From Escherichia phage dhabil: a stretch of DNA of 64,000 nucleotides. The notes beneath the pieces were generated by a model. It did not search any database and was not told the DNA's origin. It saw nothing but the letters and a program-made list of their open reading frames with translations. A program made the position numbers and the translations under genes. The DNA lies in sequence record MN850621.1; one strand, given 5' to 3'. Shown here in pieces: positions 1 through 64,000 of this stretch (positions within the stretch are counted from its first letter, which is position 1; every line of letters starts with the position of its first letter).

Positions 1-116
1 CGTTCTTCTGAATTTCACTTCCTTTCGGCAAGTCTCTCAGTTGTAGTCCACCGCTTAGGATTAGCTAACCCCATACACCAGCAAAGCTCTGTATGGCATC
101 AGCCAATCCATATTAT

Positions 117-124
117 TATTTATA
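117..124 (-). promoter_or_regulatory. Late-promoter-like TATAAATA box
   Basis: Reverse complement of 117-124 reads TATAAATA, directly downstream of gene 31 stop and pointing to the left window edge. Confidence 0.3.
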
Positions 125-448
125 TCACTTATAAAGACACGGAATAGCTTTATAGTGACAGGTAACGAATTTCTGTTTAATTTCTTTAGGCTGTTTAATA
201 CCCAATGCAACTAAAGGGTGAGGCACGTTAGCAATCTTACCAACAGGAAGTGGAGTCAAATCGCCTACTTCACAAAAACCTTCAGGGACATCAGGTCCTA
301 CAGAATAAATTTCACAAAGTTCAGGGATTTCACCTTGATGAAGTTTGCCAATAACGATACCAGATGCAGTAGTTTCTTCATCGCCAGCTTGTTTTGGTTC
401 GGAAACGAGAATAACATATTCTCCAACCGCTTTAATAGGAAGTTCCAT
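125..448 (-). CDS. 31: Co-chaperonin gp31 (GroES-like capsid-folding cochaperone)
   Basis: 107-aa ORF; GroES-like sequence with C-terminal block [23 protein letters not shown] that I recognise from T4 gp31; lies next to cd as in T4. Confidence 0.85.
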
Positions 449-479
449 ATTTAATCCATGTTGTTTTGTTGATAGATTA

Positions 480-504
480 ATAATAACACGCTATTCTTAA
501 AGCA
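480..504 (-). promoter_or_regulatory. Candidate MotA-dependent middle promoter for gene 31
   Basis: Minus strand reads TGCTTTA (MotA-box-like), 12 nt, TATTAT; about 30 nt upstream of gene 31 ATG; no GTTTAC -35 element. Confidence 0.35.
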
Positions 505-506
505 TA

Positions 507-806
507 TTACAGGACAAGCAGAGTTTCAGTCTGAAGCCCGTTAATAGAAATCAGTTTATCGAAACGGAACGAGCGCCAGTCATTAACCTTGGTATCAAAT
601 ACACGAATATAATTAACCGGTTCTTTATTAGCTTCTGGGCCCGGTGCTTGAATTTCTTTATATGGGAGGAGGTCTAGGTCGCGAGTACAAGTCATACGAC
701 GAACGCTGCCATCCGCCTTTTCAAACAGAACTTCGTGAAAGCCTACAGACAAGATAGTCTTGACTTTTTCACGGAGCCGAATAGTTTCTTGTTCAGTTAA
801 AATCAT
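507..806 (-). CDS. Hypothetical protein (99 aa)
   Basis: ORF in operon orientation, tightly packed between gene 31 and cd; no motif recognised. Confidence 0.5.
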   Translation of the reverse strand: MILTEQETIRLREKVKTILSVGFHEVLFEKADGSVRRMTCTRDLDLLPYKEIQAPGPEANKEPVNYIRVFDTKVNDWRSFRFDKLISINGLQTETLLVL

Positions 807-808
807 AA

Positions 809-1042
809 TTATTCCAGGATAGTTTTAATAGTGGTTGCATTACGCTCTTTTAGAGCTCTTAATAGGCTATGGCAATTCTCAAGAATAGGCACTGTTTTGT
901 AATTCATGTCGGCATAAACCCACTCGGATTTATAGTACGATTTCCATCGAGAGAAAAAGTACTTTTTGTATTCTACCGAATAGGCTACTAAGCTTTCACC
1001 TTTTGAATTCAGACCTGAAAACTTAACTAGACGAAATTTCAT
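809..1042 (-). CDS. Hypothetical protein (77 aa)
   Basis: ORF abutting cd on same strand; no motif recognised. Confidence 0.45.
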   Translation of the reverse strand: MKFRLVKFSGLNSKGESLVAYSVEYKKYFFSRWKSYYKSEWVYADMNYKTVPILENCHSLLRALKERNATTIKTILE

Positions 1043-1587
1043 TATTCACCACAATAGTTTTGAATTGATTCCCAGTTCAGAGAACGGAGGCCAGTACGGT
1101 TATACTGGATAACTTCGATGCCTGATTCACGGAGGATATCATCCCAACCTTCAGGATTTCGGTCATAGAGTTCAGCATAAACCAGTGTTTTAATTCCGGA
1201 CTGCGCAATAGACTTAGCACAATCTGCACATGGGGATAGTGTCACATACATCGTAGCACCGTCAATAGAACTTCCTGTACGAGCTGCGAACAGGATAGCA
1301 TTCAATTCGGCATGGATTTCATTTTTGGATGACCATGCGGCATGGGCCATACGATGTTCTTTAAGAAGAATCGATTTATGGGACATTCGTGCTGGGTCAT
1401 ACACAACACGAGTCCAGTCCTGTTCCACTGCATGGTCACAACAGTTAACGCCACCAGACGGAGAACCATTATACCCTGTAGAAATAATACGGCCATTCTT
1501 TTCAATAACCGCGCCCACTTTCCATGAACAACATTTTGATTCCTGAGAAATCAAATAGGCAATCTGAAGATATGTACTTGCTTTCAT
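1042..1587 (-). CDS. cd: dCMP deaminase
   Basis: 181 aa; zinc-dependent deaminase motifs HAE and PCADC; position matches T4 cd. Confidence 0.9.
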   Translation of the reverse strand: MKASTYLQIAYLISQESKCCSWKVGAVIEKNGRIISTGYNGSPSGGVNCCDHAVEQDWTRVVYDPARMSHKSILLKEHRMAHAAWSSKNEIHAELNAILFAARTGSSIDGATMYVTLSPCADCAKSIAQSGIKTLVYAELYDRNPEGWDDILRESGIEVIQYNRTGLRSLNWESIQNYCGE

Positions 1588-1817
1588 TCTACGAACACTC
1601 GCTGCGCTTCGACCAGACCATCAGAACCAAGTTTTAACTGGGTAATCTGGCCGCCATTTTTAGGATTAACGATAACCAATACCGCACGTGGTGATTCCTG
1701 AATTACTCGCAGAGTTGCATCAGGAAAACGTACAGAAACCTTATTAATCAGAGCCTGAGCAAATTCTTTAACTTTAACTTGGAACTGCTCTACAGTAATG
1801 GGTTGTTCGCTCAGCAT
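1584..1817 (-). CDS. Hypothetical protein (77 aa)
   Basis: ORF with 4-nt overlap to cd; no motif recognised. Confidence 0.45.
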   Translation of the reverse strand: MLSEQPITVEQFQVKVKEFAQALINKVSVRFPDATLRVIQESPRAVLVIVNPKNGGQITQLKLGSDGLVEAQRVFVE

Positions 1818-2371
1818 TAGATGGTCTCCAACTTAAGTTGTTTGGTAGTGGTAGCTTGGGTAACGTCGCCTTTAACAATATAACACACTTGTTGGAACGA
1901 ACTGGTCAAAAGCTCTTCGGCTTGACGGTCGGCTTGTTCCTTTGTGTTATGGCGAGAATGAACTTCAATCTTACCATTTTTAACGATAAGCACTTTCCAA
2001 TCCGCAGTGGCTTTTACTGGTTTAGGTCCACCATTTTCAGGAATACTCACCGAGGCCAGTGGACGTACCACTTCAATAAAGTAATCGAATTCATGGCCAA
2101 AAAGGCCTGTTGAATTAAAAAGAACAGCATTTGCATCATCAGGATTACCTGTGATTTTGCTAGGGTCGACAAACATCATCTCGTCATATACACGAATTCG
2201 GCTTACACGTTCACGCCCATTATGGTAATCAATTTCAACTTCAAACGGGTTCATACCTACATACTTGGCAAAAGCTGTATTGAGGCCATAAGAGCCGTTA
2301 TTAGTGAATTTGTTTTTAGTGTATTCGCTAATGAACTTATAAAACTTACGCTCTTCAAAGAACTTACCCAT
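1817..2371 (-). CDS. Hypothetical protein (about 184 aa)
   Basis: ORF track gives 1817..2482; start moved to internal ATG at 2371 (GAGGA 8 nt upstream) because the extension overlaps the upstream ORF. Confidence 0.45.
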   Translation of the reverse strand: MGKFFEERKFYKFISEYTKNKFTNNGSYGLNTAFAKYVGMNPFEVEIDYHNGRERVSRIRVYDEMMFVDPSKITGNPDDANAVLFNSTGLFGHEFDYFIEVVRPLASVSIPENGGPKPVKATADWKVLIVKNGKIEVHSRHNTKEQADRQAEELLTSSFQQVCYIVKGDVTQATTTKQLKLETI

Positions 2372-2433
2372 TTCGATTTCCTCATTTGTTTCGGTAGGAC
2401 TACTATACCACAGTCCTACCGTGTTGTAAACAC

Positions 2434-2718
2434 TTAAATTGCTTCGACAACTACCGTTTGTTTCTGGAAGTCCATTTTGCATGAAATAGCCAAAATGTGG
2501 TTATCAATTTTAAATGGAACAATTGCAAATGCTGCACCGGGCGTGAGTTGGACAGTGATTGCATCGACTGCATCCGGGAACATGATTTCCAGAATAGCAG
2601 ACAAACGTCCGTGCACTTTTAGTTCAGTCGACGTGTCGACAGGTTCGTATAGGTAATCAGATACAATCTGACTAAAAACTACTTTAACAATTTCAGAATA
2701 AGTAGGGAACATAATCAC
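2434..2718 (-). CDS. Hypothetical protein (94 aa)
   Basis: ORF in operon orientation; no motif recognised. Confidence 0.45.
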   Translation of the reverse strand: MIMFPTYSEIVKVVFSQIVSDYLYEPVDTSTELKVHGRLSAILEIMFPDAVDAITVQLTPGAAFAIVPFKIDNHILAISCKMDFQKQTVVVEAI

Positions 2719-2719
2719 C

Positions 2720-2935
2720 TCAGTGTACTGTATGGACCTTCACGTTAACAATAAACCGGTCAACGACTTCAGTCAGTGGAACGAACTCGACATAATATTC
2801 ACCTTTGTAACGTTCGTTCAAGTCATTACGAAGAGTGGCAAGCGAGTTAATGAGAGCAGGAGACATATTCTGTCCTACCAGTTTCTGAAGCTCTTTATAA
2901 GCTTCTTCTTCAACTTCGTGGTGTTTGTTATACAT
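2720..2935 (-). CDS. Hypothetical protein (about 71 aa)
   Basis: ORF track 2720..3040; likely start at ATG 2935 (GGAAG upstream), overlapping stop of the upstream ORF. Confidence 0.4.
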   Translation of the reverse strand: MYNKHHEVEEEAYKELQKLVGQNMSPALINSLATLRNDLNERYKGEYYVEFVPLTEVVDRFIVNVKVHTVH

Positions 2936-3125
2936 AATGTTCTTCCAAGAAGGCAAGGAGTTCTGGCGCGGATTTAAAAATACCACCATCGACCTTGTCT
3001 TCATCTTTATAGTCCATAACATCCAGGCCAATACGTCCATCAGTTAAAGGCCACACGCCGAAGAAAAAGCATTTACGTTTTTCAATTTCTTCGATTGTAC
3101 GAAAAATCTTTTCGATATTATTCAT
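2928..3125 (-). CDS. Hypothetical protein (65 aa)
   Basis: ORF in operon orientation; no motif recognised. Confidence 0.4.
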   Translation of the reverse strand: MNNIEKIFRTIEEIEKRKCFFFGVWPLTDGRIGLDVMDYKDEDKVDGGIFKSAPELLAFLEEHYV

Positions 3126-3314
3126 AGGTTTTCCACGGTAACGGGATTTTAGTTTGCTTTACTGTTAATTCAATACCCGGGTTTTTGGCTTTTAATTTAA
3201 GGCATTCTTCCCAGGCTTTAGATTGACTAGTGAATACACAGAATTGCCCATTGTTAGTTCCAACTAGGCCACCGTCCACATGAACGACTGCCCAGGTTTC
3301 ATGATGCCATGCCA

Positions 3315-3315
<1 letters not shown>
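3118..3315 (-). CDS. Hypothetical protein (about 65 aa)
   Basis: ORF track 3118..3345; start at 3315 would give a TAATG overlap with the pseT stop; start uncertain. Confidence 0.4.
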
Positions 3316-4536
<1,221 letters not shown>

Positions 4537-4540
<4 letters not shown>

Positions 4541-5034
4541 ACACCGAGCTCCTTATAAAGTTCTTCACGGCAGGTTTTAAGGGTTTTACCGGATTCATAA
4601 GCAACACTTTCAGGAACATCGCCGAGAGTTACTGCGGATTGCATTTGACCATGACGTTTAGCCGCATATTCAAAACTTTTTACTAGCTCACGAATACGTT
4701 CTTTTTCTTCATGAAGTGATTGGTTTTCTTCATAGCATGCAGTAACATCTAAGATTGAATTCCACACATCAGAAGGAATAGGCTTGGATAATTTCAACAC
4801 TCTGCTCGGGAAATCATTCCATGGGGCGTAGTATTCAACTTCTGTAATAGCTTTGTCTTTACATTCTGAAATAAAGAATCGAGCTTTACCTTCCAAAGGT
4901 GTTTTACGGCAAGAACCAATTCGGGCCAGATTTTGGAAGAATTTGTCTTTACACTTCATGATATTATTAGCGTTCTCAACATACCATAATATTTTCATAG
5001 TCATTTCCTCAATTTTTATAATCCGTAGGAGCAT
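4537..5034 (-). CDS. Hypothetical protein (165 aa)
   Basis: ORF in operon orientation; no motif recognised. Confidence 0.45.
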
Positions 5035-5165
5035 TATACTCTGCTCCCAAGAGTTTGTAAACTACTTTCCAAAAATACCGTTCATACACATGCTGAACAC
5101 GATTCCAAAACAAAAGCATGCAAAACCAAATCGAACGATATCCCACCCGTCAGCACAAGCCTCGA

Positions 5166-5456
5166 TCATTTGCACTTCTCCTCTTTTAACCCGGAACGAT
5201 AATAACATAACATAGATTTCTGGTCTTGTACATATCTTTTTACGTCATTCAACCAAATACGATGTTCTTGTGAGTCTTCAAACGGCATACCGACCCAAGC
5301 CTTACCATCGATTACCTTAACCTGCCACTTAACGTTATGTTCGGCAATAGGTTGTGGCCATGAAGGGTGTAGTTGTTGCTTAGGCGCCACAGGAACATCC
5401 TGAGCACATCCAACTAGCAATCCAATAGATAACATTACAGCAGTCAATTTAATCAT
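5166..5456 (-). CDS. Putative outer-membrane spanin (lipoprotein)
   Basis: 96 aa; signal peptide with lipobox LLVGC; immediately downstream of and overlapping a TM plus coiled-coil ORF; matches the T4 pseT.2/pseT.3 spanin position. Confidence 0.55.
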   Translation of the reverse strand: MIKLTAVMLSIGLLVGCAQDVPVAPKQQLHPSWPQPIAEHNVKWQVKVIDGKAWVGMPFEDSQEHRIWLNDVKRYVQDQKSMLCYYRSGLKEEKCK

Positions 5457-5806
5457 TCTGTGATGCTCCTGAAGTCTTCTGTAAAGGAATCGAAGGACTT
5501 GTTGATTTGTTTTTCGACCAATCCTGGCTTACTTGCCACCACGTGCGCCTTCTTCGAATCTTTACGGAGCTTTTCATTTTCTACCTTAATTTTATCCAGT
5601 CTGGCATTCATTTCAGTAGTACGGAATTCAATATCTGAATATTGACCACGAAGGTCATCAACAGCTTCGGCGTTCTGTTTAGCTGTTTGCTGGGTTGTTT
5701 TCAGTTCTTCAGTTAATGTATCAATACGGCTTGATTGATACGAAATAAGACTGTAAGCACCTACTACAATGGCTCCAACTAAAAGGTAAATATTTAATTT
5801 AGACAT
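5453..5806 (-). CDS. Putative inner-membrane spanin
   Basis: 117 aa; N-terminal TM helix (IYLLVGAIVVGAYSLI) followed by a charged coiled-coil-like region; 4-nt overlap with the lipoprotein ORF. Confidence 0.55.
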   Translation of the reverse strand: MSKLNIYLLVGAIVVGAYSLISYQSSRIDTLTEELKTTQQTAKQNAEAVDDLRGQYSDIEFRTTEMNARLDKIKVENEKLRKDSKKAHVVASKPGLVEKQINKSFDSFTEDFRSITE

Positions 5807-6294
5807 TTGGTAATAATCTCGATGATGTCATCACGTGACAGGGAGTTGATAAGAACCGTTTTAGGGTTTTCGCACTGGATTTTATACGTTTCGAACATCA
5901 CGCACAATTCTTCAGCGGTATGGTAAGGGCTCGAAATGCCAAGGCGATTAAACTTATCGCTTAACGGGTCGCAAATCAAATAGAAAGTGATTCCTGAGAT
6001 TTTGACATTAGGTTGGCTGATATTAATGAATACCTCAGCATCATACTTAGAAAGGTTGTTTTGGAGAAACTCAACCATAGAGTTAACAGCTTCAGGCATG
6101 GCTTCACGCTTTTCTTCTGCATAACGGGTAGAGTATTCTTTTTGCTTAATTTTCTTTTTAGCATTTTTAGCTAAAGTAACACGAAGATCGGTTAGGTACC
6201 CTACTGCACGAGAACCTTTAAAAACTTGGATACCGTCAGTAGAGTCACCAAAAGCTTTAACAACCATTTCGTTAGTAATCATTTGCATATTCAT
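5794..6294 (-). CDS. Hypothetical protein (166 aa), in the position of T4 alc
   Basis: ORF directly downstream of an early-promoter cassette; identity with Alc not verifiable from memory. Confidence 0.5.
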   Translation of the reverse strand: MNMQMITNEMVVKAFGDSTDGIQVFKGSRAVGYLTDLRVTLAKNAKKKIKQKEYSTRYAEEKREAMPEAVNSMVEFLQNNLSKYDAEVFINISQPNVKISGITFYLICDPLSDKFNRLGISSPYHTAEELCVMFETYKIQCENPKTVLINSLSRDDIIEIITKCLN

Positions 6295-6324
6295 TTTGTT
6301 TTCTCCTCATTAGTTGGTAAGTCT

Positions 6325-6353
6325 ATACTAACACATCATGAGGAGATGTAAAC
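6325..6353 (-). promoter_or_regulatory. Early-promoter cassette
   Basis: Minus strand GTTTAC - 17 nt - TAGTAT, then leader CCAACTAATGAGGAGAA and ATG of ORF 5794..6294. Confidence 0.5.
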
Positions 6354-7501
6354 TACTCTATAACAATTTCTTTCAAATATTTTTCAGGGATTTGGGCCTT
6401 ATGATTTTTCAAGAACACAGAGTTAATTTGGTCTACGACCGTATCATAATTAATACCGCCTACGTACGCCTGCATAAGAATAGAGAACAACCCTGGGAAG
6501 TCTTTAAGGATTAACTGACCGGTAACAGCGTAGTCTTTACGGTCACGACCCTTGAGCTGAGAATATGCTGCTTCTAACAAAGCCAAGGACTGTTCTAAGT
6601 AGTCTAAATGAATGCGTTCAAATGCATTGATTTTCTCAATAGCAAATGAATCAGTACCGAACAAACCTCGGAGGTCATCAGTTCCACCAGCCACTACAAC
6701 TTCAAACAAACGTTCGTTATTGTTAATGGAATCTTTGGTATGATGCAGGGCGCTATACCAAGCGGTTTTGAGTTTAAAGAACGTGCCATCTTTAAGTACA
6801 AAGATAAAGCCTTCAATACCCTCTTGTTTACGGATATTGTCAACAAAATCACCTTCAGAGAGTTCATAGCTTTTAACCAAATGCTTACGCAGAGCGCCAT
6901 CTTTAAACAGTTCAGCGTAAGGGATATACTCACCCGTTTCGTTATTACGAACGTTCAGTAAGATAAGGTTTGTTTCTTGGTATGCCAGCACAATACGGTT
7001 AGTAGGCGAAACGTACTCGAGGTTGCACGTATAGCCTGCTTTAGTAATTTCTTCTAAACGAGCAGCGAAGGCCTCGTTTTCAGGGAGTCGAAGGAAACGT
7101 AAAGAATCATGTACCATCGACGAATGGATAGAGCCTTTAGATTTAACAGAAAGATATTGTCTATCCATGAAGGTAGAAATCAAGGAACCATCTTCCTTAG
7201 CCATTACGAGGTCAATATTTTCTTGTGATAAATCCAAACCAATAGTCAATGGATTTTCATCGAGATTAAAGAACTTTTGCATAGGACGAGCAGCGATACG
7301 TACAGGACCATTCTCGTCCATTTCAAACATAATTCCTCGGCACTCTAGTGCGCCGTCTTCCAACCAATCACTGTACGATGCATAGTTATAACTAAAGATG
7401 CGATAGTTGACTCCTAGCGCACTCTGGAAGTCTTTAAAGAAGAACTTAGATTTAGTCGAGTTTTTAACCAAAGTCATCAAGTTATCATATAATTCAATCA
7501 T
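6353..7501 (-). CDS. rnlA: RNA ligase 1
   Basis: 382 aa; nucleotidyltransferase motif KEDGSL; N-terminal block YRIFSYNYASYSDW as in T4 Rnl1 (gene 63). Confidence 0.85.
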   Translation of the reverse strand: MIELYDNLMTLVKNSTKSKFFFKDFQSALGVNYRIFSYNYASYSDWLEDGALECRGIMFEMDENGPVRIAARPMQKFFNLDENPLTIGLDLSQENIDLVMAKEDGSLISTFMDRQYLSVKSKGSIHSSMVHDSLRFLRLPENEAFAARLEEITKAGYTCNLEYVSPTNRIVLAYQETNLILLNVRNNETGEYIPYAELFKDGALRKHLVKSYELSEGDFVDNIRKQEGIEGFIFVLKDGTFFKLKTAWYSALHHTKDSINNNERLFEVVVAGGTDDLRGLFGTDSFAIEKINAFERIHLDYLEQSLALLEAAYSQLKGRDRKDYAVTGQLILKDFPGLFSILMQAYVGGINYDTVVDQINSVFLKNHKAQIPEKYLKEIVIE

Positions 7502-7911
7502 TGCTTTATCCTATGTTGGGTATTCCAAGGTGGATTAAATTTCTTTATGAACATTGGCTCTTCAAGAGACATGGTCTCAACTGACATAGTTCCAAGTTCG
7601 TTAGTCATCGACAGATTAAAGCACTGTCTAGCATAGAACTCTACCTTTTTACCAGCCATTAATGCTTCATGAATCAGAATGGACTTGGTCGAATCCGACG
7701 TTTGGTCCTTACGATTAATAGCGGTTCGGTAGTAGTTGATGCGCTTACGAAGATTTTTAGTCTTCCCGATGTAGACTAGTATATCATCAACCGCTATAGC
7801 ATATATGACATTTTGTTTATTCGGAACCGTGATAGGGGCTATAGTAGCATCTGTTTGGAGCTCTAGTGTAACGTACTTGATAAAGCTAAATTCATCTGCG
7901 ATTTCTTTCAT
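7498..7911 (-). CDS. denA: Endonuclease II (GIY-YIG nuclease)
   Basis: GIY-YIG motif VIYAIA...LVYIGKT...RKRINYY; start placed at MKEIADEF (ORF track extends 8 codons into an upstream hairpin); about 137 aa like T4 DenA. Confidence 0.8.
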   Translation of the reverse strand: MKEIADEFSFIKYVTLELQTDATIAPITVPNKQNVIYAIAVDDILVYIGKTKNLRKRINYYRTAINRKDQTSDSTKSILIHEALMAGKKVEFYARQCFNLSMTNELGTMSVETMSLEEPMFIKKFNPPWNTQHRIKQ

Positions 7912-7919
7912 AGCAATAA

Positions 7920-7933
7920 GGGGCCGAAGCCCC
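7920..7933 (-). other. Tetraloop RNA hairpin between nrdB and denA
   Basis: GGGGC-CGAA-GCCCC on plus strand (GGGGC-UUCG-GCCCC in the minus-strand RNA); no U tract. Confidence 0.4.
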
Positions 7934-7938
7934 ATTCC

Positions 7939-9108
7939 TTAAAAATATTTCTTGTATGATGCCATTACTTTTTCATCGACATCATTATCAATTTGTGCTA
8001 CAAGGTAAGAACTGATTTCCACTTCCTGAGGAGCAGCCTGTACAGCATCAGAGTTCAGGTATTCACGAATCCAAGGATAAGGATGGCGAGTAGGAGCATC
8101 AGTAATAGGACATGGTAAACCACATTGCTTCATACGAGAAACTGTCAGGTAATCGACAAAACCACCCATGTTCTGAGTATTTAATCCAGGGCAAGTACCA
8201 TCTTTGAACAGGTGAGCGGCCCATTCTTTTTCTTGACGGTTAACTTCCATGAAAATATCAACTGCTTCTTGTTCACACTCTTGAGCAATTTTAACCCATT
8301 CATCGCCATCAGTGCCAAGTTGAAGTTGACGAATAATGTACTGAGTACCTTTAAGGTGAAGCTGTTCATCACGTGCAATGAACTTCATAATCTTAGCATT
8401 GCCTTCCATGATTTCCATGTTCTTATGGAAGTTAAAGGTGCATGCGAAAGATACATAAAAACGAATAGCTTCCAATGCGTTGATTACATGCAGGCAGAGG
8501 TAAAGAGAGCGCATTAGTTCGTATTTAGCGGTTTTAACACCTTCACTGAACTCATGGTATTCTTCTAAAGCATTTTGGTATTTACGAGTTTTCTCAATAA
8601 CATCATCATAATAACGACCAATAGATTCAGCACGTTTCATGATAGCTTCATCTAATAGAATTTCATCAAATACCTTAGATGGGTCTGTATAGAGGTTACG
8701 CATGATATGGGTATACGAACGAGAGTGAATGGTTTCACTAAAGGTCCATGTAGCCACCCATGTATCAAGGCTAGGGTCTGAAATCAATGCTTGGAGTGCA
8801 GCAGAAGGAGCACGTCCCTGGATACTATCCAGAAGTGATTGATACTTCAGGTTATTTGTAAAAATATTTTGCTGGAATTGTGGAAGCTTATTAAACTGGG
8901 CAGCATCCATCATCAAGTTAACTTCCTCTGGACGCCAGAAGAAACTCAACTGCTTTTCACAAAGCTCTTCGAATACTTTATGACGTTGGATATCGTAACG
9001 AGCAATACCCAATCCTGAACCAAAGAACATCGGTTCGACTAAAACATCAACTGGGGTAGTATTAAAAACTGTAGACATGTTATTCTCATTTGTTAGTGGC
9101 TCATCCAT
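7939..9108 (-). CDS. nrdB: Ribonucleotide reductase small (beta) subunit
   Basis: 389 aa class Ia R2-like sequence; uninterrupted, no intron. Confidence 0.9.
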   Translation of the reverse strand: MDEPLTNENNMSTVFNTTPVDVLVEPMFFGSGLGIARYDIQRHKVFEELCEKQLSFFWRPEEVNLMMDAAQFNKLPQFQQNIFTNNLKYQSLLDSIQGRAPSAALQALISDPSLDTWVATWTFSETIHSRSYTHIMRNLYTDPSKVFDEILLDEAIMKRAESIGRYYDDVIEKTRKYQNALEEYHEFSEGVKTAKYELMRSLYLCLHVINALEAIRFYVSFACTFNFHKNMEIMEGNAKIMKFIARDEQLHLKGTQYIIRQLQLGTDGDEWVKIAQECEQEAVDIFMEVNRQEKEWAAHLFKDGTCPGLNTQNMGGFVDYLTVSRMKQCGLPCPITDAPTRHPYPWIREYLNSDAVQAAPQEVEISSYLVAQIDNDVDEKVMASYKKYF

Positions 9109-9131
9109 GAGTCAATTATAATCATATTTTA

Positions 9132-11387
9132 TTAAAGCTTACAAGCTGCGCAATCATCGGCTTTAGGAGTTTCGATTTCGTAATCGTCAGTACCAGAGCC
9201 ATCACGGGTATTATGATAATAAAGGTTCTTACCACCAAAGTACCAGAAATATAACAGGTCATCAAGCATTACTGACATAGGAACTTTTCCTTTCTCATAA
9301 TTCTGAGGGTCGTAATACGTATTCGCTGATGCTGATTGGCAAATCCATTTCAACATAATTGCTACTTGGGTAAGATAAGGTTTATTACCTTTCTTAGCGA
9401 GGCTCCAAGCGTAATCATAGAGGCCTTGGTTATGTTCTACATTAGGAACTACCTGACGGAAGTTACCTTCTTTAGATTCTTTAATACTTACCGGACCACG
9501 CGGAGGTTCGATACCGTTTGTAGAGTTGGAAACTTGGCTGCTTGACTCGCATGGCATAAGTGCTGATAATGTGCTATTACGGATGCCATGTTTAGCCAAG
9601 TCTTCCCGCAACGACGACCAGTCACAAACATAGTTTGGGGCTGCGATTTGGTCAATCTTTTTATTGTACCAGTCGATAGGAAGCTCGCCTCGAGACCATT
9701 TAGTGTCTGAATAATACTCGCAAGGTCCTTTTTCTTCGGCCAGCTTGATTGATGCTCGGATAAGTCCATATTGTAATCTCTCAAACAATTCGTGAGTTAA
9801 ATCGTTTGCATCTTCATAAGAAGCAAAGTTGCTTGCTAACCATGCGGCGTAGTTAGTAACACCTACACCCAGGTTACGACGTTTCTTAGCCTTCAAAGCT
9901 TCAGGAACAGGATAGCTTTGATAATCTAATAGGTTATCAAGTGCACGTACCTGTACTTCAGCGAGTTCGTTGATTTTGTCTTGGTCTTGCCAATCAAAGT
10001 TATCCAACACGAATGCAGACAGCGTACACAACCCGATTTCAGCGTCCGGACTATTCACATCGGTGGTCGGGATAGCAATTTCACAACACAAGTTACTCTG
10101 GCGAATAGGAGCCTTTTCACGAATAAATGGTGTGAAGTTGTTAGTGTTATCAACAAACTGAGGATAAATTCGTGCAGTGCCTGAACGTTCGGTCATGAAC
10201 AATTCAAAGAGGTCGCGTGCTTTAATACGTTTCTTGCGAATGCTAGGGTCTTTTTCAGCCGCTTCATACAATTCACGGAAACGTTCTTGGTCTTCAAAAT
10301 AAGAATAATAAAGCTCACCGCCCATTTCATGAGGACTGAACAACGTGATGTAATCATTTTTACCGAAACGTTCCATCATAAGGTCGTTCAACTGGATTCC
10401 GTAGTCCATATGTCGAATACGGTTCTCATCGACACCTTTGTTGTTTTTCAGAACGAGCAGATTTTCAACTTCCAAATGCCAAATAGGATAATAAGCAGTA
10501 GCAGCGCCGCCACGGATTCCACCTTGTGAACATGATTTAACAGCAGTCTGGAAATGTTTCCAGAATGGAATAACACCGGTATGCTTGACTTCACCCATGC
10601 CAATACGAGAACCTTCAGCACGAATCATACCAACGTTGATACCAATACCGGCACGTTTAGAAATGTATTCAATTATTGAGTTAGCAGTTTTGTTAATAGA
10701 TTTCAGCGAGTCGCCTGCTTCAATAACCACACAAGAACTAAATTGACGGGTTGGAGTACGTGCTCCGGCCATAATAGGAGTAGGCAACGAAACCTGACGA
10801 GTACTTACGGCGTCATAAAAACGAATAATATGTGCTAAACGGTTACCTGGCTCGTCTTGGTGTAAGGCCATACCAATACACATGATAGCGAACTGAGGAG
10901 TTTCATAGATTTTACCGGTTGTTTTATCTTTAACCAGATATTTCTCTTTAAGCTGCATTGCACCAGCATAGGTTAATTCGAAATCGCGTTCATGCTTGAT
11001 ATGAGATTCTAAGAAAGTAATTTCTTCTGCAGAATATCGAGACAGCAATTCAGGGTCATATTTACCTTCGTTAACACAATAGGAAATATGGTCTATAAAA
11101 CTACGCGGTTCGAACTGCCCATAAACTTCTTTACGCAGTGCAAACATCAATTGCTTTGCAGCAACATATTGGTAATCGGGTTCTTCAACCGAGATAAGGT
11201 TGGCTGCTACCTTAACAGTCAGATTCTGGATATCTTTGGTGGTCATACCATCACGAAGATGGGATTTGATTTCTTCGTATAATTCATAGGGGTCGATTTG
11301 GGTTCCTTCACAGCCCCAAGTCAGAACTTTAATAATTTTTTGTGCGTCAAAATCTTGGGATACACCGCTACTTTTTTGTACTTGCAT
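9132..11387 (-). CDS. nrdA: Ribonucleotide reductase large (alpha) subunit
   Basis: 751 aa; ATP-cone N-terminus and class Ia catalytic core including C-terminal CxxC. Confidence 0.9.
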   Translation of the reverse strand: MQVQKSSGVSQDFDAQKIIKVLTWGCEGTQIDPYELYEEIKSHLRDGMTTKDIQNLTVKVAANLISVEEPDYQYVAAKQLMFALRKEVYGQFEPRSFIDHISYCVNEGKYDPELLSRYSAEEITFLESHIKHERDFELTYAGAMQLKEKYLVKDKTTGKIYETPQFAIMCIGMALHQDEPGNRLAHIIRFYDAVSTRQVSLPTPIMAGARTPTRQFSSCVVIEAGDSLKSINKTANSIIEYISKRAGIGINVGMIRAEGSRIGMGEVKHTGVIPFWKHFQTAVKSCSQGGIRGGAATAYYPIWHLEVENLLVLKNNKGVDENRIRHMDYGIQLNDLMMERFGKNDYITLFSPHEMGGELYYSYFEDQERFRELYEAAEKDPSIRKKRIKARDLFELFMTERSGTARIYPQFVDNTNNFTPFIREKAPIRQSNLCCEIAIPTTDVNSPDAEIGLCTLSAFVLDNFDWQDQDKINELAEVQVRALDNLLDYQSYPVPEALKAKKRRNLGVGVTNYAAWLASNFASYEDANDLTHELFERLQYGLIRASIKLAEEKGPCEYYSDTKWSRGELPIDWYNKKIDQIAAPNYVCDWSSLREDLAKHGIRNSTLSALMPCESSSQVSNSTNGIEPPRGPVSIKESKEGNFRQVVPNVEHNQGLYDYAWSLAKKGNKPYLTQVAIMLKWICQSASANTYYDPQNYEKGKVPMSVMLDDLLYFWYFGGKNLYYHNTRDGSGTDDYEIETPKADDCAACKL

Positions 11388-11453
11388 AATTTCCTCAATA
11401 TGTTAGGTTCTATAATTATTCTATCATAGAACCTGTTAAGCATGGACTGATAT

Positions 11454-11747
11454 TTATAGGTCTTCTAATGAGAACGTATCTTTGAAAAGTTTGTTAACAA
11501 CCAGGGCTATCACATCCCCATGACAGTCCTTAGGTTTACAGGTACACGCTATTCGCATACCTCTAAGGGTTTCAAGGTGTTCTCTTTTAATTTCACCCGA
11601 TTTTATTTTAGCAATAAAGTATTCTTTAAAGTTCTTGATGTTTTCCTCGCGTGTACCATCTTTAAATGGATTACCCCACATGGTTCCACGCTGGATATTG
11701 ACATCAAAATCTTCTTTATACTTGTTAACAACTCTACAGACTCTCAT
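11454..11747 (-). CDS. Hypothetical protein with WGNPF ... CTCKPKDCHGD motif (DUF4326-like)
   Basis: ORF track 11454..11873 overlaps td; internal ATG at 11747 avoids the overlap; start uncertain. Confidence 0.45.
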   Translation of the reverse strand: MRVCRVVNKYKEDFDVNIQRGTMWGNPFKDGTREENIKNFKEYFIAKIKSGEIKREHLETLRGMRIACTCKPKDCHGDVIALVVNKLFKDTFSLEDL

Positions 11748-11808
11748 TATAGCACCAAATTCAGCCCAATCATAATAACCAAAAATAAGGTACCGGCAAT
11801 TTGAATTT

Positions 11809-12668
11809 TCATACAGCCATCTTAGCCTTAATGGTAGGGTGTGATTCGTAACCAATGAGTTTAAAATCTTCATGGACCATATGCTCTGTTACCCAATGAA
11901 GCTGTAATGTCGTGCTCCAATCAGAGAATCCTTCAGGCCAATTAATTTCCAGTTCACAAAGCTCTTTAGGCTCACGACGAAGAACTTCTTGGCATTGTTC
12001 AACGTGGTTAGAATAGATGTGCGTATTGCCGCCTGAGAACACTAAATCACCAGGAATAAGATTACACATCTTAGCTACAATATGCACAAGAGCGGCGTAA
12101 GAGGCGATATTAAATGGCAATCCTAAGAACACGTCAACAGAACGTTGGTACCACTGGAGGTCAAGATGTCCATTACGAACGTTGAACTGGTAAAAACAAT
12201 GACATGGAGGAAGAGCCATCTGGTCGATTTCAGCCGGGTTCCATGCAGATACTATTTGACGTCGGTCATTAGGCATCTTTTTAATGCGGTCGATAATTTC
12301 TACAACCTGGTCGACACCACCAAAATCTCGCCATTGTTTCCCGTATACCGGACCAAGTTCACCACTATGATAACCTAGGTCTTTGGCCTGATTTTCATAG
12401 TTCTCGTCCCAAATAGTTTTGCCGCCAATTAATGAACCGTGAGTACGGAAACGAAGGTCATTAACGTTAGTTGAACCCGAAAGGAACCAAAGGAGCTCAG
12501 CAATACAGGCTTTCCATGCTAATTTTTTAGTTGTTACTGCAGGAAAGCCTTTAGTTAAATCAAAACGTAATTTAGTACCGAACAGTGCAATTGTACCGGT
12601 GCCGGTACGGTCGTCGGTTTCGTAGCCATTTTCCAGGATATCTTTAATTAAAAATTGGTATTGTTTCA

Positions 12669-12681
<13 letters not shown>
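11809..12681 (-). CDS. td: Thymidylate synthase
   Basis: 290 aa; active-site region PPCHCFYQF; continuous ORF, no intron or homing-endonuclease insert. Confidence 0.9.
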
Positions 12682-13462
<781 letters not shown>

Positions 13463-13792
13463 TTAACTGCATTTTTTAATTGCGGTAAAATCTTTGCGAA
13501 TATCAAGAACCAATTTGTAAAGATGTTTAATGGTACTAGTATCAAAATAAGCGACGGCACAACGTGATTGGCGAATATCTTCTAATGAATATTTGCTTTC
13601 GCTAGACCCGTATCCAATGATACCGCTAATGCACTTGTCGTTAAGCGTATATTTCTGTGGACCATCAATATTATTTTTAGGATAGATGTAAAGGCTCCAA
13701 TCAAATTTTTGTTCAAGTGTATTAACCTTAACTTCAAGAATCAGTTCAGGATGTGCATCATCTTTAGCAAAGCAAGTGTATTCAGTAAGCAT
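13463..13792 (-). CDS. Hypothetical protein (about 109 aa)
   Basis: ORF track 13463..13933; start moved to ATG 13792 (GAGGA upstream) to avoid overlap. Confidence 0.4.
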   Translation of the reverse strand: MLTEYTCFAKDDAHPELILEVKVNTLEQKFDWSLYIYPKNNIDGPQKYTLNDKCISGIIGYGSSESKYSLEDIRQSRCAVAYFDTSTIKHLYKLVLDIRKDFTAIKKCS

Positions 13793-13802
13793 TATATTTT
13801 CC

Positions 13803-14042
13803 TCACGCTTTCTTAGCGACTTTCCAGTCGGCTTTAAATTGGTCAACATCAGAATGGTGAATCCAGAAACCAGATGAGCTACCATCTTCATAAAGAGGAC
13901 ACCCATCACACTCATCTTTCCAACCCATTTCACACAAAGCTTGTTCGGCTTTTTCCAGAGCTTCCGGATTGTTACCTTGGATTGTGAAGTACCATTTGCC
14001 TTTAACTTCAGAATCTTTGATTGATTCGCGTTGTAATTTCAT
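13803..14042 (-). CDS. Hypothetical protein (79 aa)
   Basis: First ORF after early-promoter cassette 14069..14098. Confidence 0.5.
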   Translation of the reverse strand: MKLQRESIKDSEVKGKWYFTIQGNNPEALEKAEQALCEMGWKDECDGCPLYEDGSSSGFWIHHSDVDQFKADWKVAKKA

Positions 14043-14068
14043 TTTATTCTCCTCAAGTTGATAAGGCT

Positions 14069-14098
14069 ATAGTATCACTACCATAGCCTTAGGTAAAC
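14069..14098 (-). promoter_or_regulatory. Early-promoter cassette
   Basis: Minus strand GTTTAC - 18 nt - TACTAT - leader ...TCAACTTGAGGAGAAT - ATG. Confidence 0.5.
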
Positions 14099-14100
14099 AC

Positions 14101-14328
14101 TTATTTTTGAATTAAGCCCATATAAAATTCAGCGTCTTCAGCATGCATACCATCGCAATATTCATCAGCCATAAAGCGGGTAAGGTCTTCAAGAGGACCT
14201 TGAACTTCAATTTGCATACTACAGAATTGCGTGTCTTTGATATAAGTCATAGTCAAAGAAGGATAACGATTACGGATAACTTCGTAGGTGTATTCAAAAT
14301 CAACGATATCGATATTAACCTTAGCCAT
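14101..14328 (-). CDS. Hypothetical protein (about 75 aa)
   Basis: ORF track start 14346 lies inside the promoter leader; ATG at 14328 follows GAGGAAAA. Confidence 0.5.
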
Positions 14329-14360
14329 TTTATTTTCCTCACTCATTAGTTGATAGGTCT

Positions 14361-14389
14361 ATAGTATCATGCCTATAGACCTTGTAAAC
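14361..14389 (-). promoter_or_regulatory. Early-promoter cassette
   Basis: Minus strand GTTTAC - 17 nt - TACTAT - AGACCTATCAACTAATGAG; includes 10-bp inverted repeat 14355-14364 / 14373-14382. Confidence 0.55.
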
Positions 14390-14391
14390 AT

Positions 14392-14652
14392 TTATTTTTG
14401 AATTTTATCAAGCCATTTACCAAGCTTAATCATTTCTTTGGTAGCTTTTTCCATACTTCTGAATTTAACCAGTAAGGGTTGAGCATCAAAACCCATAACC
14501 AAGCTGGTTACAAGACTATGTTCACCTACAAGCCATAACGAATACGTTTGGACATCGAGCCCATAATTTCGGTCTTTATGAACTCGTACACCCATCACTT
14601 CAAATTTCTCACTGGCTTTTTCTACTGCATCCAGGAAATCATCTTTAGTCAT
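14392..14652 (-). CDS. Hypothetical protein (about 86 aa)
   Basis: ORF track 14392..14715; internal ATG at 14652 abuts the upstream stop. Confidence 0.45.
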   Translation of the reverse strand: MTKDDFLDAVEKASEKFEVMGVRVHKDRNYGLDVQTYSLWLVGEHSLVTSLVMGFDAQPLLVKFRSMEKATKEMIKLGKWLDKIQK

Positions 14653-14653
14653 G

Positions 14654-15037
14654 TTAGGCCTTAAAAGTTTTTTGCAAAAGTTTAATAATTTGGTCAACGT
14701 TCTGTTCGGTAACAATGCAATGTATTTGAGTTACGCCTGCCTTAGTAACAGGTTCGTCAACTTCATCTTGTTCGGCATATTCACGGAAGCAATAGAACTC
14801 ATCTTCATGCAATTCAAAATATTCCTCTAGGGTCCCGTCCGAACTAAAAATCTCACCATTCGCACATTTAATTTTAGTTACAAATTTATCCCCATCTGTG
14901 GTCATCATGTCCTTTACTTCAAACCAACCACCGTTTTCTTGGATAATATCAACCATATCATTATTATTGATAGGGCTGATATTGATAAAAGATTTGATAC
15001 GCTCAGGACGAAGTTCGTATTTTTTACCGATTTCCAT
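14654..15037 (-). CDS. Hypothetical protein (127 aa)
   Basis: First ORF after early-promoter cassette 15067..15095. Confidence 0.5.
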   Translation of the reverse strand: MEIGKKYELRPERIKSFINISPINNNDMVDIIQENGGWFEVKDMMTTDGDKFVTKIKCANGEIFSSDGTLEEYFELHEDEFYCFREYAEQDEVDEPVTKAGVTQIHCIVTEQNVDQIIKLLQKTFKA

Positions 15038-15066
15038 TTTTATTTCCTCATGTAGTTGATAGGTCT

Positions 15067-15095
15067 ATAGTATCATGTTTAAAGGCATTGTAAAC
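15067..15095 (-). promoter_or_regulatory. Early-promoter cassette
   Basis: Minus strand GTTTAC - 17 nt - TACTAT - AGACCTATCAACTACATGAGGAAATAAAA - ATG. Confidence 0.55.
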
Positions 15096-15106
15096 CATTA
15101 AATGCC

Positions 15107-15131
15107 AAAAAGGGAAGACCGAAGTCTTCCC
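15107..15131 (-). terminator. Intrinsic terminator downstream of gene 32
   Basis: Stem GGGAAGAC / GTCTTCCC with CGAA loop, followed in the minus-strand RNA by UUUUU. Confidence 0.6.
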
Positions 15132-15147
15132 ATTATAAATCAATAAC

Positions 15148-16053
15148 TTATAGACCAGCTAACAGGTCGTCCAGACCATCGTCATCAGAAGGACTTACTG
15201 ATGGTTCAGGAGTAGTGGAACGGGTCGGTGTAGACGGTTTGGAATCATATGCATCAAGGTCTGCACTGAATGCGTCCAGGTCATCACCAATCTTATCAGC
15301 AGCTGCAGAAGCTTTAGCGGCAGCACCACCAAGAGCAGCAGTACCAACAACTTTCTTAAACTTGGCTTCATTAGTTTCAAAGGATTTGAACTCGAGCAGT
15401 TTAGAAAGGTCGTGCATTTCTTCCATCAATTTAGCTTGGTAAGCTTCATCATTGATGTTAGGAATTTCAGACTGACCCATGAATTTGGAATCGTCATAGT
15501 TTTTGAAGTCGCCAACTTTCTTAGATTTCAGTACGAAGTTAGCACCATCAAACGGACATGTTACGTCAACCGGCACTTCACCAATATCAGTATCAACTTC
15601 AACCATCTGGTTGATTTTATCCATAATTTTCTGACCGAAACGGAATTTAAACACTTTACCTTCGTTAGCAGGCACTGCACTATCCTTAATAACAAGGATG
15701 TTAGCCCAGAAGGAAGTTTTACGTTTCATCAGTTTGTATTCGGCGTTATTAGTATTATACGTATCGTTCTGGTTCATGTATTTACATACAGGACAAGAAT
15801 CGAAATCACCGTGAGTAGACGTACAGTTTTCAATGTACCATTGACCATTTTTCTTAAAGCCGTGGTTAACGAGCTTAACGAATGGAGATGGATTTTCTTC
15901 GTTTTTCGAAGGTAGGAAACGAATTACCGCAGTACCAACACCATTGTCATCTTTCAATTTCCATTCAGCTTTATCATCGGAAGAGAAAGAAGAACCACCT
16001 TTCATTGCAGACAGTTGAGCAGCCAGTTGGGAAGGGTCTTTACGTTTGAACAT
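15148..16053 (-). CDS. 32: Single-stranded DNA-binding protein gp32
   Basis: 301 aa; MFKRK... N-terminus, zinc-binding CxxxxC...C core and acidic C-terminal tail, closely resembling T4 gp32. Confidence 0.95.
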
Positions 16054-16143
16054 ATTATTTACCTTAGCAGATTTTAGCAGTTGTATTTTATTAACAGTTT
16101 TTAACAGATTGAGTTAGTATATTAACACATTTAATATGAAGCA

Positions 16144-16797
16144 TTAAAACTTACAAGATTTGATAGTTTCAATGAACAATTTACGAGCTTCTAAATTATC
16201 TATTATAAGAATTTTCTTATAAGCATTTAATTTAGTCGAATACTTAGTCCACACTAAATCGTTGGTCTGTTCATCATGTTTATTTATTATATCCATAAAT
16301 GAATCAAGCAAAATAAACGTTTCGAACGAAATAACATTCGATTGAAGGAGCTTAAAAATATAGCTCGAATTAACCTTTTTATTATAATCAAAAATTTCAG
16401 AAAGTGCTTGAACTTCCACTTTCTTACTGAAATAATAGATGTTTTTGATATCATCCTCAAAAACTTGTTTTATTCTTTTAAGTCTACCGATATATTCTCG
16501 GTAAAAGACTAAGGCGTCAGCATCACTGATGTCGCCAATCCATGCGTCTTGGTTAGCCACCAAGTTACTCATGAAGATAAGAGCAAGCTCTTTCAAAGTG
16601 TATTTATCACTCAATTTCTCGAAGAAATATTTGTCACGACGTTTTTGGTAAGCCGTATCAGAGATTCGCATGACCCAGTTATATTTTATAACGTCGTATT
16701 TGGCGTTGAAGTGATGTTTGAGCATTAAGTATAGTGAATATACGCTCTTACCATTCACCATACGGTTATTGTTTGGTGGCATGCGAATCTTAATCAT
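16144..16797 (-). CDS. 59: Helicase loader gp59
   Basis: 217 aa; near-colinear with T4 gp59 as I recall it (MIKIRMP...KYDVIKYNW...NLVANQDAWIGDISDADALVFYREYIGRLK). Confidence 0.9.
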   Translation of the reverse strand: MIKIRMPPNNNRMVNGKSVYSLYLMLKHHFNAKYDVIKYNWVMRISDTAYQKRRDKYFFEKLSDKYTLKELALIFMSNLVANQDAWIGDISDADALVFYREYIGRLKRIKQVFEDDIKNIYYFSKKVEVQALSEIFDYNKKVNSSYIFKLLQSNVISFETFILLDSFMDIINKHDEQTNDLVWTKYSTKLNAYKKILIIDNLEARKLFIETIKSCKF

Positions 16798-17096
16798 AAC
16801 AAGAAATCCAGGGTATTAGTTTTTTGCGTTCGTGCCATTGAAGGACGAAGCAAGTTATCATCAATGGCCTCGTTCATAATTTTATCAATAATTCCTGCAG
16901 GCAAATAACGAGCAAAATTACCTTCAGGGATGCTGTTCTCTTCCAACCATGCGGTAGCCGCTTCGAGGTAACTACAACCTTCAGCCTCAACAAAGGCCTC
17001 AATATCAAGGCCGTTCTGTTGTTTATTTACCAATACATGGACTGGTTCAGAAGCGGTATTAACCGCTCCATCAAAATCATTCAAAGATTGTGTCAT
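16794..17096 (-). CDS. 33: Late-transcription accessory protein gp33
   Basis: 100-aa acidic ORF between 59 and dsbA, as in T4; assignment mainly positional. Confidence 0.6.
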   Translation of the reverse strand: MTQSLNDFDGAVNTASEPVHVLVNKQQNGLDIEAFVEAEGCSYLEAATAWLEENSIPEGNFARYLPAGIIDKIMNEAIDDNLLRPSMARTQKTNTLDFLL

Positions 17097-17355
17097 ACAG
17101 TTCTACCACTTCAGTTTTTTCGTCTTCGAAACGTTCACGAGTGCCTTTATGATACAGGGAGAACAGCTGGTTAAACATTTTACCGTCTACACCAAGTTCA
17201 GTCTTAGCACGGTCTTTGATATCTTTAATTTCGTCGCCGTATGCTTCCATTTTTAATTTGGTATCGGAAGCAGTTTTAATCAATTGGGCTAGGGTATTAC
17301 CATGTTCTTCTTGGTTGAATTCAACTTTCACTTTTTCTTTAGCCATTATATTCAC
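17077..17355 (-). CDS. dsbA: Small double-stranded DNA-binding protein (DsbA-like)
   Basis: 92-aa ORF between gene 33 and rnh; positional and size match to T4 dsbA only. Confidence 0.5.
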   Translation of the reverse strand: MNIMAKEKVKVEFNQEEHGNTLAQLIKTASDTKLKMEAYGDEIKDIKDRAKTELGVDGKMFNQLFSLYHKGTRERFEDEKTEVVELYDTIFE

Positions 17356-17356
17356 C

Positions 17357-18304
17357 TTAATAAAAATCAGCTACTGTAGCAGTTAGTTTAGACAAACCTG
17401 ATTTAACGAAATAAGGATAAACTTTAGATTTCGAAGGTTTGTTATACGTATTATATCTTTCAGTAATTAAAGCAACAATATCATCTGGAATAAAGTCCAT
17501 ATCAATTAAGATTTGGTTTTCACAGAAACGTTCATATTGTTCCTCAGTAAGAAGCGTTTTAATTATATCATGGTCATAATAATTAAGAGCAATTGCTTCA
17601 AGTTCCTTGGCACGAGTGCTAGGAGTACGTTCGCCTTCAACCATTGTCAACCAATAATCACCACGAACTTTAATACTTGCAACGTTATCCTTGCGGTCAC
17701 CTTTAATAACCTTAGTCACACAATCAAGCAGAGCATCACCAGATTTTGTTTTGACGAATTTTTTCTGCATTGGAGACCATTGTTTTACACCAGGGAATTT
17801 ATGAAGTTGGGTAAAGTCACCATCAGAAGAACCAATCATAACCGGATGGCCTTTATCTGTAAGGATACGAGTCAATACAGCAATATGGTCATCAGCCTCG
17901 ATTGTATCGATATTCATAACAATATAAGGCATGTTTTGTTCCAGTTCATCCACAATAATATGCATTGCAGTGAATAAGCCTTCCCAATCAAATGGTGATT
18001 CATCACGTGCCTTGGCACGGTTTTTCTTATAATAAGAAGAATAACGACGACGCCAATAACCTGATTTAGAGTTATCAACACAAATGATTAGTTGGTTGTA
18101 ACCTTGTTTTTTAAAGTCTTTAATGTTTTTCTTGATTGAATTCAACACGAGATGTCGAAGCATTGCCGTGGTTACTTTAGGAAATCCAGCGTTTTCACCA
18201 AATTCTTGGAAAGCCGCAGCCATAATGATTTGGCTGAAATCCAGGAGTAAAAATCCATCTTTTTGTCGGTCTTCTTCAGGAAGTAAAAAATCTAAATCGT
18301 TCAT
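17357..18304 (-). CDS. rnh: RNase H (5'-3' exonuclease / flap endonuclease)
   Basis: 315 aa; blocks GYWRRRY...YYKKNRAKARDESPFDWEG and SSDGDFTQLHK resembling T4 RNase H. Confidence 0.9.
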   Translation of the reverse strand: MNDLDFLLPEEDRQKDGFLLLDFSQIIMAAAFQEFGENAGFPKVTTAMLRHLVLNSIKKNIKDFKKQGYNQLIICVDNSKSGYWRRRYSSYYKKNRAKARDESPFDWEGLFTAMHIIVDELEQNMPYIVMNIDTIEADDHIAVLTRILTDKGHPVMIGSSDGDFTQLHKFPGVKQWSPMQKKFVKTKSGDALLDCVTKVIKGDRKDNVASIKVRGDYWLTMVEGERTPSTRAKELEAIALNYYDHDIIKTLLTEEQYERFCENQILIDMDFIPDDIVALITERYNTYNKPSKSKVYPYFVKSGLSKLTATVADFY

Positions 18305-18372
18305 ATGAACCTCTGTCCAATTAGTGTAGAAGGTTATTATATCATGGCCCTGGAAGAAGTAAACACTTTGCT

Positions 18373-18380
18373 ATAAATAG
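18373..18380 (+). promoter_or_regulatory. Late promoter (TATAAATA) for gene 34
   Basis: Exact TATAAATA 32 nt upstream of the gene 34 ATG. Confidence 0.7.
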
Positions 18381-18411
18381 TTCTATACCCTGAAAACGAA
18401 AAGGAAATAAA

Positions 18412-21400
18412 ATGGCTGATATTTTAAAACCTGCATTCCGTGCTACATCCGGACTCGATGCTGCGGGCGAGAAAGTTATCAATGTTGCCAAAGCCGATTA
18501 CAATGTACTAGATGATGGCGTCAACGTTGAATTCTTTATAGATGAGAACACCATCCAGGCGTACGACGAGACGCGCGGATATAAGAAAGGGTTTGCCGTA
18601 ATCCATGACCAGCGTATTTGGGTTGCTCAACGTGATATCGCTGCACCGGCTGGAACTTTTGTACCTGGATATTGGACCGCTACCCGTACTGACCCTAAAT
18701 GGATTACAGTAGCATCTCCTACACGCCAGCTGGCTTCCGGTGAATATATCGCAGTGGATTCTGCTGCTAGCTTTACTACATTTACCCTGCCTCCTAACCC
18801 TACTGATGGTGATACCATCGTAATCAAGGACATTGGTGGCCGTGTAGGTTATAATGAAATCAAGGTTCAATCTAGTTCTGCTCCAGGCGGTGGTAATCAG
18901 AAAATTGTTCGATTTGGTAACCAGTTCTCTGAAACTCTGATAACCAAACCTTTTTCTTATAACATGCTTATCTTTGCTAACCGTCTTTGGCATTTCTGGG
19001 AAGCAGGTAACGAAGAACGCGGTATTCGTGTAGAGCCTAACACTGCACAGTTCCAATCACAAGCAGGTGATAACGTTTTACGTCGTTATACTTCAGGTGC
19101 AGTAATTAAATTTACTCTTCCTAAGTATGCAAACCAAGGTGATATGGTTAAAACCGTTGATATCGATGGTCTTGGAAGTAAGTTCCATTTAGTAGTTGAA
19201 ACGTTTGATGCGTCGTCTTCATTAGGTAAGCCTGGCCAACACAGCATGGAATTCCGTACCTCAGGTGATGGGTTCTTTGTTTATAACTCTGTTGAAAAAA
19301 TGTGGTATGTTTGGGACGGAGACCGTCAAACTCGTTTACGTGTAATTCGTGACGATGTTGAGCTCTTGGCTAATGAAAGTGTTATTGTTTTTGGTCCTAA
19401 TAACACAACTCCACAAACTATTAATATCACTTTACCTACTAACGTAGCGCAAGGCGATACTATTAAAATCGCATTGAACTACCTTCGTAAAGCCCAGACA
19501 GTAAATATTAAGGCTGCTGTAGGTGATAAAATTGCTTCTTCGGTTCAATTGCTCCAGTTCCCTAAACGTTCGGAATATCCACCGGATACTGAATGGGTTC
19601 TGAATGACGTATTGACCTTTAATGGTAACTTAAGTTATACTCCGGTTATCGAATTAAGTTATCTTGAAGATACAGATATTAACGTTAACTACTGGGTGGT
19701 TGCTCAGAACGTTCCTACTGTAGAACGTGTGGATTCTAAGGATGATTTAACTCGTGCTCGTCTCGGTGTTATTGCCCTTGCATCTCAGACCCAGGCAAAC
19801 GTCGACCATGAAAATAATCCTGAAAAAGAACTTGCAATTACTCCACAGACTTTAGCTAATCGTGTTGCCACCGAATCACGTCGTGGTATTGCTCGTATTG
19901 CTACAACTGCTCAGGTAAACCAGAATACAACTTTCGCTTTCCAGGACGATTTGATTATTTCTCCTAAGAAATTAAACGAACGTACTGCTACCGAAACTCG
20001 TCGTGGTGTAGCTGAAATTGCTACGCAACAGGAAACTGATGCAGGTGTTGATGATACAACCATTATCACTCCTAAGAAGCTACAGACGCGCCAGGGAACC
20101 GAAAGCCTATCTGGTATAGTAAAATATGTATCTACCACAGGAACCACTCCTGCGGACTCCAGAGCAACTGTAGGTACCAACGTTTATAATAAGAACACTA
20201 CTACTTTAGTTATTTCTCCTAAAGCTTTGGACCAGTATAAAGCCGACCAAAATAACCAAGGTGCTGTATATCTTGCTACGCAAGCCGAAGTTAATGCTGG
20301 TGCTACTAACCCTGGTTTTAGTAACTCGGTTGTCACACCTGAAACATTAGGTGCTCGTCGTTCTACTGATACCAATCATGGTTTAATTGAAATTGCTACG
20401 CAACAGGAAACTGATGCTGGAACTGATTATACTCGTGCGGTAACGCCTAAGACGTTAAATGATAGGAAGGCTACAGAGACTTTAACTGGTATTGCTCGTA
20501 TTGGTACTCAAGTAGAATTTGATGCAGGTGTATTAGATAATGTTATTTCAACTCCGTTGAAAATTAAAACAAGATTTGATAATACTGCTAGAACTTCTGT
20601 CTCAGTAGCCAGTGGTTTGGTTGAATCAGGAACCTTATGGAACCATTATACACTAGATATCCGTGAAGCAAGTAATACCCAACGTGGTACGGCCCGTTTG
20701 GCTACCCAAACTGAAGTTAATACCGGAACCGATGATAAAACAATCATTACTCCGCTTAAGCTTCAAGCTAAAAAGGCTACCGAAAATGCCGAAGGTATTA
20801 TCCAGCTTGCTACTCAGGCCGAAGTTATTGATGGTACGGTAAGTAATAAAGCGTTTAGTCCTAAGCATTACAAATATATCGTCCAACAGGAAAAATCCTG
20901 GGAAGCTACTTCTGCTCGTAGAGGATATGTTAAATTAACTACAGGTACAGCCACTTGGGAAGGTGACGATACTAATGGTTCTGTTGCTAACCTGGCCAAA
21001 TTTGAAGACAACGGCTTTGCTATTTCCCCTCTTCAATTGAATACGGCGTTAACTCACTATCTTCCGATTAAAGGTAAGGCTTTTGACTCTGATAAATTGG
21101 ACAACCTGGATAGCTCTCAGTTCGTCAGGAGAGATATCGACCAAATAGTTGAAGGAACATTAACCCTTCGTAAAAACATCAGAGTGGATGGCCAGTTGGC
21201 TACAGGCGGTACCGGTGAATTTGGTGGTTCTTTAGCTGCTAATAGTACATTTACTATCCGTAACACGGGAACGGCTACTCGTATAGTATTTGAAAAGGGC
21301 CCTCAAACAGGAACTAACCCGGTTCAGTCAATGAGCATCCGTGTATGGGGTAACCAGTATGGCGGTGGTTCGGATACGAGTCGTTCTACCGTGTTTGAAG

Positions 21401-22311
21401 TCGGTGATGAAACGTCTAACCATTTTTATTCCCAACGCAATAAAGATGGTAATATAGCGTTTAGCATTAATGGTACTGTAATGCCGATAAATGTGAATGC
21501 TTCCGGGTTAATGAATGTGAATGGCGTTGCAACATTCGGTCGTTCGGTTACAGCTCAGGGCGAATTTATATCTTATAGTTCGAACGCATTTAGAGCAATT
21601 AGTGGTAATTATGGATTCTTTATTCGTAATGATAACTCTAATGTCTATTTTATGCTGACCGACTCAGGCGATCAAACAGGTGGCTTTAATGGATTAAGAC
21701 CATTAGCTATTAGTAATACATCTGGCCAGGTTACAATTGGCGAAGGTCTTATTATTGCCAAAGGCGCAACTATTAACTCAGGTGGTTTAACGGTTAACTC
21801 GAGAATTCGTTCTCAAGGTACTAAACCTGCCGACCTTTATTCCAGAAAACCTAATGCAGACAATACCGGCTTTTGGTCTGTTGACGTTAATGACGAAGCC
21901 ACATATAACCAATTCCCTGGTTATTTTAAAATGGTTGAAAAAATTAACGAAGTAACAGGGTTGCCGTATTTGGTTCGTGGTGAAGAAGTTAAATCGCCTG
22001 GTACGTTAACTCAGTTCGGTAACACTCTGAATTCACTTTACCAGGATTGGATTACCTATCCAAATACTGCAGACGGAAGCACTACTCGTTGGACTCGTAC
22101 TTGGCAGCAAAATAAAAATGCTTGGTCTGGATTTGTTCAGGTATTTGATGGCGGTAATCCACCTCAACCGTCTGATATCGGTGCATTACCTTCTGATAAT
22201 GCTTCAATGAGTAACTTGACCATTCGTGATTGGTTGCGTATTGGTAACGTTCGTATAATTCCGGACCCGGTAACTCGTTCTGTTAAATTCGAATGGATTG
22301 ATACACCATAA
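18412..22311 (+). CDS. 34: Long tail fiber proximal subunit gp34
   Basis: 1299 aa; first gene of the plus-strand fiber operon after rnh; contains the characteristic repeated RGxAxIATQxExxxGxDD...ITP motif. Confidence 0.9.
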   Translation: MADILKPAFRATSGLDAAGEKVINVAKADYNVLDDGVNVEFFIDENTIQAYDETRGYKKGFAVIHDQRIWVAQRDIAAPAGTFVPGYWTATRTDPKWITVASPTRQLASGEYIAVDSAASFTTFTLPPNPTDGDTIVIKDIGGRVGYNEIKVQSSSAPGGGNQKIVRFGNQFSETLITKPFSYNMLIFANRLWHFWEAGNEERGIRVEPNTAQFQSQAGDNVLRRYTSGAVIKFTLPKYANQGDMVKTVDIDGLGSKFHLVVETFDASSSLGKPGQHSMEFRTSGDGFFVYNSVEKMWYVWDGDRQTRLRVIRDDVELLANESVIVFGPNNTTPQTINITLPTNVAQGDTIKIALNYLRKAQTVNIKAAVGDKIASSVQLLQFPKRSEYPPDTEWVLNDVLTFNGNLSYTPVIELSYLEDTDINVNYWVVAQNVPTVERVDSKDDLTRARLGVIALASQTQANVDHENNPEKELAITPQTLANRVATESRRGIARIATTAQVNQNTTFAFQDDLIISPKKLNERTATETRRGVAEIATQQETDAGVDDTTIITPKKLQTRQGTESLSGIVKYVSTTGTTPADSRATVGTNVYNKNTTTLVISPKALDQYKADQNNQGAVYLATQAEVNAGATNPGFSNSVVTPETLGARRSTDTNHGLIEIATQQETDAGTDYTRAVTPKTLNDRKATETLTGIARIGTQVEFDAGVLDNVISTPLKIKTRFDNTARTSVSVASGLVESGTLWNHYTLDIREASNTQRGTARLATQTEVNTGTDDKTIITPLKLQAKKATENAEGIIQLATQAEVIDGTVSNKAFSPKHYKYIVQQEKSWEATSARRGYVKLTTGTATWEGDDTNGSVANLAKFEDNGFAISPLQLNTALTHYLPIKGKAFDSDKLDNLDSSQFVRRDIDQIVEGTLTLRKNIRVDGQLATGGTGEFGGSLAANSTFTIRNTGTATRIVFEKGPQTGTNPVQSMSIRVWGNQYGGGSDTSRSTVFEVGDETSNHFYSQRNKDGNIAFSINGTVMPINVNASGLMNVNGVATFGRSVTAQGEFISYSSNAFRAISGNYGFFIRNDNSNVYFMLTDSGDQTGGFNGLRPLAISNTSGQVTIGEGLIIAKGATINSGGLTVNSRIRSQGTKPADLYSRKPNADNTGFWSVDVNDEATYNQFPGYFKMVEKINEVTGLPYLVRGEEVKSPGTLTQFGNTLNSLYQDWITYPNTADGSTTRWTRTWQQNKNAWSGFVQVFDGGNPPQPSDIGALPSDNASMSNLTIRDWLRIGNVRIIPDPVTRSVKFEWIDTP
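19880..21050 (+). repeat. Array of about nine diverged 35-40-aa coding repeats inside gene 34
   Basis: Repeated peptide units such as RRGIARIATTAQVNQNT...ISPKKL and RRGVAEIATQQETDAGVDDTTIITPKKL; in-frame, degenerate. Confidence 0.6.
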
Positions 22312-22319
22312 GAGGTAAT

Positions 22320-23444
22320 ATGGAAAGATTTATGGCTGAATTTGGACAAGATTACGTTCAAATTCCTGTACTATCTGAAAATAATGCCGTTAGTTATAAA
22401 CTTAGTATAGCAGGGAGCTGTACTAAGTCTACTAAAAAGGCTTATATTAAATTTCAAGATGAGGACTTCGGTCCTCAGAATTTCCAATCCGGGCTAAATT
22501 TGGTTGAAATAGACCCGACAAATAACACAATAGTGGCTACAAAATCATACGCCTTTACCAAAGACCATGATGTTATTTCCCAAGCGTTTATAACTTATAT
22601 TTCTTCTATACCTGCCGGTAGAATTGTTTGCTTTATTTCTTCCGGCAAATTAAACGCCTCGCAAGTGTTAATTGATTGGTTTAGAGCTGCAGGGTCTGCG
22701 GCCTTTCCAGATAAATGGCTCATTGATAAAGTGGATACTTCTTATTCAGCTTTTTACGTTTCAGGAAGAAATGCCATTGTAATGGAGCACGTTCTTTATA
22801 ACGACGGTGTTTTAGTTGAAGATGTTTCAACTCCGTTAGAAGTAGTTTATGATAATTTTAATGACGTAGGTGGGACAGGATTCCCGGTTAGAATTGTCGA
22901 AGATGAAAATACTTATTATAGTGGAGCTACCCAAGAAATTAAAAGGTTTCCTACTGAAGCCACTATAACTCCTTGTGCAGATTATAATATGGTTCCAGGA
23001 GATTTCTTTTATCTTAAATTCCAAATGACCTATGACCAGGCTTTAAAAGATTTAGGGACGACCCAGATGTCCATACGATTTTTTAATGGGCAAGAAATGC
23101 TTCAATCCACTGATATCAATATTCCTGTAGGAGCTGGCTCCCCACCGGCAGGCGCATGGATGTCCTTTGAGCGTGTAGTAGAAGTTCCATTAAATGCTAG
23201 TGGATTTACCTTATATGCCAGAAAAACTGTCCTAGACGGTCAAGGTGGTGTTAGAAATGTTGTGTTTGGTGAAATAGCTAGACCTGAAGATACTCCTAAA
23301 TCCGCCGAAATTGGTGTTAACGGTATTCGTATGAACTTTGGTACAGAAACCCGTTCAATGGATAATGTTATTGCACAGTTGAATGATAAATCATCCGGTA
23401 ATGCAGGTAAAGTATTTGTTCAAGAATTTAAAGAAAAATATTAA
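22320..23444 (+). CDS. 35: Long tail fiber hinge connector gp35
   Basis: 374 aa; second gene of the fiber operon, size as T4 gp35. Confidence 0.8.
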   Translation: MERFMAEFGQDYVQIPVLSENNAVSYKLSIAGSCTKSTKKAYIKFQDEDFGPQNFQSGLNLVEIDPTNNTIVATKSYAFTKDHDVISQAFITYISSIPAGRIVCFISSGKLNASQVLIDWFRAAGSAAFPDKWLIDKVDTSYSAFYVSGRNAIVMEHVLYNDGVLVEDVSTPLEVVYDNFNDVGGTGFPVRIVEDENTYYSGATQEIKRFPTEATITPCADYNMVPGDFFYLKFQMTYDQALKDLGTTQMSIRFFNGQEMLQSTDINIPVGAGSPPAGAWMSFERVVEVPLNASGFTLYARKTVLDGQGGVRNVVFGEIARPEDTPKSAEIGVNGIRMNFGTETRSMDNVIAQLNDKSSGNAGKVFVQEFKEKY

Positions 23445-23466
23445 GGGACCTCACGGTCCCTTTTTG
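23445..23466 (+). terminator. Intrinsic terminator after gene 35
   Basis: GGGACC-TCAC-GGTCCC followed by TTTTTG. Confidence 0.6.
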
Positions 23467-23467
23467 C

Positions 23468-23475
23468 TATAAATA
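23468..23475 (+). promoter_or_regulatory. Late promoter (TATAAATA) for genes 36-37-38
   Basis: Exact TATAAATA 25 nt upstream of the gene 36 ATG. Confidence 0.7.
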
Positions 23476-23500
23476 CGTTATCTAATAAAGAGGAATAACT

Positions 23501-24160
23501 ATGGCTGATTTAAAATTAGGCTCAACCGCTGGAGGTTCCGTTATATGGCACCAAGGTAACTTTCCGCTGACGCCGGTATCAAATGATATTTTATATAAAA
23601 CCTACAAAATCTATACCGAATTTAATAAGCCCCAAGCCGCAGATAACGACTTTGTTTCTAAAGCCAACGGTGGGAATTATTTGGGTACTGTAAACTTTGA
23701 TAAAGACCTACAATTTAAAGATTCGGATGGTTATTGGGTTAAATTAGGTAGAAAAACCAATACTACTCCAATGTCGACTACGTATTCTTTCTCATTTAGA
23801 ATGAGTAAAGGTATGGGACTTGAAACAGCAGATGGGACGCCATTTGTAATCTTTGACCCTAGCACTACAGTAGGAGCTAACCGTCTTACCGTAATGGGCG
23901 ATATTCTTGGCCGTCAGATTAAAGATGAATCCGGTCGAGTATTTTCACCTGGTAACACCCCTACTAAAGCCCAGGTTGGATTAAGTGATGTAGATAACGC
24001 AAAACAGGTCCAAATAAATAATAGTAACATACAATCTATGGCTGGTGTTCTTTCAGCCCCGAATTTCATATCTAGGAATCCAGGTACATTGAACGAACAT
24101 GTTCCTCGTATTGACCAGGTTGTTCTTAGAGGTACGTCTGAAGATTTTGGATATTATTAA
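23501..24160 (+). CDS. 36: Long tail fiber distal connector gp36
   Basis: 219 aa; N-terminus MADLKLGSTAGGSVIWHQGNFPL closely matches T4 gp36. Confidence 0.85.
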   Translation: MADLKLGSTAGGSVIWHQGNFPLTPVSNDILYKTYKIYTEFNKPQAADNDFVSKANGGNYLGTVNFDKDLQFKDSDGYWVKLGRKTNTTPMSTTYSFSFRMSKGMGLETADGTPFVIFDPSTTVGANRLTVMGDILGRQIKDESGRVFSPGNTPTKAQVGLSDVDNAKQVQINNSNIQSMAGVLSAPNFISRNPGTLNEHVPRIDQVVLRGTSEDFGYY

Positions 24161-24168
24161 GAGGCATT

Positions 24169-27100
24169 ATGGCTACTTTAAAATCGATACAATTTAAAAG
24201 AAGTAAAATAGCAGGAGCCAAGCCTACTGCAGCCCAGTTAGATGAAGGTGAACTGGCTATTAACTTGCGTGACCGCACTATTTTTACTAAGTCAGACCAA
24301 GGACAGATTATTGATTTGGGCTTTGCTAAAGGTGGACAAGTTGATGGTGATGTTAATATTAACGGGACTTTGAATTTAAATGGTGAACTTGTCCAAACAG
24401 GTACGGCAGGTATGAGAACTGAAGGTAGTATTACTGCCCCTGTTTTCCGAGCTAGTAAGGGCTCATTTTATTCTAGAGCGTCTAATGATACTTCTAACGC
24501 ACATTATTGGTTTGAAAACGCAAATGGCACTGAACGTGGTGTTTTATATGCTAAACCACAGCTTGAAAATGAAGGCGTAATTACCATGCGTGTTCGCCAA
24601 GGTACTGCTGCCGGCGCGCAAAATTCAGAGTTTCACTTTATTTCTAATGATGGTGGTATTTTTCAGGCTCGTAAATTAGCGGCTTTAACTTCAATATCAA
24701 CACCTACAATTTCCGTTAACTTAGTAAACCATGATTCAAAAACGTTTGGACAGTATGACAGCCAATCTTTAGTTAATTACGTATACCCGGGCACCGGCGA
24801 AACAAATGGTGTAAACTATCTTCGTAAAGTTCGTGCCAAATCTGGCGGCACTATGTGGCATGAGCTTTGTACTGCTCAATTAGGCCAAGCTGATGAAATG
24901 TCTTGGTGGACAGGTAATACTCCTCAGTCTAAACAATACGGTGTTCGTAACGACGGCCGTTTGATTGGTAGAAATAGCCTTGCATTAGGTACTATGACTA
25001 CCGATTTCCCATCTAGCGATTATGGTAATACCGGAGCTATGGGTGACAAATACCTAGTTTTAGGTGATACCGCGACCGGTTTAAAATATATTAAACAAGG
25101 TAATTTTGATTTGGTGGGTGGAGGTTATTCTGTTGCTTCTATTACTACTGATGGTTTCCGCGGTACAAGCAAAACCATATTTGGACGTAGTAATGACCAG
25201 GGGCTTACTTGGCTTCTGCCGGGCCAGAATTCTTCTATGGTTTCTATTAGAACCGAAATAGATGGTAATAACTCCGGGGATGGCCAAACCCATTTGGGTT
25301 ATAATTCTAATGGTAAACTTTATCATTATTTCCGTGGCACAGGTCGTGTAGCCATTTCTATGGCAGAAGGTATGATTATTGAACCTGGTATTTTAAATAT
25401 TAAGACCGGGGTTAACGAATTAAATCTTAGAGCAGACGGCACAGTTTCTACTACACAGCGTTTAATGGTTAATAACGGCCTAGTTCTTAACGCAAACAAT
25501 AATACTTCTGCATTGGCATTAACTGCTCCTACCGGTGTTGATGGTACAAAAACCATTAACTGGGACGCTGGTACCCGAAATGGCCAGAACAAAAATACCG
25601 TTACCATGAAAGCATGGGGTAACTCATTTAACGCCGGTGGCGGTAATAGAGAAACTGTATTCGAAGTATCAGATTCACAAGGATATTATTTCTATGGCCA
25701 ACGTACTAATCCGGCTTCCGGTGAAACTGTAGGCCCTATTAACTTCAAGTTCAACGGCTCTGTTGAAACAGGTCATTTTTCTAGTCTCGGAAATATAAGT
25801 GCATCCGGTACCGGTTCTTTTGGTGGCAATGTTACCATGACTAATGGCCTGTTTGTCCAAGGCGGCGCTTCAATTAGTGGCCAAGTTAAAATGGGTGGTA
25901 CTGCTGACGCATTAAGAATTTGGAACGCTGAATATGGTTTGATTTTCCGTCGTTCAGAAACGGGTTCTTCTGCTTCATTCCATCTTATTCCTACCCTTCA
26001 AAACGCCGGTGAAAATGGTGGAATAAGCGACCTCCGTCCGTTGTCTATTAATTTAGCCAATGGTACCGTTATAATGGGGAATAAATCTACAGGTGGTCCA
26101 CTTTTTACAGTCGACAACGTAAGTAAATTTGTCCAAACTGACTGTAGGTTGCGTGTTAATATGGATTCCGATGGTATTGTTTTGAATGCTTCATCTCAAG
26201 CAGCATCCAACTTTATCCAAGGACGTAAAGCAGACGTTACAAAATGGTATCTTGGTATTGGTGACGGCGGTAACGTTGTTCGTTTACATAACTATACTTA
26301 TTCACATGGTATTGCATTAAACTCTGATACTGTTGATATAACCAAGCCTCTTAAAATAGGTTCTGATATTCGTATTGGTACAGATGGTAACATTACAGGC
26401 AGTTCTACCTTAGACAACTTTAAAAACCTGAATTCAACATTAGACCATAAAGTTAATATGGGCGGATGGTCGGGTGGTGCTACTACAGGTTGGTATAAAT
26501 TTGCTACTGTAGAAATTCCGCAGTCAACAGGCACGGTATCTTTTAAAATATTTGGTGGTTCCGGATTTAATTTTAAAAGTTATGGTCAGGCTTCAATAGC
26601 TGAAATAATCCTTAGAACTGGTAATAATAACCCTAAAGGCCTTAATGCTACGTTGTGGAATAGGACTTCTGAAGCTATTTCCCAGATTGCTTCGGTTAAT
26701 ACAAGCGAAGATATCTATGATATTTACGTTTATTTGGGTGGATATTCTAATTCTTTAGTAGTAGAATATACATGCAGTAGCAATAGTAAAGTAACCGTAG
26801 TAGGTATGGATAGCGGCATCCAGCCTTTGGTAGAAACATTACCTGAAGGTCATATTGTAGGTAAATCTGTAAGAATGCTGAACAATATTGACGGAATGTT
26901 TGCTGCTGGTGAATCAGATATTGTTACTCGTGGTGAATATGTTACCAATAACCAAAAAGGTATGCGTATTAAATCTAAAGGTAATGATTTAGATTCTAAT
27001 GCTGCTTTACTTAGAAACGACGGTGGAAGTTTTTATATTTTAGCTACAGATAAAAATACGACAGAAAAACCCGATGCGGCTAATGGTGATTGGAATGGCT

Positions 27101-28035
27101 TAAGACCTTTCTCTATTAATATGGCTGATGGTCGCGTTGGTATGAACCACGGTCTGAATATTACTGGTGGCGGATTAAACGTTACAGGTGGTAATACAAA
27201 CCTTGGTAATATTACCTCTCGTGTAGTTTCTTCTGCACGTTCACCTGCAGGCTGGGCTGATAACTCAGATGCAATGAAACCTAAAATCACCTTTATGGCA
27301 GACCATGGTGATTTATCCAATTCAGGTAGTTATTATCCTATTGTCGGAGCGTGGAGTAACTATGGTTCAGCAGGTTATCGTCAGACCTTTGAGTTTGGTT
27401 GGGTTGGTTCTGGTACCACAGCTGGATGGCGTGATGGTATTATTCGTATACGTGGCGACAATGCTAATGGCCAACAAGCAAGATGGCGCTTTGTAATGGA
27501 CGGTACTTTAGAGTGTCCAGGTAAAGTACTGCTACCACAAACAAGTGCCTTCGGTATTAACACAATAAACGGGTTTGGTGGTAACTCACTTGTAATTGGG
27601 GATAGCGATACTGGTTTTAGACAAGTTGGTGACGGTCTTTTAGAAGTTTGGACTAATGCTTCTCGCCGTATGCGATTCCAAGGTGGTGACACTTATTCAG
27701 ATATGAATATAAATGCTCCAAACGTTTATATTCGTTCTGATATTCGTTTGAAATCAAACTTCAAACCAATTGAAAACGCTCTTGAAAAGGTTGAACAGCT
27801 TGATGGTTTAATCTATGATAAAGCTGATTATATTGGTGGAGAGGTTGTTCACACTGAAGCAGGTGTTATTGCACAGAAATTGAATGAAGTATTACCTGAA
27901 GCTATTCGTGAAGTTGAAGATATCAAAGGTAATAAAGTTCTGACAGTTTCTACTCAGGCACAAGTTGCTCTATTAATTGAAGCAGTTAAAACTCTGTCGG
28001 CTAAAGTAAAAGAACTTGAAGCTAAGTTAAACTAA
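24169..28035 (+). CDS. 37: Long tail fiber distal subunit gp37, with C-terminal intramolecular-chaperone-like segment
   Basis: 1288 aa; follows gene 36; last 99 aa begin with SDIRLK and are helix-rich. Confidence 0.85.
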   Translation: MATLKSIQFKRSKIAGAKPTAAQLDEGELAINLRDRTIFTKSDQGQIIDLGFAKGGQVDGDVNINGTLNLNGELVQTGTAGMRTEGSITAPVFRASKGSFYSRASNDTSNAHYWFENANGTERGVLYAKPQLENEGVITMRVRQGTAAGAQNSEFHFISNDGGIFQARKLAALTSISTPTISVNLVNHDSKTFGQYDSQSLVNYVYPGTGETNGVNYLRKVRAKSGGTMWHELCTAQLGQADEMSWWTGNTPQSKQYGVRNDGRLIGRNSLALGTMTTDFPSSDYGNTGAMGDKYLVLGDTATGLKYIKQGNFDLVGGGYSVASITTDGFRGTSKTIFGRSNDQGLTWLLPGQNSSMVSIRTEIDGNNSGDGQTHLGYNSNGKLYHYFRGTGRVAISMAEGMIIEPGILNIKTGVNELNLRADGTVSTTQRLMVNNGLVLNANNNTSALALTAPTGVDGTKTINWDAGTRNGQNKNTVTMKAWGNSFNAGGGNRETVFEVSDSQGYYFYGQRTNPASGETVGPINFKFNGSVETGHFSSLGNISASGTGSFGGNVTMTNGLFVQGGASISGQVKMGGTADALRIWNAEYGLIFRRSETGSSASFHLIPTLQNAGENGGISDLRPLSINLANGTVIMGNKSTGGPLFTVDNVSKFVQTDCRLRVNMDSDGIVLNASSQAASNFIQGRKADVTKWYLGIGDGGNVVRLHNYTYSHGIALNSDTVDITKPLKIGSDIRIGTDGNITGSSTLDNFKNLNSTLDHKVNMGGWSGGATTGWYKFATVEIPQSTGTVSFKIFGGSGFNFKSYGQASIAEIILRTGNNNPKGLNATLWNRTSEAISQIASVNTSEDIYDIYVYLGGYSNSLVVEYTCSSNSKVTVVGMDSGIQPLVETLPEGHIVGKSVRMLNNIDGMFAAGESDIVTRGEYVTNNQKGMRIKSKGNDLDSNAALLRNDGGSFYILATDKNTTEKPDAANGDWNGLRPFSINMADGRVGMNHGLNITGGGLNVTGGNTNLGNITSRVVSSARSPAGWADNSDAMKPKITFMADHGDLSNSGSYYPIVGAWSNYGSAGYRQTFEFGWVGSGTTAGWRDGIIRIRGDNANGQQARWRFVMDGTLECPGKVLLPQTSAFGINTINGFGGNSLVIGDSDTGFRQVGDGLLEVWTNASRRMRFQGGDTYSDMNINAPNVYIRSDIRLKSNFKPIENALEKVEQLDGLIYDKADYIGGEVVHTEAGVIAQKLNEVLPEAIREVEDIKGNKVLTVSTQAQVALLIEAVKTLSAKVKELEAKLN

Positions 28036-28037
28036 TA

Positions 28038-28055
28038 AGAGGGCTTCGGCCCTCT
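28038..28055 (+). other. UUCG tetraloop hairpin between genes 37 and 38
   Basis: AGAGGGC-TTCG-GCCCTCT; no U tract. Confidence 0.4.
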
Positions 28056-28066
28056 AAGGATTTATA

Positions 28067-28855
28067 ATGGCGATTGTAGGATTACCTGGTTGGATTGGAC
28101 AATCTGCGGTTGACGAAACAGGTCAACGTTGGATGGATGCTGCAATGCGAGATGTTCGTGTTGCAGTTCCAGGCTGGATGGGTTCGATGGCTAACCAATC
28201 AAAAGAAATTTACTTATCTATAGGGGCTAACCATAACTATGATAGAAATAGTCTAATCAACTGGATGAGAGCTCAAGGTGGCGCGCCCGTAGTTATTACT
28301 ATAACAGGCGATTTAGTATCCAATAGTACAGGTAATGCTTGTTTAGAATTTCCTAGCGACCTTCCTAATGCATATATTCAACTTACTATTAATAGTGGTG
28401 TAACTGTTTATGGACGTGGTGGTAATGGTTCAACTAACGGTTCAGCAGGCGGAAATGGTGGTGTTGCGATACGTAACTCAGCAGGAACCAAATTACGCAT
28501 TCGGAACAACGGTACTATTGCTGGCGGTGGTGGCGGTGGTGGCGCAGTATCATTGCAAAATAACTACCCGACTAACGGTTCCTGTGGTGGCGGTGGTGGT
28601 AGACCATTCGGCGTCGGCGGGAAAATAGGGACGGATAGCATATTGTCCGGTTCAAACGCATCCCTAACTGCTGCAGGCACAGGTGGTACCACGGTCCAAT
28701 ACGGCGCGGGTAATGGCGGTAACGTTGGTGCTGGCGGCGGACGAGGATGGGGTTCTAACGTTTATACTTCTGCAGGTGGTTCTGCTGGTGCAGCCGTTAC
28801 AGGTAATGCTCCTTCTTGGCAAAACGTTGGTACTATTCACGGCAGCCGAGTTTAA
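28067..28855 (+). CDS. 38: Tail fiber adhesin gp38 (T2-type, glycine-rich motifs)
   Basis: 262 aa; N-terminus MAIVGLPGWIGQSAVDETGQRWM like T2-type gp38; C-terminal half carries poly-glycine islands. Confidence 0.8.
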   Translation: MAIVGLPGWIGQSAVDETGQRWMDAAMRDVRVAVPGWMGSMANQSKEIYLSIGANHNYDRNSLINWMRAQGGAPVVITITGDLVSNSTGNACLEFPSDLPNAYIQLTINSGVTVYGRGGNGSTNGSAGGNGGVAIRNSAGTKLRIRNNGTIAGGGGGGGAVSLQNNYPTNGSCGGGGGRPFGVGGKIGTDSILSGSNASLTAAGTGGTTVQYGAGNGGNVGAGGGRGWGSNVYTSAGGSAGAAVTGNAPSWQNVGTIHGSRV

Positions 28856-28866
28856 TACTTCTGTAT

Positions 28867-28874
28867 TATAAATA
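28867..28874 (+). promoter_or_regulatory. Late promoter (TATAAATA) for holin gene t
   Basis: Exact TATAAATA 18 nt upstream of the t ATG; GGAG Shine-Dalgarno between. Confidence 0.7.
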
Positions 28875-28892
28875 TCTTTAAAGGAGAAAAGT

Positions 28893-29546
28893 ATGGAACC
28901 AAAAGTAGGATTTTCGATAACAGACCTACTTTTTGGACTTCTTGATAGAATTTTTAAAGATACTTCTTCCGGGAAAGTAGTTTTTTCCCGGGTCCTAGTC
29001 GTAATATTATTGTTCTTTATGGCATTGGTTTGGTATAAAGGCGAGCATATTCTAAACTTTTACAAAGAGACAACTTATGCCTCTTATACTGAAATGATTA
29101 GACAAGACCAGGACAATAGATTTAAAATTGCGGCTATCGAGCAGCTCCGAATAGTGCATTCTTCTTCAGGCGCAGACTTCACAGCAATATATTCTTTTAG
29201 GCCAACCAACATGAATTATTTTGTGGATATGGTAGCTTATGAGGGTAAATTACCGGAAACGGTAGACGCAAAAAATACGGGAGGATTCCCGATTGACAAA
29301 ACGTCAGTAGAGTATATGGCGGGAGTTAACGGGAACTATTTTGAATCATCTACTGAATCTGTGTTTCTCCCTACAAAGGAGAAAACCCATTTCACTTATA
29401 TGTTTTCATGCCCGTTTTTTAATTTGGATAACATCTATGCCGGCTCGATATCATTATATTGGTACGATATCAAACCGGATTTAGGATTTCCTAGACTTTC
29501 GTCTATGTGTGGTCAGGCTGGGAGAACATTAGGTCGAACTCGTTAA
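28893..29546 (+). CDS. t: Holin (T4 gpt-type, lysis-inhibition capable)
   Basis: 217 aa; one N-terminal TM segment and large periplasmic domain; strong similarity to T4 T (ILFG.LDR.FKD...GKV...SRV.VVILLF, NYFVD..AYEGKLP, YMFSCPFFNLDNIYAG). Confidence 0.9.
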   Translation: MEPKVGFSITDLLFGLLDRIFKDTSSGKVVFSRVLVVILLFFMALVWYKGEHILNFYKETTYASYTEMIRQDQDNRFKIAAIEQLRIVHSSSGADFTAIYSFRPTNMNYFVDMVAYEGKLPETVDAKNTGGFPIDKTSVEYMAGVNGNYFESSTESVFLPTKEKTHFTYMFSCPFFNLDNIYAGSISLYWYDIKPDLGFPRLSSMCGQAGRTLGRTR

Positions 29547-29818
29547 AAATTGGAGGTATACATCATTAGATAACGGTGTATATCTTCATACCCTTCATTA
29601 AATTGCTCAATAAGAGTATCACGTTCATCTTCAGTTAAAGACTTAAAGAGTTTATTAAAAGATAGGCCATTAAGTTCCTTTCCATGTTCATTACGAATAC
29701 CCAACTCATTCAAAAAGGCAATAAACTCATCACGACGTTGCATGATGTCTTCACAATCCGTTTTAATCAAAATAGAAACAATAGTAGCAATTTCGGAAAC
29801 GATTTCAATTTTAGTCAT
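29543..29818 (-). CDS. asiA: Anti-sigma70 factor AsiA
   Basis: 91 aa; blocks ANFIAFLNE.G and DTLIEQFNEGYEDIHRYLMMYT match T4 AsiA as I recall it; converges tail-to-tail on t with a 4-nt overlap. Confidence 0.85.
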   Translation of the reverse strand: MTKIEIVSEIATIVSILIKTDCEDIMQRRDEFIAFLNELGIRNEHGKELNGLSFNKLFKSLTEDERDTLIEQFNEGYEDIHRYLMMYTSNF

Positions 29819-29876
29819 TTTAATTTACTCAAGTATTCAATAGGACATTCATTTATTCAGTAAGAATATTGTAACA

Positions 29877-30041
29877 CTATTCTTCTGGGTTGTACACATG
29901 ATTTTTCATCTGTACAACATATTCCTGATACATTTCTTCGATAGGTTCCAGGAACTTAAAATCGGCTCCTAGGAATTCCTCAAAGCAAGCCTGCTCGCGT
30001 GTACGCTGGCCAGTAATGGTATTCTCTAAGTTATGACTCAT
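29877..30041 (-). CDS. Small acidic protein (54 aa), not in ORF track
   Basis: Translated by hand: MSHNLENTITGQRTREQACFEEFLGADFKFLEPIEEMYQEYVVQMKNHVYNPEE. Confidence 0.3.
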   Translation of the reverse strand: MSHNLENTITGQRTREQACFEEFLGADFKFLEPIEEMYQEYVVQMKNHVYNPEE

Positions 30042-30130
30042 AGCCTTTACCCTTATGTTTCTGTTTACGTTTGGACTCTTTAAAGTTTTTCTTCTTGTCC
30101 TTATGGACTGAAGCCTTATTGAAATCGTGC

Positions 30131-30412
30131 TTAGCTACAAGGTTGTTCACGTAATTTCCTTAATTGATATTCAAGAGAACTGATAATTTCTTTATTAGTT
30201 GCAATATACATATCACGTAGGAACGGCTTCAACCCTTCCATATTCCCATGGATTGTCTTAGAACTAATATTCTTTATATATTCATGGTCTAATGCATCCC
30301 AAGCCGGTTGGTTGACATAAGTTCCCCAGTTGTCTTCCAGCATAACATTCAGACGTTTAATATGGTTGATATGGGCTTCGATTGCATCAATCTGGAGTTG
30401 TTTAAGATTCAT
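30131..30412 (-). CDS. Hypothetical protein (93 aa)
   Basis: ORF in operon orientation between asiA and motA; no motif recognised. Confidence 0.45.
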   Translation of the reverse strand: MNLKQLQIDAIEAHINHIKRLNVMLEDNWGTYVNQPAWDALDHEYIKNISSKTIHGNMEGLKPFLRDMYIATNKEIISSLEYQLRKLREQPCS

Positions 30413-30900
30413 TAGTAAAGGTCCTCAGAGTAAAGTTCTTTTTCACTACCACCACGTTCAATACGAACTTGATTAGCATATGTTGCAATAATCATTGCTT
30501 CTTCGCGAGTCCAATAATTTGAGTATTGGTCGATAAATCCTTGGTCATCACCACAAACATGCTCTGACACAAGTTTATCACTTACTTGGTCAAGCACTTC
30601 TGCCATATCTTTTGAATAATGTCTGGCTCCTGGAATAACCAGAGTCCCACCGTCTTTTAACTTAAAGCGATTGGCTGCGCATACAATTCGACGTTGGTAT
30701 TTTTCATTGTTATTCCAATGAGCAATCTGCCAACAGATTTCAGGAACCTCTTCTAAAACATCCTCTTCCGAATATTCAGTGTAATCACCGTAGGCTCGTA
30801 ATTTAGCTGCTAAGCTTTCAGGCGTCTCGCGAGAAAGAGCTTTATCTAACAAGGCCATACGGTCTTTAAAGGATAATTCTTTACCTTTTAACAGATTCAT
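30412..30900 (-). CDS. Hypothetical protein (162 aa)
   Basis: ORF with start/stop overlap to neighbours; no motif recognised. Confidence 0.5.
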
Positions 30901-31256
30901 TTCACAATCACCTTATAGCCTTTAACTTTGGAAAATGATTGGATTTTGGAACCTGTTTCTATCAACATATCCTCATTCGAAGAAGATAAACTGATGTTCA
31001 CAATTTGACCTTTACCGTATGGGTTGATAGAAACTTCTTCCTTAGCAATCATAGCTAAAAATCTATTTAACTGCATACCAAATTCAAGAGTCACGTCATG
31101 AATACGGAGATTAAGCTGGTATACTTTCTTAACACCGTTAACTAAGGAAGCCATTTCATTCCAGGCATTACGTTGTTCTTCGCGAGGCTCTTCAATCAAT
31201 TTAAGGGAATGGCCTTCGCCGTCCCAGTTAAGTTCCATTGGAATCATTTGAACCAT
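30897..31256 (-). CDS. Hypothetical protein (119 aa)
   Basis: ORF in operon orientation. Confidence 0.45.
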
Positions 31257-31573
31257 CCTTTAACACGTTGCCATAAAGTTTTCTGTTGAGCTTTATTTAC
31301 ACCAATTGAACGAATAACCGGTTGTGATTCCTGGTATTCTTTGTAGTCGGCTTTATAGACTTCATAAGCGGCCGGAACAAAGGTGCTGATGGCAGCCATA
31401 AAGTTCTTACGAATTCCCATAGAAGCTTCAGAACCACCACGGATGATTAGGTATTTACCTGCTTTAATCTTAACAATAGTTCCAAGATAAGCGCCATGGT
31501 ACCAAATATCCCAACCTTCTTGAGTAGGTTCTGCACAACGACGAAGTTCATTAACAATATTCAGCTTGTTCAT
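31244..31573 (-). CDS. Hypothetical protein (109 aa)
   Basis: ORF in operon orientation. Confidence 0.45.
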   Translation of the reverse strand: MNKLNIVNELRRCAEPTQEGWDIWYHGAYLGTIVKIKAGKYLIIRGGSEASMGIRKNFMAAISTFVPAAYEVYKADYKEYQESQPVIRSIGVNKAQQKTLWQRVKGWFK

Positions 31574-31591
31574 AATAATTTCCTCAGCCAG

Positions 31592-32224
31592 TTAAATTGC
31601 GTTGGTTACGGTTTTGATAACTTCAGATGATACGTTTTGGAAGTCGATATAAGTATTCTTACCACCAGTCTTAATCTTAACATCAAGACTCAAGGAAGTA
31701 AACACTTGTTTTTCTTTATCGGTCATATTATAACCGAAAATACGCATCATTCCGTCACGACGGACTTCGATTTGACGAATACCGTTGGTACGTTTAGCGA
31801 ATCGAACTTCAAGATTGCTACGGTTTTCAGCGATTTCACGAATCTCGATACGGTCTTCTAACAAAGATTTAACTTCATCAGCCAGTACCACCATTTCAGG
31901 AGTAACACCACGTGAACTGCGAGTTTTACGTTTTTCCAACATCTCTGGAGCATTTTCAGAAGCGAACAGGTCAGCAGCTTTTTGAACTAGGTCCATTGCT
32001 TCACCTGTAGCCACCAGTCCATCACCAGATTTTTCGATGAATCCTTTCTTAATCAATACACCAATGTTAGAGTTAACTACCGCAGCACTAAATTGTTCAC
32101 TCAGGGCTTCGCGGACTTCGCCTGAAGTGATGAAGTTATTCTTGATGATATGTACTAAGATAGAAGCCGTTTTTTCATTCAGGACGTCTTCAGAAGCTTT
32201 GATGATATAAGTAATTTTAGACAT
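31592..32224 (-). CDS. motA: Middle-transcription activator MotA
   Basis: 210 aa; N-terminus MSKITYIIKAS.DVLNEKTA...NSNIGVLIKKG..EKSGDGL and C-terminal RTNGIR...MRIFGY closely resemble T4 MotA. Confidence 0.8.
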   Translation of the reverse strand: MSKITYIIKASEDVLNEKTASILVHIIKNNFITSGEVREALSEQFSAAVVNSNIGVLIKKGFIEKSGDGLVATGEAMDLVQKAADLFASENAPEMLEKRKTRSSRGVTPEMVVLADEVKSLLEDRIEIREIAENRSNLEVRFAKRTNGIRQIEVRRDGMMRIFGYNMTDKEKQVFTSLSLDVKIKTGGKNTYIDFQNVSSEVIKTVTNAI

Positions 32225-32258
32225 TTTAATCTCCGATAACCATTTATTTGATAGGTCT

Positions 32259-32287
32259 ATAGTATCATGTTTAAAGCAGAAGTAAAC
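32259..32287 (-). promoter_or_regulatory. Early-promoter cassette for motA
   Basis: Minus strand GTTTAC - 17 nt - TACTAT - AGACCTATCAAATAAATGG; near-identical copy of cassette 32584..32612. Confidence 0.55.
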
Positions 32288-32295
32288 TTTATTTT

Positions 32296-32315
32296 GAGCT
32301 CTTTTCCAAGAGCTC
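32296..32315 (-). other. RNA hairpin downstream of ORF 32329..32544
   Basis: 8-bp inverted repeat GAGCTCTT / AAGAGCTC with 4-nt loop. Confidence 0.35.
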
Positions 32316-32328
32316 TGGTAAAAATTAC

Positions 32329-32544
32329 TTAGATTGATAGGTCTTTAATCTCGGCGATTAAAGCGGCTTTTCCTTCACGAAGTTTTTCCAGTTCACGACC
32401 ATTAGAGCCGCGAACTACTAAGGAATTTATCTCCACTTCCAGCCAATTTAGTTTTTCAACTAGTTCTTTACGTTTAGCATTCATACCAGGTTTAACTTTA
32501 CCGAAACGGATGGTAGCGTTTTGGGTATTTTTCATCTTATTCAT
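32329..32544 (-). CDS. Hypothetical basic protein (71 aa)
   Basis: ORF flanked by two near-identical early-promoter cassettes. Confidence 0.5.
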   Translation of the reverse strand: MNKMKNTQNATIRFGKVKPGMNAKRKELVEKLNWLEVEINSLVVRGSNGRELEKLREGKAALIAEIKDLSI

Positions 32545-32583
32545 TTTTGTATCTCCATTTCACTCTGTTGTTTTGATAGGTCT

Positions 32584-32612
32584 ATAGTATCATGTTTAAA
32601 GCAGATGTAAAT
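32584..32612 (-). promoter_or_regulatory. Early-promoter cassette (ATTTAC -35 variant)
   Basis: Minus strand ATTTAC - 17 nt - TACTAT - AGACCTATCAAAACAACAG. Confidence 0.45.
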
Positions 32613-32630
32613 ACTTTTTTGCACTAAACC

Positions 32631-32652
32631 AAAAAAGGAACCCGAAGGTTCC
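32631..32652 (-). terminator. Intrinsic terminator after the gene 52 / small-peptide pair
   Basis: GGAACC-CGAA-GGTTCC flanked by A run (5' on plus strand) and T run, so terminator-like in both directions. Confidence 0.55.
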
Positions 32653-32757
32653 TTACTTTTTAAAGTGTGCTGCTATTAAACCTATAGCTAAGCCCGTCGC
32701 CAGGCCTAGGATAACAGCAAAGATACAGAGTAACAAGAACTCGACTCCAAGGCTCAT
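32653..32757 (-). CDS. Small hydrophobic peptide (34 aa), not in ORF track
   Basis: MSLGVEFLLLCIFAVILGLATGLAIGLIAAHFKK; ATG overlaps the gene 52 stop (ATGA), terminator directly downstream. Confidence 0.4.
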   Translation of the reverse strand: MSLGVEFLLLCIFAVILGLATGLAIGLIAAHFKK

Positions 32758-34133
32758 AGAGCCTCCAAATCTTTAACATACTCAGTTACAACATCAGTGG
32801 TTTTCCAGTATTGATGCTCTTCTTTCTTAGCCTTGGCTTCCAAAGCCAGTTTCTTAGCTTCATCGGACGTGATATGGAAAATGTTCATTGCTACGAGTTT
32901 ATCAGCATATTCACCGTAGACTTTATTACCGGCCAATTCTTCGGTTAAAACCTTACGGGTCTTACCTTGGATAACCACTACACCGTCAATAACATCTTTA
33001 ATGAATGTAGCTTTAGCCAATGCCAGTTTGAAAGCTTCTTCGGTTTCGATGATTTTACCATCAATACGTTTTTGTACAAAGGTCTTACGGACCTCAACGA
33101 AATCACGAATCAGTTCAACTGCATCTTCGTAAACCTTAAGTTTACCTTTCTCATTAATGACGGTCAGGTTTTGCGAACGACGTTCGATTAACCCGAAGTC
33201 CTTCATGATTTTTTCGTGCTTCTTATTTTCTTCAGTAGGCAATTCATATTCTTTACGAATCTTAACCTTGAAGCCGAAACCATTCTCGTCACAGTCGTCA
33301 TCATACGTGATATACCCTTTGTCTTCTAAAGGGTCCAACACCTTAGCCACGTATGTTTCACGGTCATATTTGTACGGGATTTCTGTAATATGCATTTGGG
33401 TTCGAGAGGTGAACTTATACGTTCCACGAATCTCATAACTTCCAGGTTCAATCTCAACAACTTCACCACGGAATTCCGGATAAGCTACCTTAGGCTTGGT
33501 TACGCGTTTTTCTTGAAGAACCTGCAATACAGCTTTCTTAACAGAATCAAAACTATGAGGAAGAATATTAGTTGCATAACCAGTTGCAATACCGGAAATA
33601 CCATTAAGAAGAACAGTAGGAATAATAGGCAGATAAAAAGCTGGTGGCTTATGTTCGACATCCGCATGAACCGGAGCATATTCTGTATCCTTATAAACCT
33701 TTGCGAAATTAGTTCCAATTCGTGCAAAAATATAACGAGAGGCTGCAGCCTTTTGAACTAATCGAGAACCAAAGTTACCTTGGCCATCCAACAGTGGGAA
33801 GTTGTTGTTCCATGTGTTAGCCATCAAAGCCCCTGCTTCCTGAGCAGAACCTTCACCATGGTGATATCCAAGGTCGGCTACACCACCTGCAATAGAAGCT
33901 AGTTTGTGGAATTTTTCTTTATTACCACGAGCCATATCAAGACAACGAGCAACTACAAAACGTTGTACAGGTTTAAAGCCATCAATCATATTTGGAATGG
34001 CGCGGTTTTCGACAGTATACATTGCGTAAGCCAGCGCTTCGTTGTCGATAATGCTTTTTAAGTCACGACGAGTAAAAGCGTCATCGTAAACATCTAAGGA
34101 TTGTTTAAAAAGGGTATCAATTACATCAGCCAT
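32754..34133 (-). CDS. 52: DNA topoisomerase II medium subunit gp52 (GyrA-like cleavage subunit)
   Basis: 459 aa; GyrA/ParC-like N-terminal region; position after motA as in T4. Confidence 0.85.
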   Translation of the reverse strand: MADVIDTLFKQSLDVYDDAFTRRDLKSIIDNEALAYAMYTVENRAIPNMIDGFKPVQRFVVARCLDMARGNKEKFHKLASIAGGVADLGYHHGEGSAQEAGALMANTWNNNFPLLDGQGNFGSRLVQKAAASRYIFARIGTNFAKVYKDTEYAPVHADVEHKPPAFYLPIIPTVLLNGISGIATGYATNILPHSFDSVKKAVLQVLQEKRVTKPKVAYPEFRGEVVEIEPGSYEIRGTYKFTSRTQMHITEIPYKYDRETYVAKVLDPLEDKGYITYDDDCDENGFGFKVKIRKEYELPTEENKKHEKIMKDFGLIERRSQNLTVINEKGKLKVYEDAVELIRDFVEVRKTFVQKRIDGKIIETEEAFKLALAKATFIKDVIDGVVVIQGKTRKVLTEELAGNKVYGEYADKLVAMNIFHITSDEAKKLALEAKAKKEEHQYWKTTDVVTEYVKDLEAL

Positions 34134-34137
34134 AATT

Positions 34138-34278
34138 TTACCATACTAGTGAATGAATAACCATAATAACATCGGAAATAAAAAGCACAACTTGGATAAG
34201 ACCGAATATTACTCCATAATACAGCGCTACTAATAAAGCAGCAAGGGCTACAGAGTAGCCCAAGATTTTCTTAATCAT
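34138..34278 (-). CDS. Small membrane peptide (46 aa), not in ORF track
   Basis: MIKKILGYSVALAALLVALYYGVIFGLIQVVLFISDVIMVIHSLVW; stop 4 nt before the gene 52 ATG; in the position of the T4 ac/stp small genes. Confidence 0.35.
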   Translation of the reverse strand: MIKKILGYSVALAALLVALYYGVIFGLIQVVLFISDVIMVIHSLVW

Positions 34279-34432
34279 TTTTAATCATCTTAAGTAAACC
34301 GACAAAAGTAGAAAGAACCCAGCCAATAAACAGAAAACTTAAGAATACCGGACCAGGGGTCCATACACCTAAAAAGAAGCAAACTGAACAGACCATAGCC
34401 ATAATAAGTTCAATAAAAACTAGGATAATCAT
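34271..34432 (-). CDS. Small membrane protein (53 aa), not in ORF track
   Basis: MIILVFIELIMAMVCSVCFFLGVWTPGPVFLSFLFIGWVLSTFVGLLKMIKND; 8-nt overlap with the next small ORF. Confidence 0.35.
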   Translation of the reverse strand: MIILVFIELIMAMVCSVCFFLGVWTPGPVFLSFLFIGWVLSTFVGLLKMIKND

Positions 34433-34519
34433 ATTTTCCTCATTAGCGTCCGAAGACGCCTTTAGTTTTAAGATTGTTACGATAGAACTGCATCACATGT
34501 TCGTTATGGAAATTACTCA

Positions 34520-34969
34520 TTAGTAAGCCTGCAGAACGAATTTGAAGTTATCGGCCAACATACGGTTCATTTCTTCCAGTGTCTGGAGGTCTGAACTATG
34601 GTTGCGAGTGAAAGCCATAGCGATTTGACCTTTACCGAAGCCTGTAGTCAGTGGTTTCATTTTAGAAGCCGGCACATAAAGAACTTCATACACAACACCA
34701 TTCACTGCCATAGTGCGAGCTGATTGTGAACGTTTCTTACGAATGTTAGCTACGATACCATCAAGACCTTGAGCTGAACGTTGGTTGCCGACATAAAAGC
34801 GTGCAGCTACGACACGAGAATCTGCTTCACCTTTAACAAAGAAGTAGAAGCCTGGCTGGGCTGAGATTTCTTTAGAAGGCTTACCATTTTGGTATTCGCC
34901 ATTCTTAACATAAGCAACAGTAGTAGCACCAGCAGACAGAACGTTACCGCGAGTCATATAAGTATTCAT
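34520..34969 (-). CDS. ndd: Nucleoid disruption protein Ndd
   Basis: 149 aa; C-terminal block [22 protein letters not shown]...[19 protein letters not shown] resembles T4 Ndd as I recall it; position consistent. Confidence 0.65.
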
Positions 34970-35018
34970 ATCAATTTCCTCAGTAGATTAATGTTTTGTT
35001 ATCCAGTCAACGAGAACC

Positions 35019-35047
35019 ATTATAACATGATTCTCGAGGTTGTAAAC
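35019..35047 (-). promoter_or_regulatory. Early promoter (canonical GTTTAC-N17-TATAAT) for ndd
   Basis: Minus strand GTTTAC - 17 nt - TATAAT, about 50 nt upstream of the ndd ATG. Confidence 0.6.
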
Positions 35048-35391
35048 TATTTTTGTAGCTGTTCTAAAATAAATCCGCTAGTATAAAAGGGAGCATTATA
35101 AACCTTGTTCAGTGGGTTCAAAGCCTGTCCGTAAGTATCACGTAGTTCTTTGATAACGTTTTCATAACTCACGTAGTAAGCACTATGATAACCAGGGTCC
35201 ATACTCATACGAAATTTAATGAACCGATAAAAGCCTGTTTCCGGGTCTTGAACGAAAACGAAATCAGCACTCGTCATAATCTTTGAATGTACGCCGGGAA
35301 TCATACTTTGATTGAATGCCACCGATGCATCCTGAAGGCTGAGTTGTTTAAAGAACATTACCTTAGCATTACCAAAAAAGATTTTAGACAT
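35047..35391 (-). CDS. Hypothetical protein (114 aa)
   Basis: ORF abutting the ndd promoter. Confidence 0.45.
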   Translation of the reverse strand: MSKIFFGNAKVMFFKQLSLQDASVAFNQSMIPGVHSKIMTSADFVFVQDPETGFYRFIKFRMSMDPGYHSAYYVSYENVIKELRDTYGQALNPLNKVYNAPFYTSGFILEQLQK

Positions 35392-35405
35392 GATAATTTC
35401 CTCAA

Positions 35406-35651
35406 TTATTCAGGGTCAACTGCGCCATCCCACAGGTCAACTTCTTCTGATGATTCCATCAGTTCATCAACTGTGAAGCACTCAGTATTATTTTCAATAG
35501 CAAAACGCTTTTGATAAAAAGGATAATCCAAACAGTTTTCAGTACGAATAGGCCGCTCGCTATTATCCATTAAAGGAGAAATACGAATCAATTGTTGACC
35601 ATTACCTAAGACAAATTTTTCACCAACTGCGATATCTTTAAAAAGTTTCAT
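35406..35651 (-). CDS. Hypothetical protein (about 81 aa)
   Basis: ORF track 35406..35693 begins at a TTG; ATG at 35651 has GAGGA 7 nt upstream. Confidence 0.45.
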   Translation of the reverse strand: MKLFKDIAVGEKFVLGNGQQLIRISPLMDNSERPIRTENCLDYPFYQKRFAIENNTECFTVDELMESSEEVDLWDGAVDPE

Positions 35652-35661
35652 AATATTTTCC

Positions 35662-35778
35662 TCAGAAGTTAAAGAATACACGTACATGGTCAATCATAAA
35701 AACTATTGGGAAAATGCTCAATACAACCAATAACACAAACATGTTCCAAATTGCTTTAAGTAAGTTTTTCATAATCAT
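35662..35778 (-). CDS. Small membrane peptide (38 aa), not in ORF track
   Basis: MIMKNLLKAIWNMFVLLVVLSIFPIVFMIDHVRVFFNF; first ORF after cassette 35799..35827. Confidence 0.35.
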   Translation of the reverse strand: MIMKNLLKAIWNMFVLLVVLSIFPIVFMIDHVRVFFNF

Positions 35779-35798
35779 CTCCATTAGTTGATAGGTCT

Positions 35799-35827
35799 AT
35801 AATATCATGTCTAATGGAGATGTAAAC
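35799..35827 (-). promoter_or_regulatory. Early-promoter cassette
   Basis: Minus strand GTTTAC - 17 nt - TATTAT - AGACCTATCAACTAATGGAG; 10-bp inverted repeat 35778-35787 / 35811-35820. Confidence 0.55.
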
Positions 35828-35882
35828 ATTGATTGTTATCATTATTACTGGAAATAATATCACTCATATTAAGCGCCAGAAC

Positions 35883-36074
35883 CTACTCAAACCCTGCGCT
35901 CCCAATTTCAAGGTTAGAGCGGTTGTCAAAGATTTTGCACCGACCTTTAACCTGGCTGGATGCGTAGAACTCCGCAGTTTCTTGAACATCAAAAGCATAC
36001 AACCTTGTTTCTAAATCGCGATAACGTGGTTCGCCGTTAAGTTCAAACCAAATCATAATAGTTACTGGGATCAT
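35883..36074 (-). CDS. Hypothetical protein (63 aa)
   Basis: ORF downstream of promoter-like element 36107..36135. Confidence 0.4.
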   Translation of the reverse strand: MIPVTIMIWFELNGEPRYRDLETRLYAFDVQETAEFYASSQVKGRCKIFDNRSNLEIGSAGFE

Positions 36075-36106
36075 TTTCGGGTTCCTTGTTTGTTGGTGTA
36101 TGAGTA

Positions 36107-36135
36107 CTATAACATGCTAAATCTGAGATGTAAAC
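36107..36135 (-). promoter_or_regulatory. Early-promoter-like element
   Basis: Minus strand GTTTAC - 17 nt - TTATAG; weaker -10. Confidence 0.35.
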
Positions 36136-36225
36136 TGATTTATGCTAATTTCCACAACAATAAACTAAAGCATATACAAATAATTGGAATACAAGTCATC
36201 CAAATAAGGCACCACGTTTTGCTAC

Positions 36226-36492
36226 TCAAAACACCACCTCTTTTATCTCAATCAATCCCCTGTGCAATGCGGTGCGAAGGTCATAAAGGATATCTATACC
36301 GTCAACATTATCCAGTTTACCGTCGATAAGTTTTTGTAAATCTTTTTTTGACGCTATCAAAGGGCGGAGAAATTTACATTCAGAAAGAGATAACTCTGTA
36401 GTAACATCATCACCTTCACCTGATGCATCATACATAGCGGCGACAACCATACCCGTAACTTTGTGTTTAGCGTAATATAATTTGATATCCAT
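36226..36492 (-). CDS. Hypothetical protein (about 88 aa)
   Basis: ORF track start 36552 lies in the promoter leader; ATG at 36492 follows the GAGGAG of the cassette. Confidence 0.5.
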   Translation of the reverse strand: MDIKLYYAKHKVTGMVVAAMYDASGEGDDVTTELSLSECKFLRPLIASKKDLQKLIDGKLDNVDGIDILYDLRTALHRGLIEIKEVVF

Positions 36493-36520
36493 TTTGTTCT
36501 CCTCATTAGTTGATAGGAAG

Positions 36521-36550
36521 ATAGTAACACCATCCATGGCGTATGTAAAC
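36521..36550 (-). promoter_or_regulatory. Early-promoter cassette
   Basis: Minus strand GTTTAC - 18 nt - TACTAT - CTTCCTATCAACTAATGAGGAGAA - ATG. Confidence 0.5.
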
Positions 36551-36563
36551 ACTTATTTTAAAA

Positions 36564-37040
36564 TTATAAGGCGAGATACCAGCCGTTGTAATTACTCTTA
36601 CGGACTAGCTTTTTGATGGATTCTCTGTCACCAGAGAACTTAGGAGTGAACAGGACGTCGCCTGCCTCATTTACTGAAGTGTCGAATATAATTATACAGT
36701 CTGCAACTTTATGATTCAAGAGCGGTCCCAGGTTTATCCCTGTTCCATAAGGGAAGTCACCCGAGTATCCTGTAGTGCAGGAAATCCACTTAGAATCAGA
36801 TTGGTGGGTCTTGACCTCTACACGTAGTCCGCAGTACATAGGATGGGCTAAAACATCCCAGGCGTAGGTATAAGGGTCGTCATGGTCTTCCAGACCACTG
36901 TTGACATATCCTTTCAACCAATCAGCAACCATGTACTCTGCATACGTTGCAATAACACACCGAGTCAATACTTCTTTCTTATCTTGGGAGGGGTCTTGGC
37001 TTAAGGAATATAATACGGTATCCTTAATCTTGACCTTCAT
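36564..37040 (-). CDS. Hypothetical protein (about 159 aa)
   Basis: ORF track 36564..37148 overlaps the upstream ORF; ATG at 37040 gives a clean junction; start uncertain. Confidence 0.4.
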   Translation of the reverse strand: MKVKIKDTVLYSLSQDPSQDKKEVLTRCVIATYAEYMVADWLKGYVNSGLEDHDDPYTYAWDVLAHPMYCGLRVEVKTHQSDSKWISCTTGYSGDFPYGTGINLGPLLNHKVADCIIIFDTSVNEAGDVLFTPKFSGDRESIKKLVRKSNYNGWYLAL

Positions 37041-37053
37041 TTCACCCGTTAAA

Positions 37054-37362
37054 TCAGATGTCTTCAGGGTAAATGTCGGCATCGCTGCCAATCGGAGTAA
37101 CCCCGGGTTCGTCTTCACCATAAATGCCTCGAATATGAAGTTCACCATAATAAATTCGGTCGTTTGGTTCTAAAATATCGGAATCAATTAAAGGAAATTC
37201 ACCTTCGACCACCTCATCACATTCTAGAAAAGCGTAATGGACATCGCCAGGATGTTTAACGAGCTTAGCACAATAAACAGTACCTGCTCGATGGAACCCA
37301 CGCAAATTAGAAATCTTGATATCACGTTCACCGACATTTAGGTAATTAATCATTTTACTCAC
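37054..37362 (-). CDS. Hypothetical protein (102 aa)
   Basis: ORF in operon orientation. Confidence 0.45.
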   Translation of the reverse strand: MSKMINYLNVGERDIKISNLRGFHRAGTVYCAKLVKHPGDVHYAFLECDEVVEGEFPLIDSDILEPNDRIYYGELHIRGIYGEDEPGVTPIGSDADIYPEDI

Positions 37363-37552
37363 CGAAATAAGAAATACGAACCTCTAAACAATGCGCATAT
37401 GCACCCATCGCATCCAGTTGGGCAATCAGTAACCCTTGTTGACGGATATCAAGAGTTTCAAAAACACCACCTTTAATAAACTCTTCGAGAGCATTAATTT
37501 TCAGGACCAGTTGGTCGTATTCTTCAATTACACGTGCTTGGAAACCTAACAT
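37355..37552 (-). CDS. Hypothetical protein (65 aa)
   Basis: ORF with GAGGA Shine-Dalgarno, downstream of hairpin 37565..37580. Confidence 0.45.
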   Translation of the reverse strand: MLGFQARVIEEYDQLVLKINALEEFIKGGVFETLDIRQQGLLIAQLDAMGAYAHCLEVRISYFGE

Positions 37553-37564
37553 AATTCCTCATTA

Positions 37565-37580
37565 GGAGGCCGAAGCCTCC
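37565..37580 (-). other. Tetraloop RNA hairpin after rIIB
   Basis: GGAGGC-CGAA-GCCTCC; no U tract. Confidence 0.4.
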
Positions 37581-37590
37581 ATTTATTAAT

Positions 37591-38559
37591 TTAGTATTTG
37601 TATTCGTTTGCGAACTGTTCAGTGACGTCTTCCAGAACTTCATAATAACATACACGCATTTTAGCATCACCGTAATCGACTGGGATACTAACAACATCAC
37701 GTGGGTTAACTTTACATGAAACTACTTTACAGTTAGAGTTACCAAAATGACCGATATAGCTACGAGAGCAAACATGCAGACCCGTTGAACAAGTTACTTC
37801 GTCGTCATCATTTACACGCGAACGAGGCATTTTAACTGGCTTACCTGGCGAGTTATCAAACGTACCAGTACGGCAGTCGGTGTAATCGGAGTTAACAACT
37901 TTCCATGCGATAAAGTGGCCGTCTTCAGTGATTTTGATATCGTTCGCGACCAGGAAGTCGAACAGACGCTGTACGGCTTTTTCGCTTGGGTTTTCTAACA
38001 GATTCTCAAGGAACGGCAGGTAGAATTCAAAATCTTCGCCATTTTCCATTGAGGTGATAATACGGTCAATCAACCCTGAACGTAATTCAATACCTTGATA
38101 AACCAGACGTCCACCTTCAATACGAACGTTACCTTTAACGAAAGCCTTGACAGCTTCTTTAATGGAAATCAGTTTAATCGCATCATCAAAACGGGATTCT
38201 TTAAGAGCCTGTACGATGGCATCAAAATGTTTGTTCTTATTAGTAGTGTTCCATACTGTACGACCTTCAGTGATGGATACGAATTTAGAACTGGCGTTCC
38301 AGATAATTTCTGGACGAGAACCGCCGATAGTAATATCCACCGGAACAAATCGAGGTTCGTTAGGAACCGTTACTTTGATATTTCCGGTAATAACCACTTG
38401 AGAACGTTTAGCTTCTTCAGCATTTTTCAGGACTTTACGGATGCTATCAACCGAGACACTGTACCGGTCGGCCAACTCATTCTGGGTATAATTACCAGAA
38501 GTATATAACTTAACGATGTCGACTTGTTCGGATTTAGTCAAACACTTAATATTGTACAT
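37591..38559 (-). CDS. rIIB: rIIB protein
   Basis: 322 aa; N-terminus MYNIKCLTK.EQ..IVKLY.SGNYTQ.ELAD and C-terminal blocks CSTGLHVCS, NPRDVVSIPVDY, DAKMR, YEV.EDVTEQF match T4 rIIB. Confidence 0.85.
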   Translation of the reverse strand: MYNIKCLTKSEQVDIVKLYTSGNYTQNELADRYSVSVDSIRKVLKNAEEAKRSQVVITGNIKVTVPNEPRFVPVDITIGGSRPEIIWNASSKFVSITEGRTVWNTTNKNKHFDAIVQALKESRFDDAIKLISIKEAVKAFVKGNVRIEGGRLVYQGIELRSGLIDRIITSMENGEDFEFYLPFLENLLENPSEKAVQRLFDFLVANDIKITEDGHFIAWKVVNSDYTDCRTGTFDNSPGKPVKMPRSRVNDDDEVTCSTGLHVCSRSYIGHFGNSNCKVVSCKVNPRDVVSIPVDYGDAKMRVCYYEVLEDVTEQFANEYKY

Positions 38560-38573
38560 AATATTTCCTTAGA

Positions 38574-40784
38574 TTAAGCCGCTTCCACGGCTTTCATGAA
38601 TTTAACGATTTGAGCTACAGAAGCCTCGGTAATGGATGTTCCACGACGATACATGTAATCCGAAACTAAATGGTAATCGGATTCAAACTGTACAGTCATT
38701 TTATCATTGTTACTTGAAGCATTATTGGTTAGCGTATTGAACGTCGTGTTACAGATTTTCTTGATAACAGAAAGTTTGTCATCAGTGATATACCCATGGA
38801 AATTCATATAACGGAATATATCATAGAAATTGCTCAGACGAGTATATGCTTCAGACACCGGCTTATCACTGAAATATTTAGTCATAAAACCAAGCTCAGG
38901 GAACTTAGCAATAATTTCAAGATAATACCTTGCACGGGTATTACTACCAATATAATCATCAATATCTACAGCATCTAGTGCTTCGGCATAAGCTTCTAAC
39001 GTGGTTTCCATCAAGCATTCACATTGGCCTAACTTTTTAATCTTTTTGGCAATCTGAGGGCGAATGATATGGAATTCGGTAGCACCAATCAAATTAGCCA
39101 TACGGCACATGGTAGTGGTGTTGATGTCAAAGATACCATAAGCTTCATCCATTCCCATGATATCAGAACGACTACCAAACAATACGTACCCTGTAATTTC
39201 TTCTGCTTCTGCAGCAGTTAAGTATAAGGTCTCTTGTTGCCAACGCCCGTCTTTAATGAACCAACGATAAGCACTTGGTGTTTTAGGACGAGGTTCGGAT
39301 GAACGAACAGTAACCGGAATCCACGGCTTAACAATTTTATTCAGTTCAGAGACTTTATAAAAATGAATTGTGTCGCCTTTAAAAAGTTCTTTAACCTTTT
39401 CAAGTTGTTGCATTTGCAACATTGAATTCGGGTCAACAAAAATAAGGTCTGTTCTGTATTTAGGAATATTGTGCTCTTTAACAATTTTCTTGGCCGAAGC
39501 GCTGTTGTCCATTGCTAAGGCCCAAAGTCCTCGAACTAATGGCACACGACCCTTTTCATCATCATAAACAATATGGATTTCTTTATTATTAATACCTAAT
39601 AGGCCACTAAGTCCTGCTACCGAAGAAGTATTACCACTCGGCTTAATTCGTTTCAAACGTGGGTCCATACAAACTTCGTAAACAACACCCAAATTAATAA
39701 GGTCGTTTTGAAGTGTATAACGTTGGTACAATTTCTCGTATGTTAATTTTTCAGTTGTGAACTCTTTAGTAACGCCTCTTTTAGAAAGATAGTCGCGAGC
39801 ACTATAACCTAGGTTAGAAAGGTCACGATAAACATGACGTGGATTATCAGATTCAACCCATTCCTGTGTATCGTTTTTAAAGACCAATGCATCCAAGGCT
39901 TCGATACGAGTTGCGATATTTTCCATTGTGCGTTTATCAAGAGACAGCACTTCACGAGATGGAGCGATATCTAACGAACCCATAGGGAACTTAATATAAA
40001 CTACATCATGGCGAGTACGCATCCATGTGCCTTTAATATAAGCCGAATCCAATGGATAAACAATACCACCATAAACGGCATAAAGCCCTGAACGTTCAAA
40101 ATCACCGTAGCCGGTATCGGTTACAGCATAGTAGTCATCAAATTCAGGGAAATAATCAACTTCGGCCCCATCAACATCACCAAGCCCAATGAACGGGCGC
40201 ATGATATATCGAACTTCAGTTTCAAACTTACGGAAATCTTCTTCGTCGACAGGAACCGTGATTTCGATACCTGTTTTGTCGCCTGGTTGCATTGGTTCAA
40301 CGAATGTAGGTTTAATCTGCGGCCCGTCACCATCCATATAAGCTACATAACCGCGAACTTCACCATTATGCCAGGATGTAATATTAAACGTTTCGGTATA
40401 ACTGAACGGGGATTTAGAACCAAGGCCAAATCCACCAATGAAATCGTTAGAAGCAGTTTTAGATGATGCGAAATAAGAGTTATACAAACCGGTTTCGTTT
40501 TCATCACCACGAATCTGGAAATCGCTCATACCTGGACCGAAATCACGACACACAAAGCGTGGGTCGAGCTTACCAGGAACCTGTACTTTCCAACGTTCTT
40601 TATTACCATTCAGAATATGAGCATCGATCATGTTGGTAATTAGTTCACGAACTACAGCACGCACCTTATTACTATAAAGGTCTGATGAAAGAATTTTAAA
40701 GACCTTAGGTGAGGCCTGGATAGTAAATCCTGTGGACTTAGCACCATTACCAATGATTTGTTCTTTTTCGGTTTCAATAATCAT
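38574..40784 (-). CDS. rIIA: rIIA protein
   Basis: 736 aa, adjacent to rIIB; size and order as T4 rIIA. Confidence 0.85.
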   Translation of the reverse strand: MIIETEKEQIIGNGAKSTGFTIQASPKVFKILSSDLYSNKVRAVVRELITNMIDAHILNGNKERWKVQVPGKLDPRFVCRDFGPGMSDFQIRGDENETGLYNSYFASSKTASNDFIGGFGLGSKSPFSYTETFNITSWHNGEVRGYVAYMDGDGPQIKPTFVEPMQPGDKTGIEITVPVDEEDFRKFETEVRYIMRPFIGLGDVDGAEVDYFPEFDDYYAVTDTGYGDFERSGLYAVYGGIVYPLDSAYIKGTWMRTRHDVVYIKFPMGSLDIAPSREVLSLDKRTMENIATRIEALDALVFKNDTQEWVESDNPRHVYRDLSNLGYSARDYLSKRGVTKEFTTEKLTYEKLYQRYTLQNDLINLGVVYEVCMDPRLKRIKPSGNTSSVAGLSGLLGINNKEIHIVYDDEKGRVPLVRGLWALAMDNSASAKKIVKEHNIPKYRTDLIFVDPNSMLQMQQLEKVKELFKGDTIHFYKVSELNKIVKPWIPVTVRSSEPRPKTPSAYRWFIKDGRWQQETLYLTAAEAEEITGYVLFGSRSDIMGMDEAYGIFDINTTTMCRMANLIGATEFHIIRPQIAKKIKKLGQCECLMETTLEAYAEALDAVDIDDYIGSNTRARYYLEIIAKFPELGFMTKYFSDKPVSEAYTRLSNFYDIFRYMNFHGYITDDKLSVIKKICNTTFNTLTNNASSNNDKMTVQFESDYHLVSDYMYRRGTSITEASVAQIVKFMKAVEAA

Positions 40785-40791
40785 ATTTTTC

Positions 40792-40995
40792 TCAATTCAG
40801 GTTACGTTTAAAAATATCTGCTACTTCAAGGAGCTCTTCCTTAGTAGCGATGTCGTTGAGTATTTTATACCGTATTTCCTTAAAGCGTTCTTTAAAATCT
40901 TCAGCTGCATTGATATCAAAAAATCTCTGGATTAGCCGGAATTCTTTATGGACAGCTTTATCGAACAAATCAATGTTGACTTTAAAGTTTGTCAT
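40792..40995 (-). CDS. Hypothetical protein (67 aa)
   Basis: ORF immediately upstream of rIIA. Confidence 0.45.
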   Translation of the reverse strand: MTNFKVNIDLFDKAVHKEFRLIQRFFDINAAEDFKERFKEIRYKILNDIATKEELLEVADIFKRNLN

Positions 40996-41305
40996 TTTTA
41001 ACTACCTCATGTTGAACATATTCTCTGGTAGAACCTAGTTCAGCCAGAATTCTTCTCATAGAACCCATTGTACTTTTGTGCTCTCTGTGGCGATACAATA
41101 TCTCTAGAACCTTTTCCTGGACAACGGGAGAGAGCGCCTGGTTATCTTTAATCTTTAAGGCAATAGATTTTACAGCCTTAAGGTATTCTAGTCCCTTACC
41201 GCTTGTAATCACTACTCCTTCATCTTTACAGTTACGAATAGCGGTTTCCATAAAGGATAAAGCCAAGTTGTCAGTGTTCACTATACTATTATCTTGCATA
41301 ATCAT
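40982..41305 (-). CDS. Hypothetical protein (107 aa)
   Basis: ORF in operon orientation. Confidence 0.45.
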   Translation of the reverse strand: MIMQDNSIVNTDNLALSFMETAIRNCKDEGVVITSGKGLEYLKAVKSIALKIKDNQALSPVVQEKVLEILYRHREHKSTMGSMRRILAELGSTREYVQHEVVKNDKL

Positions 41306-41356
41306 ATTCTCACCTCTTAGAGAATCATATCACACTTTTAATCTGTTGTAAACCCC

Positions 41357-41377
41357 GAAAAGGGCCCGTAGGCCCTT
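41357..41377 (-). terminator. Intrinsic terminator
   Basis: AAGGGCC-CGTA-GGCCCTT, followed in the minus-strand RNA by UUUU. Confidence 0.5.
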
Positions 41378-41379
41378 AA

Positions 41380-41532
41380 TTATTCAATTTTGTAGACTTG
41401 ACCTCGAACTTGATAAAATTCGCCTTCCCAGGTTTCTACCATAATGGTCACATACTCTGCGAACAAAGGTCTCTTCTCGGCCCAGAGGTATCCAAATTCA
41501 CCGGTGGCTAGCGTTATCCAGTACTTTCTCAT
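41380..41532 (-). CDS. Small protein (50 aa), not in ORF track
   Basis: MRKYWITLATGEFGYLWAEKRPLFAEYVTIMVETWEGEFYQVRGQVYKIE; AGGAG Shine-Dalgarno 4 nt upstream; terminator directly downstream. Confidence 0.4.
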   Translation of the reverse strand: MRKYWITLATGEFGYLWAEKRPLFAEYVTIMVETWEGEFYQVRGQVYKIE

Positions 41533-41575
41533 AAAGTCTCCTAATTGTATGGCACTCATGTACCATACATATTTA

Positions 41576-43393
41576 TTACGACATCCAGGCCTTACGGAGT
41601 TGAGGGTCGTTCCCGAGGAGCATTTCGAACTGTTCTTTCCAATCTTCAGGCAATTGAACTACATCAAATTTAGGGTCTTGAATCATTCGACGGTATTCAG
41701 CTTTCTCAAGAGAACCTAAACCTTTAATATATCGAATAGAATGTTTCGGTAGAGAGTCCTTGGCTTTGGTATAACTAGGAACATCATAAAACCATTCTTG
41801 TTCTTTACCGACCTGGGCAATAATCACCGGAGTTTTACAGAATCTCACTCGACCTTGTTCGAACAATTCAGGCCATTGACTAAAGAAGGCTAGCAATGAT
41901 GGATAAATCGAACCAGTACCATCCACATCAGCATCGGTCATAATGGCGATATTACGATAGTTGGTTTTATCTGCAGGTTCGCCAATAACCAATCCAGTGA
42001 TTGCACAGATATCAAATAGTTCCTTATTCTTCATGATATCTGTTGCTGTCATTCCCCAGGTATTCATAACCTTACCACGTAATGGATAACCACCTTGAAG
42101 GTCTTTATTACGGACTTCAATGAAAGGACCCATAGCGGAATCACCTTCAGTCAAGAACAGGGTTGTATCGGCATCTTTACCGTATAAGTTAGCTTTAATA
42201 TGCTTATGGACCTTGGCTTTAGAAGCTTTCTTAGCAGCTTTAGTTTCAGCAGCCTTTTCAGCTGCTAATTTACGTGCTAAAGCAGCTTCGACGATAGGCA
42301 TAATAAGCCCTTCGTTTTTAAGAATATACTGTGAGATTTTCTTTGCATCAATTTGAATATGATTACGAATTTCACCGAATGGTGACGTCAAACGCTCTTT
42401 AGTCTGGGAATCAAAACGCATATTACTCATATCACGAATGAACATTACCATCGTAAGGCATTCTTTAACACGAGCCTTTGTTACTTCAATTCCACGATAT
42501 TTCTTTTTAATACCAGGCAGAAGGTGCTCACAAATATCATCGAATACACATTCAACGTGGTGACCACCATTCTTAGTGTGGATATTGTTTACATAAGTCA
42601 GTTGACGGAAACCATCTGGAGATGTAGTAAATGCCATTGAGACATTATCGGTTTCTTGAATTACTACATCTTTACCAAATTGATTAGCATACTTTTTAAA
42701 GTTACCATCTACTTTTTTACCATTAAAAGTAAATTGGATACTAGGATAAATTACAGCTAGGGTTTTAAGACGATCTAAAGTAATATCCAGATAAATTTGG
42801 GTCAAACTATTTTCTTCGAAATGGTTAAAGTCTGGAGTGAATATAACCGAAGTGCCTTTATCTTTGGATTTCTTAGTAGTCCAACCTTTGTTTTCCATTC
42901 CGTTAGAACAGTTAACAGTAATCTCATTCTCACCATCAGAGGTGATGCCTGTGAACAAAACGGAGAAGATATTAGTTAAACTACTACCGACACCATTCAT
43001 GCCACCTGTCTTACGCTCTGCGTCATCTCCAAAGTTACCACCAGCCTTTGGAATAGTCCATGCAGCTACAGGACCTGGAATTTGTTCACCGTTTTGGTCA
43101 GTAACCATTGCTTGTGGAATACCACGGCCATTATCAGAAACTGAAACCTGATTATTCTTAATTCGGACATCAATTTTGTTTGCGAATTTAAAATTAGTAC
43201 GAATAGCTTCATCGACAGAGTTATCAATGATTTCATCAATTAATTTAACTAGCCCTGGAACATAGTTCACCTGTGTAAAATTACCGAACAGGAATCGACC
43301 ATGGGCTTCATTAGCACTAGAGCCAATATACATCCCACTACGTTTTTTGATATGTTCAATGTCGGACAGTACTTTAATTTCATTCTTAATCAT
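41576..43393 (-). CDS. 39: DNA topoisomerase II large subunit (GyrB-like ATPase plus Toprim), single unsplit gene
   Basis: 605 aa continuous ORF with GHKL ATPase N-terminus and Toprim region. Confidence 0.85.
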   Translation of the reverse strand: MIKNEIKVLSDIEHIKKRSGMYIGSSANEAHGRFLFGNFTQVNYVPGLVKLIDEIIDNSVDEAIRTNFKFANKIDVRIKNNQVSVSDNGRGIPQAMVTDQNGEQIPGPVAAWTIPKAGGNFGDDAERKTGGMNGVGSSLTNIFSVLFTGITSDGENEITVNCSNGMENKGWTTKKSKDKGTSVIFTPDFNHFEENSLTQIYLDITLDRLKTLAVIYPSIQFTFNGKKVDGNFKKYANQFGKDVVIQETDNVSMAFTTSPDGFRQLTYVNNIHTKNGGHHVECVFDDICEHLLPGIKKKYRGIEVTKARVKECLTMVMFIRDMSNMRFDSQTKERLTSPFGEIRNHIQIDAKKISQYILKNEGLIMPIVEAALARKLAAEKAAETKAAKKASKAKVHKHIKANLYGKDADTTLFLTEGDSAMGPFIEVRNKDLQGGYPLRGKVMNTWGMTATDIMKNKELFDICAITGLVIGEPADKTNYRNIAIMTDADVDGTGSIYPSLLAFFSQWPELFEQGRVRFCKTPVIIAQVGKEQEWFYDVPSYTKAKDSLPKHSIRYIKGLGSLEKAEYRRMIQDPKFDVVQLPEDWKEQFEMLLGNDPQLRKAWMS

Positions 43394-43441
43394 GTTATTT
43401 CCTCATGTAGTAGGAGAATATTATCCCATTTCACTTAAAGC

Positions 43442-43461
43442 ATAAAAGGGCCGAAGCCCTT
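43442..43461 (-). terminator. Intrinsic terminator after lipoprotein gene
   Basis: AAGGGC-CGAA-GCCCTT, followed in the minus-strand RNA by UUUU. Confidence 0.5.
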
Positions 43462-43720
43462 AATCAAATCGGATGGTCGACTTTTTAAAGAATAACCCAG
43501 AACAAACTGTTCCTTCAACCCTTTTACCTGTCGGACCTACAGCAATAAAGCCTGTACGTTGGAAATCATCTTCAGAACAGCCAAATAGGTTGTATCCTGT
43601 GATTTGGATTTGTTTGTAGCCATTTGCATCCAATACACGGGCGGCATTATCGGCATCAGTACAACCAACCAACGAAACTGCTAGTACCAGAGCTGCAATA
43701 GAACGATTAACGTATTTCAT
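43460..43720 (-). CDS. Predicted lipoprotein (86 aa)
   Basis: Signal peptide with lipobox LVGC then a small Cys-containing domain. Confidence 0.5.
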   Translation of the reverse strand: MKYVNRSIAALVLAVSLVGCTDADNAARVLDANGYKQIQITGYNLFGCSEDDFQRTGFIAVGPTGKRVEGTVCSGLFFKKSTIRFD

Positions 43721-43726
43721 AATTTC

Positions 43727-43903
43727 TCACTTAGTCAGCAGGTCGTAAAAACCGCCATTAACATGTTTAGGGGCCGAGACTAACCGAACAGCCAGCCGAT
43801 GGCAATCAGGACAAACATCGTTATCTCTTTCAGAGATTTTCTTGATTTTTTCGTATTCTTTTGCACAGTCTTCAGATTGGCATTTGTAATCATAAAGTGG
43901 CAT
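43727..43903 (-). CDS. FmdB-like zinc-ribbon protein (58 aa), not in ORF track
   Basis: MPLYDYKCQSEDCAKEYEKIKKISERDNDVCPDCHRLAVRL...; CxxC pairs. Confidence 0.4.
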   Translation of the reverse strand: MPLYDYKCQSEDCAKEYEKIKKISERDNDVCPDCHRLAVRLVSAPKHVNGGFYDLLTK

Positions 43904-43904
43904 G

Positions 43905-44342
43905 TTATTCCTTAAAGTGTGCTTTCAGCATCTGGTAAACGGTCCAGGCTTCAGAGTTATTAGAGATAGTGATTTTAGTCAAAGGGAAATCACTCGGTTC
44001 ATATGGGGCTGCATCTTCAGACTGGTCTTCGTCTTCAGAGAAACCATCTTCGGCCCATTCGTCTTCACTGTCAACTACAACCATTTCCGTAAAGAATTTA
44101 CGCTCGCTTGGATATAAAACCATATCAATGTTATCGCCATAAGCCAAGTCTGCATTAAATACATATCCAGCCGATACTCTAACAGGGCAAAAACCTTCAG
44201 AATTGACAATAATATCTGCTATAGAAGAATTATCAGGATTTCTAATATTATGGGAATTCAGCTTACGGAATTCAGCTTCTGCCGCGTCATCTTTAAAATA
44301 GTACCATTTACCTTTTTCAAATTCGAGTTCTTGATTAAGCAT
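43905..44342 (-). CDS. Hypothetical acidic protein (about 145 aa)
   Basis: ORF track 43905..44435; ATG at 44342 gives an 8-nt overlap with the upstream ORF stop. Confidence 0.45.
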   Translation of the reverse strand: MLNQELEFEKGKWYYFKDDAAEAEFRKLNSHNIRNPDNSSIADIIVNSEGFCPVRVSAGYVFNADLAYGDNIDMVLYPSERKFFTEMVVVDSEDEWAEDGFSEDEDQSEDAAPYEPSDFPLTKITISNNSEAWTVYQMLKAHFKE

Positions 44343-44553
44343 TGTAAGTTTCCTTCCAGAAGTCGGTGCCTTCAGCAGTGATTTCACGGAACACTGCATA
44401 GATAGGGTTTTTATCGCCTTGATTTTCGTATACATAAACCGACGATAAATGAGAAAACGTATCAGAATGTTCCTTTTGAACCACGATTAAATCAGGGTTG
44501 AACAGAACGTCTTCAAATTCTTCACGAGTCGAGTTCACAGTAACTTTAGCCAT
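44335..44553 (-). CDS. Hypothetical protein (72 aa)
   Basis: First ORF after promoter-like cassette 44584..44613. Confidence 0.45.
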   Translation of the reverse strand: MAKVTVNSTREEFEDVLFNPDLIVVQKEHSDTFSHLSSVYVYENQGDKNPIYAVFREITAEGTDFWKETYNA

Positions 44554-44583
44554 TTTATTTTCCTCTCATTTGTTGATAAGGTA

Positions 44584-44613
44584 ATAGTATCACTACCCTA
44601 CCGTATTGTATAC
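44584..44613 (-). promoter_or_regulatory. Early-promoter-like cassette (GTATAC -35 variant)
   Basis: Minus strand GTATAC - 18 nt - TACTAT - TACCTTATCAACAAATGAGAGGAA - ATG. Confidence 0.35.
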
Positions 44614-44626
44614 TGTTTTTTTAAAC

Positions 44627-45190
44627 TTATGCACGATGAATATTAGCATACTCGACAATAAAGCTTTCAGGAACCACCTTAAAAGTTCCAAGGAACACGA
44701 TGTTATAAAGCTTAACGCCTTCTTCAACCCACTGGTCTGTGATGTAACCGGACATGCTGGTGGTTTCATAAGTACCGAAAAGTTCGTCATCGTATTCAAA
44801 CGGCTTAGGGGAAACGAAAAAGACACCTTGACCTAATTCCCATTTAAAATCAACACCCACATGAGACTGGTCGATAGTTTCAACGTCTTGAGCTACTACG
44901 CCACGGATATCATTGCTTTCACATACATACCCATCATGGGATTCAACTTCTTCAACCACTGGGGTATGAACAAGTTCAGGAACTATTGGACGCGCTTTCC
45001 AGCCCTTAGAAATCAAAGTGACATAGCGTTCTTTAACATAACCTACAGTTGAAGAAACGAAACCACTGGAACGAAATGCCTGGACTTTAACAAGACCACG
45101 AGAGAAATTGAATCCAATAATAATACATTTTTTACCAGCAACTTTAGATTTAGAATCTTCGGAAACCGATACGATATCACCAATTTTCAT
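44627..45190 (-). CDS. Hypothetical protein (187 aa), paralog of 45268..45816
   Basis: Shares C-terminal block GYITDQWVEEGVKLYNIVFLGTFKVVPES with the next ORF. Confidence 0.5.
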   Translation of the reverse strand: MKIGDIVSVSEDSKSKVAGKKCIIIGFNFSRGLVKVQAFRSSGFVSSTVGYVKERYVTLISKGWKARPIVPELVHTPVVEEVESHDGYVCESNDIRGVVAQDVETIDQSHVGVDFKWELGQGVFFVSPKPFEYDDELFGTYETTSMSGYITDQWVEEGVKLYNIVFLGTFKVVPESFIVEYANIHRA

Positions 45191-45236
45191 AATATTACCT
45201 TTTGTTTAGGAATTAGGTTTATTCTCCATAAGAGCC

Positions 45237-45265
45237 ATTATAACATGGCTCTCGATAAAGTAAAC
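45237..45265 (-). promoter_or_regulatory. Early promoter (canonical GTTTAC-N17-TATAAT)
   Basis: Minus strand GTTTAC - 17 nt - TATAAT, about 45 nt upstream of ORF 44627..45190. Confidence 0.55.
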
Positions 45266-45267
45266 TA

Positions 45268-45816
45268 TTAATTCAATACATTAACCACTGCACTACGAGG
45301 TACTACGCTAAAATCACCAGCATGTACAACGTTCAGCAGCTCAACACCATCTTCAATCCACTGGTCTGTTACCCAACCACAGATAGGATTATCAAAAGGA
45401 CGACGGATAGCCACAGCAGCACACAACAGGTCGGTAGGGCCTTGTTCTTCAACTTCTTGGAACAGGATGAACTCATCTTCATAAACCAGGTTTTTCTCTA
45501 TTTTGTTATTATCTAACCGGCGACCGTGGATGACGTAAGATTTGTCAAACCACTCACTTTTGGCGAATTCTTCAACAATAAATTCGCCTTCGCCAAAAAC
45601 ATAAGTCAGAGTTTTATAACCGGAAATCAGGGCCTTAGTTTTAAATTCAGGTTCAACCAGTTTGTAGGTTTTGCCGATTTCGATAGTCTGAGTAGTCATA
45701 GTGGGTTCCTTAATTTCCAATGGTTTAATAGGGGCTACATAAGTGCTTAAAACATCAAAATCAATCAATTTGGCCGCCGGGTTCGGTGTGTATTTGGGAT
45801 TATAATTAAATTTCAT
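45268..45816 (-). CDS. Hypothetical protein (182 aa), paralog of 44627..45190
   Basis: C-terminal block GWVTDQWIEDGVELLNVVHAGDFSVVPRS. Confidence 0.5.
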   Translation of the reverse strand: MKFNYNPKYTPNPAAKLIDFDVLSTYVAPIKPLEIKEPTMTTQTIEIGKTYKLVEPEFKTKALISGYKTLTYVFGEGEFIVEEFAKSEWFDKSYVIHGRRLDNNKIEKNLVYEDEFILFQEVEEQGPTDLLCAAVAIRRPFDNPICGWVTDQWIEDGVELLNVVHAGDFSVVPRSAVVNVLN

Positions 45817-45818
45817 AA

Positions 45819-46322
45819 TTATCTCATTTCAATAAAATCTACGAGTTCAGCATGGGATTTGCGGAACATTACTTGGCGGTCACCAATGACTACCTCATCT
45901 TCAGGTATTTCGTAAACAGCAAGATAGAATCCTTTAGAAGATAATTCTTCGCGCTCTTCACGAGTGAACCAGCGCATCATATCATACTCGCTGGCAAAAG
46001 CAAAATGGTAGAGGTTAACAAACCAACCCGGAATATAATCGTCACAGTCTTCATAATCAGGTCGTTTCCACTTAGTTCTAATGGCTTTATTAGAATTTTC
46101 TACCAACAACTTATCTTGACTTGGTAGTGGGATATTTTTATTAATGCTATGATGATGTCTAAAAATAGGTCTGTCCAAACCTACTTCCAATAACCAGCCT
46201 TCACTCCATGAGTCTGTTGTACTTCTATACGGGGTCATTTGAGTACAGAGGTCTCGTCGTATTGTGATAGCGTTTCCATCATCTAAGATACTGAACGATG
46301 ACTCAACTCGATAAATTTTCAT
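45819..46322 (-). CDS. Hypothetical protein (167 aa)
   Basis: First ORF after cassette 46350..46378. Confidence 0.5.
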   Translation of the reverse strand: MKIYRVESSFSILDDGNAITIRRDLCTQMTPYRSTTDSWSEGWLLEVGLDRPIFRHHHSINKNIPLPSQDKLLVENSNKAIRTKWKRPDYEDCDDYIPGWFVNLYHFAFASEYDMMRWFTREEREELSSKGFYLAVYEIPEDEVVIGDRQVMFRKSHAELVDFIEMR

Positions 46323-46349
46323 TTTGTTCTCCTCATGTTGATAGGGTAG

Positions 46350-46378
46350 ATAATATCATGTCATGAGGAGAAGTAAAC
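46350..46378 (-). promoter_or_regulatory. Early-promoter cassette
   Basis: Minus strand GTTTAC - 17 nt - TATTAT - CTACCCTATCAACATGAGGAGAA - ATG; 11-bp inverted repeat 46327-46337 / 46362-46372. Confidence 0.55.
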
Positions 46379-46382
46379 ACTT

Positions 46383-47057
46383 TTATCGATTTTTTACACT
46401 TAATGGGTCTGGATTCTCAGGAACATCTTCTAGGTTTAAAGCATATCGTTGGGCATATTTCAGCATCAAGATATCCTTAGCACAGTCATGGATAGAGTCA
46501 TGAGCAACAAAACCATTCAATGTTCCGTTAGGCAGAGGGCACATGCTCAATCCTCGCGTCAGTGAATACGCTTCAATAGCTGTACGGATATCACGTTGGT
46601 TCCAGAATTTAACCGGTTCCAACTTGGTGGTATCGATTTCGTTCTCAGGAACACCTTCAGAACGATAAGCATCGCGAATAAGGTCCACTAAGATTGGAAA
46701 GTCAAAGGACATTCCGCGACACCACATCTGGGATTTCCATTGGTCCACTTCGTTTTTACGACAGTATTCCAGGAAATTACCAAGGCCGATAGAAGTAGTC
46801 ACATCAATTTCGGACGGAGCCAGGTTTTTACGTGCTTCAGGTCCTTGTTCTTTCCACCACTGCAATGTGCTTTTAGAGAACAGACGTTTATCACGTTGAG
46901 AAGCCAAATCGAATTTAATACGAAGGCCGCGTTGAGTAAGCTCTTCAAAAGATTCTACTACCTCTGGATTAGGGTCATAAGCAATTACGGCGAGGTCAAT
47001 AACTGCTGCATTTTGGGTAGTGGCAAAGGTTTCAAAGTCAATAATTATATCTTTCAT
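46383..47057 (-). CDS. dexA: Exonuclease A (DEDD 3'-5' exonuclease)
   Basis: 224 aa; N-terminal IIDFETF motif; position next to dda as in T4. Confidence 0.8.
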   Translation of the reverse strand: MKDIIIDFETFATTQNAAVIDLAVIAYDPNPEVVESFEELTQRGLRIKFDLASQRDKRLFSKSTLQWWKEQGPEARKNLAPSEIDVTTSIGLGNFLEYCRKNEVDQWKSQMWCRGMSFDFPILVDLIRDAYRSEGVPENEIDTTKLEPVKFWNQRDIRTAIEAYSLTRGLSMCPLPNGTLNGFVAHDSIHDCAKDILMLKYAQRYALNLEDVPENPDPLSVKNR

Positions 47058-47344
47058 TTAACGTACCTCATAAGGTCTCGGATTTGGCCAACAGTATAGT
47101 CTTCAATATAAACCGAAGAGATATTGTCATCCATCAGTTTTTGCACTGCAATAAAATCGCTTTCAATCTCTTTAAGTGAATGCAAGACCTTATGAGCCTT
47201 GCCACGGATATTTGTATCGTCTGGGTCGACCTTAATAATATATTCCGTCTCGAATTTCAACTTATAAAATTGGTCTTTAGTTACTTTAATCATATTTTCC
47301 TCAAACATAATAGGCATCAGTACGAGCACGGGTAATACTAACAT
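47054..47344 (-). CDS. Hypothetical protein (96 aa)
   Basis: ORF between dexA and dda. Confidence 0.45.
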   Translation of the reverse strand: MLVLPVLVLMPIMFEENMIKVTKDQFYKLKFETEYIIKVDPDDTNIRGKAHKVLHSLKEIESDFIAVQKLMDDNISSVYIEDYTVGQIRDLMRYVK

Positions 47345-48632
47345 AAGCCAGCTGTGAAGCTAAATTCGCATCAGCCATGTGCATACACGGAGTATAGATG
47401 AAACTGTTTTGGACAGTAAGGCCCTGTGATTTATGAACAGTGCTCACCGGAAGAGCTCTAACCTTAGTGAACATTCGCTTGGCTTTCCAGAAATCAGCCC
47501 ACTTAGGTTTCTTACCGGTTCCACGCATAGCCTTGTACTCAGTAGCCACCTTAGCCAAGAAATAATGGAACTTCTCAACTGAAGCCTCATCAATAACTTT
47601 CAAGTGTTCTACATAGTACTCGTCATCCTCATCAATAGATTCAACCTGGAGGTCCCAGTAATTAATCATCTGGCGAGTGCCTACATCCTTGGCAGACAAG
47701 AACAATGAGGTATGGTTCACATCTAAAATACGAACCATTTGCCCGTTATTAAAAATGGTTTCAGAGAATTTCTTACCGTCGTATTCAAGCTCCTTCATAA
47801 AAGGCTCTTGCATCACGAGGATTTCACCCTTGATATAAGGCGCATCGGTTTCATAAAGCTTTTTACGAATAATGCTATTCAGCTTTTCAACCGATTTATT
47901 CGTATAAGCAAACATCCGGTTCTCAAACAAGGCATCGGCATCTTTTACGATGGAAAAATAATTCATCATAAAATCTTTTAAGGCTGTTTGAGATTTGAAA
48001 CCATGGACACCATGGCCTTCGAATATACAATCTCGGAACCATCCACCATTACGGATTTCAGTAGCAACCTCAATGATAGGAGCATTACTACGCATTACTT
48101 CAGTAAGGTGTAGCTGTTTAATTTTAGGGTGGGTAAAGAATGGAGACAACTGAGGACTACCATCACTTCCAGGTTCTACTGGCTGTAACTGAGCTCGGTC
48201 GCCAATCCCTAGTACAGTGCACCATGGTGGAACCGATGCTTCGATAATCTTAAACAACTTACCGTCAATCATTGAGCCTTCGTCGACCACAAGAACATTA
48301 CATTTGCTCAAGTCAGGAGCTTCACGCTGTTCAAAAATATCCTGGTCTTCGTATGTAGTCGGGTTAATCTTTAAGATTCGGTGGATTGTCGATGCTTCTT
48401 GGCCTGCGAGTTTCGACAATACCTTCTTGGCCGCGTGTGTGGGTGCGGTCAAAATAACTCCGAGTTCGCCATTCTTGACTAAGTGGTCAAGAATAAATTT
48501 AGTAAGGGTCGTTTTACCTGTACCGGCAGGACCATTCAATGTAATCCATTCGCCCTTACGTCGTTTAATAGCTTCAATGATTTCTTTAAAGGCCGTCCTC
48601 TGGCCGATGTTCAAGTCTTCAAATGTAATCAT
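47301..48632 (-). CDS. dda: Dda DNA helicase (SF1B)
   Basis: 443 aa; Walker A GPAGTGKTT; long colinear similarity to T4 Dda (AKKVLSKLAGQEASTIHRILKINP, CTVLGIGD, SPFFTHP). Confidence 0.9.
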   Translation of the reverse strand: MITFEDLNIGQRTAFKEIIEAIKRRKGEWITLNGPAGTGKTTLTKFILDHLVKNGELGVILTAPTHAAKKVLSKLAGQEASTIHRILKINPTTYEDQDIFEQREAPDLSKCNVLVVDEGSMIDGKLFKIIEASVPPWCTVLGIGDRAQLQPVEPGSDGSPQLSPFFTHPKIKQLHLTEVMRSNAPIIEVATEIRNGGWFRDCIFEGHGVHGFKSQTALKDFMMNYFSIVKDADALFENRMFAYTNKSVEKLNSIIRKKLYETDAPYIKGEILVMQEPFMKELEYDGKKFSETIFNNGQMVRILDVNHTSLFLSAKDVGTRQMINYWDLQVESIDEDDEYYVEHLKVIDEASVEKFHYFLAKVATEYKAMRGTGKKPKWADFWKAKRMFTKVRALPVSTVHKSQGLTVQNSFIYTPCMHMADANLASQLAYVSITRARTDAYYV

Positions 48633-48928
48633 GCCAATTTTACTCGCTTAACATATAAAGTGTCTAAAACTAATTTCAATTCTCGTGCATGTTCTTCAGT
48701 CGGAAAAACAGTTTTTGTTTCCCACTTATCAAACCACCATTTTCTAGGTGTGCATACTGTTTCAATACGTCCCATGCGTAAATATCGGTTTGTAGTATAT
48801 GAATAGTTGGCAAGTTCATATTCTGCGCCCGCTTTTGTGGTGTATAAGGTCACCTTTCCGTCATATTCTAGCGGATGTTCGTACCCATCTTTGTCTTTGT
48901 GAACTAATACGTATGCATAGTACATCAC
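48629..48928 (-). CDS. Hypothetical protein (99 aa)
   Basis: ORF with 4-nt overlap to dda. Confidence 0.45.
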   Translation of the reverse strand: MMYYAYVLVHKDKDGYEHPLEYDGKVTLYTTKAGAEYELANYSYTTNRYLRMGRIETVCTPRKWWFDKWETKTVFPTEEHARELKLVLDTLYVKRVKLA

Positions 48929-48929
48929 G

Positions 48930-49679
48930 TTAACCTCTAATCAGTGAAAAAATTGAAGCATTCAATGGAAGACCTTTTTTCAACTTCAATTTGTCAATAA
49001 AAGAAAGGTGTTCTAAACGCTCCAGACCTTGAATAATTTTATCATACATATCGTAACGCGTTTCTGCTTCAGACAATTTAAACTTGACACGCCAATCAGG
49101 CCCACCAATTAAAGATTTAAGACCTTTTTCCATAGTACCGATTGAAGCGTTAGAACCGTGGATACGGGCCTTAACTGCGATAACAGAAGGAGTCTTATCA
49201 GTAGCTCCTGATTTAATAAGGTCTTTAAGACGTTTTTCACGTTTTTTAAGACCTCTTTGGGTATCTTTTATATTTTTAACGATTTTACGGATTTTATAAT
49301 AGTTATCAGGAGTAACTTTAAAACTATTAGGCATTTTAGAACTACCTGAAATACGAACTGCTAAACGAGTCTGAGCACGTTTCAGTTCATCAAGGGACAA
49401 ATCGGCACGTAAGCTGTTATACTTAACTTTAACTGGGATTACATTACCCTCAATATAGCCGATATCGTTGTTAAAACGTTCAAATGAAATCTTGTCATTA
49501 ACTGAATTTTCATCAAAGTACTCGCCCGAATAAGCGCACACTTTTTGTTCGAGAAGTCTACGAACATACTTACTAGACAGATTGAAGTCCTTACCGCGTT
49601 TACAAGCAGAAGCTTTGGTGTGTTTGCGGCGGTTGTAAACCTTTAACTCAAATTCATCGTTAGTTTTAATAGTAGGCAT
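48930..49679 (-). CDS. Hypothetical basic protein (249 aa), in the position of T4 srd
   Basis: ORF after cassette 49720..49748; Srd identity is positional only. Confidence 0.5.
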   Translation of the reverse strand: MPTIKTNDEFELKVYNRRKHTKASACKRGKDFNLSSKYVRRLLEQKVCAYSGEYFDENSVNDKISFERFNNDIGYIEGNVIPVKVKYNSLRADLSLDELKRAQTRLAVRISGSSKMPNSFKVTPDNYYKIRKIVKNIKDTQRGLKKREKRLKDLIKSGATDKTPSVIAVKARIHGSNASIGTMEKGLKSLIGGPDWRVKFKLSEAETRYDMYDKIIQGLERLEHLSFIDKLKLKKGLPLNASIFSLIRG

Positions 49680-49719
49680 GATATTTTTCTCATCTTACGG
49701 ACGATTAGTTGATAGGTCT

Positions 49720-49748
49720 ATAGTATCATGTTGCTTAATAAAGTAAAC
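49720..49748 (-). promoter_or_regulatory. Early-promoter cassette
   Basis: Minus strand GTTTAC - 17 nt - TACTAT - AGACCTATCAACTAATCG. Confidence 0.5.
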
Positions 49749-49817
49749 ACTTTTTTGCTTTAAATTTTCGACGGTATAATGAATCAAGGACTTTGCCTTT
49801 CAATTAAACCGGGTGGT

Positions 49818-50432
49818 TCAGTAAGAAAGAACGGAAAGATTCCATAATGTATAATCTTGCCATCCACAAACTCTCTCAATAGAGTCTACGCGTAGCGTAG
49901 TTCCCGCAGGGAACATCATCTCATCTTCATCGTTTACTAATTGCAAGTTTGAAGTACGAGTTATTTCTGGATATGGCCCGTTGAACTCTTCGGGAGGAGC
50001 GCCACAAATCATTTTAAAGATTGCTTCCTGGTAATCAAATGCAAAAGGTGCATCATTAATACAGAAAATATTTTTGGTTCCGTAAAAATTATATGAAGCA
50101 AAGTTACGGGCCACCTTAAAATCTTTAGAGAAGCTCATTACTCTGTCAAATTCAATTGTGGCACCAACACATCCTACCGATTCGAGGTATTTCAAAGTTT
50201 TCTTAGAAATTCCACGGTACAGTTTGTCAGGCACTACAGAAGTTAGATTCTTACGAATGATTTTGTTCAAAGTTTCTTGGATAGAATCAGGTTTATTTTC
50301 CATGCACTGCCAGAGGACACTCTGTTCTAAATCAGAGTACTGCCCGTCTATTTCACCCTGAATGTTTTCACGGAAATCATCACATTTAACATTGTCATAG
50401 AACTCTGATAATTTATGATTTGGATATAACAT
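49818..50432 (-). CDS. modA: ADP-ribosyltransferase, ModA-like
   Basis: 204 aa; R (LYRG), SFS and EDE blocks in the order of the R-S-EXE ART signature; paralog of next ORF; symbol assigned by order. Confidence 0.6.
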   Translation of the reverse strand: MLYPNHKLSEFYDNVKCDDFRENIQGEIDGQYSDLEQSVLWQCMENKPDSIQETLNKIIRKNLTSVVPDKLYRGISKKTLKYLESVGCVGATIEFDRVMSFSKDFKVARNFASYNFYGTKNIFCINDAPFAFDYQEAIFKMICGAPPEEFNGPYPEITRTSNLQLVNDEDEMMFPAGTTLRVDSIERVCGWQDYTLWNLSVLSY

Positions 50433-50457
50433 ATTATTCTCCTCAGTTGATAGAAAG

Positions 50458-50487
50458 ATAGTACCACAAGCATCCTTGCCTGTAAAC
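50458..50487 (-). promoter_or_regulatory. Early-promoter cassette
   Basis: Minus strand GTTTAC - 18 nt - TACTAT - CTTTCTATCAACTGAGGAGAATAAT - ATG. Confidence 0.5.
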
Positions 50488-51056
50488 TAAAAATCTAACA
50501 TTTTTAAATGAATTATTTTGTACTCGATTTCGTATGGGTCTCTTTTGATAGTTTCGATTTCCACAATCTCGAACCGTGATAGACTAGAGACCATGAACTC
50601 ACATTCAGTTTCGACCATATCATAGAGGTCTATCCGGGTTTCATCTATTTCAAGTTCGTCCACATTCCCTGCAAGAACAAGGTCGATAGCATGATTGTAG
50701 TAGTCGAAAATGAACGGTGCATTCCTGAGACTTAAGATGGTTTTAGTTCCATATTCCCACGCCCCTGCGAACTGACGAGCCTGAGAGTATTGTGTACTAA
50801 AAGAAGTAACACGGCCGGGAGACCACTGGCATCCGACAGAAAGAACTTCAAGTTGCTCAAGTTCTCTTGGAGTAATCCCACGATAAAGCTCTACCGGAAC
50901 GACCGAAGTAACATGCTTACGAACTAGTTTGTCTAGGTCATAATGGAAGTTAGGGTCTTTTTTGGCATCCAGACATTTCTCTAACAACGCTTGTTCAGAT
51001 TTTGAAAATTTAGAATTGATTCGGTCTTGATAAAGACATTTTTGTTCGATGTTCAT
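50487..51056 (-). CDS. modB: ADP-ribosyltransferase, ModB-like
   Basis: 189 aa; LYRG, SFS and ECE blocks (R-S-EXE); paralog of 49818..50432. Confidence 0.6.
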   Translation of the reverse strand: MNIEQKCLYQDRINSKFSKSEQALLEKCLDAKKDPNFHYDLDKLVRKHVTSVVPVELYRGITPRELEQLEVLSVGCQWSPGRVTSFSTQYSQARQFAGAWEYGTKTILSLRNAPFIFDYYNHAIDLVLAGNVDELEIDETRIDLYDMVETECEFMVSSLSRFEIVEIETIKRDPYEIEYKIIHLKMLDF

Positions 51057-51080
51057 ATGACCTCCAGTGATTTAGAGGTC

Positions 51081-51109
51081 ATTATAACATGAAGGGAGGA
51101 GGTGTAAAC
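51081..51109 (-). promoter_or_regulatory. Early promoter (canonical GTTTAC-N17-TATAAT)
   Basis: Minus strand GTTTAC - 17 nt - TATAAT; leader contains 7-bp inverted repeat 51058-51064 / 51075-51081 covering the Shine-Dalgarno. Confidence 0.55.
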
Positions 51110-51363
51110 TACTTAAACACACCAAGTGGGACGCCAAACACTGCAATGTCAGCAGCTTGGCCTGTTAAGGATTGGGTATATGAAGTATAAGAGCTTTTTG
51201 GTTGATAAGAGCTTTTTATTTCCGGCGCCTTGGTCATAATCTTAGGAGCTTTTGCCTGAATATTTTTTTGCTCGATTTCCTTACGAGCTTGTTTACGGTC
51301 TATATCTAATGCCGATGTAGGTATATTTGTTAGCCAATTCATTATTTTACCCAAGGTGCCCAT
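51109..51363 (-). CDS. Hypothetical protein (84 aa)
   Basis: ORF in operon orientation. Confidence 0.45.
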   Translation of the reverse strand: MGTLGKIMNWLTNIPTSALDIDRKQARKEIEQKNIQAKAPKIMTKAPEIKSSYQPKSSYTSYTQSLTGQAADIAVFGVPLGVFK

Positions 51364-51530
51364 GGTGGAGGGTCTTGATAGTAAGAAGCTAGGTCGGCCA
51401 GGGCATCTTTAGGCAACTTAAAGCCGTGCTTCTGTATAATCATATCAAGTTCATTGACAAGGTCAATAGGCGGCTCCTGAGTTGTTTCAGGCTCAGGGTC
51501 CGGAATGACGAACATATCAAATAAGTCCAT
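51342..51530 (-). CDS. Hypothetical protein (62 aa)
   Basis: ORF in operon orientation. Confidence 0.4.
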   Translation of the reverse strand: MDLFDMFVIPDPEPETTQEPPIDLVNELDMIIQKHGFKLPKDALADLASYYQDPPPWAPWVK

Positions 51531-52021
51531 TAGTAACCACCGATAGGACCATAACCATACATACGAGCTCGTAACTTAGCATCACGAATAGCTTCTTCAG
51601 TCATAGTAAAACGTAAGCCAATATCAAAGTGTTTCCAAATCTGTCGTTCGACTTCAGTAAGGTCTTCGGTGGTGGAAATCAAATATGTACGACCTTTAAG
51701 ACGTTCGTTGGACATTCTATCAGTATCTTTATAGAAAATATCCATTGTTCCTTCGGCATATGGGTCCGCCGGATAACGATAACCCTTGATATGTAATGCT
51801 TCAGCCAGGCTAAAAGGACACCCCTCAGCAACATCAACATTTTTATTATGATATGCCTTCATTAGAATATTTTCTGGCAGCTTAATATCTTTTAATCGTG
51901 TTTCTAATTGGGTGATAGAATTCATGCCGTTGTCAACAAGGATAAGGGCAGCCGTGGCATCATAAGGCAGCGTTTGACCGGATGAATCACGCACATGGAA
52001 TTCTAGTTCATAAACTTTCAT
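51530..52021 (-). CDS. Hypothetical protein (163 aa), in the position of T4 mrh
   Basis: ORF in operon orientation; identity not verifiable. Confidence 0.45.
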
Positions 52022-52171
52022 TATGTTTTCCTCTTTTTAGTTTACCTACTAAAGGGCCATCCGGAATTTTATTTTCCTGGATGTATTTCTCGTTTTCTTC
52101 CATCATTTTACTACCAATTTTAAGAAGCAAATCCATTGCCTCTTTAGTACGTGCTTCAGCTTCTTCAATAG

Positions 52172-52372
52172 TCATGATTTATCCCCATAGATATCACGCA
52201 TAATCCTAAGGGCCTCGCGTTCTAATTTCTTTTCGCGTTCTTCACGGATACCTTTAAGAATCCATTCCTCAGATTCATGTTTCATTTCTGCGTTAGCTTG
52301 GTCTAACCAACCGTCATCAAGATAATCACCAGGACGGTCTAGCCAATCTTTAAGCCATGATAAAGGTTTCAT
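52172..52372 (-). CDS. Hypothetical protein (66 aa)
   Basis: ORF in operon orientation. Confidence 0.4.
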
Positions 52373-52689
52373 TAATCACACGAGCTTGACGAAGAGTCAC
52401 AGCTTCCTGAGTCAGAATAAGACGAATCGCCGGTCCAAGAACTAACGGCAGCCGCAACCATAATAGGAGTGGTATCAATATGGTTTGTACGACGAGTTTC
52501 TAGGTGTTCTTTTAACTTTTTAGAATTCAGTGGTAACGCACCAACACCAACATTACCTGCTTTTTCAGGCTGACGGATAACTTCTTCCATCATACCATCA
52601 CCCATGTAAACGTATTCCTTTGGGCCCGAGATAGGAACCATCCCTTCACCAGGTTTGGTCTTGAAAAAATTCTTAAGCCAACGAATCAT
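52372..52689 (-). CDS. Hypothetical protein (105 aa) with Ser/Asp/Cys-rich C-terminal tail
   Basis: ORF; C-terminal DSSYSDSGSCDSSSSSCD low-complexity tail. Confidence 0.45.
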   Translation of the reverse strand: MIRWLKNFFKTKPGEGMVPISGPKEYVYMGDGMMEEVIRQPEKAGNVGVGALPLNSKKLKEHLETRRTNHIDTTPIMVAAAVSSWTGDSSYSDSGSCDSSSSSCD

Positions 52690-52895
52690 AGGAAACCTCG
52701 TTTAAATTCAACTTTATCAATATCATCAGTCTCGTGACGGATTTCGGCATTAAATTCGACAGAACCGTCTTCATGCATCATAAATGAATGGACAATAACT
52801 TCGGTATACCAAGGAGTATAGAAGTACTTTTTCAATACGTGATTAGCGATAATTTCATCCAAAGTTTTATTTGGTTTAATCCAACGATTTAACAT
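52686..52895 (-). CDS. Hypothetical protein (69 aa)
   Basis: ORF in operon orientation. Confidence 0.4.
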   Translation of the reverse strand: MLNRWIKPNKTLDEIIANHVLKKYFYTPWYTEVIVHSFMMHEDGSVEFNAEIRHETDDIDKVEFKRGFL

Positions 52896-52962
52896 AGTGT
52901 TCTCCTCTATAAGATAGGTCTATCTTAACTCGGTCCAATAAGAAAGTAAACCATTAAAAACG

Positions 52963-52984
52963 AAAAAAGGAACCCGAAGGTTCC
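52963..52984 (-). terminator. Intrinsic terminator after soc
   Basis: GGAACC-CGAA-GGTTCC, followed in the minus-strand RNA by UUUUUU. Confidence 0.6.
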
Positions 52985-52990
52985 TTATAA

Positions 52991-53224
52991 TTAAACAATA
53001 TCAGTTGGCGTAAACATCGCCGCGTTCTTAGTTCGCCAATCAGCAGCATCAGTAACTACGGTTGAGTAGGCCGCAACTGCAGAAGGGAAAGTCTGATAAT
53101 GAGAATTAGCGATACGATGCTCATTAGAATAGATTTCAAACGGAACCGAAACCTCAGTACCTTTAACTTCTTTACCTTCACCAGCTGGATGCGTAAAGGT
53201 TTTTATATTAACGAAACCACCCAT
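52991..53224 (-). CDS. soc: Small outer capsid protein Soc
   Basis: 77 aa; blocks VNIKTF, GKE.S..F..YS..H.I...HYQTFPS..AAYSTV match T4 Soc. Confidence 0.8.
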   Translation of the reverse strand: MGGFVNIKTFTHPAGEGKEVKGTEVSVPFEIYSNEHRIANSHYQTFPSAVAAYSTVVTDAADWRTKNAAMFTPTDIV

Positions 53225-53261
53225 AATTAACTCCTTTGTTGTTTAATTACAGGCGTATTTA

Positions 53262-53393
53262 TTACTTTGAATTCGCCAAAGCTTCAATGATTTCTCTGTC
53301 TATTTCTTTAGTTATTTCGTTACGTAATAAAATAGCGGCCGAAGCCCTTTTCTTATTCAACTTTTTGAGTTGACGTTTATTTAAACGAGGCAT
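53262..53393 (-). CDS. Small basic protein (43 aa), not in ORF track
   Basis: MPRLNKRQLKKLNKKRASAAILLRNEITKEIDREIIEALANSK; ATG overlaps the gene 56 stop (TAATG); low confidence. Confidence 0.3.
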   Translation of the reverse strand: MPRLNKRQLKKLNKKRASAAILLRNEITKEIDREIIEALANSK

Positions 53394-53914
53394 TAATAAC
53401 CTCGGTCTTGACGAGCAAAGTTCTCGGCATTTTTCAGATAATACAGTTTAAAGATTTCTTCAGCGGTCAGTCCAAGACCCTGGAACATATTAAGAACAAA
53501 GTGCAGAATATCAATCATCTCGAATTTGATTTCGAGCTGGTCTTCAGGAGACAACTCGTCAATACGACGATTACGGAATTCAGCATGTTGGGCTTTCCAA
53601 GGCTTCCACACACTAGAGGCAGCTTTTTCGCCATTACTCATACCGCCAAGAGAAGTCAGCAGTTCACGGAATTCATCATCAATATAATCTTTCTGGTTGC
53701 GAAGCCAATCAACAACTTGACCTGCTGTAGCTAGTTCATCAGGATTGGTGTTGAATTCCGATTTTTCAGTGGCCAGACGAACCTGTAATGATTTCTGCAT
53801 ATCAAGCATAACTTGCAGAGGGTCTTTATCTTCGTGAATCAGAGCATTAAAATAAGCTTCTTCAGCTTTATCAGCACCAGCAATAAGTTGAGAACATTCA
53901 TTAAAATGAGCCAT
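53393..53914 (-). CDS. 56: dCTP pyrophosphatase gp56 (dCTPase/dUTPase, MazG-like)
   Basis: 173 aa helical ORF between soc and primase, as T4 gene 56; assignment by position and size, moderate. Confidence 0.7.
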   Translation of the reverse strand: MAHFNECSQLIAGADKAEEAYFNALIHEDKDPLQVMLDMQKSLQVRLATEKSEFNTNPDELATAGQVVDWLRNQKDYIDDEFRELLTSLGGMSNGEKAASSVWKPWKAQHAEFRNRRIDELSPEDQLEIKFEMIDILHFVLNMFQGLGLTAEEIFKLYYLKNAENFARQDRGY

Positions 53915-54005
53915 TATATTTTTCCTTTTTCAATTCATTAATAAGTTAGATAATTATAAACTGTTAGACTAAAGCGAATAAATATTAATTTAACAGGAGG
54001 ATAAC

Positions 54006-54206
54006 ATGGGCAGTATTTTTTACCAAATCTGGAAATTGGCAGAAAAGAAAGACAAGAAAATGATGTTAGGTTTTCTTGCGCTAGACGTATTCCTTTGGAA
54101 TCTTCTAGTAGTCCCTGTAGCCGCTAGCCAAGGGGTAATTTTACCAGCGGTTACAATGGAACACGTGTTAAGCATAATTGGATTCTTTAGCGGAGTTCCT
54201 GTCTAA
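54006..54206 (+). CDS. Small membrane protein (66 aa), antisense to its neighbours
   Basis: Consensus AGGAGG 6 nt upstream of ATG; two hydrophobic segments; only plus-strand ORF with a strong ribosome-binding site in this minus-strand region. Confidence 0.45.
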   Translation: MGSIFYQIWKLAEKKDKKMMLGFLALDVFLWNLLVVPVAASQGVILPAVTMEHVLSIIGFFSGVPV

Positions 54207-55231
54207 ATTTTAGAATATTTTGAAAGCCTCATTTTTGCCATTAACCCTTGGGCTATATTAGCTTTCATATATGCCAATACATCATTTATATCAGCTTTAT
54301 CTTTCATAACCATATCATTTATATCTTTAGAAGGCCACGGAGCCTTGTCCCAGAATAGAACCCTTTCGCCAGCATCAACTAGGCGTTGCATACGCTTAAT
54401 TGTGTCAGGATGACGGGGTTCATTGTCCATTACCCACGCTCTTGTTTCTTTACATGGAACTACTGATAAGTCTAATGACCCACCAGTAATTGCTATGGCA
54501 TTAGGGACAAATAAAGAATCAATAGGACCTTCCATTACCCACACCAATTGACGTTCGTCAACTGTATCCATTCCATATATTTTTGTAGCTTGGTCATGAG
54601 CTTTTATTGTAATATATTTTTGTGGAGCATCTTTACGTAAGGCTCGGCCCTGAAAACTTTCTATTTGTTTATCCTTATTGAAAATAGGAATAACCAAACG
54701 AGGCTCAGGCATTTCTTTAGAATAGGTTCCTGGATTAACTGAGTTAACCAATGCAGGCCATTCTTTAGTAAACCATAACCGATTCCATTTATTTTCAGGA
54801 ATGCACCGCAACGTCACATATTTGATAATAGGATGGTCCTTCGGCATTCTATCTAATCGTTCGCAGAAATTAAGCTTTTCAATGACAGGCATCTTAGCTT
54901 TAATTTTTTCAGATATCTCCACCTTAGGTGCAGCTTGTCTCCCGAACGATTGCTCTTTATGTTTCTCAAGAATATATTCCCGATATAAATCAGGTTCGTA
55001 TTCGTATAGGTACTTCTTAATTCCTGCCGAATAATCACAGTTAAAACAGTGTAGCATTACAGAGCCGTCATTGGCCGGATAGGCCCAGAATCGAGCTTTG
55101 TTTTCATCTTTTTGGGAGTCACCACATACACGGCAACGACAGTTTAATTTAAAATCACTACCAGTTACTTGTCTGAATTTAGGTTGGTAATTCAAGGCAC
55201 GTACAGCAAATTCTCTATCGACATATGACAT
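54203..55231 (-). CDS. 61: DNA primase gp61
   Basis: 342 aa; N-terminal zinc ribbon CRCRVCGD...CFNCDY plus Toprim-like core; same length as T4 gp61. Confidence 0.85.
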   Translation of the reverse strand: MSYVDREFAVRALNYQPKFRQVTGSDFKLNCRCRVCGDSQKDENKARFWAYPANDGSVMLHCFNCDYSAGIKKYLYEYEPDLYREYILEKHKEQSFGRQAAPKVEISEKIKAKMPVIEKLNFCERLDRMPKDHPIIKYVTLRCIPENKWNRLWFTKEWPALVNSVNPGTYSKEMPEPRLVIPIFNKDKQIESFQGRALRKDAPQKYITIKAHDQATKIYGMDTVDERQLVWVMEGPIDSLFVPNAIAITGGSLDLSVVPCKETRAWVMDNEPRHPDTIKRMQRLVDAGERVLFWDKAPWPSKDINDMVMKDKADINDVLAYMKANIAQGLMAKMRLSKYSKI

Positions 55232-55243
55232 TATTTTTCCTTG

Positions 55244-55263
55244 GGCTCTAAATTAATAGAGCC
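55244..55263 (-). other. RNA hairpin upstream of gene 61
   Basis: 7-bp inverted repeat GGCTCTA / TAGAGCC with 6-nt loop, just 5' of the gene 61 Shine-Dalgarno. Confidence 0.3.
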
Positions 55264-55269
55264 ATTATA

Positions 55270-55431
55270 TCATTCGTTTTCGGATTTTTCTTTACGCTTT
55301 TTAGATGGGATTTGTTCAGGCCCTTTGTTGACGACTGCGCCTGAGGTAGTTCCGGAGGCAATATTAGATGGATTTCCATCAGCATCGCCTGCGACCATAT
55401 CTTCGTTCATAACTTCTTTAAAAGATTTCAT
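55270..55431 (-). CDS. Small protein (53 aa), not in ORF track
   Basis: MKSFKEVMNEDMVAGDADGNPSNIASGTTSGAVVNKGPEQIPSKKRKEKSENE; AGGAG Shine-Dalgarno 4 nt upstream. Confidence 0.4.
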   Translation of the reverse strand: MKSFKEVMNEDMVAGDADGNPSNIASGTTSGAVVNKGPEQIPSKKRKEKSENE

Positions 55432-55447
55432 AGGCTCCTGGCCTTAT

Positions 55448-55639
55448 TTATATTACGAAAATAGCTTTATCACCATTTGCATCAGTGACTTCATACGTAT
55501 CTTCGTGGTAAAGTGGAATAATCCAAGTTAAGCCATCACCTGCAATAATATGGATAGCTTCTTGGTCTTTTGATACGATTTCATATTCTTCGAACAGTTC
55601 GAATACAGAAATCTTAGAGCCTGTACACATTGCAGTCAT
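55448..55639 (-). CDS. Hypothetical protein (63 aa)
   Basis: ORF in operon orientation. Confidence 0.45.
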   Translation of the reverse strand: MTAMCTGSKISVFELFEEYEIVSKDQEAIHIIAGDGLTWIIPLYHEDTYEVTDANGDKAIFVI

Positions 55640-55640
55640 A

Positions 55641-56081
55641 TTAACCTCGGTTCATAAAGGCATTAAAAATCTGGTCGTCGATTGAATAAACCGGAGCTTC
55701 CAGAATTTTCAACAGACTGTTTTTGATATACTTGCTAGGGATATCCATATTAACGGCATCATTCAATTCGTTGTCCCGGAGGATATCTTTAAATTCAAAC
55801 CCTTCAAACTCAACCTTGTCAGGAATACCATCAGAGAAAAAATAAACCAATTGGTGCATTGTATTACATGAAAATAATTTAGACTTCACTGCAATAAGTT
55901 CTTCCCAGTGGTTTAATTCTCTATTAAGAAGTTTATGGGCAAATATAATCCTATCATCACTATCAACAAGAAAATAACCTAGGTACTGGTGGTCGTCGCT
56001 CCAAAACATCCTGTATGCTTGTGCATTTGGATTTTTACAACGAAGCTTTTTGATAACTAAATTTCTGTTAATCTTATTCAC
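55641..56081 (-). CDS. Hypothetical protein (146 aa)
   Basis: ORF in operon orientation. Confidence 0.45.
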   Translation of the reverse strand: MNKINRNLVIKKLRCKNPNAQAYRMFWSDDHQYLGYFLVDSDDRIIFAHKLLNRELNHWEELIAVKSKLFSCNTMHQLVYFFSDGIPDKVEFEGFEFKDILRDNELNDAVNMDIPSKYIKNSLLKILEAPVYSIDDQIFNAFMNRG

Positions 56082-56367
56082 CTGTCACCTCTTTAACAAT
56101 ATTTTTGTTATCGAAATTAGCATCACAGTACAGAACATAGTTATACTGCATAACACCACTAGAAGCCAATTGGTCAGATACTTCTTTAACCATATCAGGA
56201 CGGTCGCGTTTAGTGATGTTCATGATATCAGCGTAAATCTGATGTTCAACTGACTCTTGGTCTGCAGTCATAGACCATTCACAAAGGTCTTTATCCAATC
56301 CGGCAGTTACCGGAGCCGTGCCACATGATGCTACTGTAAGGATTGCTGCGATTAATAACTTTTTCAT
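56074..56367 (-). CDS. sp: Spackle periplasmic protein (superinfection exclusion)
   Basis: 97 aa; signal peptide then DKDLCEWSMTADQ and GVMQYNYVLYCD.NF.NKNI blocks matching T4 Sp (gene 61.3) as I recall it. Confidence 0.75.
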   Translation of the reverse strand: MKKLLIAAILTVASCGTAPVTAGLDKDLCEWSMTADQESVEHQIYADIMNITKRDRPDMVKEVSDQLASSGVMQYNYVLYCDANFDNKNIVKEVTGE

Positions 56368-56396
56368 TTTTAACTCCTCATTAGTTGATAAGGCCT

Positions 56397-56426
56397 ATAG
56401 TATCACTACCATAGACCGTTGTAAAC
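56397..56426 (-). promoter_or_regulatory. Early-promoter cassette for sp
   Basis: Minus strand GTTTAC - 18 nt - TACTAT - AGGCCTTATCAACTAATGAGGAG. Confidence 0.5.
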
Positions 56427-56427
56427 T

Positions 56428-56667
56428 TTATTTTAACGAATCTTCTAAATAAATTTTACGGAATTTACGTTTGGTCTGACGAATCTGACGCTTAGTAGGC
56501 TTCACAGGAAATTCGAAGAACTCTACATATTCCTGTTCATAATCATTATGACCTACTGAAAGAACTAGTTCCCAGCTGCTTACGGTGCGTTGGATAAACA
56601 TATTATGTTTACCAAAAGATTTATTCCAAAAAGAGCTAGGGGTTGGCTTCATTAATACAATATTCAT
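56428..56667 (-). CDS. Hypothetical basic protein (79 aa)
   Basis: ORF in operon orientation. Confidence 0.45.
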   Translation of the reverse strand: MNIVLMKPTPSSFWNKSFGKHNMFIQRTVSSWELVLSVGHNDYEQEYVEFFEFPVKPTKRQIRQTKRKFRKIYLEDSLK

Positions 56668-56808
56668 TTATTCCTCGTCTTCGTGTTTATGAGCAATTTC
56701 TTCGTATTCGCTATTGCAGTCTAAACAAGTTGCGTTGTCCCAAGCATCAAATACCGCCTGGTCTTCACATACCGAACAACCACATACTACACATTCAACC
56801 TCTTCCAT
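56668..56808 (-). CDS. Small Cys-rich acidic protein (46 aa), not in ORF track
   Basis: MEEVECVVCGCSVCEDQAVFDAWDNATCLDCNSEYEEIAHKHEDEE; CxxC pairs; abuts dmd. Confidence 0.35.
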   Translation of the reverse strand: MEEVECVVCGCSVCEDQAVFDAWDNATCLDCNSEYEEIAHKHEDEE

Positions 56809-57012
56809 TTAGATTTCCTCAATGCGGGCATCATATTCAAAAACTTTATTGTCATTAACAAAGGCTTTCACCAGTGCATTATTCACTTCTGCATACTGCA
56901 CTGTAACCCATTCAATCATTTTTTGGTCACTAACATCCAGCGCAGTTTCTTTGGTAAACATATTACCGTTTTCAAACCAACCAATAAACACTACGTTCTC
57001 TAATTTATACAT
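56809..57012 (-). CDS. dmd: Dmd antitoxin (discriminator of mRNA degradation)
   Basis: 67 aa; blocks VVFIGWFENGNMFTKE and TVQYAEVNNALVKAFV match T4 Dmd (61.5) as I recall it. Confidence 0.8.
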   Translation of the reverse strand: MYKLENVVFIGWFENGNMFTKETALDVSDQKMIEWVTVQYAEVNNALVKAFVNDNKVFEYDARIEEI

Positions 57013-57330
57013 TTAGATTTCCTCACAGAAGGCCCATTCAGCGTGATAAACCGTAGCGCCTTTGGTATCATTTAAACAAACCACATCTACCGGAGCAATT
57101 ACACGATAAAGACGAGGTTCTCCTCCCACCGAACGAGCAGCTCGTCCAGCATAAATCTTAGCCAAACCAATGTCCTCAGTAAAGAACACACGATTTAGGT
57201 TTTTCTTACGACCAGTTTCAGACAGAACTCCTGTTTCCTCAGGAGGACAAAGCATATTACCAATATTAGCAACACTACAACTTCCATGATAATACACTTT
57301 ATATTCTGCTTTACAGTCGATGGTTTTCAT
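57013..57330 (-). CDS. Hypothetical protein (about 105 aa)
   Basis: ORF track start 57342 is a TTG; ATG at 57330 follows GGAG; first ORF after cassette 57355..57383. Confidence 0.5.
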   Translation of the reverse strand: MKTIDCKAEYKVYYHGSCSVANIGNMLCPPEETGVLSETGRKKNLNRVFFTEDIGLAKIYAGRAARSVGGEPRLYRVIAPVDVVCLNDTKGATVYHAEWAFCEEI

Positions 57331-57354
57331 TTTGTTCTCCAAGTTGATAGGTCT

Positions 57355-57383
57355 ATAGTATCATGCCTACAGGAGAAGTAAAC
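57355..57383 (-). promoter_or_regulatory. Early-promoter cassette
   Basis: Minus strand GTTTAC - 17 nt - TACTAT - AGACCTATCAACTTGGAGAACAAA - ATG. Confidence 0.55.
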
Positions 57384-57392
57384 CCTTAAAAC

Positions 57393-57412
57393 AAAAAAGG
57401 AGCCGAAGCTCC
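57393..57412 (-). terminator. Intrinsic terminator after gene 41
   Basis: GGAGC-CGAA-GCTCC, followed in the minus-strand RNA by UUUUUU. Confidence 0.6.
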
Positions 57413-58852
57413 TTAAAATTTGATAGATGCTGCTAAATCGTCTAAATCGCTTCTATTAACACGCGACTGGCGATTGACCTCTGCTTGGCGGTTCATTTCA
57501 CCTGTAGCCTCACGAACGGTGTTCACTGGACCTGGGTTAGAATCGTCTTCAACTTCATACCAACGCTGGTTTCCTTTCTTAACACCAATCTTAAATTTGT
57601 TGTAGTAGCTCTTATCGCCATAACGAGATTTAAGCTGCTTAACCATCTGCATACCCATCTGAGCAAACTCTTCTGTCTCGACCACACCTAACATGAAGTC
57701 TGCCGTATGTGCAATACCAAAGGATTCAGCAATATCGGCCATATCGATTTCGGCCGCAACATTCGCACCACGAGTAGTCTGGGCTGCAGTCCACAGCAAT
57801 AATTTCTTCTCTACTGCAAGGCCACGTAGTTCTTCGGCAACCATCTTAATCAATCCGTAACTGTTTTCAGAGAAAACTTTCGTACGAGATGAAGCACAGA
57901 TAGCCAAGTAGTCGACGATAACGACCTGTGGGACAAAGTTTTGTTTGAGCTTGTATTCGTTTAATAATGCACGGAATGTATCGGCATTAGCACCACCAGT
58001 AGGGTACTGTTTAATCTTTAAACGACCTAAAGTAGCAGTTGAACGCCACTTATCCATCTTAGCTTTATATTCAGGCCATGAGACGTGACCATCATCAATA
58101 TCATCCAGTGATACATCCAGAAGGTTGGCATCGATACGCTTAGCACATACTTCCTCTGCCATCTCCATGGAGATATAAAGAACATCATAACCGGATTGAA
58201 GGTAATCAGCAGCCAATGAACATAGTCCAAGAGACTTACCTACGTTTGTTCCTGCCAACAATACGTTTTCAGTACCAAACTCAGCGCCACCCTTGGTAAT
58301 CTTATTCAGAATATTAAGACGGAATGGAACCTTACGGGCTTTATCAGAATAACTTTTAAAACGTTCTTCATAGTCATCCATCCAGTCATGGCCTAATTCA
58401 GAATCGAAACAAATCGATAATGCATCGCGCATGATATCCGGAATGGCACCAATACCTGGGAGTTTTCTATTTTGTTGCTCAACCGGAAGGTCGGCATTAG
58501 TTTGAATTTCAATAATTTTTGAAGTGGCATTATACATCGCTGCCTTCTGAACATATTTCTCTGTCTCTTTAACCAACCATTCTTGGTCTTCAGGGCCTGC
58601 ATTCAGAGAATTTAAAAGCTCTTTAGCTCCTTGGTGTTCAACTTCTGAAAGGGTGCTGTTATCTAATGCAATACTCAAAGCATTTTTAGAAGGCACCGCA
58701 TTATATTCATTGACATGTTTTTTTATTTCTTTGAAAAGGGTCTTTGCCGGACCCTGGTCAAAATAAGAATCATTCATATAAGGCCAGACCTTAGTGAAAT
58801 AATCACTATTGCCTAGCAGTTGAGCCAAAATAGTTTCTACCACTTCCACCAC
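57413..58852 (-). CDS. 41: Replicative DNA helicase gp41 (DnaB-like)
   Basis: 479 aa; Walker A GTNVGKS; long colinear similarity to T4 gp41 (YISMEMAEEVCAKRIDANLLDVSLDDIDDGH, LWTAAQ). Confidence 0.9.
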   Translation of the reverse strand: MVEVVETILAQLLGNSDYFTKVWPYMNDSYFDQGPAKTLFKEIKKHVNEYNAVPSKNALSIALDNSTLSEVEHQGAKELLNSLNAGPEDQEWLVKETEKYVQKAAMYNATSKIIEIQTNADLPVEQQNRKLPGIGAIPDIMRDALSICFDSELGHDWMDDYEERFKSYSDKARKVPFRLNILNKITKGGAEFGTENVLLAGTNVGKSLGLCSLAADYLQSGYDVLYISMEMAEEVCAKRIDANLLDVSLDDIDDGHVSWPEYKAKMDKWRSTATLGRLKIKQYPTGGANADTFRALLNEYKLKQNFVPQVVIVDYLAICASSRTKVFSENSYGLIKMVAEELRGLAVEKKLLLWTAAQTTRGANVAAEIDMADIAESFGIAHTADFMLGVVETEEFAQMGMQMVKQLKSRYGDKSYYNKFKIGVKKGNQRWYEVEDDSNPGPVNTVREATGEMNRQAEVNRQSRVNRSDLDDLAASIKF

Positions 58853-59166
58853 CTCTTAGATTTAATTTTATCCAGTTCTTCTTGTATTTGCATTGTAACA
58901 CATTTTTCTACATGAAGCGCTAGCTCTTCTTTTCGGTCTTCGGAAGGAGTTCCGAAATCAACCGACACTTTTCCATCTTTCTCAATAACAATATTCATCA
59001 CATAAATGATGTGAGCAGTGCCATCGGGTAATGTAAGCATAATTTCCTGCTTAACAGAACCCATTGACTTACGGATTATATCTAACGATTTCTCATAATA
59101 ACGAGGGTCACTAGGACCCTCTTCAGTATCTTTAACAAAATTATCTAAATCAGATAAATCAGTCAT
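58837..59166 (-). CDS. 40: Hypothetical protein in the gene 40 position (head assembly)
   Basis: 109-aa ORF between uvsX and 41; positional assignment. Confidence 0.5.
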   Translation of the reverse strand: MTDLSDLDNFVKDTEEGPSDPRYYEKSLDIIRKSMGSVKQEIMLTLPDGTAHIIYVMNIVIEKDGKVSVDFGTPSEDRKEELALHVEKCVTMQIQEELDKIKSKRWWKW

Positions 59167-60331
59167 CTAAATCCATCTCTTCTAAATCGTTTTCGATATC
59201 AGCAGCACTTTGAGCGTCACCACTCAATTTAACTGCAACGTTCTTAGAGACACGAGAGTTAATAAGGTCGTTCACGGCATCATCGACTTCTTTAATAGAA
59301 TTAATTGCACCAAGCTTATACTTATTCTCGATTGCTTCACGGAACGGGGCATGTTTAAACAGCGGTCCCCAGAACTCGACACAATCGGTAGCTTTAGCAC
59401 GCCATGATTTTTCTTCTTGAACCATTTCACCTGTAGTTTCGTCAAGGAATGCACGATTATACCAACCAGCTTTAGGTTTCACGACAAAGCCAATATCAGT
59501 AGCCATTTCAAGCAGACCACTAAACGGGTCGATACCACCTTCAAAGTTCACAGTAATTGGGAACGTTGATTTCTCTTTAACAGTACGAGATTTTTCGGCC
59601 TTCAGGGTGAAGTCATAACCAGTGAGCTCAGTACCATCTTTAACCTGACGTTTAGAGATAAAGAATACGGTAGAAGCAGAGTACAGAATACCAGTACCAC
59701 CACCCATAATCTCTTTAGGATACATTCCACCAATTTCCATAGCCGTATGGTTAATTGCTACGCAAGGAATGTCCTTGATAGTCAAATAAGGTGTTACGAT
59801 ACGGAACAGAGATTTCAGAGACTTAGCACGAGTCATATCACCTACAACTTTCTCGTTCAAAGCATCTTCGGTTTCTTTCTTAGAAGCGGTGTTACCGATG
59901 GAGTCGATAAAGATAATAACCTTTTCACCACGAGTAATTTCTTCCAATTGGTTGGTCATGTCAACCTTCAGTTGTTCGACTGACTGGATTGGCGTATGAA
60001 CCACACGTTCCAGGTCAACACCCATTGAACGGAAATAAGATTCTGAAGCACCGAACTCAGAGTCATAGAACAAGCAAATTGCGTCTGGATATTTCTTCAT
60101 ATATGCCGCAACCATAGTTAATCCAAACAACGTTTTAAAGTGTTTAGACGGTGCAGCAAAGATTGTCAAACCTGATTGTAAGCCTGCATTCAACGCACCA
60201 CCCAATGCAATATTAAGCATAGGAATACGAGTAGGAACTTCGTCACGACCATTAAACAATTTAGATTTGGTCAGATCGGCAGTCATTTTAGAAGTAGAAG
60301 CTTTAATCAAACGGGATTTTAAATCGGACAT
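59159..60331 (-). CDS. uvsX: UvsX recombinase (RecA-like)
   Basis: 390 aa; RecA-fold ATPase with Walker A AAPSKHFKT; colinear with T4 UvsX. Confidence 0.9.
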   Translation of the reverse strand: MSDLKSRLIKASTSKMTADLTKSKLFNGRDEVPTRIPMLNIALGGALNAGLQSGLTIFAAPSKHFKTLFGLTMVAAYMKKYPDAICLFYDSEFGASESYFRSMGVDLERVVHTPIQSVEQLKVDMTNQLEEITRGEKVIIFIDSIGNTASKKETEDALNEKVVGDMTRAKSLKSLFRIVTPYLTIKDIPCVAINHTAMEIGGMYPKEIMGGGTGILYSASTVFFISKRQVKDGTELTGYDFTLKAEKSRTVKEKSTFPITVNFEGGIDPFSGLLEMATDIGFVVKPKAGWYNRAFLDETTGEMVQEEKSWRAKATDCVEFWGPLFKHAPFREAIENKYKLGAINSIKEVDDAVNDLINSRVSKNVAVKLSGDAQSAADIENDLEEMDLDD

Positions 60332-60384
60332 TATATTTTTCCATAGGCACCATTATATTTTTCTCACGTTTTTAAGATAGGGTA

Positions 60385-60409
60385 ATTATATCACTTCACA
60401 GCTATAGCA
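60385..60409 (-). promoter_or_regulatory. Candidate MotA-dependent middle promoter for uvsX
   Basis: Minus strand TGCTATA (MotA-box-like) - 12 nt - TATAAT, about 55 nt upstream of the uvsX ATG. Confidence 0.35.
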
Positions 60410-60541
60410 TTACTTAATTCCTCGGTTGATAGCCTTATCGACTATCTTCCGAACTTCTCGTTTCTCGAGCCAGCATAATACTAGAAGGGCTCCGAAAGAG
60501 AATAATAACAAACCTATAAAAAGCAATAGAGGACCTAGCAT
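60410..60541 (-). CDS. Small membrane peptide (43 aa), not in ORF track
   Basis: MLGPLLLFIGLLLFSFGALLVLCWLEKREVRKIVDKAINRGIK; ATG overlaps the stop of the 297-aa ORF. Confidence 0.35.
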   Translation of the reverse strand: MLGPLLLFIGLLLFSFGALLVLCWLEKREVRKIVDKAINRGIK

Positions 60542-61428
60542 ACTACGTCCTCATAACGTGGCATTTCGTACTCAGAATGAATATGGGCACCGAAATAAAT
60601 GAATTCAGCCAGACCAGGATGGAATACTAAACCTGGGTTCTCATGATAAATGATATGTGGTCTTGATTTCAGAATCTGATAATATTCAACCTTACTCGGT
60701 TTGAATTTAACAATCTCTACATCAGGACGATAGTCTTCACGCTTAAATGAATCATTCGGGTCGGTGATATAAAGACGAGCACCTTCAGCGGCAGCTTGGT
60801 CTACAACTCTTTCGAATTGATAGCACTTATCCGAAATACGGAATGGATGGAAAATACCATCAATTTTAATAGGCGCTAGACCATCAGAGTAACGCTCAAT
60901 TACTGCAGGATTAATTACCTTTTGGTCTACAAAAATCTTATCAGAGGATGCACCTCGTGACACCAGGACGTCTTTCTGGCATTGATTCAGGACTGTAGTA
61001 TAAAGTGAACGTTCAACTGAAGCCACATCAATATCAATGAACTCATCGATATAATAACGAGGAACTTCAGGGTCCATTGTGATATTAAAGTTGAATTGTA
61101 CAGTATGAGCACCATCATAACCGGTGATATCGGTTACCAGTCCTGAGCAATCATAGTATTCGATTAGTGAATCGACTACAAACTCATTTTCGGACCAGAA
61201 ATGTTTACGGGTTTCATAAGCATTTTCTTTATACCAAAGTGGTACGAAATTCAGTTCTGGGAATAATTCAATGCATTCTTTGATATCGCTCGAATTTCTA
61301 GGATAAGCCAGATAATCACCTGGACGAGCACGATTTAAATGGAGTTGAAAATTACCGTCCTTAAGGACGGCATATTCACCTGTTTCGTAACTACGCATAC
61401 TGAAAATAGGAACGATAAACAAACTCAT
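60535..61428 (-). CDS. Hypothetical protein (297 aa) in the beta-glucosyltransferase slot
   Basis: ORF between uvsX and gene 42 where T4 carries bgt; no similarity to T4 beta-gt recognisable by eye. Confidence 0.55.
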   Translation of the reverse strand: MSLFIVPIFSMRSYETGEYAVLKDGNFQLHLNRARPGDYLAYPRNSSDIKECIELFPELNFVPLWYKENAYETRKHFWSENEFVVDSLIEYYDCSGLVTDITGYDGAHTVQFNFNITMDPEVPRYYIDEFIDIDVASVERSLYTTVLNQCQKDVLVSRGASSDKIFVDQKVINPAVIERYSDGLAPIKIDGIFHPFRISDKCYQFERVVDQAAAEGARLYITDPNDSFKREDYRPDVEIVKFKPSKVEYYQILKSRPHIIYHENPGLVFHPGLAEFIYFGAHIHSEYEMPRYEDVVC

Positions 61429-62123
61429 TTCAGGAAACCTCGGACGTAGTCAAAATCACGTTCAAACACGTGTGCACTTACCATGGTGTGGGAATACGTA
61501 CCTAAACCGACACCACACTGTTCGGCAATAAATGCCATCAGTTTACCCTGCAGATAGAAATCCAGCTGCATAACAACAGCGCAGTTTTGTGAACGCATAT
61601 GGGTATGTGCGTACAAACGACCATCACGAATATAATACGTTACTGAATCGGTGCACGGGTATTCTAAGGATTCGTCAGAATCAAGGAGGGCTTGGTCTTG
61701 TTCTTGGAGAATCTGGAACACAACTCTTCGCGAGTTAGCCTTTTCTTTAAGCTCTTTAAGTAGGGCTGGGAGCTGGGCCACAATTCGAGGTCCATAGAAA
61801 GTGTTGAAGTTTGCAGGCAATACGTCACTTTTCGGCTTATCAATGAACTTAGCAACATTAGGGTATTCCTTAAATGCTTCGGCAGCGTCAGTACCACCAG
61901 AAATCATAAATTTCCAAAAGGATTCGGCATATTCATAACTGATACGATTGATACGTGGGTCGGTGAATTTATAGGTGCTGGCATCCAGTACTTCTACTGA
62001 AGCAGAACCAATTTCATAACAGCGTCCGATACGAGAATCAACTGCAAACTGTGGAGCTTCCAGGATTTCTTCGTTCATTTGTTTAAATGCGTTTTCAAAA
62101 CTAACAGCGGTAATGTGTTTCAT
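61425..62123 (-). CDS. 42: Deoxynucleotide hydroxymethylase (gene 42 family, thymidylate-synthase fold)
   Basis: 232 aa; block EYPCTDSVTYYIRDGRLYAHTHMRSQNCAVVMQLDF aligns with the T4 gp42 active-site region FMCTNTVQYLIRD...NMRSNDVVFGF; otherwise diverged. Confidence 0.7.
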   Translation of the reverse strand: MKHITAVSFENAFKQMNEEILEAPQFAVDSRIGRCYEIGSASVEVLDASTYKFTDPRINRISYEYAESFWKFMISGGTDAAEAFKEYPNVAKFIDKPKSDVLPANFNTFYGPRIVAQLPALLKELKEKANSRRVVFQILQEQDQALLDSDESLEYPCTDSVTYYIRDGRLYAHTHMRSQNCAVVMQLDFYLQGKLMAFIAEQCGVGLGTYSHTMVSAHVFERDFDYVRGFLK

Positions 62124-62656
62124 TTATTCACCTTATTTTCAATATATTCGTTCAGACGTTTTAATTCTACCATATCAACATTAAGCAAATTATTATGACC
62201 GTCATGATTTAAGATTTTAAACACGTTTTCAAAACATGTTTCGTATTGCTGGATAGTTAGGTTGAACTCATCTTTGGTTAATTTAATAAGGTCATCTTCG
62301 AAGTCTTCGTCTAATGGGTTGCGAGTTAAAATAACCTCGATAACGTTAAATTCAGATTTAAACCCTTTCCAATCTTCCAGTTCTACATAAGGGTCCATTT
62401 CACCACGAAGGAATCCTGAGTAAACAATATTACTTGGATAACCACGGTCAAGGATATAAACGAAATTAGGGTCTAAAAACTTATACAGAGTTTCAACTAA
62501 AGCCTTATCGTTATCAGTTCCTAATGAAATACACTTGCCATTAATCTTTTTAGGAAAATCAATAAGGCGGTATTTCTTATTGGATAACAGATTTTTAATT
62601 AAAGTGGACTTCCCGGAATTATCCGGGCCGTCTATAACAATGATTTTTGGATTCAT
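62120..62656 (-). CDS. P-loop nucleoside/nucleotide kinase-like protein
   Basis: 178 aa; Walker A GPDNSGKST and a DRG(Y) element reminiscent of thymidylate-kinase-family enzymes. Confidence 0.6.
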   Translation of the reverse strand: MNPKIIVIDGPDNSGKSTLIKNLLSNKKYRLIDFPKKINGKCISLGTDNDKALVETLYKFLDPNFVYILDRGYPSNIVYSGFLRGEMDPYVELEDWKGFKSEFNVIEVILTRNPLDEDFEDDLIKLTKDEFNLTIQQYETCFENVFKILNHDGHNNLLNVDMVELKRLNEYIENKVNK

Positions 62657-63051
62657 GGATGATAGGCCTTATAACTATCAAGAGTTCCTTCACGAACCAA
62701 TTCTTTAAAGTGGTCAGGACGGATTGCTCGGTCATCGATGATAAAAGTATAACTCGGCTTGTGTGTAAGCAAATTGTGATATTTCAATCCAATTTTTTCA
62801 AGATTCTTAACCAATGCAGGAACTACTTCAACCAAGATTCGACCTGGGCCACATGAAGTCATGCCACGGGCAGTGAACAATGTAATCTCGTACCCTTCAT
62901 CATAAAGCTTATTAATCATGGACACCATTTCGGTGTCCGGTTTAAAGTTCTCATAATCACGGTCATGGTTCCAAATCGTGATTGTGTTATCGATATCAAA
63001 ACATAAATGTGGCTTATTTTCTACTCGATGCGACATTAAATTTTCTTCCAT
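62653..63051 (-). CDS. HAD-superfamily phosphatase-like protein
   Basis: 132 aa; HAD motif I FDIDNTIT, TAR element and IDDR (motif IV-like). Confidence 0.55.
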   Translation of the reverse strand: MEENLMSHRVENKPHLCFDIDNTITIWNHDRDYENFKPDTEMVSMINKLYDEGYEITLFTARGMTSCGPGRILVEVVPALVKNLEKIGLKYHNLLTHKPSYTFIIDDRAIRPDHFKELVREGTLDSYKAYHP

Positions 63052-63950
63052 TGTTTGTGGAGTTCAGTAGAACCTGTAGGTTTATATTTTACACCAGTTT
63101 CCTGGTCAAGCAAAACCCACTTATCAGGACAACGAGTAATAATTTGAGCCGTAATAGGGTCACGAACTTCATCGACAAATTCACCCGTAATAAGCTTACG
63201 CTTACGAGGATGCCGCTTCAGCAGCACACTCAGTTGATACAAACCATTATAATAAGCACCCAGAGCTTTCAGAGGGTTATTCTTAAAGTAACCTGCCAGA
63301 GCCATCCAAATAACGGCAATCCAGAGCTTGTGCTTAAATGTGCACATAGGGATATCGTCTAAAGGCATAACCTTTTCGATATCAACGAATACACGAGTTC
63401 CGTTACGAGTTAATCCACCCCATAGAGGGTCTGAGTTAAATTTATCATAGCCATCGATAGAATAAAGCACCTTAGCTTCATCATAAATCGCAGGGCCTTT
63501 AGAACTATTACCGAAATAACCGCGTGGGTCGATGATTTTAATATCACCTTCGTCCGACAGCATAATATTACTGTAGTGCGGGTCGCCATGAATAAGTTGG
63601 TATGGTTCTTTATGTTCAGACAGAATTTCTAGTGCATGGCGGAGAAGTTTTTCAGGGTCGCCTACTTTGAAATCGTTAACGTGGGTAATGCCTTGTGGAG
63701 CAAAGCCTTCAATCAATCCAGCAATAGAAGCATTACGAATAAGGACCTTGTCCAATACTTCTTTCTTAACATCAGAATACCATTGTTCATCGGACGGATT
63801 ATCGATAGTTCCACCAAATGAACGTAATGCACTAATGACCTTATAAACCATGAGGACTTTAGTTTCTTTGGACATAAAGCGGTAGGCATCTGCCATGGTA
63901 CGACCAAAGATACGTTCCATTTTAATGAATTCGCCTGGAGAAAAGTCCAC
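63036..63950 (-). CDS. APH/choline-kinase-fold phosphotransferase
   Basis: 304 aa; catalytic loop HGDPHYSN (Brenner motif) and IDPRG metal-binding element. Confidence 0.6.
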   Translation of the reverse strand: MDFSPGEFIKMERIFGRTMADAYRFMSKETKVLMVYKVISALRSFGGTIDNPSDEQWYSDVKKEVLDKVLIRNASIAGLIEGFAPQGITHVNDFKVGDPEKLLRHALEILSEHKEPYQLIHGDPHYSNIMLSDEGDIKIIDPRGYFGNSSKGPAIYDEAKVLYSIDGYDKFNSDPLWGGLTRNGTRVFVDIEKVMPLDDIPMCTFKHKLWIAVIWMALAGYFKNNPLKALGAYYNGLYQLSVLLKRHPRKRKLITGEFVDEVRDPITAQIITRCPDKWVLLDQETGVKYKPTGSTELHKQWKKI

Positions 63951-64000
63951 AATACTAGGAACAAATTCAGAATCAATAGAATTATACCAATTGATTTCTT

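Follow-up and report, generated by a model that had tools for sequence, protein, structure and literature searches.

Positions 14,329 to 14,389 of a stretch of Escherichia phage dhabil DNA (MN850621.1) hold one copy of a repeated early promoter in which a block of roughly 20 nt downstream of the -10 appears as conserved as the promoter hexamers themselves. Why should this block be so uniform, and does it have a second function? We addressed this question in the window, the whole 64,000-nt stretch of DNA that was analysed, and conclude that the repeats are probably T4-type early promoter cassettes of the PeSL kind, whose copies serve as homology patches for gene shuffling and would be homogenised within a lineage. 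The phenomenon is known already from PeSLs and the T4 internal-protein locus (Repoila 1994; Arbiol 2010; Comeau 2014), and no new kind of element is involved. Judged by its sequence, the window is that of a Dhakavirus, i.e., a JS98-like T4-type coliphage: over ~3 kb around 14329-14389, it is 98.8% identical to dhaeg, 98.2% to CLB_P2, 95.6% to JS10, and 95.2% to JS98, and about 60 Dhakavirus records reach at least 90%. Its gene order, read off the annotation of relatives, follows the T4 early region, with ligase, rIII, cd, alc, nrd, td, frd, 32, rnh, tail fibres 34-38, asiA, motA, 52, ndd, rIIB/A, 39, motB, dda, srd, mod, 61, 41, and uvsX.

The promoter family is robust. Each of the 18 promoter spans listed in the initial annotation (14 copies and four variants) was found on the minus strand where it had been placed, and a looser scan added six early-type promoters that had been overlooked, at 5033-5062, 18336-18364, 29868-29897, 31674-31703, 41324-41353, and 52922-52951, for a total of 24 (Table 1). 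The pattern GTTTAC-N16-19-TAYTAT is strongly in excess of shuffled sequence: it has 11 exact matches, every one of them on the minus strand, where dinucleotide shuffles predict 0.17 (a 65-fold excess), while AGACCTATCAAC with at most two mismatches is found 14 times against 4.9 expected, a number that none of 100 shuffles reaches. These strict-pattern and block tests rule out the reading that chance or base composition alone produced these matches in AT-rich intergenic DNA, the probability of which is negligible. A loose scan (one -35 mismatch, any TAnnAT) does give seven plus-strand matches, which is within the shuffle range, but the sites lie in front of start codons and have orthologous copies in many phages. 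In all 18 listed copies, the first gene-start ATG is 25-50 nt past the -10, the proximity originally described, and a GAGG/GGAG Shine-Dalgarno (SD) sequence precedes this ATG at the 3' end of the copy.

Several features identify the type of promoter. The sites are intergenic and combine a GTTTAC-like -35, a TGn extended -10, a TAnnnT -10, and a preceding A-rich UP-like tract (e.g., AAAATAAGT); a generic sigma-70 scan of 31.5-37 kb independently called the cassettes with a TG extended -10 and TTTACA as the -35. Elements (UP, -35 GTTTAC, TGn, -10), strand, and downstream genes all match those of T4 early promoters (Hinton 2010, PMC2988021). All 24 sites are on the minus strand, which is the early-gene strand, and coordinate mapping onto annotated relatives and T4 places behind them counterparts of motA, alc, srd, modA/modB, ndd, motB, asiA, rnh, frd.1-3, and sp. 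Promoter cassettes cluster among small variable genes at 14.0-15.1, 32.2-36.6, 44.5-46.4, 49.7-51.1, and 56.4-57.4 kb, and the promoter scan of the window found none in the tail-fibre block at 19-29 kb. Boxes, strand, and early-gene counterparts thus fit the original T4 early-promoter reading, and we infer from sequence both the activity of these putative T4-type early promoters and the position of their +1; the literature that we searched yielded no transcript 5'-end dataset for T4 or Dhakavirus. The sites fall into class I (14 sites), with TA[C/T/G]TAT as the -10, and class II or other early-type promoters (10 sites), with TATAAT, TATAGT, TAAGAT, and others.

Table 1. Early-type promoter cassettes of the window and the exchangeable ORF (events A to D are described in the text)
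Feature	Coordinates	Strand	Remarks
Class I, frd.3 counterpart	14328..14389	-	GTTTAC-17-TACTAT-AGACCTATCAAC-SD-ATG; 10-bp stem AGGTCTATAG/CTATAGACCT encloses -10; z=-3.99
Class I, frd.1 counterpart	14042..14098	-	12-bp stem AAGGCTATGGTA/TACTATAGCCTT around -10, sequence unlike that of copy 14361; z=-3.61
Class I, frd.2 counterpart	15037..15120	-	Intrinsic terminator GGGAAGACTTCGGTCTTCCCTTTTT upstream
Class I, alc counterpart	6294..6353	-	TAGTAT -10; block TACCAAC; anti-SD spacer TCTCCTCAT pairs with ATGAGGAGA; z=-4.30
Class I, motA	32224..32310	-	Hairpin AGAGCTCTTGGAAAAGAGCTC upstream; downstream partner in events A and D
Class I, ATTTAC -35	32544..32654	-	Terminator AAGGAACCTTCGGGTTCCTTTTTT upstream; upstream partner in events A and D; would drive ORF 32329-32544
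Class I, TATTAT	35772..35827	-	SD sequestered by 12-bp stem CATCTCCATTAG/CTAATGGAGATG; event B partner
Class I, discriminator CTTCC	36492..36550	-	Event C site
Class I, GTATAC -35, discriminator TACCT	44553..44613	-	Stem with G.U around -10; z=-2.92
Class I, TATTAT, motB.2 counterpart	46322..46378	-	SD sequestered by 11-bp stem TTCTCCTCATG/CATGAGGAGAA; z=-5.56
Class I, srd	49679..49748	-	Promoter-to-block unlike T4 srd; distal leader conserved
Class I, ADP-ribosyltransferase gene (mod) downstream	50432..50487	-	Discriminator CTTTC
Class I, sp (spackle)	56367..56426	-	Stem GGTCTATGGTA/TACTATAGGCC, two G.U pairs
Class I	57330..57410	-	Terminator GGAGCTTCGGCTCCTTTTTT upstream; closely resembles T4 denV promoter
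Class II, ndd, TGtTATAAT	34969..35047	-	Without TATCAAC block; stem CGAGAATC/GGTTCTCG around -10
Class II	36074..36135	-	-10 TTATAG in the initial annotation, TATAGT in the sigma-70 scan; event B upstream partner
Class II, motB	45190..45265	-	Stem AGAGCC/GGCTCT around -10; T4 has GGGACC/GGTCCC
Class II, mod gene	51056..51109	-	Spacer-SD pairing ACCTCC/GGAGGT
Class II, newly found	5004..5062	-	Stem TGGGAGC/GCTCCTA around -10
Class II, rnh, newly found	18304..18364	-	Looser scan
Early-type, asiA, newly found	29818..29897	-	GTGTAC/TACAAT; stem AAGAAT/ATTCTT around -10
Early-type, TAAGAT, newly found	31573..31703	-	Stem AGTCTTG/TAAGACT around -10; long leader
Early-type, TATGAT, newly found	41305..41375	-	Terminator GGGCCTACGGGCCCTTTT upstream
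Early-type, TAAGAT-AGACCTATC, newly found	52895..52987	-	Second copy of terminator AAGGAACCTTCGGGTTCCTTTTTT upstream
Swappable 71-aa ORF	32329..32544	-	Between two cassettes; replaced in MN04, absent from UGJNEcP3

We propose that a cassette consists of an A-rich tract, GTTTAC, a 17-18-nt spacer ending in TGn, the -10, and a 25-50-nt leader with a strong GAGG/GGAG SD and the ATG, and that host sigma-70 RNA polymerase would, to judge from sequence and gene context, fire these cassettes immediately after infection. The -10-anchored consensus is cATGA-TACTAT-AGACCTATCAAC. In a single promoter subfamily (TGnTAYTAT-N4/5-CTATCAAC), AGACCTATCAAC would correspond to the discriminator together with the region where transcription probably starts. 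The shared core of ~35-45 bp would offer the phage's own homologous recombination a portable homology patch, by which small genes may be deleted, inserted, or swapped as ready-to-express modules, an outcome that is observed among relatives (see below).

The block is indeed tightly conserved. Its CTATCAAC core, 5-12 nt past the -10, contains ~1.1-2.0 bits per column (0.8 in one column), which is comparable with the 1.4-1.7 bits of the -10 hexamer, while the first three discriminator bases are weaker (0.4-1.0 bits, -10-anchored); AGACCTATCAA is common to 8 of the 14 class I copies. This conservation is less unexpected than was initially thought: an identical 18-mer is found at T4 denV, and a review already credits T4 early promoters with further consensus regions (PMC2988021). 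The latter fits the alternative that the block is purely promoter-intrinsic—a discriminator and initially transcribed sequence tuned to the slightly off-consensus TAYTAT and preserved because initiation or promoter escape is under selection, with recombination as an incidental by-product—which we entertain tentatively. It would account for the presence of the block in all 14 TA[C/T/G]TAT promoters, as TATCAA(C) or, in one of them, TACCAAC, and in none of the 10 others (Fisher P=5e-7), an association that is partly circular because a cassette inherited as a unit carries both elements. T4 is similar in this respect: of nine TACTAT promoters recovered from 103 kb of early sequence, seven have CTATCAA, with acaa (four), tacc (two), or agac (one) as discriminator, and in six of these seven the full CTATCAAC is present; the TATAAT/TATAGT promoters recovered there are without CTATCAA. 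This alternative is also consistent with the motA promoter, where TACTAT...CTATCAA has been kept in T4 and in this phage despite diverged spacer, discriminator, and mid-leader, and with substitutions between orthologous cassettes, which by small counts amount to 0% in the -35, 0.6% in the -10, 1.6% in TATCAAC, ~4% in the discriminator and 5' spacer, and 2.1% in the flanks. The difference between TATCAAC and the neighbouring discriminator and 5' spacer (3/182 vs. 19/457) rests on counts too small for significance. Because there are fewer substitutions in TATCAAC and the block is kept at motA in both genera, some direct selection may act on it.

However, the T4 counterparts of the sp, motB.2, frd.3, and srd promoters work without the block, which is less uniform in T4 than in this phage, where all 14 class I copies have it. 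Since several T4 orthologues lack it, lineage-specific homogenisation is a better explanation than a separate second function. The dominant variant also differs by lineage, being AGAC + TAATGAGGAG in this phage and ACAA + CTACTGATAC in T4. When the srd leaders of T4 and this phage are compared, the distal part (cgtccgtaagatg.gagaaaaatat) is conserved and everything from the -35 through the block is different, as if the promoter module had been exchanged. In addition, a leader of ~25 nt that has to accommodate the start region, SD, A-rich spacer, and ATG leaves little room for neutral variation. Our preferred explanation is that recombination between copies would homogenise the cassettes in each lineage, which would best account for the tight conservation of the block. 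A promoter-intrinsic role is compatible with this rather than exclusive of it, and it is plausible that direct selection and homogenisation by inter-copy recombination both contribute. Separately, a partial copy had been reported inside ORF 32329..32544. Only a 12-nt block (11/12 matches) is found there, at 32333-32344, and it may be a chance match; its reading as a decayed full cassette is not supported, the ungapped identity upstream being 10/29, a value reached by 26% of genome positions.

That cassettes take part in gene shuffling is best seen in relatives. We aligned the window with four of these, with dhaeg compared over the first 32 kb, and UGJNEcP3 and MN04 over 29-64 kb (~92-93% identity). 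The latter comparison revealed 17 distinct events, most of which are not cassette-bounded. Four have both edges in cassettes, and 11 of the 34 indel edges are in cassettes, which represent 6% of the compared sequence (P=3e-6 for uniform placement; a gene-boundary null would be less extreme). The hybrid junctions are stronger evidence than this enrichment. Three junctions (events A-C) could be read at nucleotide level, and the genome with a single copy carries a hybrid cassette. In event A, ORF 32329-32544 is missing from UGJNEcP3, whose hybrid matches cassette 32584 in its terminator and flank, and cassette 32259 in its leader and gene, the crossover having occurred somewhere inside a 40-bp identical core. 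In event B, positions 35825-36124 of the window are missing from UGJNEcP3 and MN04, with a crossover in TACATCTC, where cassettes 36107 and 35799 have the edge of their -35. In event C, cassette 36521 is single in the window, but in UGJNEcP3 it is present as one full copy and one partial copy without the -35; the two have a 34-bp core in common and flank an additional ORF of 228 nt. Finally, in event D, MN04 has an unrelated 75-aa ORF between cassettes 32584 and 32259; the window ORF, the unrelated MN04 ORF, and the empty UGJNEcP3 site therefore define three alleles at one site. Other edges are found at the motB promoter, the leader of which holds the edge of a replacement present in three relatives, and at the sp cassette, where a replacement in UGJNEcP3 starts 9 nt upstream of the -35. 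In dhaeg, neither of the two indels in the first 32 kb is cassette-bounded: in one, the tandem paralogues frd.2a and frd.2b have crossed over near their 5' ends, at AAAAATGGAAA, and in the other a small ORF was lost between overlapping start and stop codons.

These junctions bear directly on the second functions that had been proposed for the block. The idea of a recombination linker is upheld by the hybrid cassettes at indel junctions, while nothing that we found pointed to a block that is bound by a protein or directs processing. If the block were the binding site of a phage DNA-binding protein—an early-promoter shut-off factor or a helper of cassette recombination—it would, by overlapping the +1, be an effective spot for a repressor. 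The mechanism of T4 early-promoter shut-off is still open in the review cited above (PMC2988021), and the authors of the PeSL study speculated on a specific protein acting at their elements (PMC2839356). Nevertheless, we consider such a site very unlikely. We looked for dyad symmetry of the block itself and saw none, the 10 other early-type promoters do not have the block, a candidate protein was not found, and homology-driven recombination suffices for the junctions, where crossovers map to intervals of 8-40 bp and to no fixed point. That the block acts in the RNA, as a 5'-terminal signal of early mRNAs for, e.g., stability, processing, or enhancement of translation, is hardly more credible, and we deem it quite unlikely. 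This reading would benefit from the fact that every class I mRNA would start with AUCAAC if +1 were the A of TATCAAC, and from the GGAG-type SDs in the leaders, as T4 RegB cleaves within the SD of motA and regB mRNAs (PMC2988021). However, a search of Rfam returned zero family matches anywhere in the window, leaders are unstructured, and both class II early promoters and T4 orthologues are without the block. Moreover, the RegB sites named in that review are either an SD (motA, regB) or an AU-rich sequence (comC-alpha), unlike the block. A further idea, which we view as unlikely, is that the coupling of TAYTAT and CTATCAAC in T4 and Dhakavirus (this core is also covered by a 30-nt match in RB69) denotes a functionally distinct subclass in which the block is read by a factor; rather than being just a start region made uniform by homogenisation, it could then determine Alt-dependent stimulation or be the target of early-transcription shut-off.

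The inverted repeats that overlap the promoters had been overlooked. They come in two arrangements. In the first, the -10 and discriminator are paired to the 3' half of the spacer (14361, 14069, 56397, 44584, 45237, 35019, 5033, 31674, and 29868); in copy 14361, for example, the spacer contains AGGTCTATAG, and its reverse complement CTATAGACCT extends across the -10 and discriminator. In the second, an anti-SD spacer (TCTCC...) pairs with the SD (6325, 35799, 46350, 51081, and 57355). Across the 24 sites, the highest-scoring stem that a spacer can form with the region downstream of it averages 14.67, against 12.35 +/- 0.49 for permuted pairings (P=5e-5). Read-through RNA, taken to begin at the -35 and to end shortly after the ATG, has a mean folding z of -1.6 relative to shuffles, and 10 of 24 cassettes have a z below -2 (P ~8e-4), so that a clearly significant stem is present in only these 10. 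Stem sequences vary among copies while the stem is retained (e.g., AGGTCTAT/ATAGACCT vs. AAGGCTAT/ATAGCCTT), and the motB stem differs between the two genera. Five cassettes have a separate upstream terminator and one more an upstream hairpin; the five terminator-preceded cassettes tend to be without an overlapping stem (mean z -0.19 vs. -1.99), a trend with P=0.08.

What might these stems do? About half of the cassettes have an inverted repeat with its 5' arm in the spacer and its 3' arm in the discriminator or SD, and most others have a separate upstream hairpin or terminator. A transcript from the cassette's own promoter would not have the 5' arm, leaving its leader unstructured, and own-promoter leaders indeed fold with ~0 kcal/mol in most cases. 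A read-through transcript from upstream would form the stem-loop, which might provide insulation, attenuation, or 3'-end stabilisation, and in a subset would hide the ribosome-binding site. Most stems are not followed by a U-run and are therefore not canonical intrinsic terminators, which makes terminator activity doubtful on sequence grounds. To distinguish RNA structure from a DNA cruciform, we compared the two strands: sense RNA folds modestly better than antisense RNA (z -1.66 vs. -1.11, P=0.023; P=0.10 for energies), a suggestive rather than decisive difference that lends weak support to an RNA-level role of the stems in read-through transcripts. In T4, the ribosome-binding sites of e, 49, soc, and I-TevI are masked by a hairpin in long transcripts and free in transcripts from internal promoters, these being cases of late promoters and early read-through. 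Promoters 6325, 35799, 46350, 51081, and 57355 similarly lie inside a hairpin with the SD as its 3' arm, so that only their own transcripts would have a free SD; unlike in the T4 cases, both Dhakavirus transcripts would be early, and the effect is predicted from folding.

The closest known systems are the PeSLs, defined in RB49/phi1 as an AT-rich tract, early promoter, stem-loop, SD, and ATG, with five alternative places for the stem-loop, among them the interval between the boxes and a position overlapping the -10 (Arbiol et al. 2010, PMC2839356). They cluster in hyperplastic regions, flank ORF indels, and give rise to mini-circles by crossovers between the -10 and the SD or ATG (PMC2839356). 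PeSLs were subsequently extended to T4/PST, with the consensus TTTACW-N17-TAYWAT, and to KVP40/nt-1 (Comeau et al. 2014, PMC4122927). Similar elements in T-even internal-protein loci are credited to Repoila et al. 1994, whose T4 repeats are described as a ~70-bp early promoter with an overlapping inverted repeat (as cited in PMC2839356), while for JS98 only "PeSL-like sequences" near gene 43 are mentioned, in passing (PMC2839356). In the window we find intergenic sigma-70-type promoters with an AT-rich tract, a stem-loop (not in every copy), and an SD and ATG, which are clustered and coincide with indel junctions. As in RB49/phi1, T4/PST, and KVP40/nt-1, these are many-copy intergenic cassettes among small non-essential early genes, with a stem-loop upstream of, between, or over the boxes, and with indels or ORF replacements whose crossovers fall inside the cassette, including between the -10 and the SD/ATG. 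The copies in the window fit the T4/PST consensus (PMC4122927). There are also differences. RB49/phi1 PeSLs have near-perfect TTGACA/TATAAT boxes and G-run/C-run stems, whereas the window has T4-type boxes and AT-richer stems that often use the -10 or an anti-SD spacer as an arm. Moreover, mini-circles and reporter activity have been demonstrated for the former.

The Dhakavirus family is a well-populated set of PeSL-type cassettes, with stem-loop functions that we propose from predicted folding. It extends gene shuffling by PeSL "mobile regulatory cassettes" to a fourth group of T4-type phages, with unusually clean junctions that include one three-allele site. Dhakaviruses are used in phage-therapy work, and our findings provide a practical rule by which early promoters, and places where indels are likely to concentrate, can be annotated in their genomes. 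The TAYTAT+CTATCAAC subclass is a defined target for promoter mutagenesis.

A T4 counterpart is at ipII-denV, where GTTTAC-ATCTCCTGTAGGTATGA-TACTAT-AGACCTATCAAC-TACAGGAGA...ATG agrees with the Dhakavirus cassettes in its entire 18-mer core and likewise has an inverted repeat that joins spacer and SD. The GenBank record for this site (X04567.1) annotates the repeat, named C/C' and imperfect, as a stem-loop and possible terminator that holds the -10 in its loop. Stems enclosing the -10 as they do here are also present at the T4 e-ipIII and ipIII-ipII junctions. With a 58-nt cassette query, T4 is matched in the single ipII-denV place, while 8-11 places are matched in the listed Dhakavirus genomes, and in this phage the family is spread over the whole early region; most more distant T4-like records have one or two, and the match in a short RB69 record is 30 nt long. 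The exact 18-mer was found in 37 IMG/VR stretches, with 6-9 copies in each of the six contigs of complete-genome size (~155-172 kb) and 1-2 in smaller ones.

A junction that falls at start codons separates the window phage from its relatives at frd.2, which is a single gene here vs tandem paralogues (frd.2a and frd.2b) in dhaeg, JS98 and JS10. The deletion junction lies within AAAAATGGAAA, a sequence common to the start codons of both paralogues, and the promoter of one copy should therefore now drive the other copy. The motB promoter cassette lies at the edge of a rearrangement. Where the window has a segment of approximately 258 bp, three relatives (CLB_P2, MN04 and UGJNEcP3) instead have ~242–257 bp that do not align with it, and one edge of this replacement is within the leader of that cassette.

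The region upstream of srd differs in another way, since the distal leader is kept in both T4 and the window phage, whereas the part from the −35 element to +12 differs. The promoter is of the TATAGT class in T4, but of the TACTAT class in the window phage, where it is followed by the TATCAAC-containing leader block. This pattern suggests that the promoter module alone was replaced. Repetition extends to the terminator half of the cassette as well, as the two near-identical copies of the terminator AAGGAACCTTCGGGTTCCTTTTTT (97% over 30 nt) are each directly upstream of an early promoter.

Several other length differences were seen. A small ORF of ~60 codons, missing in dhaeg, has edges formed by overlapping stop/start signals (TAATG ... 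CTATGAATAAT), and no promoter cassette is involved in this indel between the window and dhaeg. Relatives carry insertions at two sites, neither of which is cassette-associated; the smaller is inside the CDS directly downstream of rIIA, the rIIB position according to coordinate mapping onto CLB_P2. UGJNEcP3, unlike the window phage, has a homing-endonuclease gene adjoining dCTPase (the gene 56 counterpart). Homing endonucleases are a well-known route to indel formation, distinct from the cassettes, here in the same region. Finally, three diverged direct repeats of ~95 nt (66–74% identity) are within the proximal long-tail-fibre gene, the gene 34 counterpart, and are probably repeated structural motifs.

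Coordinates of the features in the window and, for some, in a related phage
Feature	Window	Relative
frd.2 deletion junction	15023-15042	dhaeg 22021-22411
Replacement at motB promoter	44956-45215	
srd upstream region	49679-49748	
Terminator, copy 1	32635-32654	
Terminator, copy 2	52958-52987	
Small ORF	3126-3312	missing in dhaeg
Insertion site, 196-548 bp	55633-55642	
Insertion site, 66 bp	38391-38399	
Homing-endonuclease gene	absent (53926-53978)	UGJNEcP3 23672-24328
Tail-fibre gene repeats	19963-20540

Follow-up and report, generated by a model that had tools for sequence, protein, structure and literature searches.

Does the glycine-rich gene that lies between genes 37 and t in the 64,000-nt stretch of phage DNA analyzed here (the window) encode an adhesin of the T2 type, and do its runs of GGN codons serve as a mutational switch for host range or as a structural scaffold of fixed length? 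The open reading frame, g38, occupies positions 28067..28855 on the + strand (ATG to TAA, 789 nt, 262 aa plus stop), an interval with 100% nucleotide identity to Escherichia phage CLB_P2 (Dhakavirus; OL770107, OZ035781), by whose name we refer to the gene below. The counterpart CDS there, UNI73207.1, is annotated as "tail fiber protein", and the identical protein of phage dhabil as "long tail fiber adhesin". The gene is thus already annotated, ordinary and well characterized, and the evidence strongly favors reading its product as an adhesin.

The gene order around g38, 36-37-38-t, is the canonical one of T-even phages, and CLB_P2 has the same:

23501-24160: gp36.
24169..28035, + strand: g37, the distal long-tail-fiber subunit of 1288 aa, with Pfam matches to gp37_trimer, Gp34_trimer and Peptidase_S74.
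28038..28055, + strand: a hairpin of the C(UUCG)G type, downstream of the stop codon of g37 and ahead of the ribosome-binding site of g38, with a predicted fold of -13.4 kcal/mol.
28893-29546: the holin gene t, downstream of g38.

Within gp37, the Peptidase_S74 domain covers aa 1190-1246, an SDIRLK motif is found at aa 1190, and the C-terminal part matches the gp37 chain of phage S16 (6f45_A). The context expected for a T2-type gp38, that is, an S74-ending gp37 upstream and holin t downstream, is therefore present. A hairpin recurs at this site in 8/8 lineages, although the stems differ; these sequences were folded singly, since indels broke the RNAalifold alignment. An Rfam scan of 27500-29600 returned one sub-threshold chance match inside gene t and nothing else, and a promoter and terminator scan returned nothing above shuffle expectation.

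The first-pass annotation had read the product as a T2-type gp38 adhesin, and the profile searches bear this out, as do the structural matches (6f45_D and 9v85; model TM 0.79-0.93) and the 90.5% identity to T2 gp38 described below. The protein matches Pfam PF05268 (GP38) over the whole profile (1-218/218) at 2.6e-78 and 263 bits (cut-off 25), and Pfam PF21721 (Gp38_N) with aa 1-42 at 4.3e-16 and 59 bits (profile 1-40/40). In addition, PHROG 2056, "tail fiber protein; host specificity", matches at 4.5e-96. The N-terminal string that had been singled out as conserved, MAIVGLPGWIGQSAV, is indeed found at aa 1-15. Glycine accounts for 32% of aa 115-262 (148 residues) versus 10.5% of aa 1-114. Several alternative-frame ORFs within g38 were judged to be by-products of its GGN-rich, stop-poor sequence.

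Sequence matches to solved structures were obtained for S16 gp38 bound to the gp37 tip (PDB 6f45_D; 7e-44, aa 8-260) and for the receptor-binding domain of PP01 gp38 (PDB 9v85; 9e-44). An AlphaFold2 model built with 92 homologues as input (mean pLDDT 90.9, pTM 0.86) predicts an N-terminal helical domain, a central beta-helix and a polyglycine-II (PGII) sandwich, and when compared with the PDB it matched 9v85 and 6f45_D only, at E ~1e-22. In S16, the glycine motifs of gp38 form ten PGII helices arranged as a three-layer sandwich, the distal loops are the proposed receptor-binding site, and the protein docks on the gp37 trimer via three conserved tryptophans (PMC6851490). For the central motif of S16, termed "GRM 3", a figure legend of that paper describes a saturating hydrogen-bond network (PMC6851490). 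Residues in the loops of PP01 gp38 touch OmpC (PMC12892980).

To place the glycine runs within this fold, we used a conservation profile of 126 non-redundant homologues, with column invariance scored across 92 homologues. Five conserved blocks (aa 115-121, 152-159, 174-185, 214-225 and 237-262) are separated by indel-rich variable blocks, a layout equal to the published plan of T2-type gp38, with its five glycine-rich motifs (GRMs), four hypervariable segments (HVSs) and conserved N- and C-termini (Trojet 2011, PMC3157838). The variable segments between glycine motifs noticed in the first-pass annotation correspond to this published layout. The segments of the protein, all on the + strand, are as follows:

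28067..28201, + strand: N-terminal attachment domain, aa 1-45, with the Pfam Gp38_N match at aa 1-42.
28202..28408, + strand: first part of the central beta-helix, aa 46-114; model strands 48-115 have a pLDDT of 96-98, and the segment aligns to the S16/PP01 beta-helix.
28409..28429, + strand: GRM1, YGRGGNG, aa 115-121; G116, R117, G118 and G119 never vary and G121 hardly does (92 homologues).
28430..28456, + strand: HVS1, STNGSAGGN, aa 122-130; variable loop and indel hotspot with 20 sequence types among 126 homologues.
28457..28519, + strand: conserved beta-helix rung, GG.AI.N..G..LRI.N.G.I, aa 131-151; one cluster at 70% identity (126 homologues), with several invariant columns.
28520..28543, + strand: GRM2, one alanine plus seven glycines, aa 152-159; aligns with the eight-glycine run of S16.
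28544..28585, + strand: HVS2, AVSLQNNYPTNGSC, aa 160-173; variable loop with 27 types among 126 homologues.
28586..28621, + strand: GRM3, GGGGGRPFGVGG, aa 174-185; GGRP.G is invariant or nearly so.
28622..28705, + strand: HVS3, aa 186-213; the longest variable loop region, with 29 types, which holds D190.
28706..28741, + strand: GRM4, AGNGGNVGAGGG, aa 214-225; G215, G217, G218, G221 and G224 are conserved.
28742..28774, + strand: HVS4, RGWGSNVYTSA, aa 226-236; variable loop with 28 types among 126 homologues.
28775..28852, + strand: GRM5 and the conserved C-terminal end, aa 237-262; G238, G241, A243, V244, G246, P249, W251, G255, I257 and G259 are conserved.

The glycine strings that had been picked out from the sequence fall within this plan, namely GRGGNGSTNGSAGGNGG at aa 116-132 (nt 28412-28462), AGGGGGGGA at aa 152-160 (nt 28520-28546), GGGGGRPFG at aa 174-182 (nt 28586-28612) and GAGNGGNVGAGGGRGWG at aa 213-229 (nt 28703-28753). 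In the attachment domain, the model places helices at 10-18, 23-29 and 38-41, with a conserved tryptophan before each; these residues, W9, W22 and W37, all align to tryptophans of S16 gp38 and are conserved in the family. GRM1 shows zero amino acid variation within the T2-type group, and the glycine run of GRM3 is five residues long in 102/126 homologues. As to the variable loops, HVS2 is the least confident block of the model (pLDDT 62), and most insertions in other alleles fall in HVS3. In phage T6, each GRM and each HVS is essential, with single deletions giving no viable adhesin or phage (PMC3157838).

We propose that the gp37 trimer sheds its C-terminal S74 chaperone domain by self-cleavage near S1190, after which one gp38 would dock on the exposed gp37 tip through its N-terminal three-helix domain and W9, W22 and W37, both steps being postulated by homology. 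The glycine motifs of gp38 would form left-handed PGII helices, packed into a rigid hydrogen-bonded sandwich that emerges from the central beta-helix, and the HVS loops at the distal end would contact an outer-membrane protein receptor, as suggested by homology to T2, S16 and PP01. In this family, host range would change by point substitutions in the HVSs and by homologous recombination of loop cassettes or of the whole gp37-tip-plus-gp38 module, the glycine-motif DNA being one of several possible crossover places. We consider it very probable that gene 38 encodes a monomeric T2-type gp38 adhesin and that this explanation, including the fixed glycine scaffold, holds. From T2, S16 and PP01 we infer that the CLB_P2 protein is present in the virion, sits at the fiber tip, docks as described and acts in adsorption.

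The receptor of CLB_P2 gp38 is most probably FadL and/or OmpF, the receptors of T2 gp38 (PMC3157838, PMC8594841, PMC12529663). This call is the weakest step of our explanation: ~9 of the 25 differences between CLB_P2 and T2 lie in HVSs, and T2 and SV76, only two residues apart, are reported to rely on different receptor sets (PMC12529663), which renders a FadL/OmpF prediction uncertain. In T2, a point change in HVS3, D190G, characterizes an adsorption-escape mutant (PMC12529663), whose record was included in our gp38 alignment.

The DNA of the glycine motifs, including the seven-glycine tract of GRM2, could be a dedicated recombination hotspot and the preferred crossover point for loop shuffling, in which case the tract would matter chiefly as DNA. 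The GRMs have been proposed as recombination hotspots (Tetart 1998), as the passages citing that work in PMC3157838 and PMC12032242 relate, and two mosaic relatives, whose breakpoints were judged by codon-level sliding-window identity in full-length codon alignments of few sequences, are in keeping with this proposal. DCP80 is of the T2 type up to GRM1, carries a foreign HVS1 cassette at aa 116-133 and is T2-type again at aa 139-158, so that one switch lies between GRM1 and the next conserved rung; it then diverges right after GRM2 and rejoins the T2 type at GRM5. CJ20 resembles VR20 at aa 1-40, T2 at 41-85, fDHCT2 at 86-133 and VR20/T2 at 134-158, departs from every parent from ~aa 178, directly after GRM3, to ~aa 240 in GRM5, and resembles fDHCT2 again thereafter. 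Moreover, GRM2 and GRM3 have short exact repeats in common, such as GGTGGCGGTGGTGG. Among 126 proteins, T2-type HVS1 occurs in 17 and T2-type HVS2 in 25, as opposed to 12 each for HVS3 and HVS4, which indicates that chimeras exist; T2-type HVS1 and HVS2 are indeed found joined to foreign HVS3 and HVS4.

Nevertheless, a dedicated hotspot strikes us as somewhat doubtful. Many breakpoints fall outside the GRMs: CJ20 switches at aa ~40, ~85 and ~133, and CLB_P2 and dhaeg differ by a patch at aa 51-90. In the experiments of Trojet et al., most crossovers mapped to the conserved sequences on either side of the specificity domain (PMC3157838). Within the T2-type group, GRM2 combines zero amino acid diversity with a synonymous divergence of 0.47, the highest of all segments; its DNA is thus conserved no further than glycine codons impose. 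The HVS sets are mostly coinherited, as the 20-29 types per segment occur in 39 combinations, and a four-gamete-style test on the HVS types of the 126 proteins yielded no complete quartet, arguing that cassette shuffling is real but limited and that the sets are mostly linked. The ends of tblastn matches at aa 115, 144-152 and 170 were set aside as breakpoint candidates, because the low-complexity filter of BLAST masks glycine runs. The suggestion of the first-pass annotation that the GGN tract is a likely site of recombination is borne out for the glycine motifs, though it is not new: recombination at or near the GRMs is real, with CJ20 and DCP80 as mosaics, yet the literature had this model before (Tetart 1998; Trojet 2011), breakpoints lie elsewhere too, and the seven-glycine tract, whose DNA is not conserved beyond its glycine codons, holds no privileged DNA-level role.

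The same annotation had also described the DNA here as a homopolymeric GGN tract that might undergo slippage. Seven glycine codons are indeed found at 28523-28543 (codons 153-159), reading GGC GGT GGT GGC GGT GGT GGC; the tract is homopolymeric in the protein only, the DNA alternating GGC and GGT. Tandem Repeats Finder detects a 9-nt unit at 28522-28544 in 2.6 copies with 100% match, and the unit GGCGGTGGT spans 28523-28543 in 2.3 copies. Such a perfect tandem repeat could mark a contingency-type hypermutable site, at which 9-nt slippage adds or removes three glycines and thereby shifts host range. In a polyglycine-II helix, three residues make one turn, so a three-glycine step would remain both in frame and in register. 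Glycine runs in GRM2 do range from 4 to 10 across distant alleles (126 homologues), which means that length is not absolutely fixed family-wide.

We regard a hypermutable tract as very improbable all the same. Nine T2-type genes (80-92% nt identity) show seven distinct GGT/GGC patterns but seven glycine codons in 9/9 cases, and only CLB_P2 shows the perfect 9-nt periodicity, because its relatives have other GGT/GGC orders. Likewise, glycine-run indels are absent among ~50 listed members of five 90%-identity clusters, a sample of viable phages, mostly sequenced once, that rare population variants would escape. Where run lengths do change within a cluster (8 vs 6, 5 vs 4), total protein length stays constant, which points to substitution as the cause; length differences among the listed cluster members are all N-terminal. 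Comparison of neighboring run lengths (T2-type G7 vs G8; G8/G6; G5/G4) revealed G/A/S substitutions at run ends, without indels, and across the family the run lengths change in steps of a single residue. The tract is also the counterpart of a core PGII helix of S16 with a saturated hydrogen-bond network (PMC6851490), deletion of single GRMs leaves no viable T6 (PMC3157838), and the documented adsorption mutants are point changes in HVSs (PMC12529663).

Replication slippage in the GGN tract is hence not supported and, as far as these sequences can tell, appears to be no detectable source of variation. With the seven-glycine run as a core scaffold helix, its length is probably held fixed by purifying selection, and the alignments indicate that the glycine-codon runs of gp38 act as a structural scaffold of strictly constrained length rather than as a mutational switch. 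There is a slim chance that a rare one-unit slip of three glycines, or one helix turn, could push the HVS2 loop out or pull it inward. If true, CLB_P2 would thereby have a rare way of altering its receptor reach that the structure tolerates, and the sampling of natural isolates would be too sparse to reveal it.

What do these results mean for the phage itself? CLB_P2 has been used in mouse-gut and therapy-oriented studies. Its T2-allele adhesin gives a testable prediction of FadL/OmpF as receptor, although the practical value is small; for cocktail design, it makes cross-resistance of CLB_P2 with T2-type phages likely. The findings on gp38 are already known, and the remark on recombination restates the literature. 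The negative outcome for slippage serves as a useful correction; the current understanding of gp38 adhesins stays as it was.

Comparison with known systems begins with T4, whose gp38 resembles the protein studied here in gene name and in place between g37 and t only; it is an unrelated sequence and an assembly chaperone that forms no part of the virion, and in T4 gp37 itself does the receptor binding (PMC6851490). That the present gp38 might be a gp37 assembly chaperone only and likewise absent from the virion, the outcome named in the first-pass annotation as fatal to the adhesin reading, is suggested by its T4-like gene position but can be given next to no credence on grounds of homology, since BLASTP of T4 gp38 against it gave zero alignments at E <= 100, its adhesin-family membership is strong, its structural match is to the fiber-capping gp38 of S16 and PP01, gp37 has its own intramolecular S74 chaperone, and the T4 sequence record itself notes the T2-subfamily gp38 as an unrelated adhesin.

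The adhesin of S16 (6f45), by contrast, has the same three-domain architecture, and our model superposes on it at TM 0.81-0.85. All three tryptophans are kept, and the long glycine run of S16, 151-GGGGGGGG-158, which forms PGII helix 3 (PMC6851490), aligns with the seven-glycine tract of CLB_P2. The two proteins differ in overall sequence (~43% identity), in the length of this run (eight glycines in S16 versus seven) and in the HVS loops, the S16 receptor being Salmonella OmpC. The closest structural match is PP01 gp38 (9v85), with a TM of 0.93 (target-normalized), an rmsd of 1.5 A and 48% identity. It has the beta-helix plus PGII sandwich in common with our model (PMC12892980) and differs in its receptor-recognition loops A-E, with OmpC of E. 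coli O157 as the receptor.

The nearest well-known relative is T2 gp38, which has the same length of 262 aa, aligns without indels at 90.5% amino acid identity and falls into a common 90%-identity protein cluster. The proteins differ by 25 substitutions, ~9 of which lie in HVSs; identities in HVS1-4 are 8/9, 11/14, 25/28 and 9/11 (53/62 in total), D190 is conserved, and CLB_P2 groups with T2 at all four HVSs (70% identity clusters). The GRMs are nearly identical, differing only by V161A just after GRM2 and S239A in the GRM5 block. At the DNA level, however, identity is 80.6%, and ~44% of the codons for identical residues differ, which argues for an old allele lineage under purifying selection rather than a recent transfer.

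The 90%-identity cluster comprises CLB_P2, T2, SV76, VR20 (Gaprivervirus) and the Dhakaviruses dhaeg, IME08, IME341 and AnYang. The Dhakavirus and Gaprivervirus alleles (dhaeg, dhabil, IME08, IME341, AnYang, fDHCT2 and VR20) have 90-96% amino acid identity, 262 aa and the same glycine-run lengths, and differ by scattered substitutions and small mosaic patches, such as aa 51-90 versus dhaeg. An IMG/VR scan for further T2-type alleles found three loci only. The genome of CLB_P2 is that of a Dhakavirus, unlike T2, and its flanking proteins have diverged far more than the adhesin, with identities to T2 of 47% for gp36, 55% for the holin and 62% for gp37 overall, as compared with 80-96% for aa 900-1150 of gp37. 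The adhesin module is thus far more conserved than its flanks, so that the gp37 tip and gp38 together form a conserved unit across three genera.

The receptor-binding region of CLB_P2 and that of dhaeg, a phage of the same genus, are framed by nearly invariant neighbors, gp36 being 99.5% and the holin 100% identical. The distal fiber subunit between them, gp37 (24169-28035, + strand), shares only 54% identity with that of dhaeg and is near-identical only at residues 1-50 and 1151-1288. Its tip (residues 900-1150) is 80-96% identical to T2 gp37. gp37 is thus strongly mosaic, and the fiber shaft has evidently been exchanged independently of gp38. Within g38 itself, codons 51-90 (28217-28336, + strand) show ∼75% nucleotide identity to dhaeg, compared with 93-100% for the remainder of the gene, and at the protein level they match T2 exactly. 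The segment is a short gene-conversion-like patch, located in the beta-helix part and away from the glycine motifs.

The glycine motifs carry a repeat of their own, with hypervariable segment 2 (HVS2) flanked by its two copies in glycine-rich motifs 2 and 3 (GRM2 and GRM3):

28529-28542 and 28586-28599, + strand: exact 14-nt direct repeat GGTGGCGGTGGTGG, copies in GRM2 and GRM3, 57 nt apart

A crossover between the copies would remove 19 codons and keep the frame. None of the homologues showed a deletion of this kind. The gene also contains alternative-frame ORFs of 58-72 aa:

28410-28628, + strand: alternative-frame ORF
28683-28871, + strand: alternative-frame ORF
28664-28840, - strand: alternative-frame ORF

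The most likely explanation is that they arise as by-products of the GGN-rich coding sequence, which is poor in stop codons. Comparable opposite-strand ORFs are labelled hypothetical proteins in the GenBank record of CJ20.

A GC-rich hairpin separates the stop codon of g37 from the AAGGA ribosome-binding site of g38:

28038-28055, + strand: C(UUCG)G-type hairpin AGAGGGC-UUCG-GCCCUCU, predicted fold -13.4 kcal/mol

Hairpins occupy the equivalent position in T2, VR20, IME08, AnYang, JS98, RB5, and T6. Because the same spot is filled with stems of different sequence, the comparison suggests a conserved RNA element, perhaps with a role in mRNA stability or processing, or in translational coupling. 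Another RNA candidate, a c-di-GMP-I riboswitch match within the holin gene (29234-29293, + strand), is almost certainly a chance match, scoring 22 bits (E 0.2) against an Rfam gathering score of 35.

Downstream of g38, the DCP80 record (PQ671644) annotates the following gene (1638-2056 in locus L010 of this phage) as "exonuclease subunit 1", although the start of the DNA immediately 3′ of g38 resembles holin t. With a length of only 141 kb, this record may contain a mis-assembly or a deletion junction. In CLB_P2, holin t (start at 28893) is preceded by a late-promoter-like sequence:

28867-28874, + strand: TATAAATA, 19 nt upstream of holin t

This octamer fits the T4 late-promoter consensus and is kept in relatives from both Dhakavirus and Gaprivervirus, and a promoter is annotated at the corresponding position in the Lutter record.

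Follow-up and report, generated by a model that had tools for sequence, protein, structure and literature searches.

The interval 34138–34432 of the window, a 64,000-nucleotide stretch of Escherichia phage dhabil (MN850621.1), is best explained, at a probability of roughly 85%, as a pair of overlapping early genes for T4-like membrane proteins, namely gene 52.1 and a gene for a 53-residue protein. The window belongs to a T4-like Dhakavirus and is 99.8% identical to Escherichia phage CLB_P2. The original prediction had listed five short hydrophobic ORFs (32653–32757, 34 aa; 34138–34278, 46 aa; 34271–34432, 53 aa; 35662–35778, 38 aa; 60410–60541, 43 aa), and all five were found on the minus strand at the lengths given, with a best 19-residue Kyte–Doolittle window of 2.48–2.84 and a GRAVY value of 0.95–1.86. 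They are, with high confidence, real small membrane-protein genes, as had been proposed; conserved frames, family membership and ribosome-binding sites support this, and inspection of relatives for broken frames showed instead that the 46-aa, 53-aa, 34-aa, Ndd.4-type and 43-aa frames are conserved. A start codon at a neighboring gene was confirmed for the ATGs at 32757, 34278, 34432 and 60541 but not for the ORF at 35662, the 5′ side of which adjoins an early promoter. The genes had not, however, been missed, as all five are already CDSs in the CLB_P2 record. The idea of an under-annotated class therefore stands for RefSeq JS98, which lacks the 53-aa, 34-aa and 43-aa genes, and for stp, which CLB_P2 lacks, but not for the five genes in CLB_P2. 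Gene order follows the T4 map (motA, MotA.1, 52, 52.1, ac, stp, ndd, Ndd.1 to Ndd.6), and in T4 the counterparts of the cluster (52.1, ac, MotA.1 and Ndd.2 to Ndd.6) carry the annotation of predicted membrane proteins. Four of the five ORFs fall into PHROG families, and 52.1 also into Pfam family DUF7396; the genes are thus mostly catalogued already. Scans of the window for tRNAs and Rfam families gave no match, and literature searches on gp52.1, on the Ndd.x and MotA.1 names and on T4 ribosome profiling of small proteins returned nothing relevant.

Gene 52.1 (34138–34278, minus strand) encodes a predicted membrane protein of 46 residues that is matched from residue 1 to residue 46 by DUF7396 (PF24129; 78 bits against a cut-off of 27) and also by phrog_3595 (E 1.6e-24). 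It is identical to T4 gp52.1 at 42 of 46 residues (91%), and the T4 gene has the same position, the same 8-nt overlap with the gene upstream and a stop codon 4 nt ahead of the gene 52 ATG, so that we see no substantive difference between the two. The T4 record notes that gp52.1 was formerly mistaken for Ac. The two 52.1 genes are separated by 14 synonymous and 5 nonsynonymous differences, giving a dN/dS of 0.08, similar to the 0.07 obtained for gene 52. AlphaFold2 predicts a single helix spanning residues 2–45 (pLDDT 96.7), and a PDB profile search with the protein returned nothing. Related loci were gathered with the N-terminus of gp52 as anchor; 52.1 lies directly upstream of gene 52 in 38 of them, the family keeps a length of 44–46 aa, and an alignment of 14 proteins shows its YYG and VVLFISD motifs without variation. 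The ORF is intact in 795 of the 797 phage records that contain it, and in vB_EcoM_005 it is destroyed by a deletion of ~100 nt. Among three coliphage genera 52.1 is 80–91% identical, compared with 67–78% for gp52, whereas in Enterobacter phage CIP9 it is the less conserved of the two, at 57% versus 77%.

The gene that overlaps the start of 52.1 by 8 nt (34271–34432, minus strand) encodes a predicted two-helix membrane protein that is matched across residues 1–53 of 53 by phrog_9347 (E 1.5e-25). Its start at 34432, which is preceded at 5 nt by a GAGGA ribosome-binding site, lies 10 nt past the stp stop codon; 52.1 has no Shine–Dalgarno site of its own. AlphaFold2 predicts helices at residues 2–21 and 28–52 joined by a GVWTPG turn, that is, a helical hairpin (pLDDT 74). 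All 76 phage records containing the ORF have it at near full length (at least 80% coverage), and 1.84 billion proteins yielded only three true representative clusters for the family. Comparison with the Tequatrovirus Bas38 gave 10 synonymous and 6 nonsynonymous differences (dN/dS 0.15); inside Dhakavirus, nonsynonymous changes equal or exceed synonymous ones. A PDB profile search with the family produced only a chance match (E 0.5).

Upstream of this gene lies stp (34443–34520, minus strand; 25 aa; PF08133 at 72.1 bits against a cut-off of 25; phrog_6763), whose product activates the PrrC anticodon nuclease of the host and agrees at every position with residues 1–25 of the 26-residue T4 Stp. 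Its nucleotide identity to T4 is 98.7%, while that of its flanks is 59–75%. The gene forms the upstream flank of the slot occupied by the 53-aa gene and adjoins the interval under study; it was absent from the original list, and CLB_P2 has no CDS annotated there. Beyond it are ndd (34520–34969, minus strand), for the 149-aa nucleoid disruption protein, and an early-type sigma-70 promoter (35019–35046, minus strand; 11 of 12 consensus matches) composed of TTTACA, a 16-nt spacer and TATAAT with a TG extension. Downstream of 52.1, gene 52 (32754–34133, minus strand) encodes the 459-aa medium subunit of topoisomerase II, which is 78% identical in amino acid sequence to T4 gp52 and is the conserved anchor of the cluster; its ribosome-binding site is weak. 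The 34-aa gene (32653–32757, minus strand) follows, and its stop abuts an intrinsic terminator (32635–32654, minus strand) identified in the promoter and terminator scan, which reads AAGGAACC-TTCG-GGTTCCTT followed by TTTTGG and shares two bases with the TAA stop of that gene; another early promoter lies past it at 32611–32584. This arrangement suggests a single early operon that would be transcribed from the promoter at 35046–35019 through ndd (the first gene), stp, the 53-aa gene, 52.1, gene 52 and finally the 34-aa gene to the terminator at 32654–32635. Translation of its last four cistrons is probably coupled, since an 8-nt overlap connects the 53-aa gene with 52.1, only 4 nt separate 52.1 from gene 52, and gene 52 and the 34-aa gene overlap at ATGA. 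Promoter and terminator calls were consensus-based, and coupling was deduced from the sequence.

The 34-aa gene encodes a predicted single-pass membrane protein (phrog_16377, E 2.3e-21), the ATG of which overlaps the gene 52 stop and is preceded at 5 nt by GGAGG. The gene occupies the MotA.1 position, which is all that it has in common with T4 MotA.1; the two are not homologous, as BLASTP gave an E value of 0.18, hhalign a probability of 0.81%, and the PHROG families differ (phrog_16377 versus phrog_3487). A tblastn search of phages with this ORF gave no match, the low-complexity filter probably masking it, and IMG/VR loci were used as the comparison set for both the 34-aa and the 43-aa ORFs. 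The 34-aa ORF is intact in nine loci; against locus L005 it shows 10 synonymous changes and 1 nonsynonymous change (dN/dS 0.02), and its pN/pS is 0.06 in frame versus 0.93 and 5.1 in the shifted frames.

The ORF originally placed at 35662–35778 lies inside a 40-aa ATG ORF ending at 35784, and the gene most likely starts at the third ATG, at 35772, giving a predicted single-pass membrane protein of 36 aa that begins MKNLL (35662–35772, minus strand). This start is preferred because GGAG lies 6 nt upstream, because the phrog_3098 profile (E 4.1e-21) begins there, at residue 5 of the 40-aa ORF, and because several T4-type relatives lack the ATGs upstream of it. An early-type promoter precedes the gene (35799–35826, minus strand; 10 of 12 consensus matches). 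The protein aligns with T4 Ndd.4 through a common KAIWN...LSIFPIV...MID motif, the JS98 copy is annotated ndd.4, pN/pS within Dhakavirus is 0.20, and the ORF type occurs in 33 loci, with a truncated start in one. A homologue of Ndd.6, a small hydrophobic protein of 29 aa with a TTG start (36140–36229, minus strand; phrog_8851, E 1.9e-15), is preceded by GAGGTGG and annotated in CLB_P2 and JS98; it was absent from the original list. Inspection of the list of ORFs in the region revealed no Ndd.2- or Ndd.3-type ORF; the window shares with the T4 MotA.1 and Ndd.2 to Ndd.6 cluster the Ndd.4 and Ndd.6 homologues and the MotA.1 position.

The evidence for a gene is weakest for the 43-aa ORF (60410–60541, minus strand), which lies between a 297-aa gene and uvsX, upstream of the latter. 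Its start at 60541 overlaps the 297-aa gene by 7 nt and has GAGGA 6 nt upstream, and the protein combines an N-terminal transmembrane helix with a basic tail (EKREVRKIVDKAINRGIK; RKIVERAINRG in the VR20 homologue). The gene is conserved in three genera, with ORFs of 42–44 aa at the same place in Gaprivervirus VR20 and Karamvirus CIP9, and its pooled pN/pS is 0.51 in frame versus 1.03 and 1.71 in the shifted frames; comparison with JS98 gave 1.5 synonymous and 4.5 nonsynonymous differences, too few within the genus to show purifying selection. Two Dhakavirus genomes have lost it by deletion, most records of the genus show no annotation over it, and its product has only three protein clusters in a 5.8-billion-protein database; in tblastn the low-complexity filter hid the transmembrane half of the ORF. 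The loss of 52.1 in vB_EcoM_005 and of the 43-aa gene in the two Dhakavirus genomes implies that both are dispensable for growth.

Hydrophobicity alone does not raise these ORFs above chance. The six frames of the window contain 26 comparably hydrophobic ATG ORFs of 25–65 aa, and 17 of these lie wholly within ORFs of at least 90 aa. An eighteenth, a 37-aa hydrophobic ORF at 37224–37337 in an apparent gap, was rejected because it is nested inside a 102-aa GTG ORF and has no PHROG match. The frames could therefore be chance openings in AT-rich spacer, where T-rich codons yield hydrophobic peptides, and CLB_P2 itself annotates a probably spurious 35-aa CDS across a promoter (35756–35863). The five ORFs stand out from chance by their position in gaps of the coding strand, their conservation across genera, their ribosome-binding sites and a synonymous bias: lengths are kept across 9 to 38 related loci from several genera, each gene has a Shine–Dalgarno site or a coupling overlap, Pfam and PHROG families exist for them, and in every family pN/pS is lower in the annotated frame than in either of the other two. 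For four ORFs synonymous substitutions predominate, and they do so in the named frame alone; this signal is weak for 60410–60541. A chance origin is thereby already refuted for all but that ORF, and for the set as a whole we consider it barely credible. A different objection is that 52.1, and perhaps the 53-aa ORF, serves mainly as a translated leader that brings ribosomes to gene 52, its peptide being functionless. The missing Shine–Dalgarno site of 52.1, the 4 nt between its stop and the gene 52 ATG and the weak ribosome-binding site of gene 52 would all suit a leader, as would the finding that gene 52 is always immediately preceded by a small ORF, even where, in distant T4-like phages, that ORF comes from other sequence families. 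A leader needs only an open frame, however, whereas the residues of 52.1 are under strong purifying selection relative to T4, its two motifs are invariant and its conservation reaches Pfam level; moreover, vB_EcoM_005 is a viable isolate without an intact copy. We regard the leader explanation as improbable.

The position of the 53-aa gene, between stp and 52.1 with its end over the 52.1 start, is that of T4 ac, the loss of which yields acriflavine-resistant phage (10.1101/2025.06.30.662393). The 53-aa ORF might accordingly be the ac of this phage, an orthologue or functional equivalent conferring acridine sensitivity by blocking efflux. Beyond the slot, the two share size (53 versus 51 aa), a predicted hydrophobic two-helix build, an early expression context and coupling to 52.1, and both proteins end in ...ND because each gene overlaps the start of 52.1 by 8 nt; no Ac-family ORF was found elsewhere in the window, and Bas38, which carries the 53-aa type between T4-like flanks, labels it 'acridine resistance protein', a label that looks positional only. 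On sequence comparison, however, the ORF is in the ac slot but is no Ac homologue. BLASTP with T4 Ac gave no alignment, hhalign of the two family profiles gave a probability of 0.16%, the turn motif is TGExSVxSQ in Ac and GVWxPG/S in the 53-aa family, and a PHROG scan matched the ORF to phrog_9347 only, while T4 Ac and JS98 orf256 matched phrog_2501. An iterative HMM built from T4 Ac drew in 12 members of the 53-aa family, a link judged to be compositional drift and rejected because hhalign on clean alignments scored the families like unrelated pairs and the PHROGs differ. In addition, Ac-type and 53-aa-type genes are both intact in JS98 and in locus L004 and stand side by side in locus L010; since JS98 keeps both cassettes, they need not be functionally equivalent. 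That the 53-aa ORF is ac is therefore unlikely. The suggested analogy to T4 ac, stp and imm proved loose, holding for the slot but not for homology to Ac, nor for Stp, which in T4 is a soluble 26-residue PrrC activator and no membrane protein. The original prediction also suggested for these proteins a part in superinfection exclusion or host defense, that is, roles like those of T4 Imm and Sp or directed against membrane-based defenses. Their early, non-essential character, their variable presence among close relatives and the interaction of the neighboring stp with a host defense are in keeping with such roles, and the conservation of 52.1 in the coliphage genera relative to CIP9 is compatible with a host-specific target. 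Recombination among coliphages can explain the host-correlated pattern as well, and is plausible because stp is so much closer to T4 than its flanks are; there is no sequence link to Imm or Sp, no relative of 52.1 or the 53-aa family in the PDB, and none of the five matched the PADLOC defense-system models (0 matches). Exclusion or anti-defense functions are, on balance, rather unlikely.

As to what the proteins do, we tentatively favor, by analogy and at somewhat less than even odds, modulation of host inner-membrane complexes. Within minutes of infection the peptides would insert into the inner membrane of the host, bind a host membrane complex there and alter its activity. The 34-aa protein, the Ndd.4 homologue and the 43-aa protein are probably further representatives of this group, the small, non-essential proteins that T-even phages make early for the inner membrane. 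AcrZ (49 aa) is a bacterial small inner-membrane protein that binds AcrB and alters the activity of the complex. The likeness to AcrZ-type regulators is one of possible action only, in that proteins of 30–55 aa with one or two helices could bind a larger membrane complex, and neither a Pfam search nor a PDB profile search detected homology to them. For T4, Ac has been proposed to block the AcrAB-TolC efflux pump (bioRxiv preprint 10.1101/2025.06.30.662393; PMC13250531). We note that this model is itself a preprint proposal and that the 53-aa protein has no detectable sequence similarity to Ac.

The 53-aa gene is probably one of several unrelated cassettes for small hairpin proteins held between the conserved flanks stp and 52.1, the slot being occupied by Ac in T4, by the 53-aa type in the window phage and Bas38, and by both in JS98. 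The 'spacer' of JS98 is a 5′ remnant of 52.1 joined to a copy of stp without its start, at a GAGTAAT microhomology between 52.1 and stp. T4-type hyperplastic regions contain PeSL cassettes, in which promoter-plus-stem-loop flanks act as recombination sites (Arbiol et al. 2010, PMC2839356). The cluster resembles these in that small non-essential early genes come and go among relatives and in the pairing of a terminator with an early promoter at 32584–32654, but in the 53-aa/Ac exchange the homology is provided by coding sequence on either side, that of stp and of 52.1. A PeSL-mediated swap of the two genes was considered and discarded, as the JS98 joint lies within stp/52.1 coding sequence and the only PeSL-like unit is downstream of the 34-aa gene.

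For the window itself these results are of little importance, as the genes belong to known families and are present in the nearest GenBank record. They matter more for the group: reference genomes have gaps (three conserved genes in JS98, stp in CLB_P2), and what fills the ac slot in Dhakavirus phages, as in at least one Tequatrovirus (Bas38), is a different gene from ac; where it is mislabeled 'acridine resistance protein', annotation-based predictions of sensitivity to acridines and other intercalators will therefore be wrong. Alternative cassettes between fixed flanks amount to a natural experiment on Ac-like peptides at host membranes, the effects of which bear on combining phages with antibiotics. 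It is a speculative extension, and one we think doubtful, that the stp–52.1 slot is a swap site for unrelated two-helix effectors of the Ac, 53-aa and 57-aa types, each directed at a different machine in the inner membrane of the host, a multidrug efflux pump for instance, with 52.1 as their common partner. If so, the 53-aa protein would be a new phage modulator of host envelope transport, and sensitivity to intercalating drugs and antibiotics would be set differently from the way Ac sets it.

The five short ORFs that the original prediction had described as hydrophobic peptides, all on the minus strand, are each present with the proposed limits: 32653-32757 (34 aa), 34138-34278 (46 aa), 34271-34432 (53 aa), 35662-35778 and 60410-60541 (43 aa). 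Their best 19-residue Kyte-Doolittle windows score 2.48-2.84. Short hydrophobic ORFs are not rare by chance in an AT-rich genome; 17 of 26 equally hydrophobic short ATG ORFs in the six frames lie wholly within ORFs of at least 90 aa, and a further candidate gap gene, 37224-37337, was rejected because it sits within a 102-aa ORF. The five ORFs are set apart from such chance ORFs by the coding-strand gaps that they fill, by ribosome-binding sites and by conservation in relatives. The sites read GGAGG before 32757, GAGGA before 34432 and before 60541, and, in the ORF at 35662-35778, GGAG before the third ATG at 35772, the likeliest start, which gives 36 aa in place of the product proposed from 35778. 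The 46-aa ORF lacks a ribosome-binding site of its own and overlaps the 53-aa ORF by 8 nt. Gap filling, ribosome-binding sites and conserved frames bear out the proposal that these are real genes; a chance origin is ruled out for all but one of them and is unlikely for that one. They are T4-type small membrane-protein genes, already known.

Over 32300-36100 the sequence shares 99.8% identity with Escherichia phage CLB_P2 (a Dhakavirus; Straboviridae, Tevenvirinae), and hundreds of T4-like phages match it less closely. Of 73 gene-like ORFs in the window, all but a block of six are on the minus strand. The local order, motA (31592-32224), a 71-aa gene, the 34-aa ORF, gene 52 (32754-34133), the 46-aa ORF (52.1), the 53-aa ORF, stp (34443-34520, minus strand, 25 aa), ndd (34520-34969), and then Ndd.1-like genes with the Ndd.4-like and Ndd.6-like ORFs, is that of the T4 map, where the annotation runs motA, MotA.1, 52, 52.1, ac, stp, ndd, Ndd.1 to Ndd.6, the small genes being mostly recorded as "predicted membrane proteins". 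The Ndd.6 homologue at 36140-36229 (minus strand; 29 aa, TTG start, GAGGTGG ribosome-binding site; phrog_8851, 'outer membrane protein') is a further small hydrophobic gene of the cluster, outside the five first listed. Consensus scans placed an early-type promoter in front of ndd, at 35046-35019, and a strong hairpin terminator at 32654-32635 (AAGGAACC-TTCG-GGTTCCTT, then a T-rich tail) that shares two bases with the stop of the 34-aa gene and has a further early promoter just downstream. We infer one unit that opens with ndd and stp and continues with four linked genes: the 53-aa gene runs into 52.1 by the 8-nt overlap, 52.1 is separated from gene 52 by 4 nt, and gene 52 overlaps the 34-aa gene at ATGA.

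Reading frames are kept in related phages, as judged from phage records and from comparison loci drawn from IMG/VR (49 around gene 52, 80 around uvsX). The 52.1 gene lies directly upstream of gene 52, with 44-46 aa, in 38 loci and is near full length in 795 of 797 phage records; 14 synonymous and 5 nonsynonymous differences from T4 give a dN/dS of 0.08, equal to that of gene 52 (0.07). In 20 loci the 53-aa gene encodes 46-55 residues and keeps the turn G(V/A)WxP(G/S); it also occurs in 76 records from phages of Escherichia, Enterobacter, Edwardsiella, Kosakonia, Klebsiella, Salmonella and Shigella, every one with at least 80% coverage. Its dN/dS against the Tequatrovirus Bas38 is 0.15 (10 synonymous, 6 nonsynonymous), and very close Dhakavirus genomes show few changes, mainly conservative replacements. 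The 34-aa gene differs from one relative (L005) by 10 synonymous changes and 1 nonsynonymous change (dN/dS 0.02), and its pN/pS is 0.06 in frame versus 0.93 and 5.1 in the shifted frames, by which measure an overlapping 39-aa frame is clearly not coding. Within the genus, the Ndd.4-type gene has a pN/pS of 0.20.

The 43-aa gene is the weakest case of the five. Within-genus differences are too few for a selection test, but ORFs of the same build, 42-44 aa long, are found at the corresponding position in Gaprivervirus VR20 and Karamvirus CIP9, the former sharing an RKIV(D/E)(K/R)AINRG tail. The pooled pN/pS is 0.51 in frame versus 1.03 and 1.71 shifted. Two Dhakavirus genomes (L054, L058) have deleted the gene, leaving GGTCCT of codons 3-4, and its stop now serves the upstream 297-aa gene. 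In the window this 297-aa protein, upstream of uvsX, is encoded at 60535-61428 (minus strand; phrog_3891), and its JS98 copy is annotated RB69 orf047c-like. T4 carries its beta-glucosyltransferase gene at this position, and the difference may bear on the DNA modification type of the phage. The spacer from the 43-aa gene to uvsX, 60332-60409 (minus strand), is nearly invariant in Dhakavirus and VR20 (GTGATATAATTACCCTATCTT...) and contains TATAAT with a TGCT motif upstream, an arrangement that resembles a MotA-dependent middle promoter for uvsX.

Losses occur upstream of gene 52 as well. In the 155-kb record of vB_EcoM_005, a deletion of ~100 nt (locus L006, about 2540-2620) removes most of 52.1, destroying it, and makes the 53-aa ORF run on to 70 aa. 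Gene 52 is shortened too, with an ORF of 395 aa, which points either to a natural deletion mutant or to a fault in the assembly. A 2178-bp metagenomic ENA contig (P0019) encodes a 47-aa ndd::52.1 fusion of a T4-type Ndd N-terminus (MKYMTVTDLNNAGAT) with the C-terminal two thirds of 52.1, apparently a natural deletion of ndd, stp and ac. The deletions and the fusion show that phages can dispense with these genes and do not show them to be non-coding. Distant T4-like phages without recognisable 52.1 or Ac (the Karamvirus-type loci L011, L013, L015 and L025, and L039-L050) still have one or two hydrophobic ORFs, 43-60 aa long and belonging to other sequence families, immediately before gene 52; what is conserved there is the position, not the sequence.

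The original prediction had regarded these genes as an under-annotated class, which holds in part. CLB_P2, the nearest record, annotates all five as CDSs, four match PHROGs at full length (phrog_16377, 3595, 9347 and 3098), and the 46-aa ORF matches Pfam DUF7396 at 78 bits (cut-off 27). The 43-aa ORF has a weak PHROG match (E 0.033) and only 3 clusters in a database of 5.8 billion proteins; most of its 21 records in the phage collection carry no feature over it. The annotation of JS98, the reference Dhakavirus genome, includes 52.1, ndd.4, stp and an Ac-like gene, orf256, but omits the 53-aa, 34-aa and 43-aa genes and a 57-aa hydrophobic gene that JS98 also carries, and stp, plainly present in the window (PF08133, 72 bits), is absent from the CLB_P2 annotation and from the genes listed in the original prediction. 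CLB_P2 also has a 35-aa GTG-start CDS at 35756-35863 (minus strand), which is probably a spurious call because it has no PHROG match and lies across an early promoter at 35826-35799.

The 53-aa gene sits in exactly the place of T4 ac, and its product shares the ...ND ending of Ac because the last codons overlap the ATGATTAAG start of 52.1. Homology to Ac was nevertheless rejected: BLASTP gave no match, hhalign of clean family alignments returned a probability of 0.16%, no better than for other unrelated pairs, T4 Ac and JS98 orf256 belong to phrog_2501 and the 53-aa gene to phrog_9347, and JS98 and a second locus (L004) have both types. No Ac-type, 57-aa-type or MotA.1-type ORF was found anywhere in the window at E up to 1. 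We aligned the cassettes of the window, JS98, T4 and Bas38 (AugustSocin; MZ501052.1). T4 has stp, Ac and 52.1, whereas the window and Bas38 have stp, the 53-aa gene and 52.1; in Bas38 the phrog_9347 gene (locus L135, 901-1062) replaces ac between T4-like flanks, and its label, 'acridine resistance protein', looks like a positional mislabel. The same label has been put on 52.1 in some records, an old error according to a note in the T4 record. The 145-nt 'spacer' between the Ac-like and 53-aa genes of JS98 (locus L007, 2151-2295; also L004 from 2157) is a pair of pseudogene remnants joined at a GAGTAAT microhomology: the 5' part of 52.1, frameshifted (nt 5-71), and an stp copy without its start (nt 3-78; 75/76 identical to the window stp). 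JS98 therefore arose when two alternative modules were brought together by unequal crossover, of which the spacer is the scar. The 53-aa gene and Ac can stand in for each other in a single slot whose coding flanks are conserved. Between the window and T4, stp has 98.7% nucleotide identity, against 59-75% for ndd, gene 52 and motA, which suggests that the module has recently been exchanged between genera; the window Stp is without the final Q of the T4 protein.

In AlphaFold2 predictions the 53-aa protein is a helical hairpin (helices 2-21 and 28-52; pLDDT 74) and 52.1 a single continuous helix (residues 2-45; pLDDT 96.7). The 53-aa, 34-aa and 43-aa proteins have a cluster of lysines at the C-terminus; in 52.1 and the Ndd.4 type the cluster is N-terminal. 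By the positive-inside rule these ends would face the cytoplasm. Ac is the only functional lead in this class: its expression sensitises E. coli to acriflavine and deletion of ac makes T4 acriflavine-resistant (10.1101/2025.06.30.662393), and Ac is proposed to block AcrAB-TolC efflux (10.1101/2025.06.30.662393; repeated in PMC13250531). By analogy, our best guess is that the peptides bind host inner-membrane complexes and change their activity early in infection. That the 53-aa protein is functionally equivalent to Ac is possible but unsupported. A role of 52.1 as a pure translational leader is contradicted by selection at the protein level. Its conservation relative to gp52 (80-91% versus 67-78% across three coliphage genera, 57% versus 77% in Enterobacter phage CIP9) fits a host-specific partner, and recombination among coliphages would explain it equally well. 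The suggested role in superinfection exclusion or anti-defence is neither supported nor excluded, PADLOC, Pfam and PDB giving no link.

The new points are modest: the ac slot holds a gene of a different family, sometimes mislabelled; the slot swaps cassettes via its coding flanks; and several of the small genes, plus stp, have been left out of some reference annotations.

Follow-up and report, generated by a model that had tools for sequence, protein, structure and literature searches.

The closest described relative of the gene analysed here is gene 39.1 of phage T4, whose product gp39.1 (UniProt Q01435; PHROG 902; VOG0388) is encoded between 39.2 and 39. In T4 the 39.1 RNA has been classed as early, and the protein has been detected by proteomics and classed as late-accumulating (PMC9697503 supplement). 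The gene was scored 'Not Fit' by CRISPRi-ART (PMC11879866 supplement). A search of the literature yielded no functional study of gp39.1, PHROG 902 or VOG0388.

Several described proteins resemble gp39.1 in their general design. Spackle (Sp) of T4 is likewise an early, small, periplasmic T-even protein; it has been described as soluble, it inhibits the gp5 tail lysozyme and it protects the infected cell. The two are not related: Spackle is a member of PHROG 1586 and has a gene of its own, whereas gp39.1 is predicted to be lipid-anchored and to adopt an alpha+beta fold. T5 Llp and lambdoid Cor, which block receptors, are both compact, small outer-membrane lipoproteins that phages produce before lysis and that sit on a short tether, a design which gp39.1 would share. 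In contrast to Llp and Cor, gp39.1 shows no homology to either, its gene is not linked to that of a receptor-binding protein, its sequence is invariant with receptor usage, and its carriers infect hosts that have no receptors in common. Finally, the lysozyme inhibitors MliC/PliC and Ivy are small periplasmic binders which occur in lipoprotein and soluble forms, and Ivy carries a disulfide-stapled loop with His and Asp. The disulfide-anchored C-S-x-D-D-x-x-H loop and the variable anchoring of gp39.1 recall these inhibitors in design only, as neither a sequence match nor a top-ranking fold match to MliC/PliC/Ivy was found.

At the RNA level, intercistronic hairpins of the T4 type consist of a GC stem closed by C(UUCG)G, a classic tetraloop, and are located right after the stop codon in the T-even early region, an arrangement also seen at 39.1. 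Middle promoters of T4 carry a MotA box of consensus (a/t)3TGCTTtA located 12+/-1 bp upstream of a -10 element TAtaaT, and the start site of the gene 39 promoter, P39, has been mapped at T4 5349 (PMC2988021).

Results

The 39.1 gene of Escherichia phage dhabil

We analysed a window of 64,000 nt, a continuous stretch of the genome of Escherichia phage dhabil (MN850621.1), in which an initial annotation had placed a small lipoprotein gene. The open reading frame described there exists on the minus strand (Table 1); it extends from ATG to TAA over 86 codons and its translation, MKYVNRSIAALVLAVSLVGC TDADNAARVLDANGYKQIQITGYNLFGCSEDDFQRTGFIAVGPTGKRVEGTVCSGLFFKKSTIRFD, is identical to the one quoted, including the two additional cysteines of the mature domain, which are C48 and C73. 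The n-region of the signal peptide contains the basic residues K2 and R6 and is followed by the h-region SIAALVLAVSLV, with a hydrophobic core of 12 residues (7-22 being the range expected behind a charged n-region). The lipobox LVGC, with its Cys at position 20, conforms to the pattern [LVI][ASTVI][GAS]C with Cys at 15-35 and satisfies a PS51257-like rule. Production as an 86-aa precursor with a predicted signal peptidase II-type signal peptide is strongly supported by these features. The mature part, C20-D86, comprises 67 residues with the lipidated Cys counted (~7.3 kDa, predicted pI 6.3).

Table 1. Coordinates of features around 39.1 in the analysed window
Feature	Position	Strand	Basis
Gene 39, topoisomerase II large subunit, 605 aa, unsplit, downstream of 39.1	41576..43393	-	PHROG 543, E 1.7e-281
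MotA-type middle promoter for gene 39 (putative): TTATGCTTTA (43445-43436), 12-nt spacer, TAATAT (43423-43418)	43418..43445	-	Consensus and T4 P39 alignment
C(UUCG)G hairpin AAGGGC-UUCG-GCCCUU, starting inside the stop codon, then UUAU	43442..43461	-	Folding, compensatory stem changes
gp39.1 ortholog CDS, lipoprotein precursor, 86 aa + stop	43460..43720	-	ORF translation, PHROG 902, dN/dS
Mature periplasmic domain T21-D86 (predicted helix 23-32 and four strands, C48-C73 pair)	43463..43660	-	
Cys20 codon TGT, predicted lipidation site and mature N-terminus	43661..43663	-	Conserved Cys column
Signal peptide, residues 1-19, MKYVNRSIAALVLAVSLVG, lipobox L-V-G before Cys20	43664..43720	-	Sequence reading, LPAM_1, lipobox columns
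39.2 ortholog, 58-aa FmdB-type zinc ribbon, 6 nt upstream of the 39.1 start	43727..43903	-	Pfam Zn_ribbon_8, E 2.3e-11

When a PROSITE-like lipobox rule was applied to ATG-started ORFs of >=50 aa, four were detected in the 64-kb window as compared with 0.3 per shuffled window. Apart from 39.1, they are the o-spanin gene at 5166-5456, the Spackle gene at 56074-56367 and an ORF on the plus strand at 14651-14830. The spanin lipoprotein, from which the present one had been set apart, is indeed a separate o-spanin (PHROG 812), encoded in an overlapping o-spanin/i-spanin pair (5166-5456 and 5453-5806, minus strand; PHROG 812 and 739). The Spackle ortholog, also on the minus strand, was identified through PHROG 1586 (E 1.5e-42), and its N-terminus, MKKLLIAAILTVASCG, fits the lipobox pattern as well (VASC, Cys15).

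The 86-aa protein has a 100% identical counterpart, dhaeg_255, in Escherichia phage dhaeg (Dhakavirus). The protein matches the profile of PHROG 902, labelled 'unknown function', over residues 1-85 (E 1.1e-34), and its mature domain shares 74-78% identity with gp39.1 of T4 and Tequatrovirus. The gene is found in the conserved order motB, cef, goF, 39.2, 39.1, 39, and the linkage of 39.2 and 39.1 is kept across Tevenvirinae, including Karamvirus, Jiaodavirus and Kanagawavirus. Judged by its sequence and place, it is the Dhakavirus ortholog of T4 gene 39.1; co-transcription with 39.2, goF and cef is strongly supported. The values of dN/dS among 39.1 orthologs, 0.05-0.15, indicate strong purifying selection. 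The lipoprotein gene is genuine and conserved among phages, and it has a catalogue entry as gp39.1 / PHROG 902. It is present in a single copy, as no paralog was found in the window, and a DNA-level search of 5,426 complete E. coli genomes returned no match.

Some variation in the surroundings of the gene was also observed. Gene 39 of the window is a single 605-aa ORF. In T4, by contrast, two products, gp39 and gp60, make up the topoisomerase II large subunit, the split being located around the mobA remnant. Karamvirus and Kanagawavirus have an extra 31-aa basic ORF between 39.2 and 39.1 (MGTRPRIKFMKSGESRIVKLHNGKTYKLVKK in EnA02), located at 309-404, 309-404 and 300-395 of three extracted loci. 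In EnA02 and KLB31 a basic ORF of ~70 aa overlaps the 39.1 stop codon, and in CC31 the next annotated gene after 39.1 encodes a Hoc-like head decoration protein.

Errors in the T4 reference sequence

Compared with resequenced T4 genomes, the T4 reference (AF158101.6 / NC_000866.4) carries ~14 clustered substitutions and indels across 39.2-39.1 (extracts 2321-2762 of AF158101.6 vs. 178-617 of T4T and MT984581), and none of the resequenced genomes examined (T4T HM137666, MT984581, KJ477684-6, OL964735 and OZ209023) shares these differences. The resequenced genomes encode an intact 58-aa gp39.2 and an 86-aa gp39.1 precursor beginning with MKYINRSIAALVLAVSLIGC, while the reference yields a 45-aa gp39.2 and a 65-aa gp39.1 devoid of both signal peptide and lipobox. 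The deviating stretch is identical to the records X06220 and M89919 from the 1980s-90s, so the differences are probably legacy Sanger errors. The apparent difference between T4 gp39.1 and the protein of the window (65 aa, no signal peptide) is thus accounted for by errors in the reference, and nothing material differs between the two. That T4 39.1 might be a pseudogene was considered and rejected, since the frameshift occurs only in the old Sanger-derived reference.

The reference also bears on the knockdown result. The CRISPRi-ART guides against 39.1 were placed at the false start (T4 5565-5605) and contain an erroneous extra base (PMC11879866 supplementary files 15 and 25). Because the guides lie on the erroneous stretch, the 'Not Fit' score is weak evidence and may reflect poor knockdown rather than dispensability.

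Distribution of the gp39.1 domain

Homologs were detected by tblastn in 1,064 phage records, and an exhaustive HMM search gathered 2,226 clusters at 50% identity with E <=1e-3, of which 1,036 had E <=1e-10. Across ~480 Tequatrovirus records, T2 and resequenced T4 included, the protein is 95-99% identical. The domain further occurs in phages of Klebsiella, Aeromonas, Vibrio, Burkholderia, Sinorhizobium, Stenotrophomonas, Sphingobium and Pseudomonas, hosts which span alpha-, beta- and gamma-proteobacteria, and on plasmids. The isolated phages that bear it are mostly large myoviruses.

Outside virulent myoviruses the gene was always found amid small early-type or accessory genes. One member is located in a 232-kb temperate-phage-like contig, between nin-like (YbcO) genes and HNH and terminase genes, the nin and terminase genes being of lambdoid type (4001-4249 of the extract), and another in a contig carrying an integrase (4001-4252 of the extract). 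A third is found on the phage-plasmid-like pLM21S1, beside ribonucleotide reductase and dut genes (4941-5198 of the extract), and a fourth, from which the lipobox has been lost, on pM7012, a conjugative megaplasmid, with NinX and DUF3085 genes close by (4902-5186 of the extract). Inspection of the neighbourhoods in metagenomic contigs, plasmids and distant phages revealed no partner gene that is conserved outside Tevenvirinae.

Domain searches were uniformly silent about function. Neither a Pfam nor an NCBIfam domain covered the mature part in the query and the 37 family members scanned, and a PHROG scan of the query returned phrog_902 only, apart from a weak signal-peptide match. Among the hundreds to thousands of relatives recovered by protein searches there was no functional name and no informative fused domain; all were named 'hypothetical protein' or 'lipoprotein' at the source. 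Homology to a known structural or lysis protein, which would have spoken against the initial annotation, was looked for and not found, the homologs being uncharacterised throughout. As to unusual architectures, one relative of 142 aa is a tandem duplication of the gp39.1 domain, and two others have C-terminal extensions, one of them proline-rich; an informative enzymatic fusion was not seen.

Anchoring and cysteine pairs

Column statistics were derived from 298 relatives aligned to the family profile, or from a first set of 213. The lipobox Cys is kept in 279 of the 298 (94%) and a canonical [..][GAS]C box in 186 of the 213, and Pfam LPAM_1 matches 13 of 37 family members. About 13 members have instead a hydrophobic N-terminal segment without Cys, which resembles an uncleaved anchor or possibly includes a signal peptidase I site, and two lack an obvious export signal; overall, ~6% of the family is without a lipid anchor. 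Residue +2 is Thr in the query and Thr or Ser in 191/213 sequences, and it is never Asp; residue +3 is Asp in the query and Asp or Asn in the family. Under the +2 rule of E. coli, lipoproteins with Asp at +2 are retained in the inner membrane. On this rule alone, therefore, sorting of gp39.1 to the outer membrane by the Lol pathway is predicted.

The cysteines of the mature domain behave as pairs. C48 and C73 are both present in 288 and both replaced in four of the 298 relatives, and where a sequence has just one of them, the protein is truncated or the Cys lies one position away. Residues C74 and C81 make up a second pair: 35 sequences have both, and none has only one. Disulfide partners are gained and lost in this coupled fashion, which fits folding in the oxidising periplasm. 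Retention of the lipobox Cys and co-variation of the cysteine pairs bear out the view of the initial annotation that the protein is a lipoprotein. Since the type of anchor varies while export is nearly invariant, periplasmic location, rather than the lipid as such, seems to matter. The product is very probably a periplasmic protein of the gp39.1 family, a family whose members are mostly lipid-anchored.

Predicted fold and conserved surface

An AlphaFold2 model built from a 37-sequence alignment reached a pLDDT of 77.7 overall and of 85-93 in the core. Following the signal helix (residues 5-18), the model contains a helix (23-32) and four antiparallel strands (36-43, 54-61, 67-74 and 82-85). 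Taken together with the cysteine statistics, a predicted periplasmic domain of 67 residues, made up of a helix and four strands and stapled by a C48-C73 disulfide, is strongly supported. With only 2-3 residues between the lipidated Cys and the first helix, the modelled domain would sit against the membrane.

The fold appears to be a generic helix-on-curved-sheet, as is common among protein-binding and inhibitor modules. A Foldseek search of the PDB gave nothing significant, a profile search of PDB sequences gave nothing, and a structure search of BFVD recovered family members only. With cystatin, PepSY and VirB8-like folds (including the colicin M immunity protein Cmi), gp39.1 shares 3-15% sequence identity and no profile match, which is too little to establish homology.

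Conservation is concentrated in the motifs C-S-x-D-D-x-x-H/R-T-G-F and G-T-V-C-S-G-x-x-F-K-x-S-T-I-R-F. Polar residues show the strongest conservation and are grouped in the C48-anchored loop and in the region of the C-terminal strand (K79, T82 and R84), and the invariant ones are common to proteins from hosts as different as Enterobacteria, Burkholderia, Sinorhizobium, Stenotrophomonas, Vibrio and Aeromonas. The sharing of these polar residues across distant hosts and plasmids implies that the periplasmic target is itself conserved.

The hairpin after the stop codon and the middle promoter of gene 39

The gene was initially annotated as ending in its own terminator with a CGAA tetraloop. A hairpin is present, but its loop is UUCG in the RNA transcribed from the minus strand, CGAA being merely the complement read on the plus strand. 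The stem-loop proper is located at 43461-43446, is directly followed by UUAUGCUUUA and has a folding energy of -9.3 kcal/mol. With a 6-bp stem, 4 GC pairs and the UUCG loop it is recognised by the rule of the terminator scan; it is followed by no more than 2-4 U in a row, and its folding z-score is -1.58. Terminator-like sites in the region number 3 vs. 3.5 expected, and by composition alone the hairpin is not statistically unusual.

The UUCG hairpin recurs, with compensatory changes in the stem, in Dhakavirus, Tequatrovirus, Jiaodavirus and phage 212: the stem is GGGC/GCCC in the window, GGCC/GGCC in phage 212, AGGCC/GGCCU in T4 and AUGACC/GGUCAU in Jiaodavirus Shinkou. It is absent in distant phages and in Karamvirus and Kanagawavirus, in the last two because 39.1 overlaps the next ORF there.

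Immediately downstream of the hairpin, the window contains an element that aligns with T4 P39 and agrees with the MotA consensus in both box and spacing. The mapped T4 start site falls exactly 7 nt after the T4 -10 element, and T4 39.1, too, is followed by a UUCG hairpin and then by a P39-type promoter. In the window, the putative promoter belongs to the downstream gene 39 and overlaps the U-run of the 39.1 hairpin; that run is short and at the same time supplies the A/T-rich 5' part of the MotA box. Of the terminator originally proposed, the conserved hairpin thus stands; given the short U-tract and the MotA-type promoter immediately downstream, termination itself is putative. Going by its sequence conservation, the hairpin is a genuine element which the early 39.1 message carries at its 3' end, bordering a middle promoter, and it is probably 3' end-forming, transcript-stabilising or a partial terminator.

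Discussion

Early expression, interchangeable anchors, a polar surface that is invariant across distant hosts and a fold typical of binding modules are, in our view, best explained if gp39.1 is an accessory lipoprotein of the Dhakavirus early region acting as a periplasmic binder or inhibitor. We put this explanation forward as a whole tentatively, as a possibility falling somewhat short of an even chance, and are slightly more reserved about the envelope-protecting function it includes. The protein would be lipidated at Cys20, and the Lol pathway would, given Thr at +2, deliver it to the inner leaflet of the outer membrane, where a tether of 2-3 residues would keep the domain close to the membrane. 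There it could bind or inhibit, stoichiometrically, a conserved envelope target, which may be a host periplasmic component or a peptidoglycan-acting enzyme, through a contact face made up of the loop C48-S-x-D-D-x-x-H/R-T56 together with K79, T82 and R84. As a result, the newly infected cell might be made refractory to secondary insults to its envelope, such as superinfection, lysis from without or premature autolysis, and this protection would not depend on masking of the phage's own receptor. At the RNA level, the hairpin may mark or stabilise the 3' end of the early transcript, with gene 39 restarting from its own MotA-dependent middle promoter.

Several observations weigh against a binder or inhibitor. 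No homolog has a known function, every name in the family being 'hypothetical protein' or 'lipoprotein', and outside Tevenvirinae no conserved partner gene accompanies 39.1. The phage already has Spackle (56074-56367), so that a further inhibitor of a gp5-type lysozyme would be redundant and is less likely. Sorting to the outer membrane follows from the +2 rule only. The CRISPRi-ART score of 'Not Fit' indicates no role in fitness in the laboratory, though the guides were based on the erroneous reference (PMC11879866).

A related but unlikely explanation is that gp39.1 serves strict superinfection exclusion alongside Imm and Spackle, by binding, in the periplasm, an incoming phage's tail tip, its virion-borne lysin or the proteins it ejects. 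Early expression is shared with imm and sp, a periplasmic domain on a lipid or transmembrane anchor suits a target arriving from outside, and carriers among isolated phages are mostly large myoviruses. The disulfide-anchored acidic loop, moreover, is reminiscent, by analogy, of the inhibitory loops of periplasmic lysozyme inhibitors. However, Spackle is already encoded in the window, and the presence of the family on a conjugative megaplasmid and in a temperate-phage-like contig is better accommodated by a target in the host.

Receptor masking, one of the two functions initially suggested for the lipoprotein, we find disfavoured and quite improbable. In the manner of T5 Llp or lambdoid Cor, the protein would bind the phage's own outer-membrane receptor from its periplasmic face and inactivate it, thereby blocking superinfection and shielding progeny from debris, and a small, early, disulfide-containing, predicted outer-membrane lipoprotein with a very short tether is indeed Llp-like in general design. 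T2 and T4 use different receptors, and still gp39.1 is nearly identical across Tequatroviruses that include both. The gene adjoins the topoisomerase gene and early genes, with no adhesin genes nearby, its domain is shared with phages of distant hosts and with plasmids, and the ~6% of members without a lipid anchor also speak against masking. Neither Pfam nor PHROG provided a match to the Llp, Cor, TraT or Bor families.

A part in lysis, in which gp39.1 would work from the periplasm to modulate lysis inhibition or the holin, endolysin or spanin, appears highly improbable. Small periplasmic or outer-membrane proteins commonly act in lysis, and the copy in the temperate-type contig lies between nin-like and terminase genes, a frequent site of lysis cassettes. 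Against this, the T4 RNA is of the early class, a long distance separates 39.1 from the spanin pair (5166-5806) and the remaining lysis genes, and the modelled product is a folded domain which, unlike o-spanins, is not proline-rich. The gene also fails to qualify as an o-spanin gene, as it has no adjacent i-spanin gene and a folded alpha+beta domain is predicted for its product. The neighbours of the temperate-contig copy were considered as a lysis cassette, and this was rejected because they match no lysis family.

That the ORF is spurious or a decaying remnant, as the truncated T4 annotation (65 aa without signal peptide) and the 'Not Fit' score could suggest, is already refuted by conservation and selection data, that is, by the intact 86-aa precursor in all resequenced T4 genomes checked, by dN/dS of 0.05-0.15, by ~2,200 clusters with co-varying cysteine pairs and by detection of the protein in T4 infection.

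The T4 reference misstates 39.1 and 39.2 and hides the lipoprotein nature of gp39.1, and at least one genome-wide knockdown library has a design already influenced by its errors. As an annotation the gene is ordinary; it is, at the same time, a good candidate for a new periplasmic phage-host interaction. Among bacterial viruses the T4-type phages have been studied best, yet they encode a conserved envelope protein to which no function has been assigned.

Taking gp39.1 as a periplasmic binder or inhibitor one step further, its domain might define a new and very widespread class of periplasmic inhibitors encoded by mobile elements of Proteobacteria, among them conjugative plasmids, phage-plasmids and both virulent and temperate phages. 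Such inhibitors would neutralise a universally conserved envelope enzyme or machine by means of the disulfide-stapled C-S-x-D-D-x-x-H loop. The target could be, for instance, an enzyme hydrolysing peptidoglycan or a factor in the assembly or tethering of the outer membrane. We regard this generalisation as rather doubtful. If true, such inhibitors would provide generic, receptor-independent immunity of the envelope while infection establishes, and identification of the target could reveal a new way in which mobile elements control the cell envelope.
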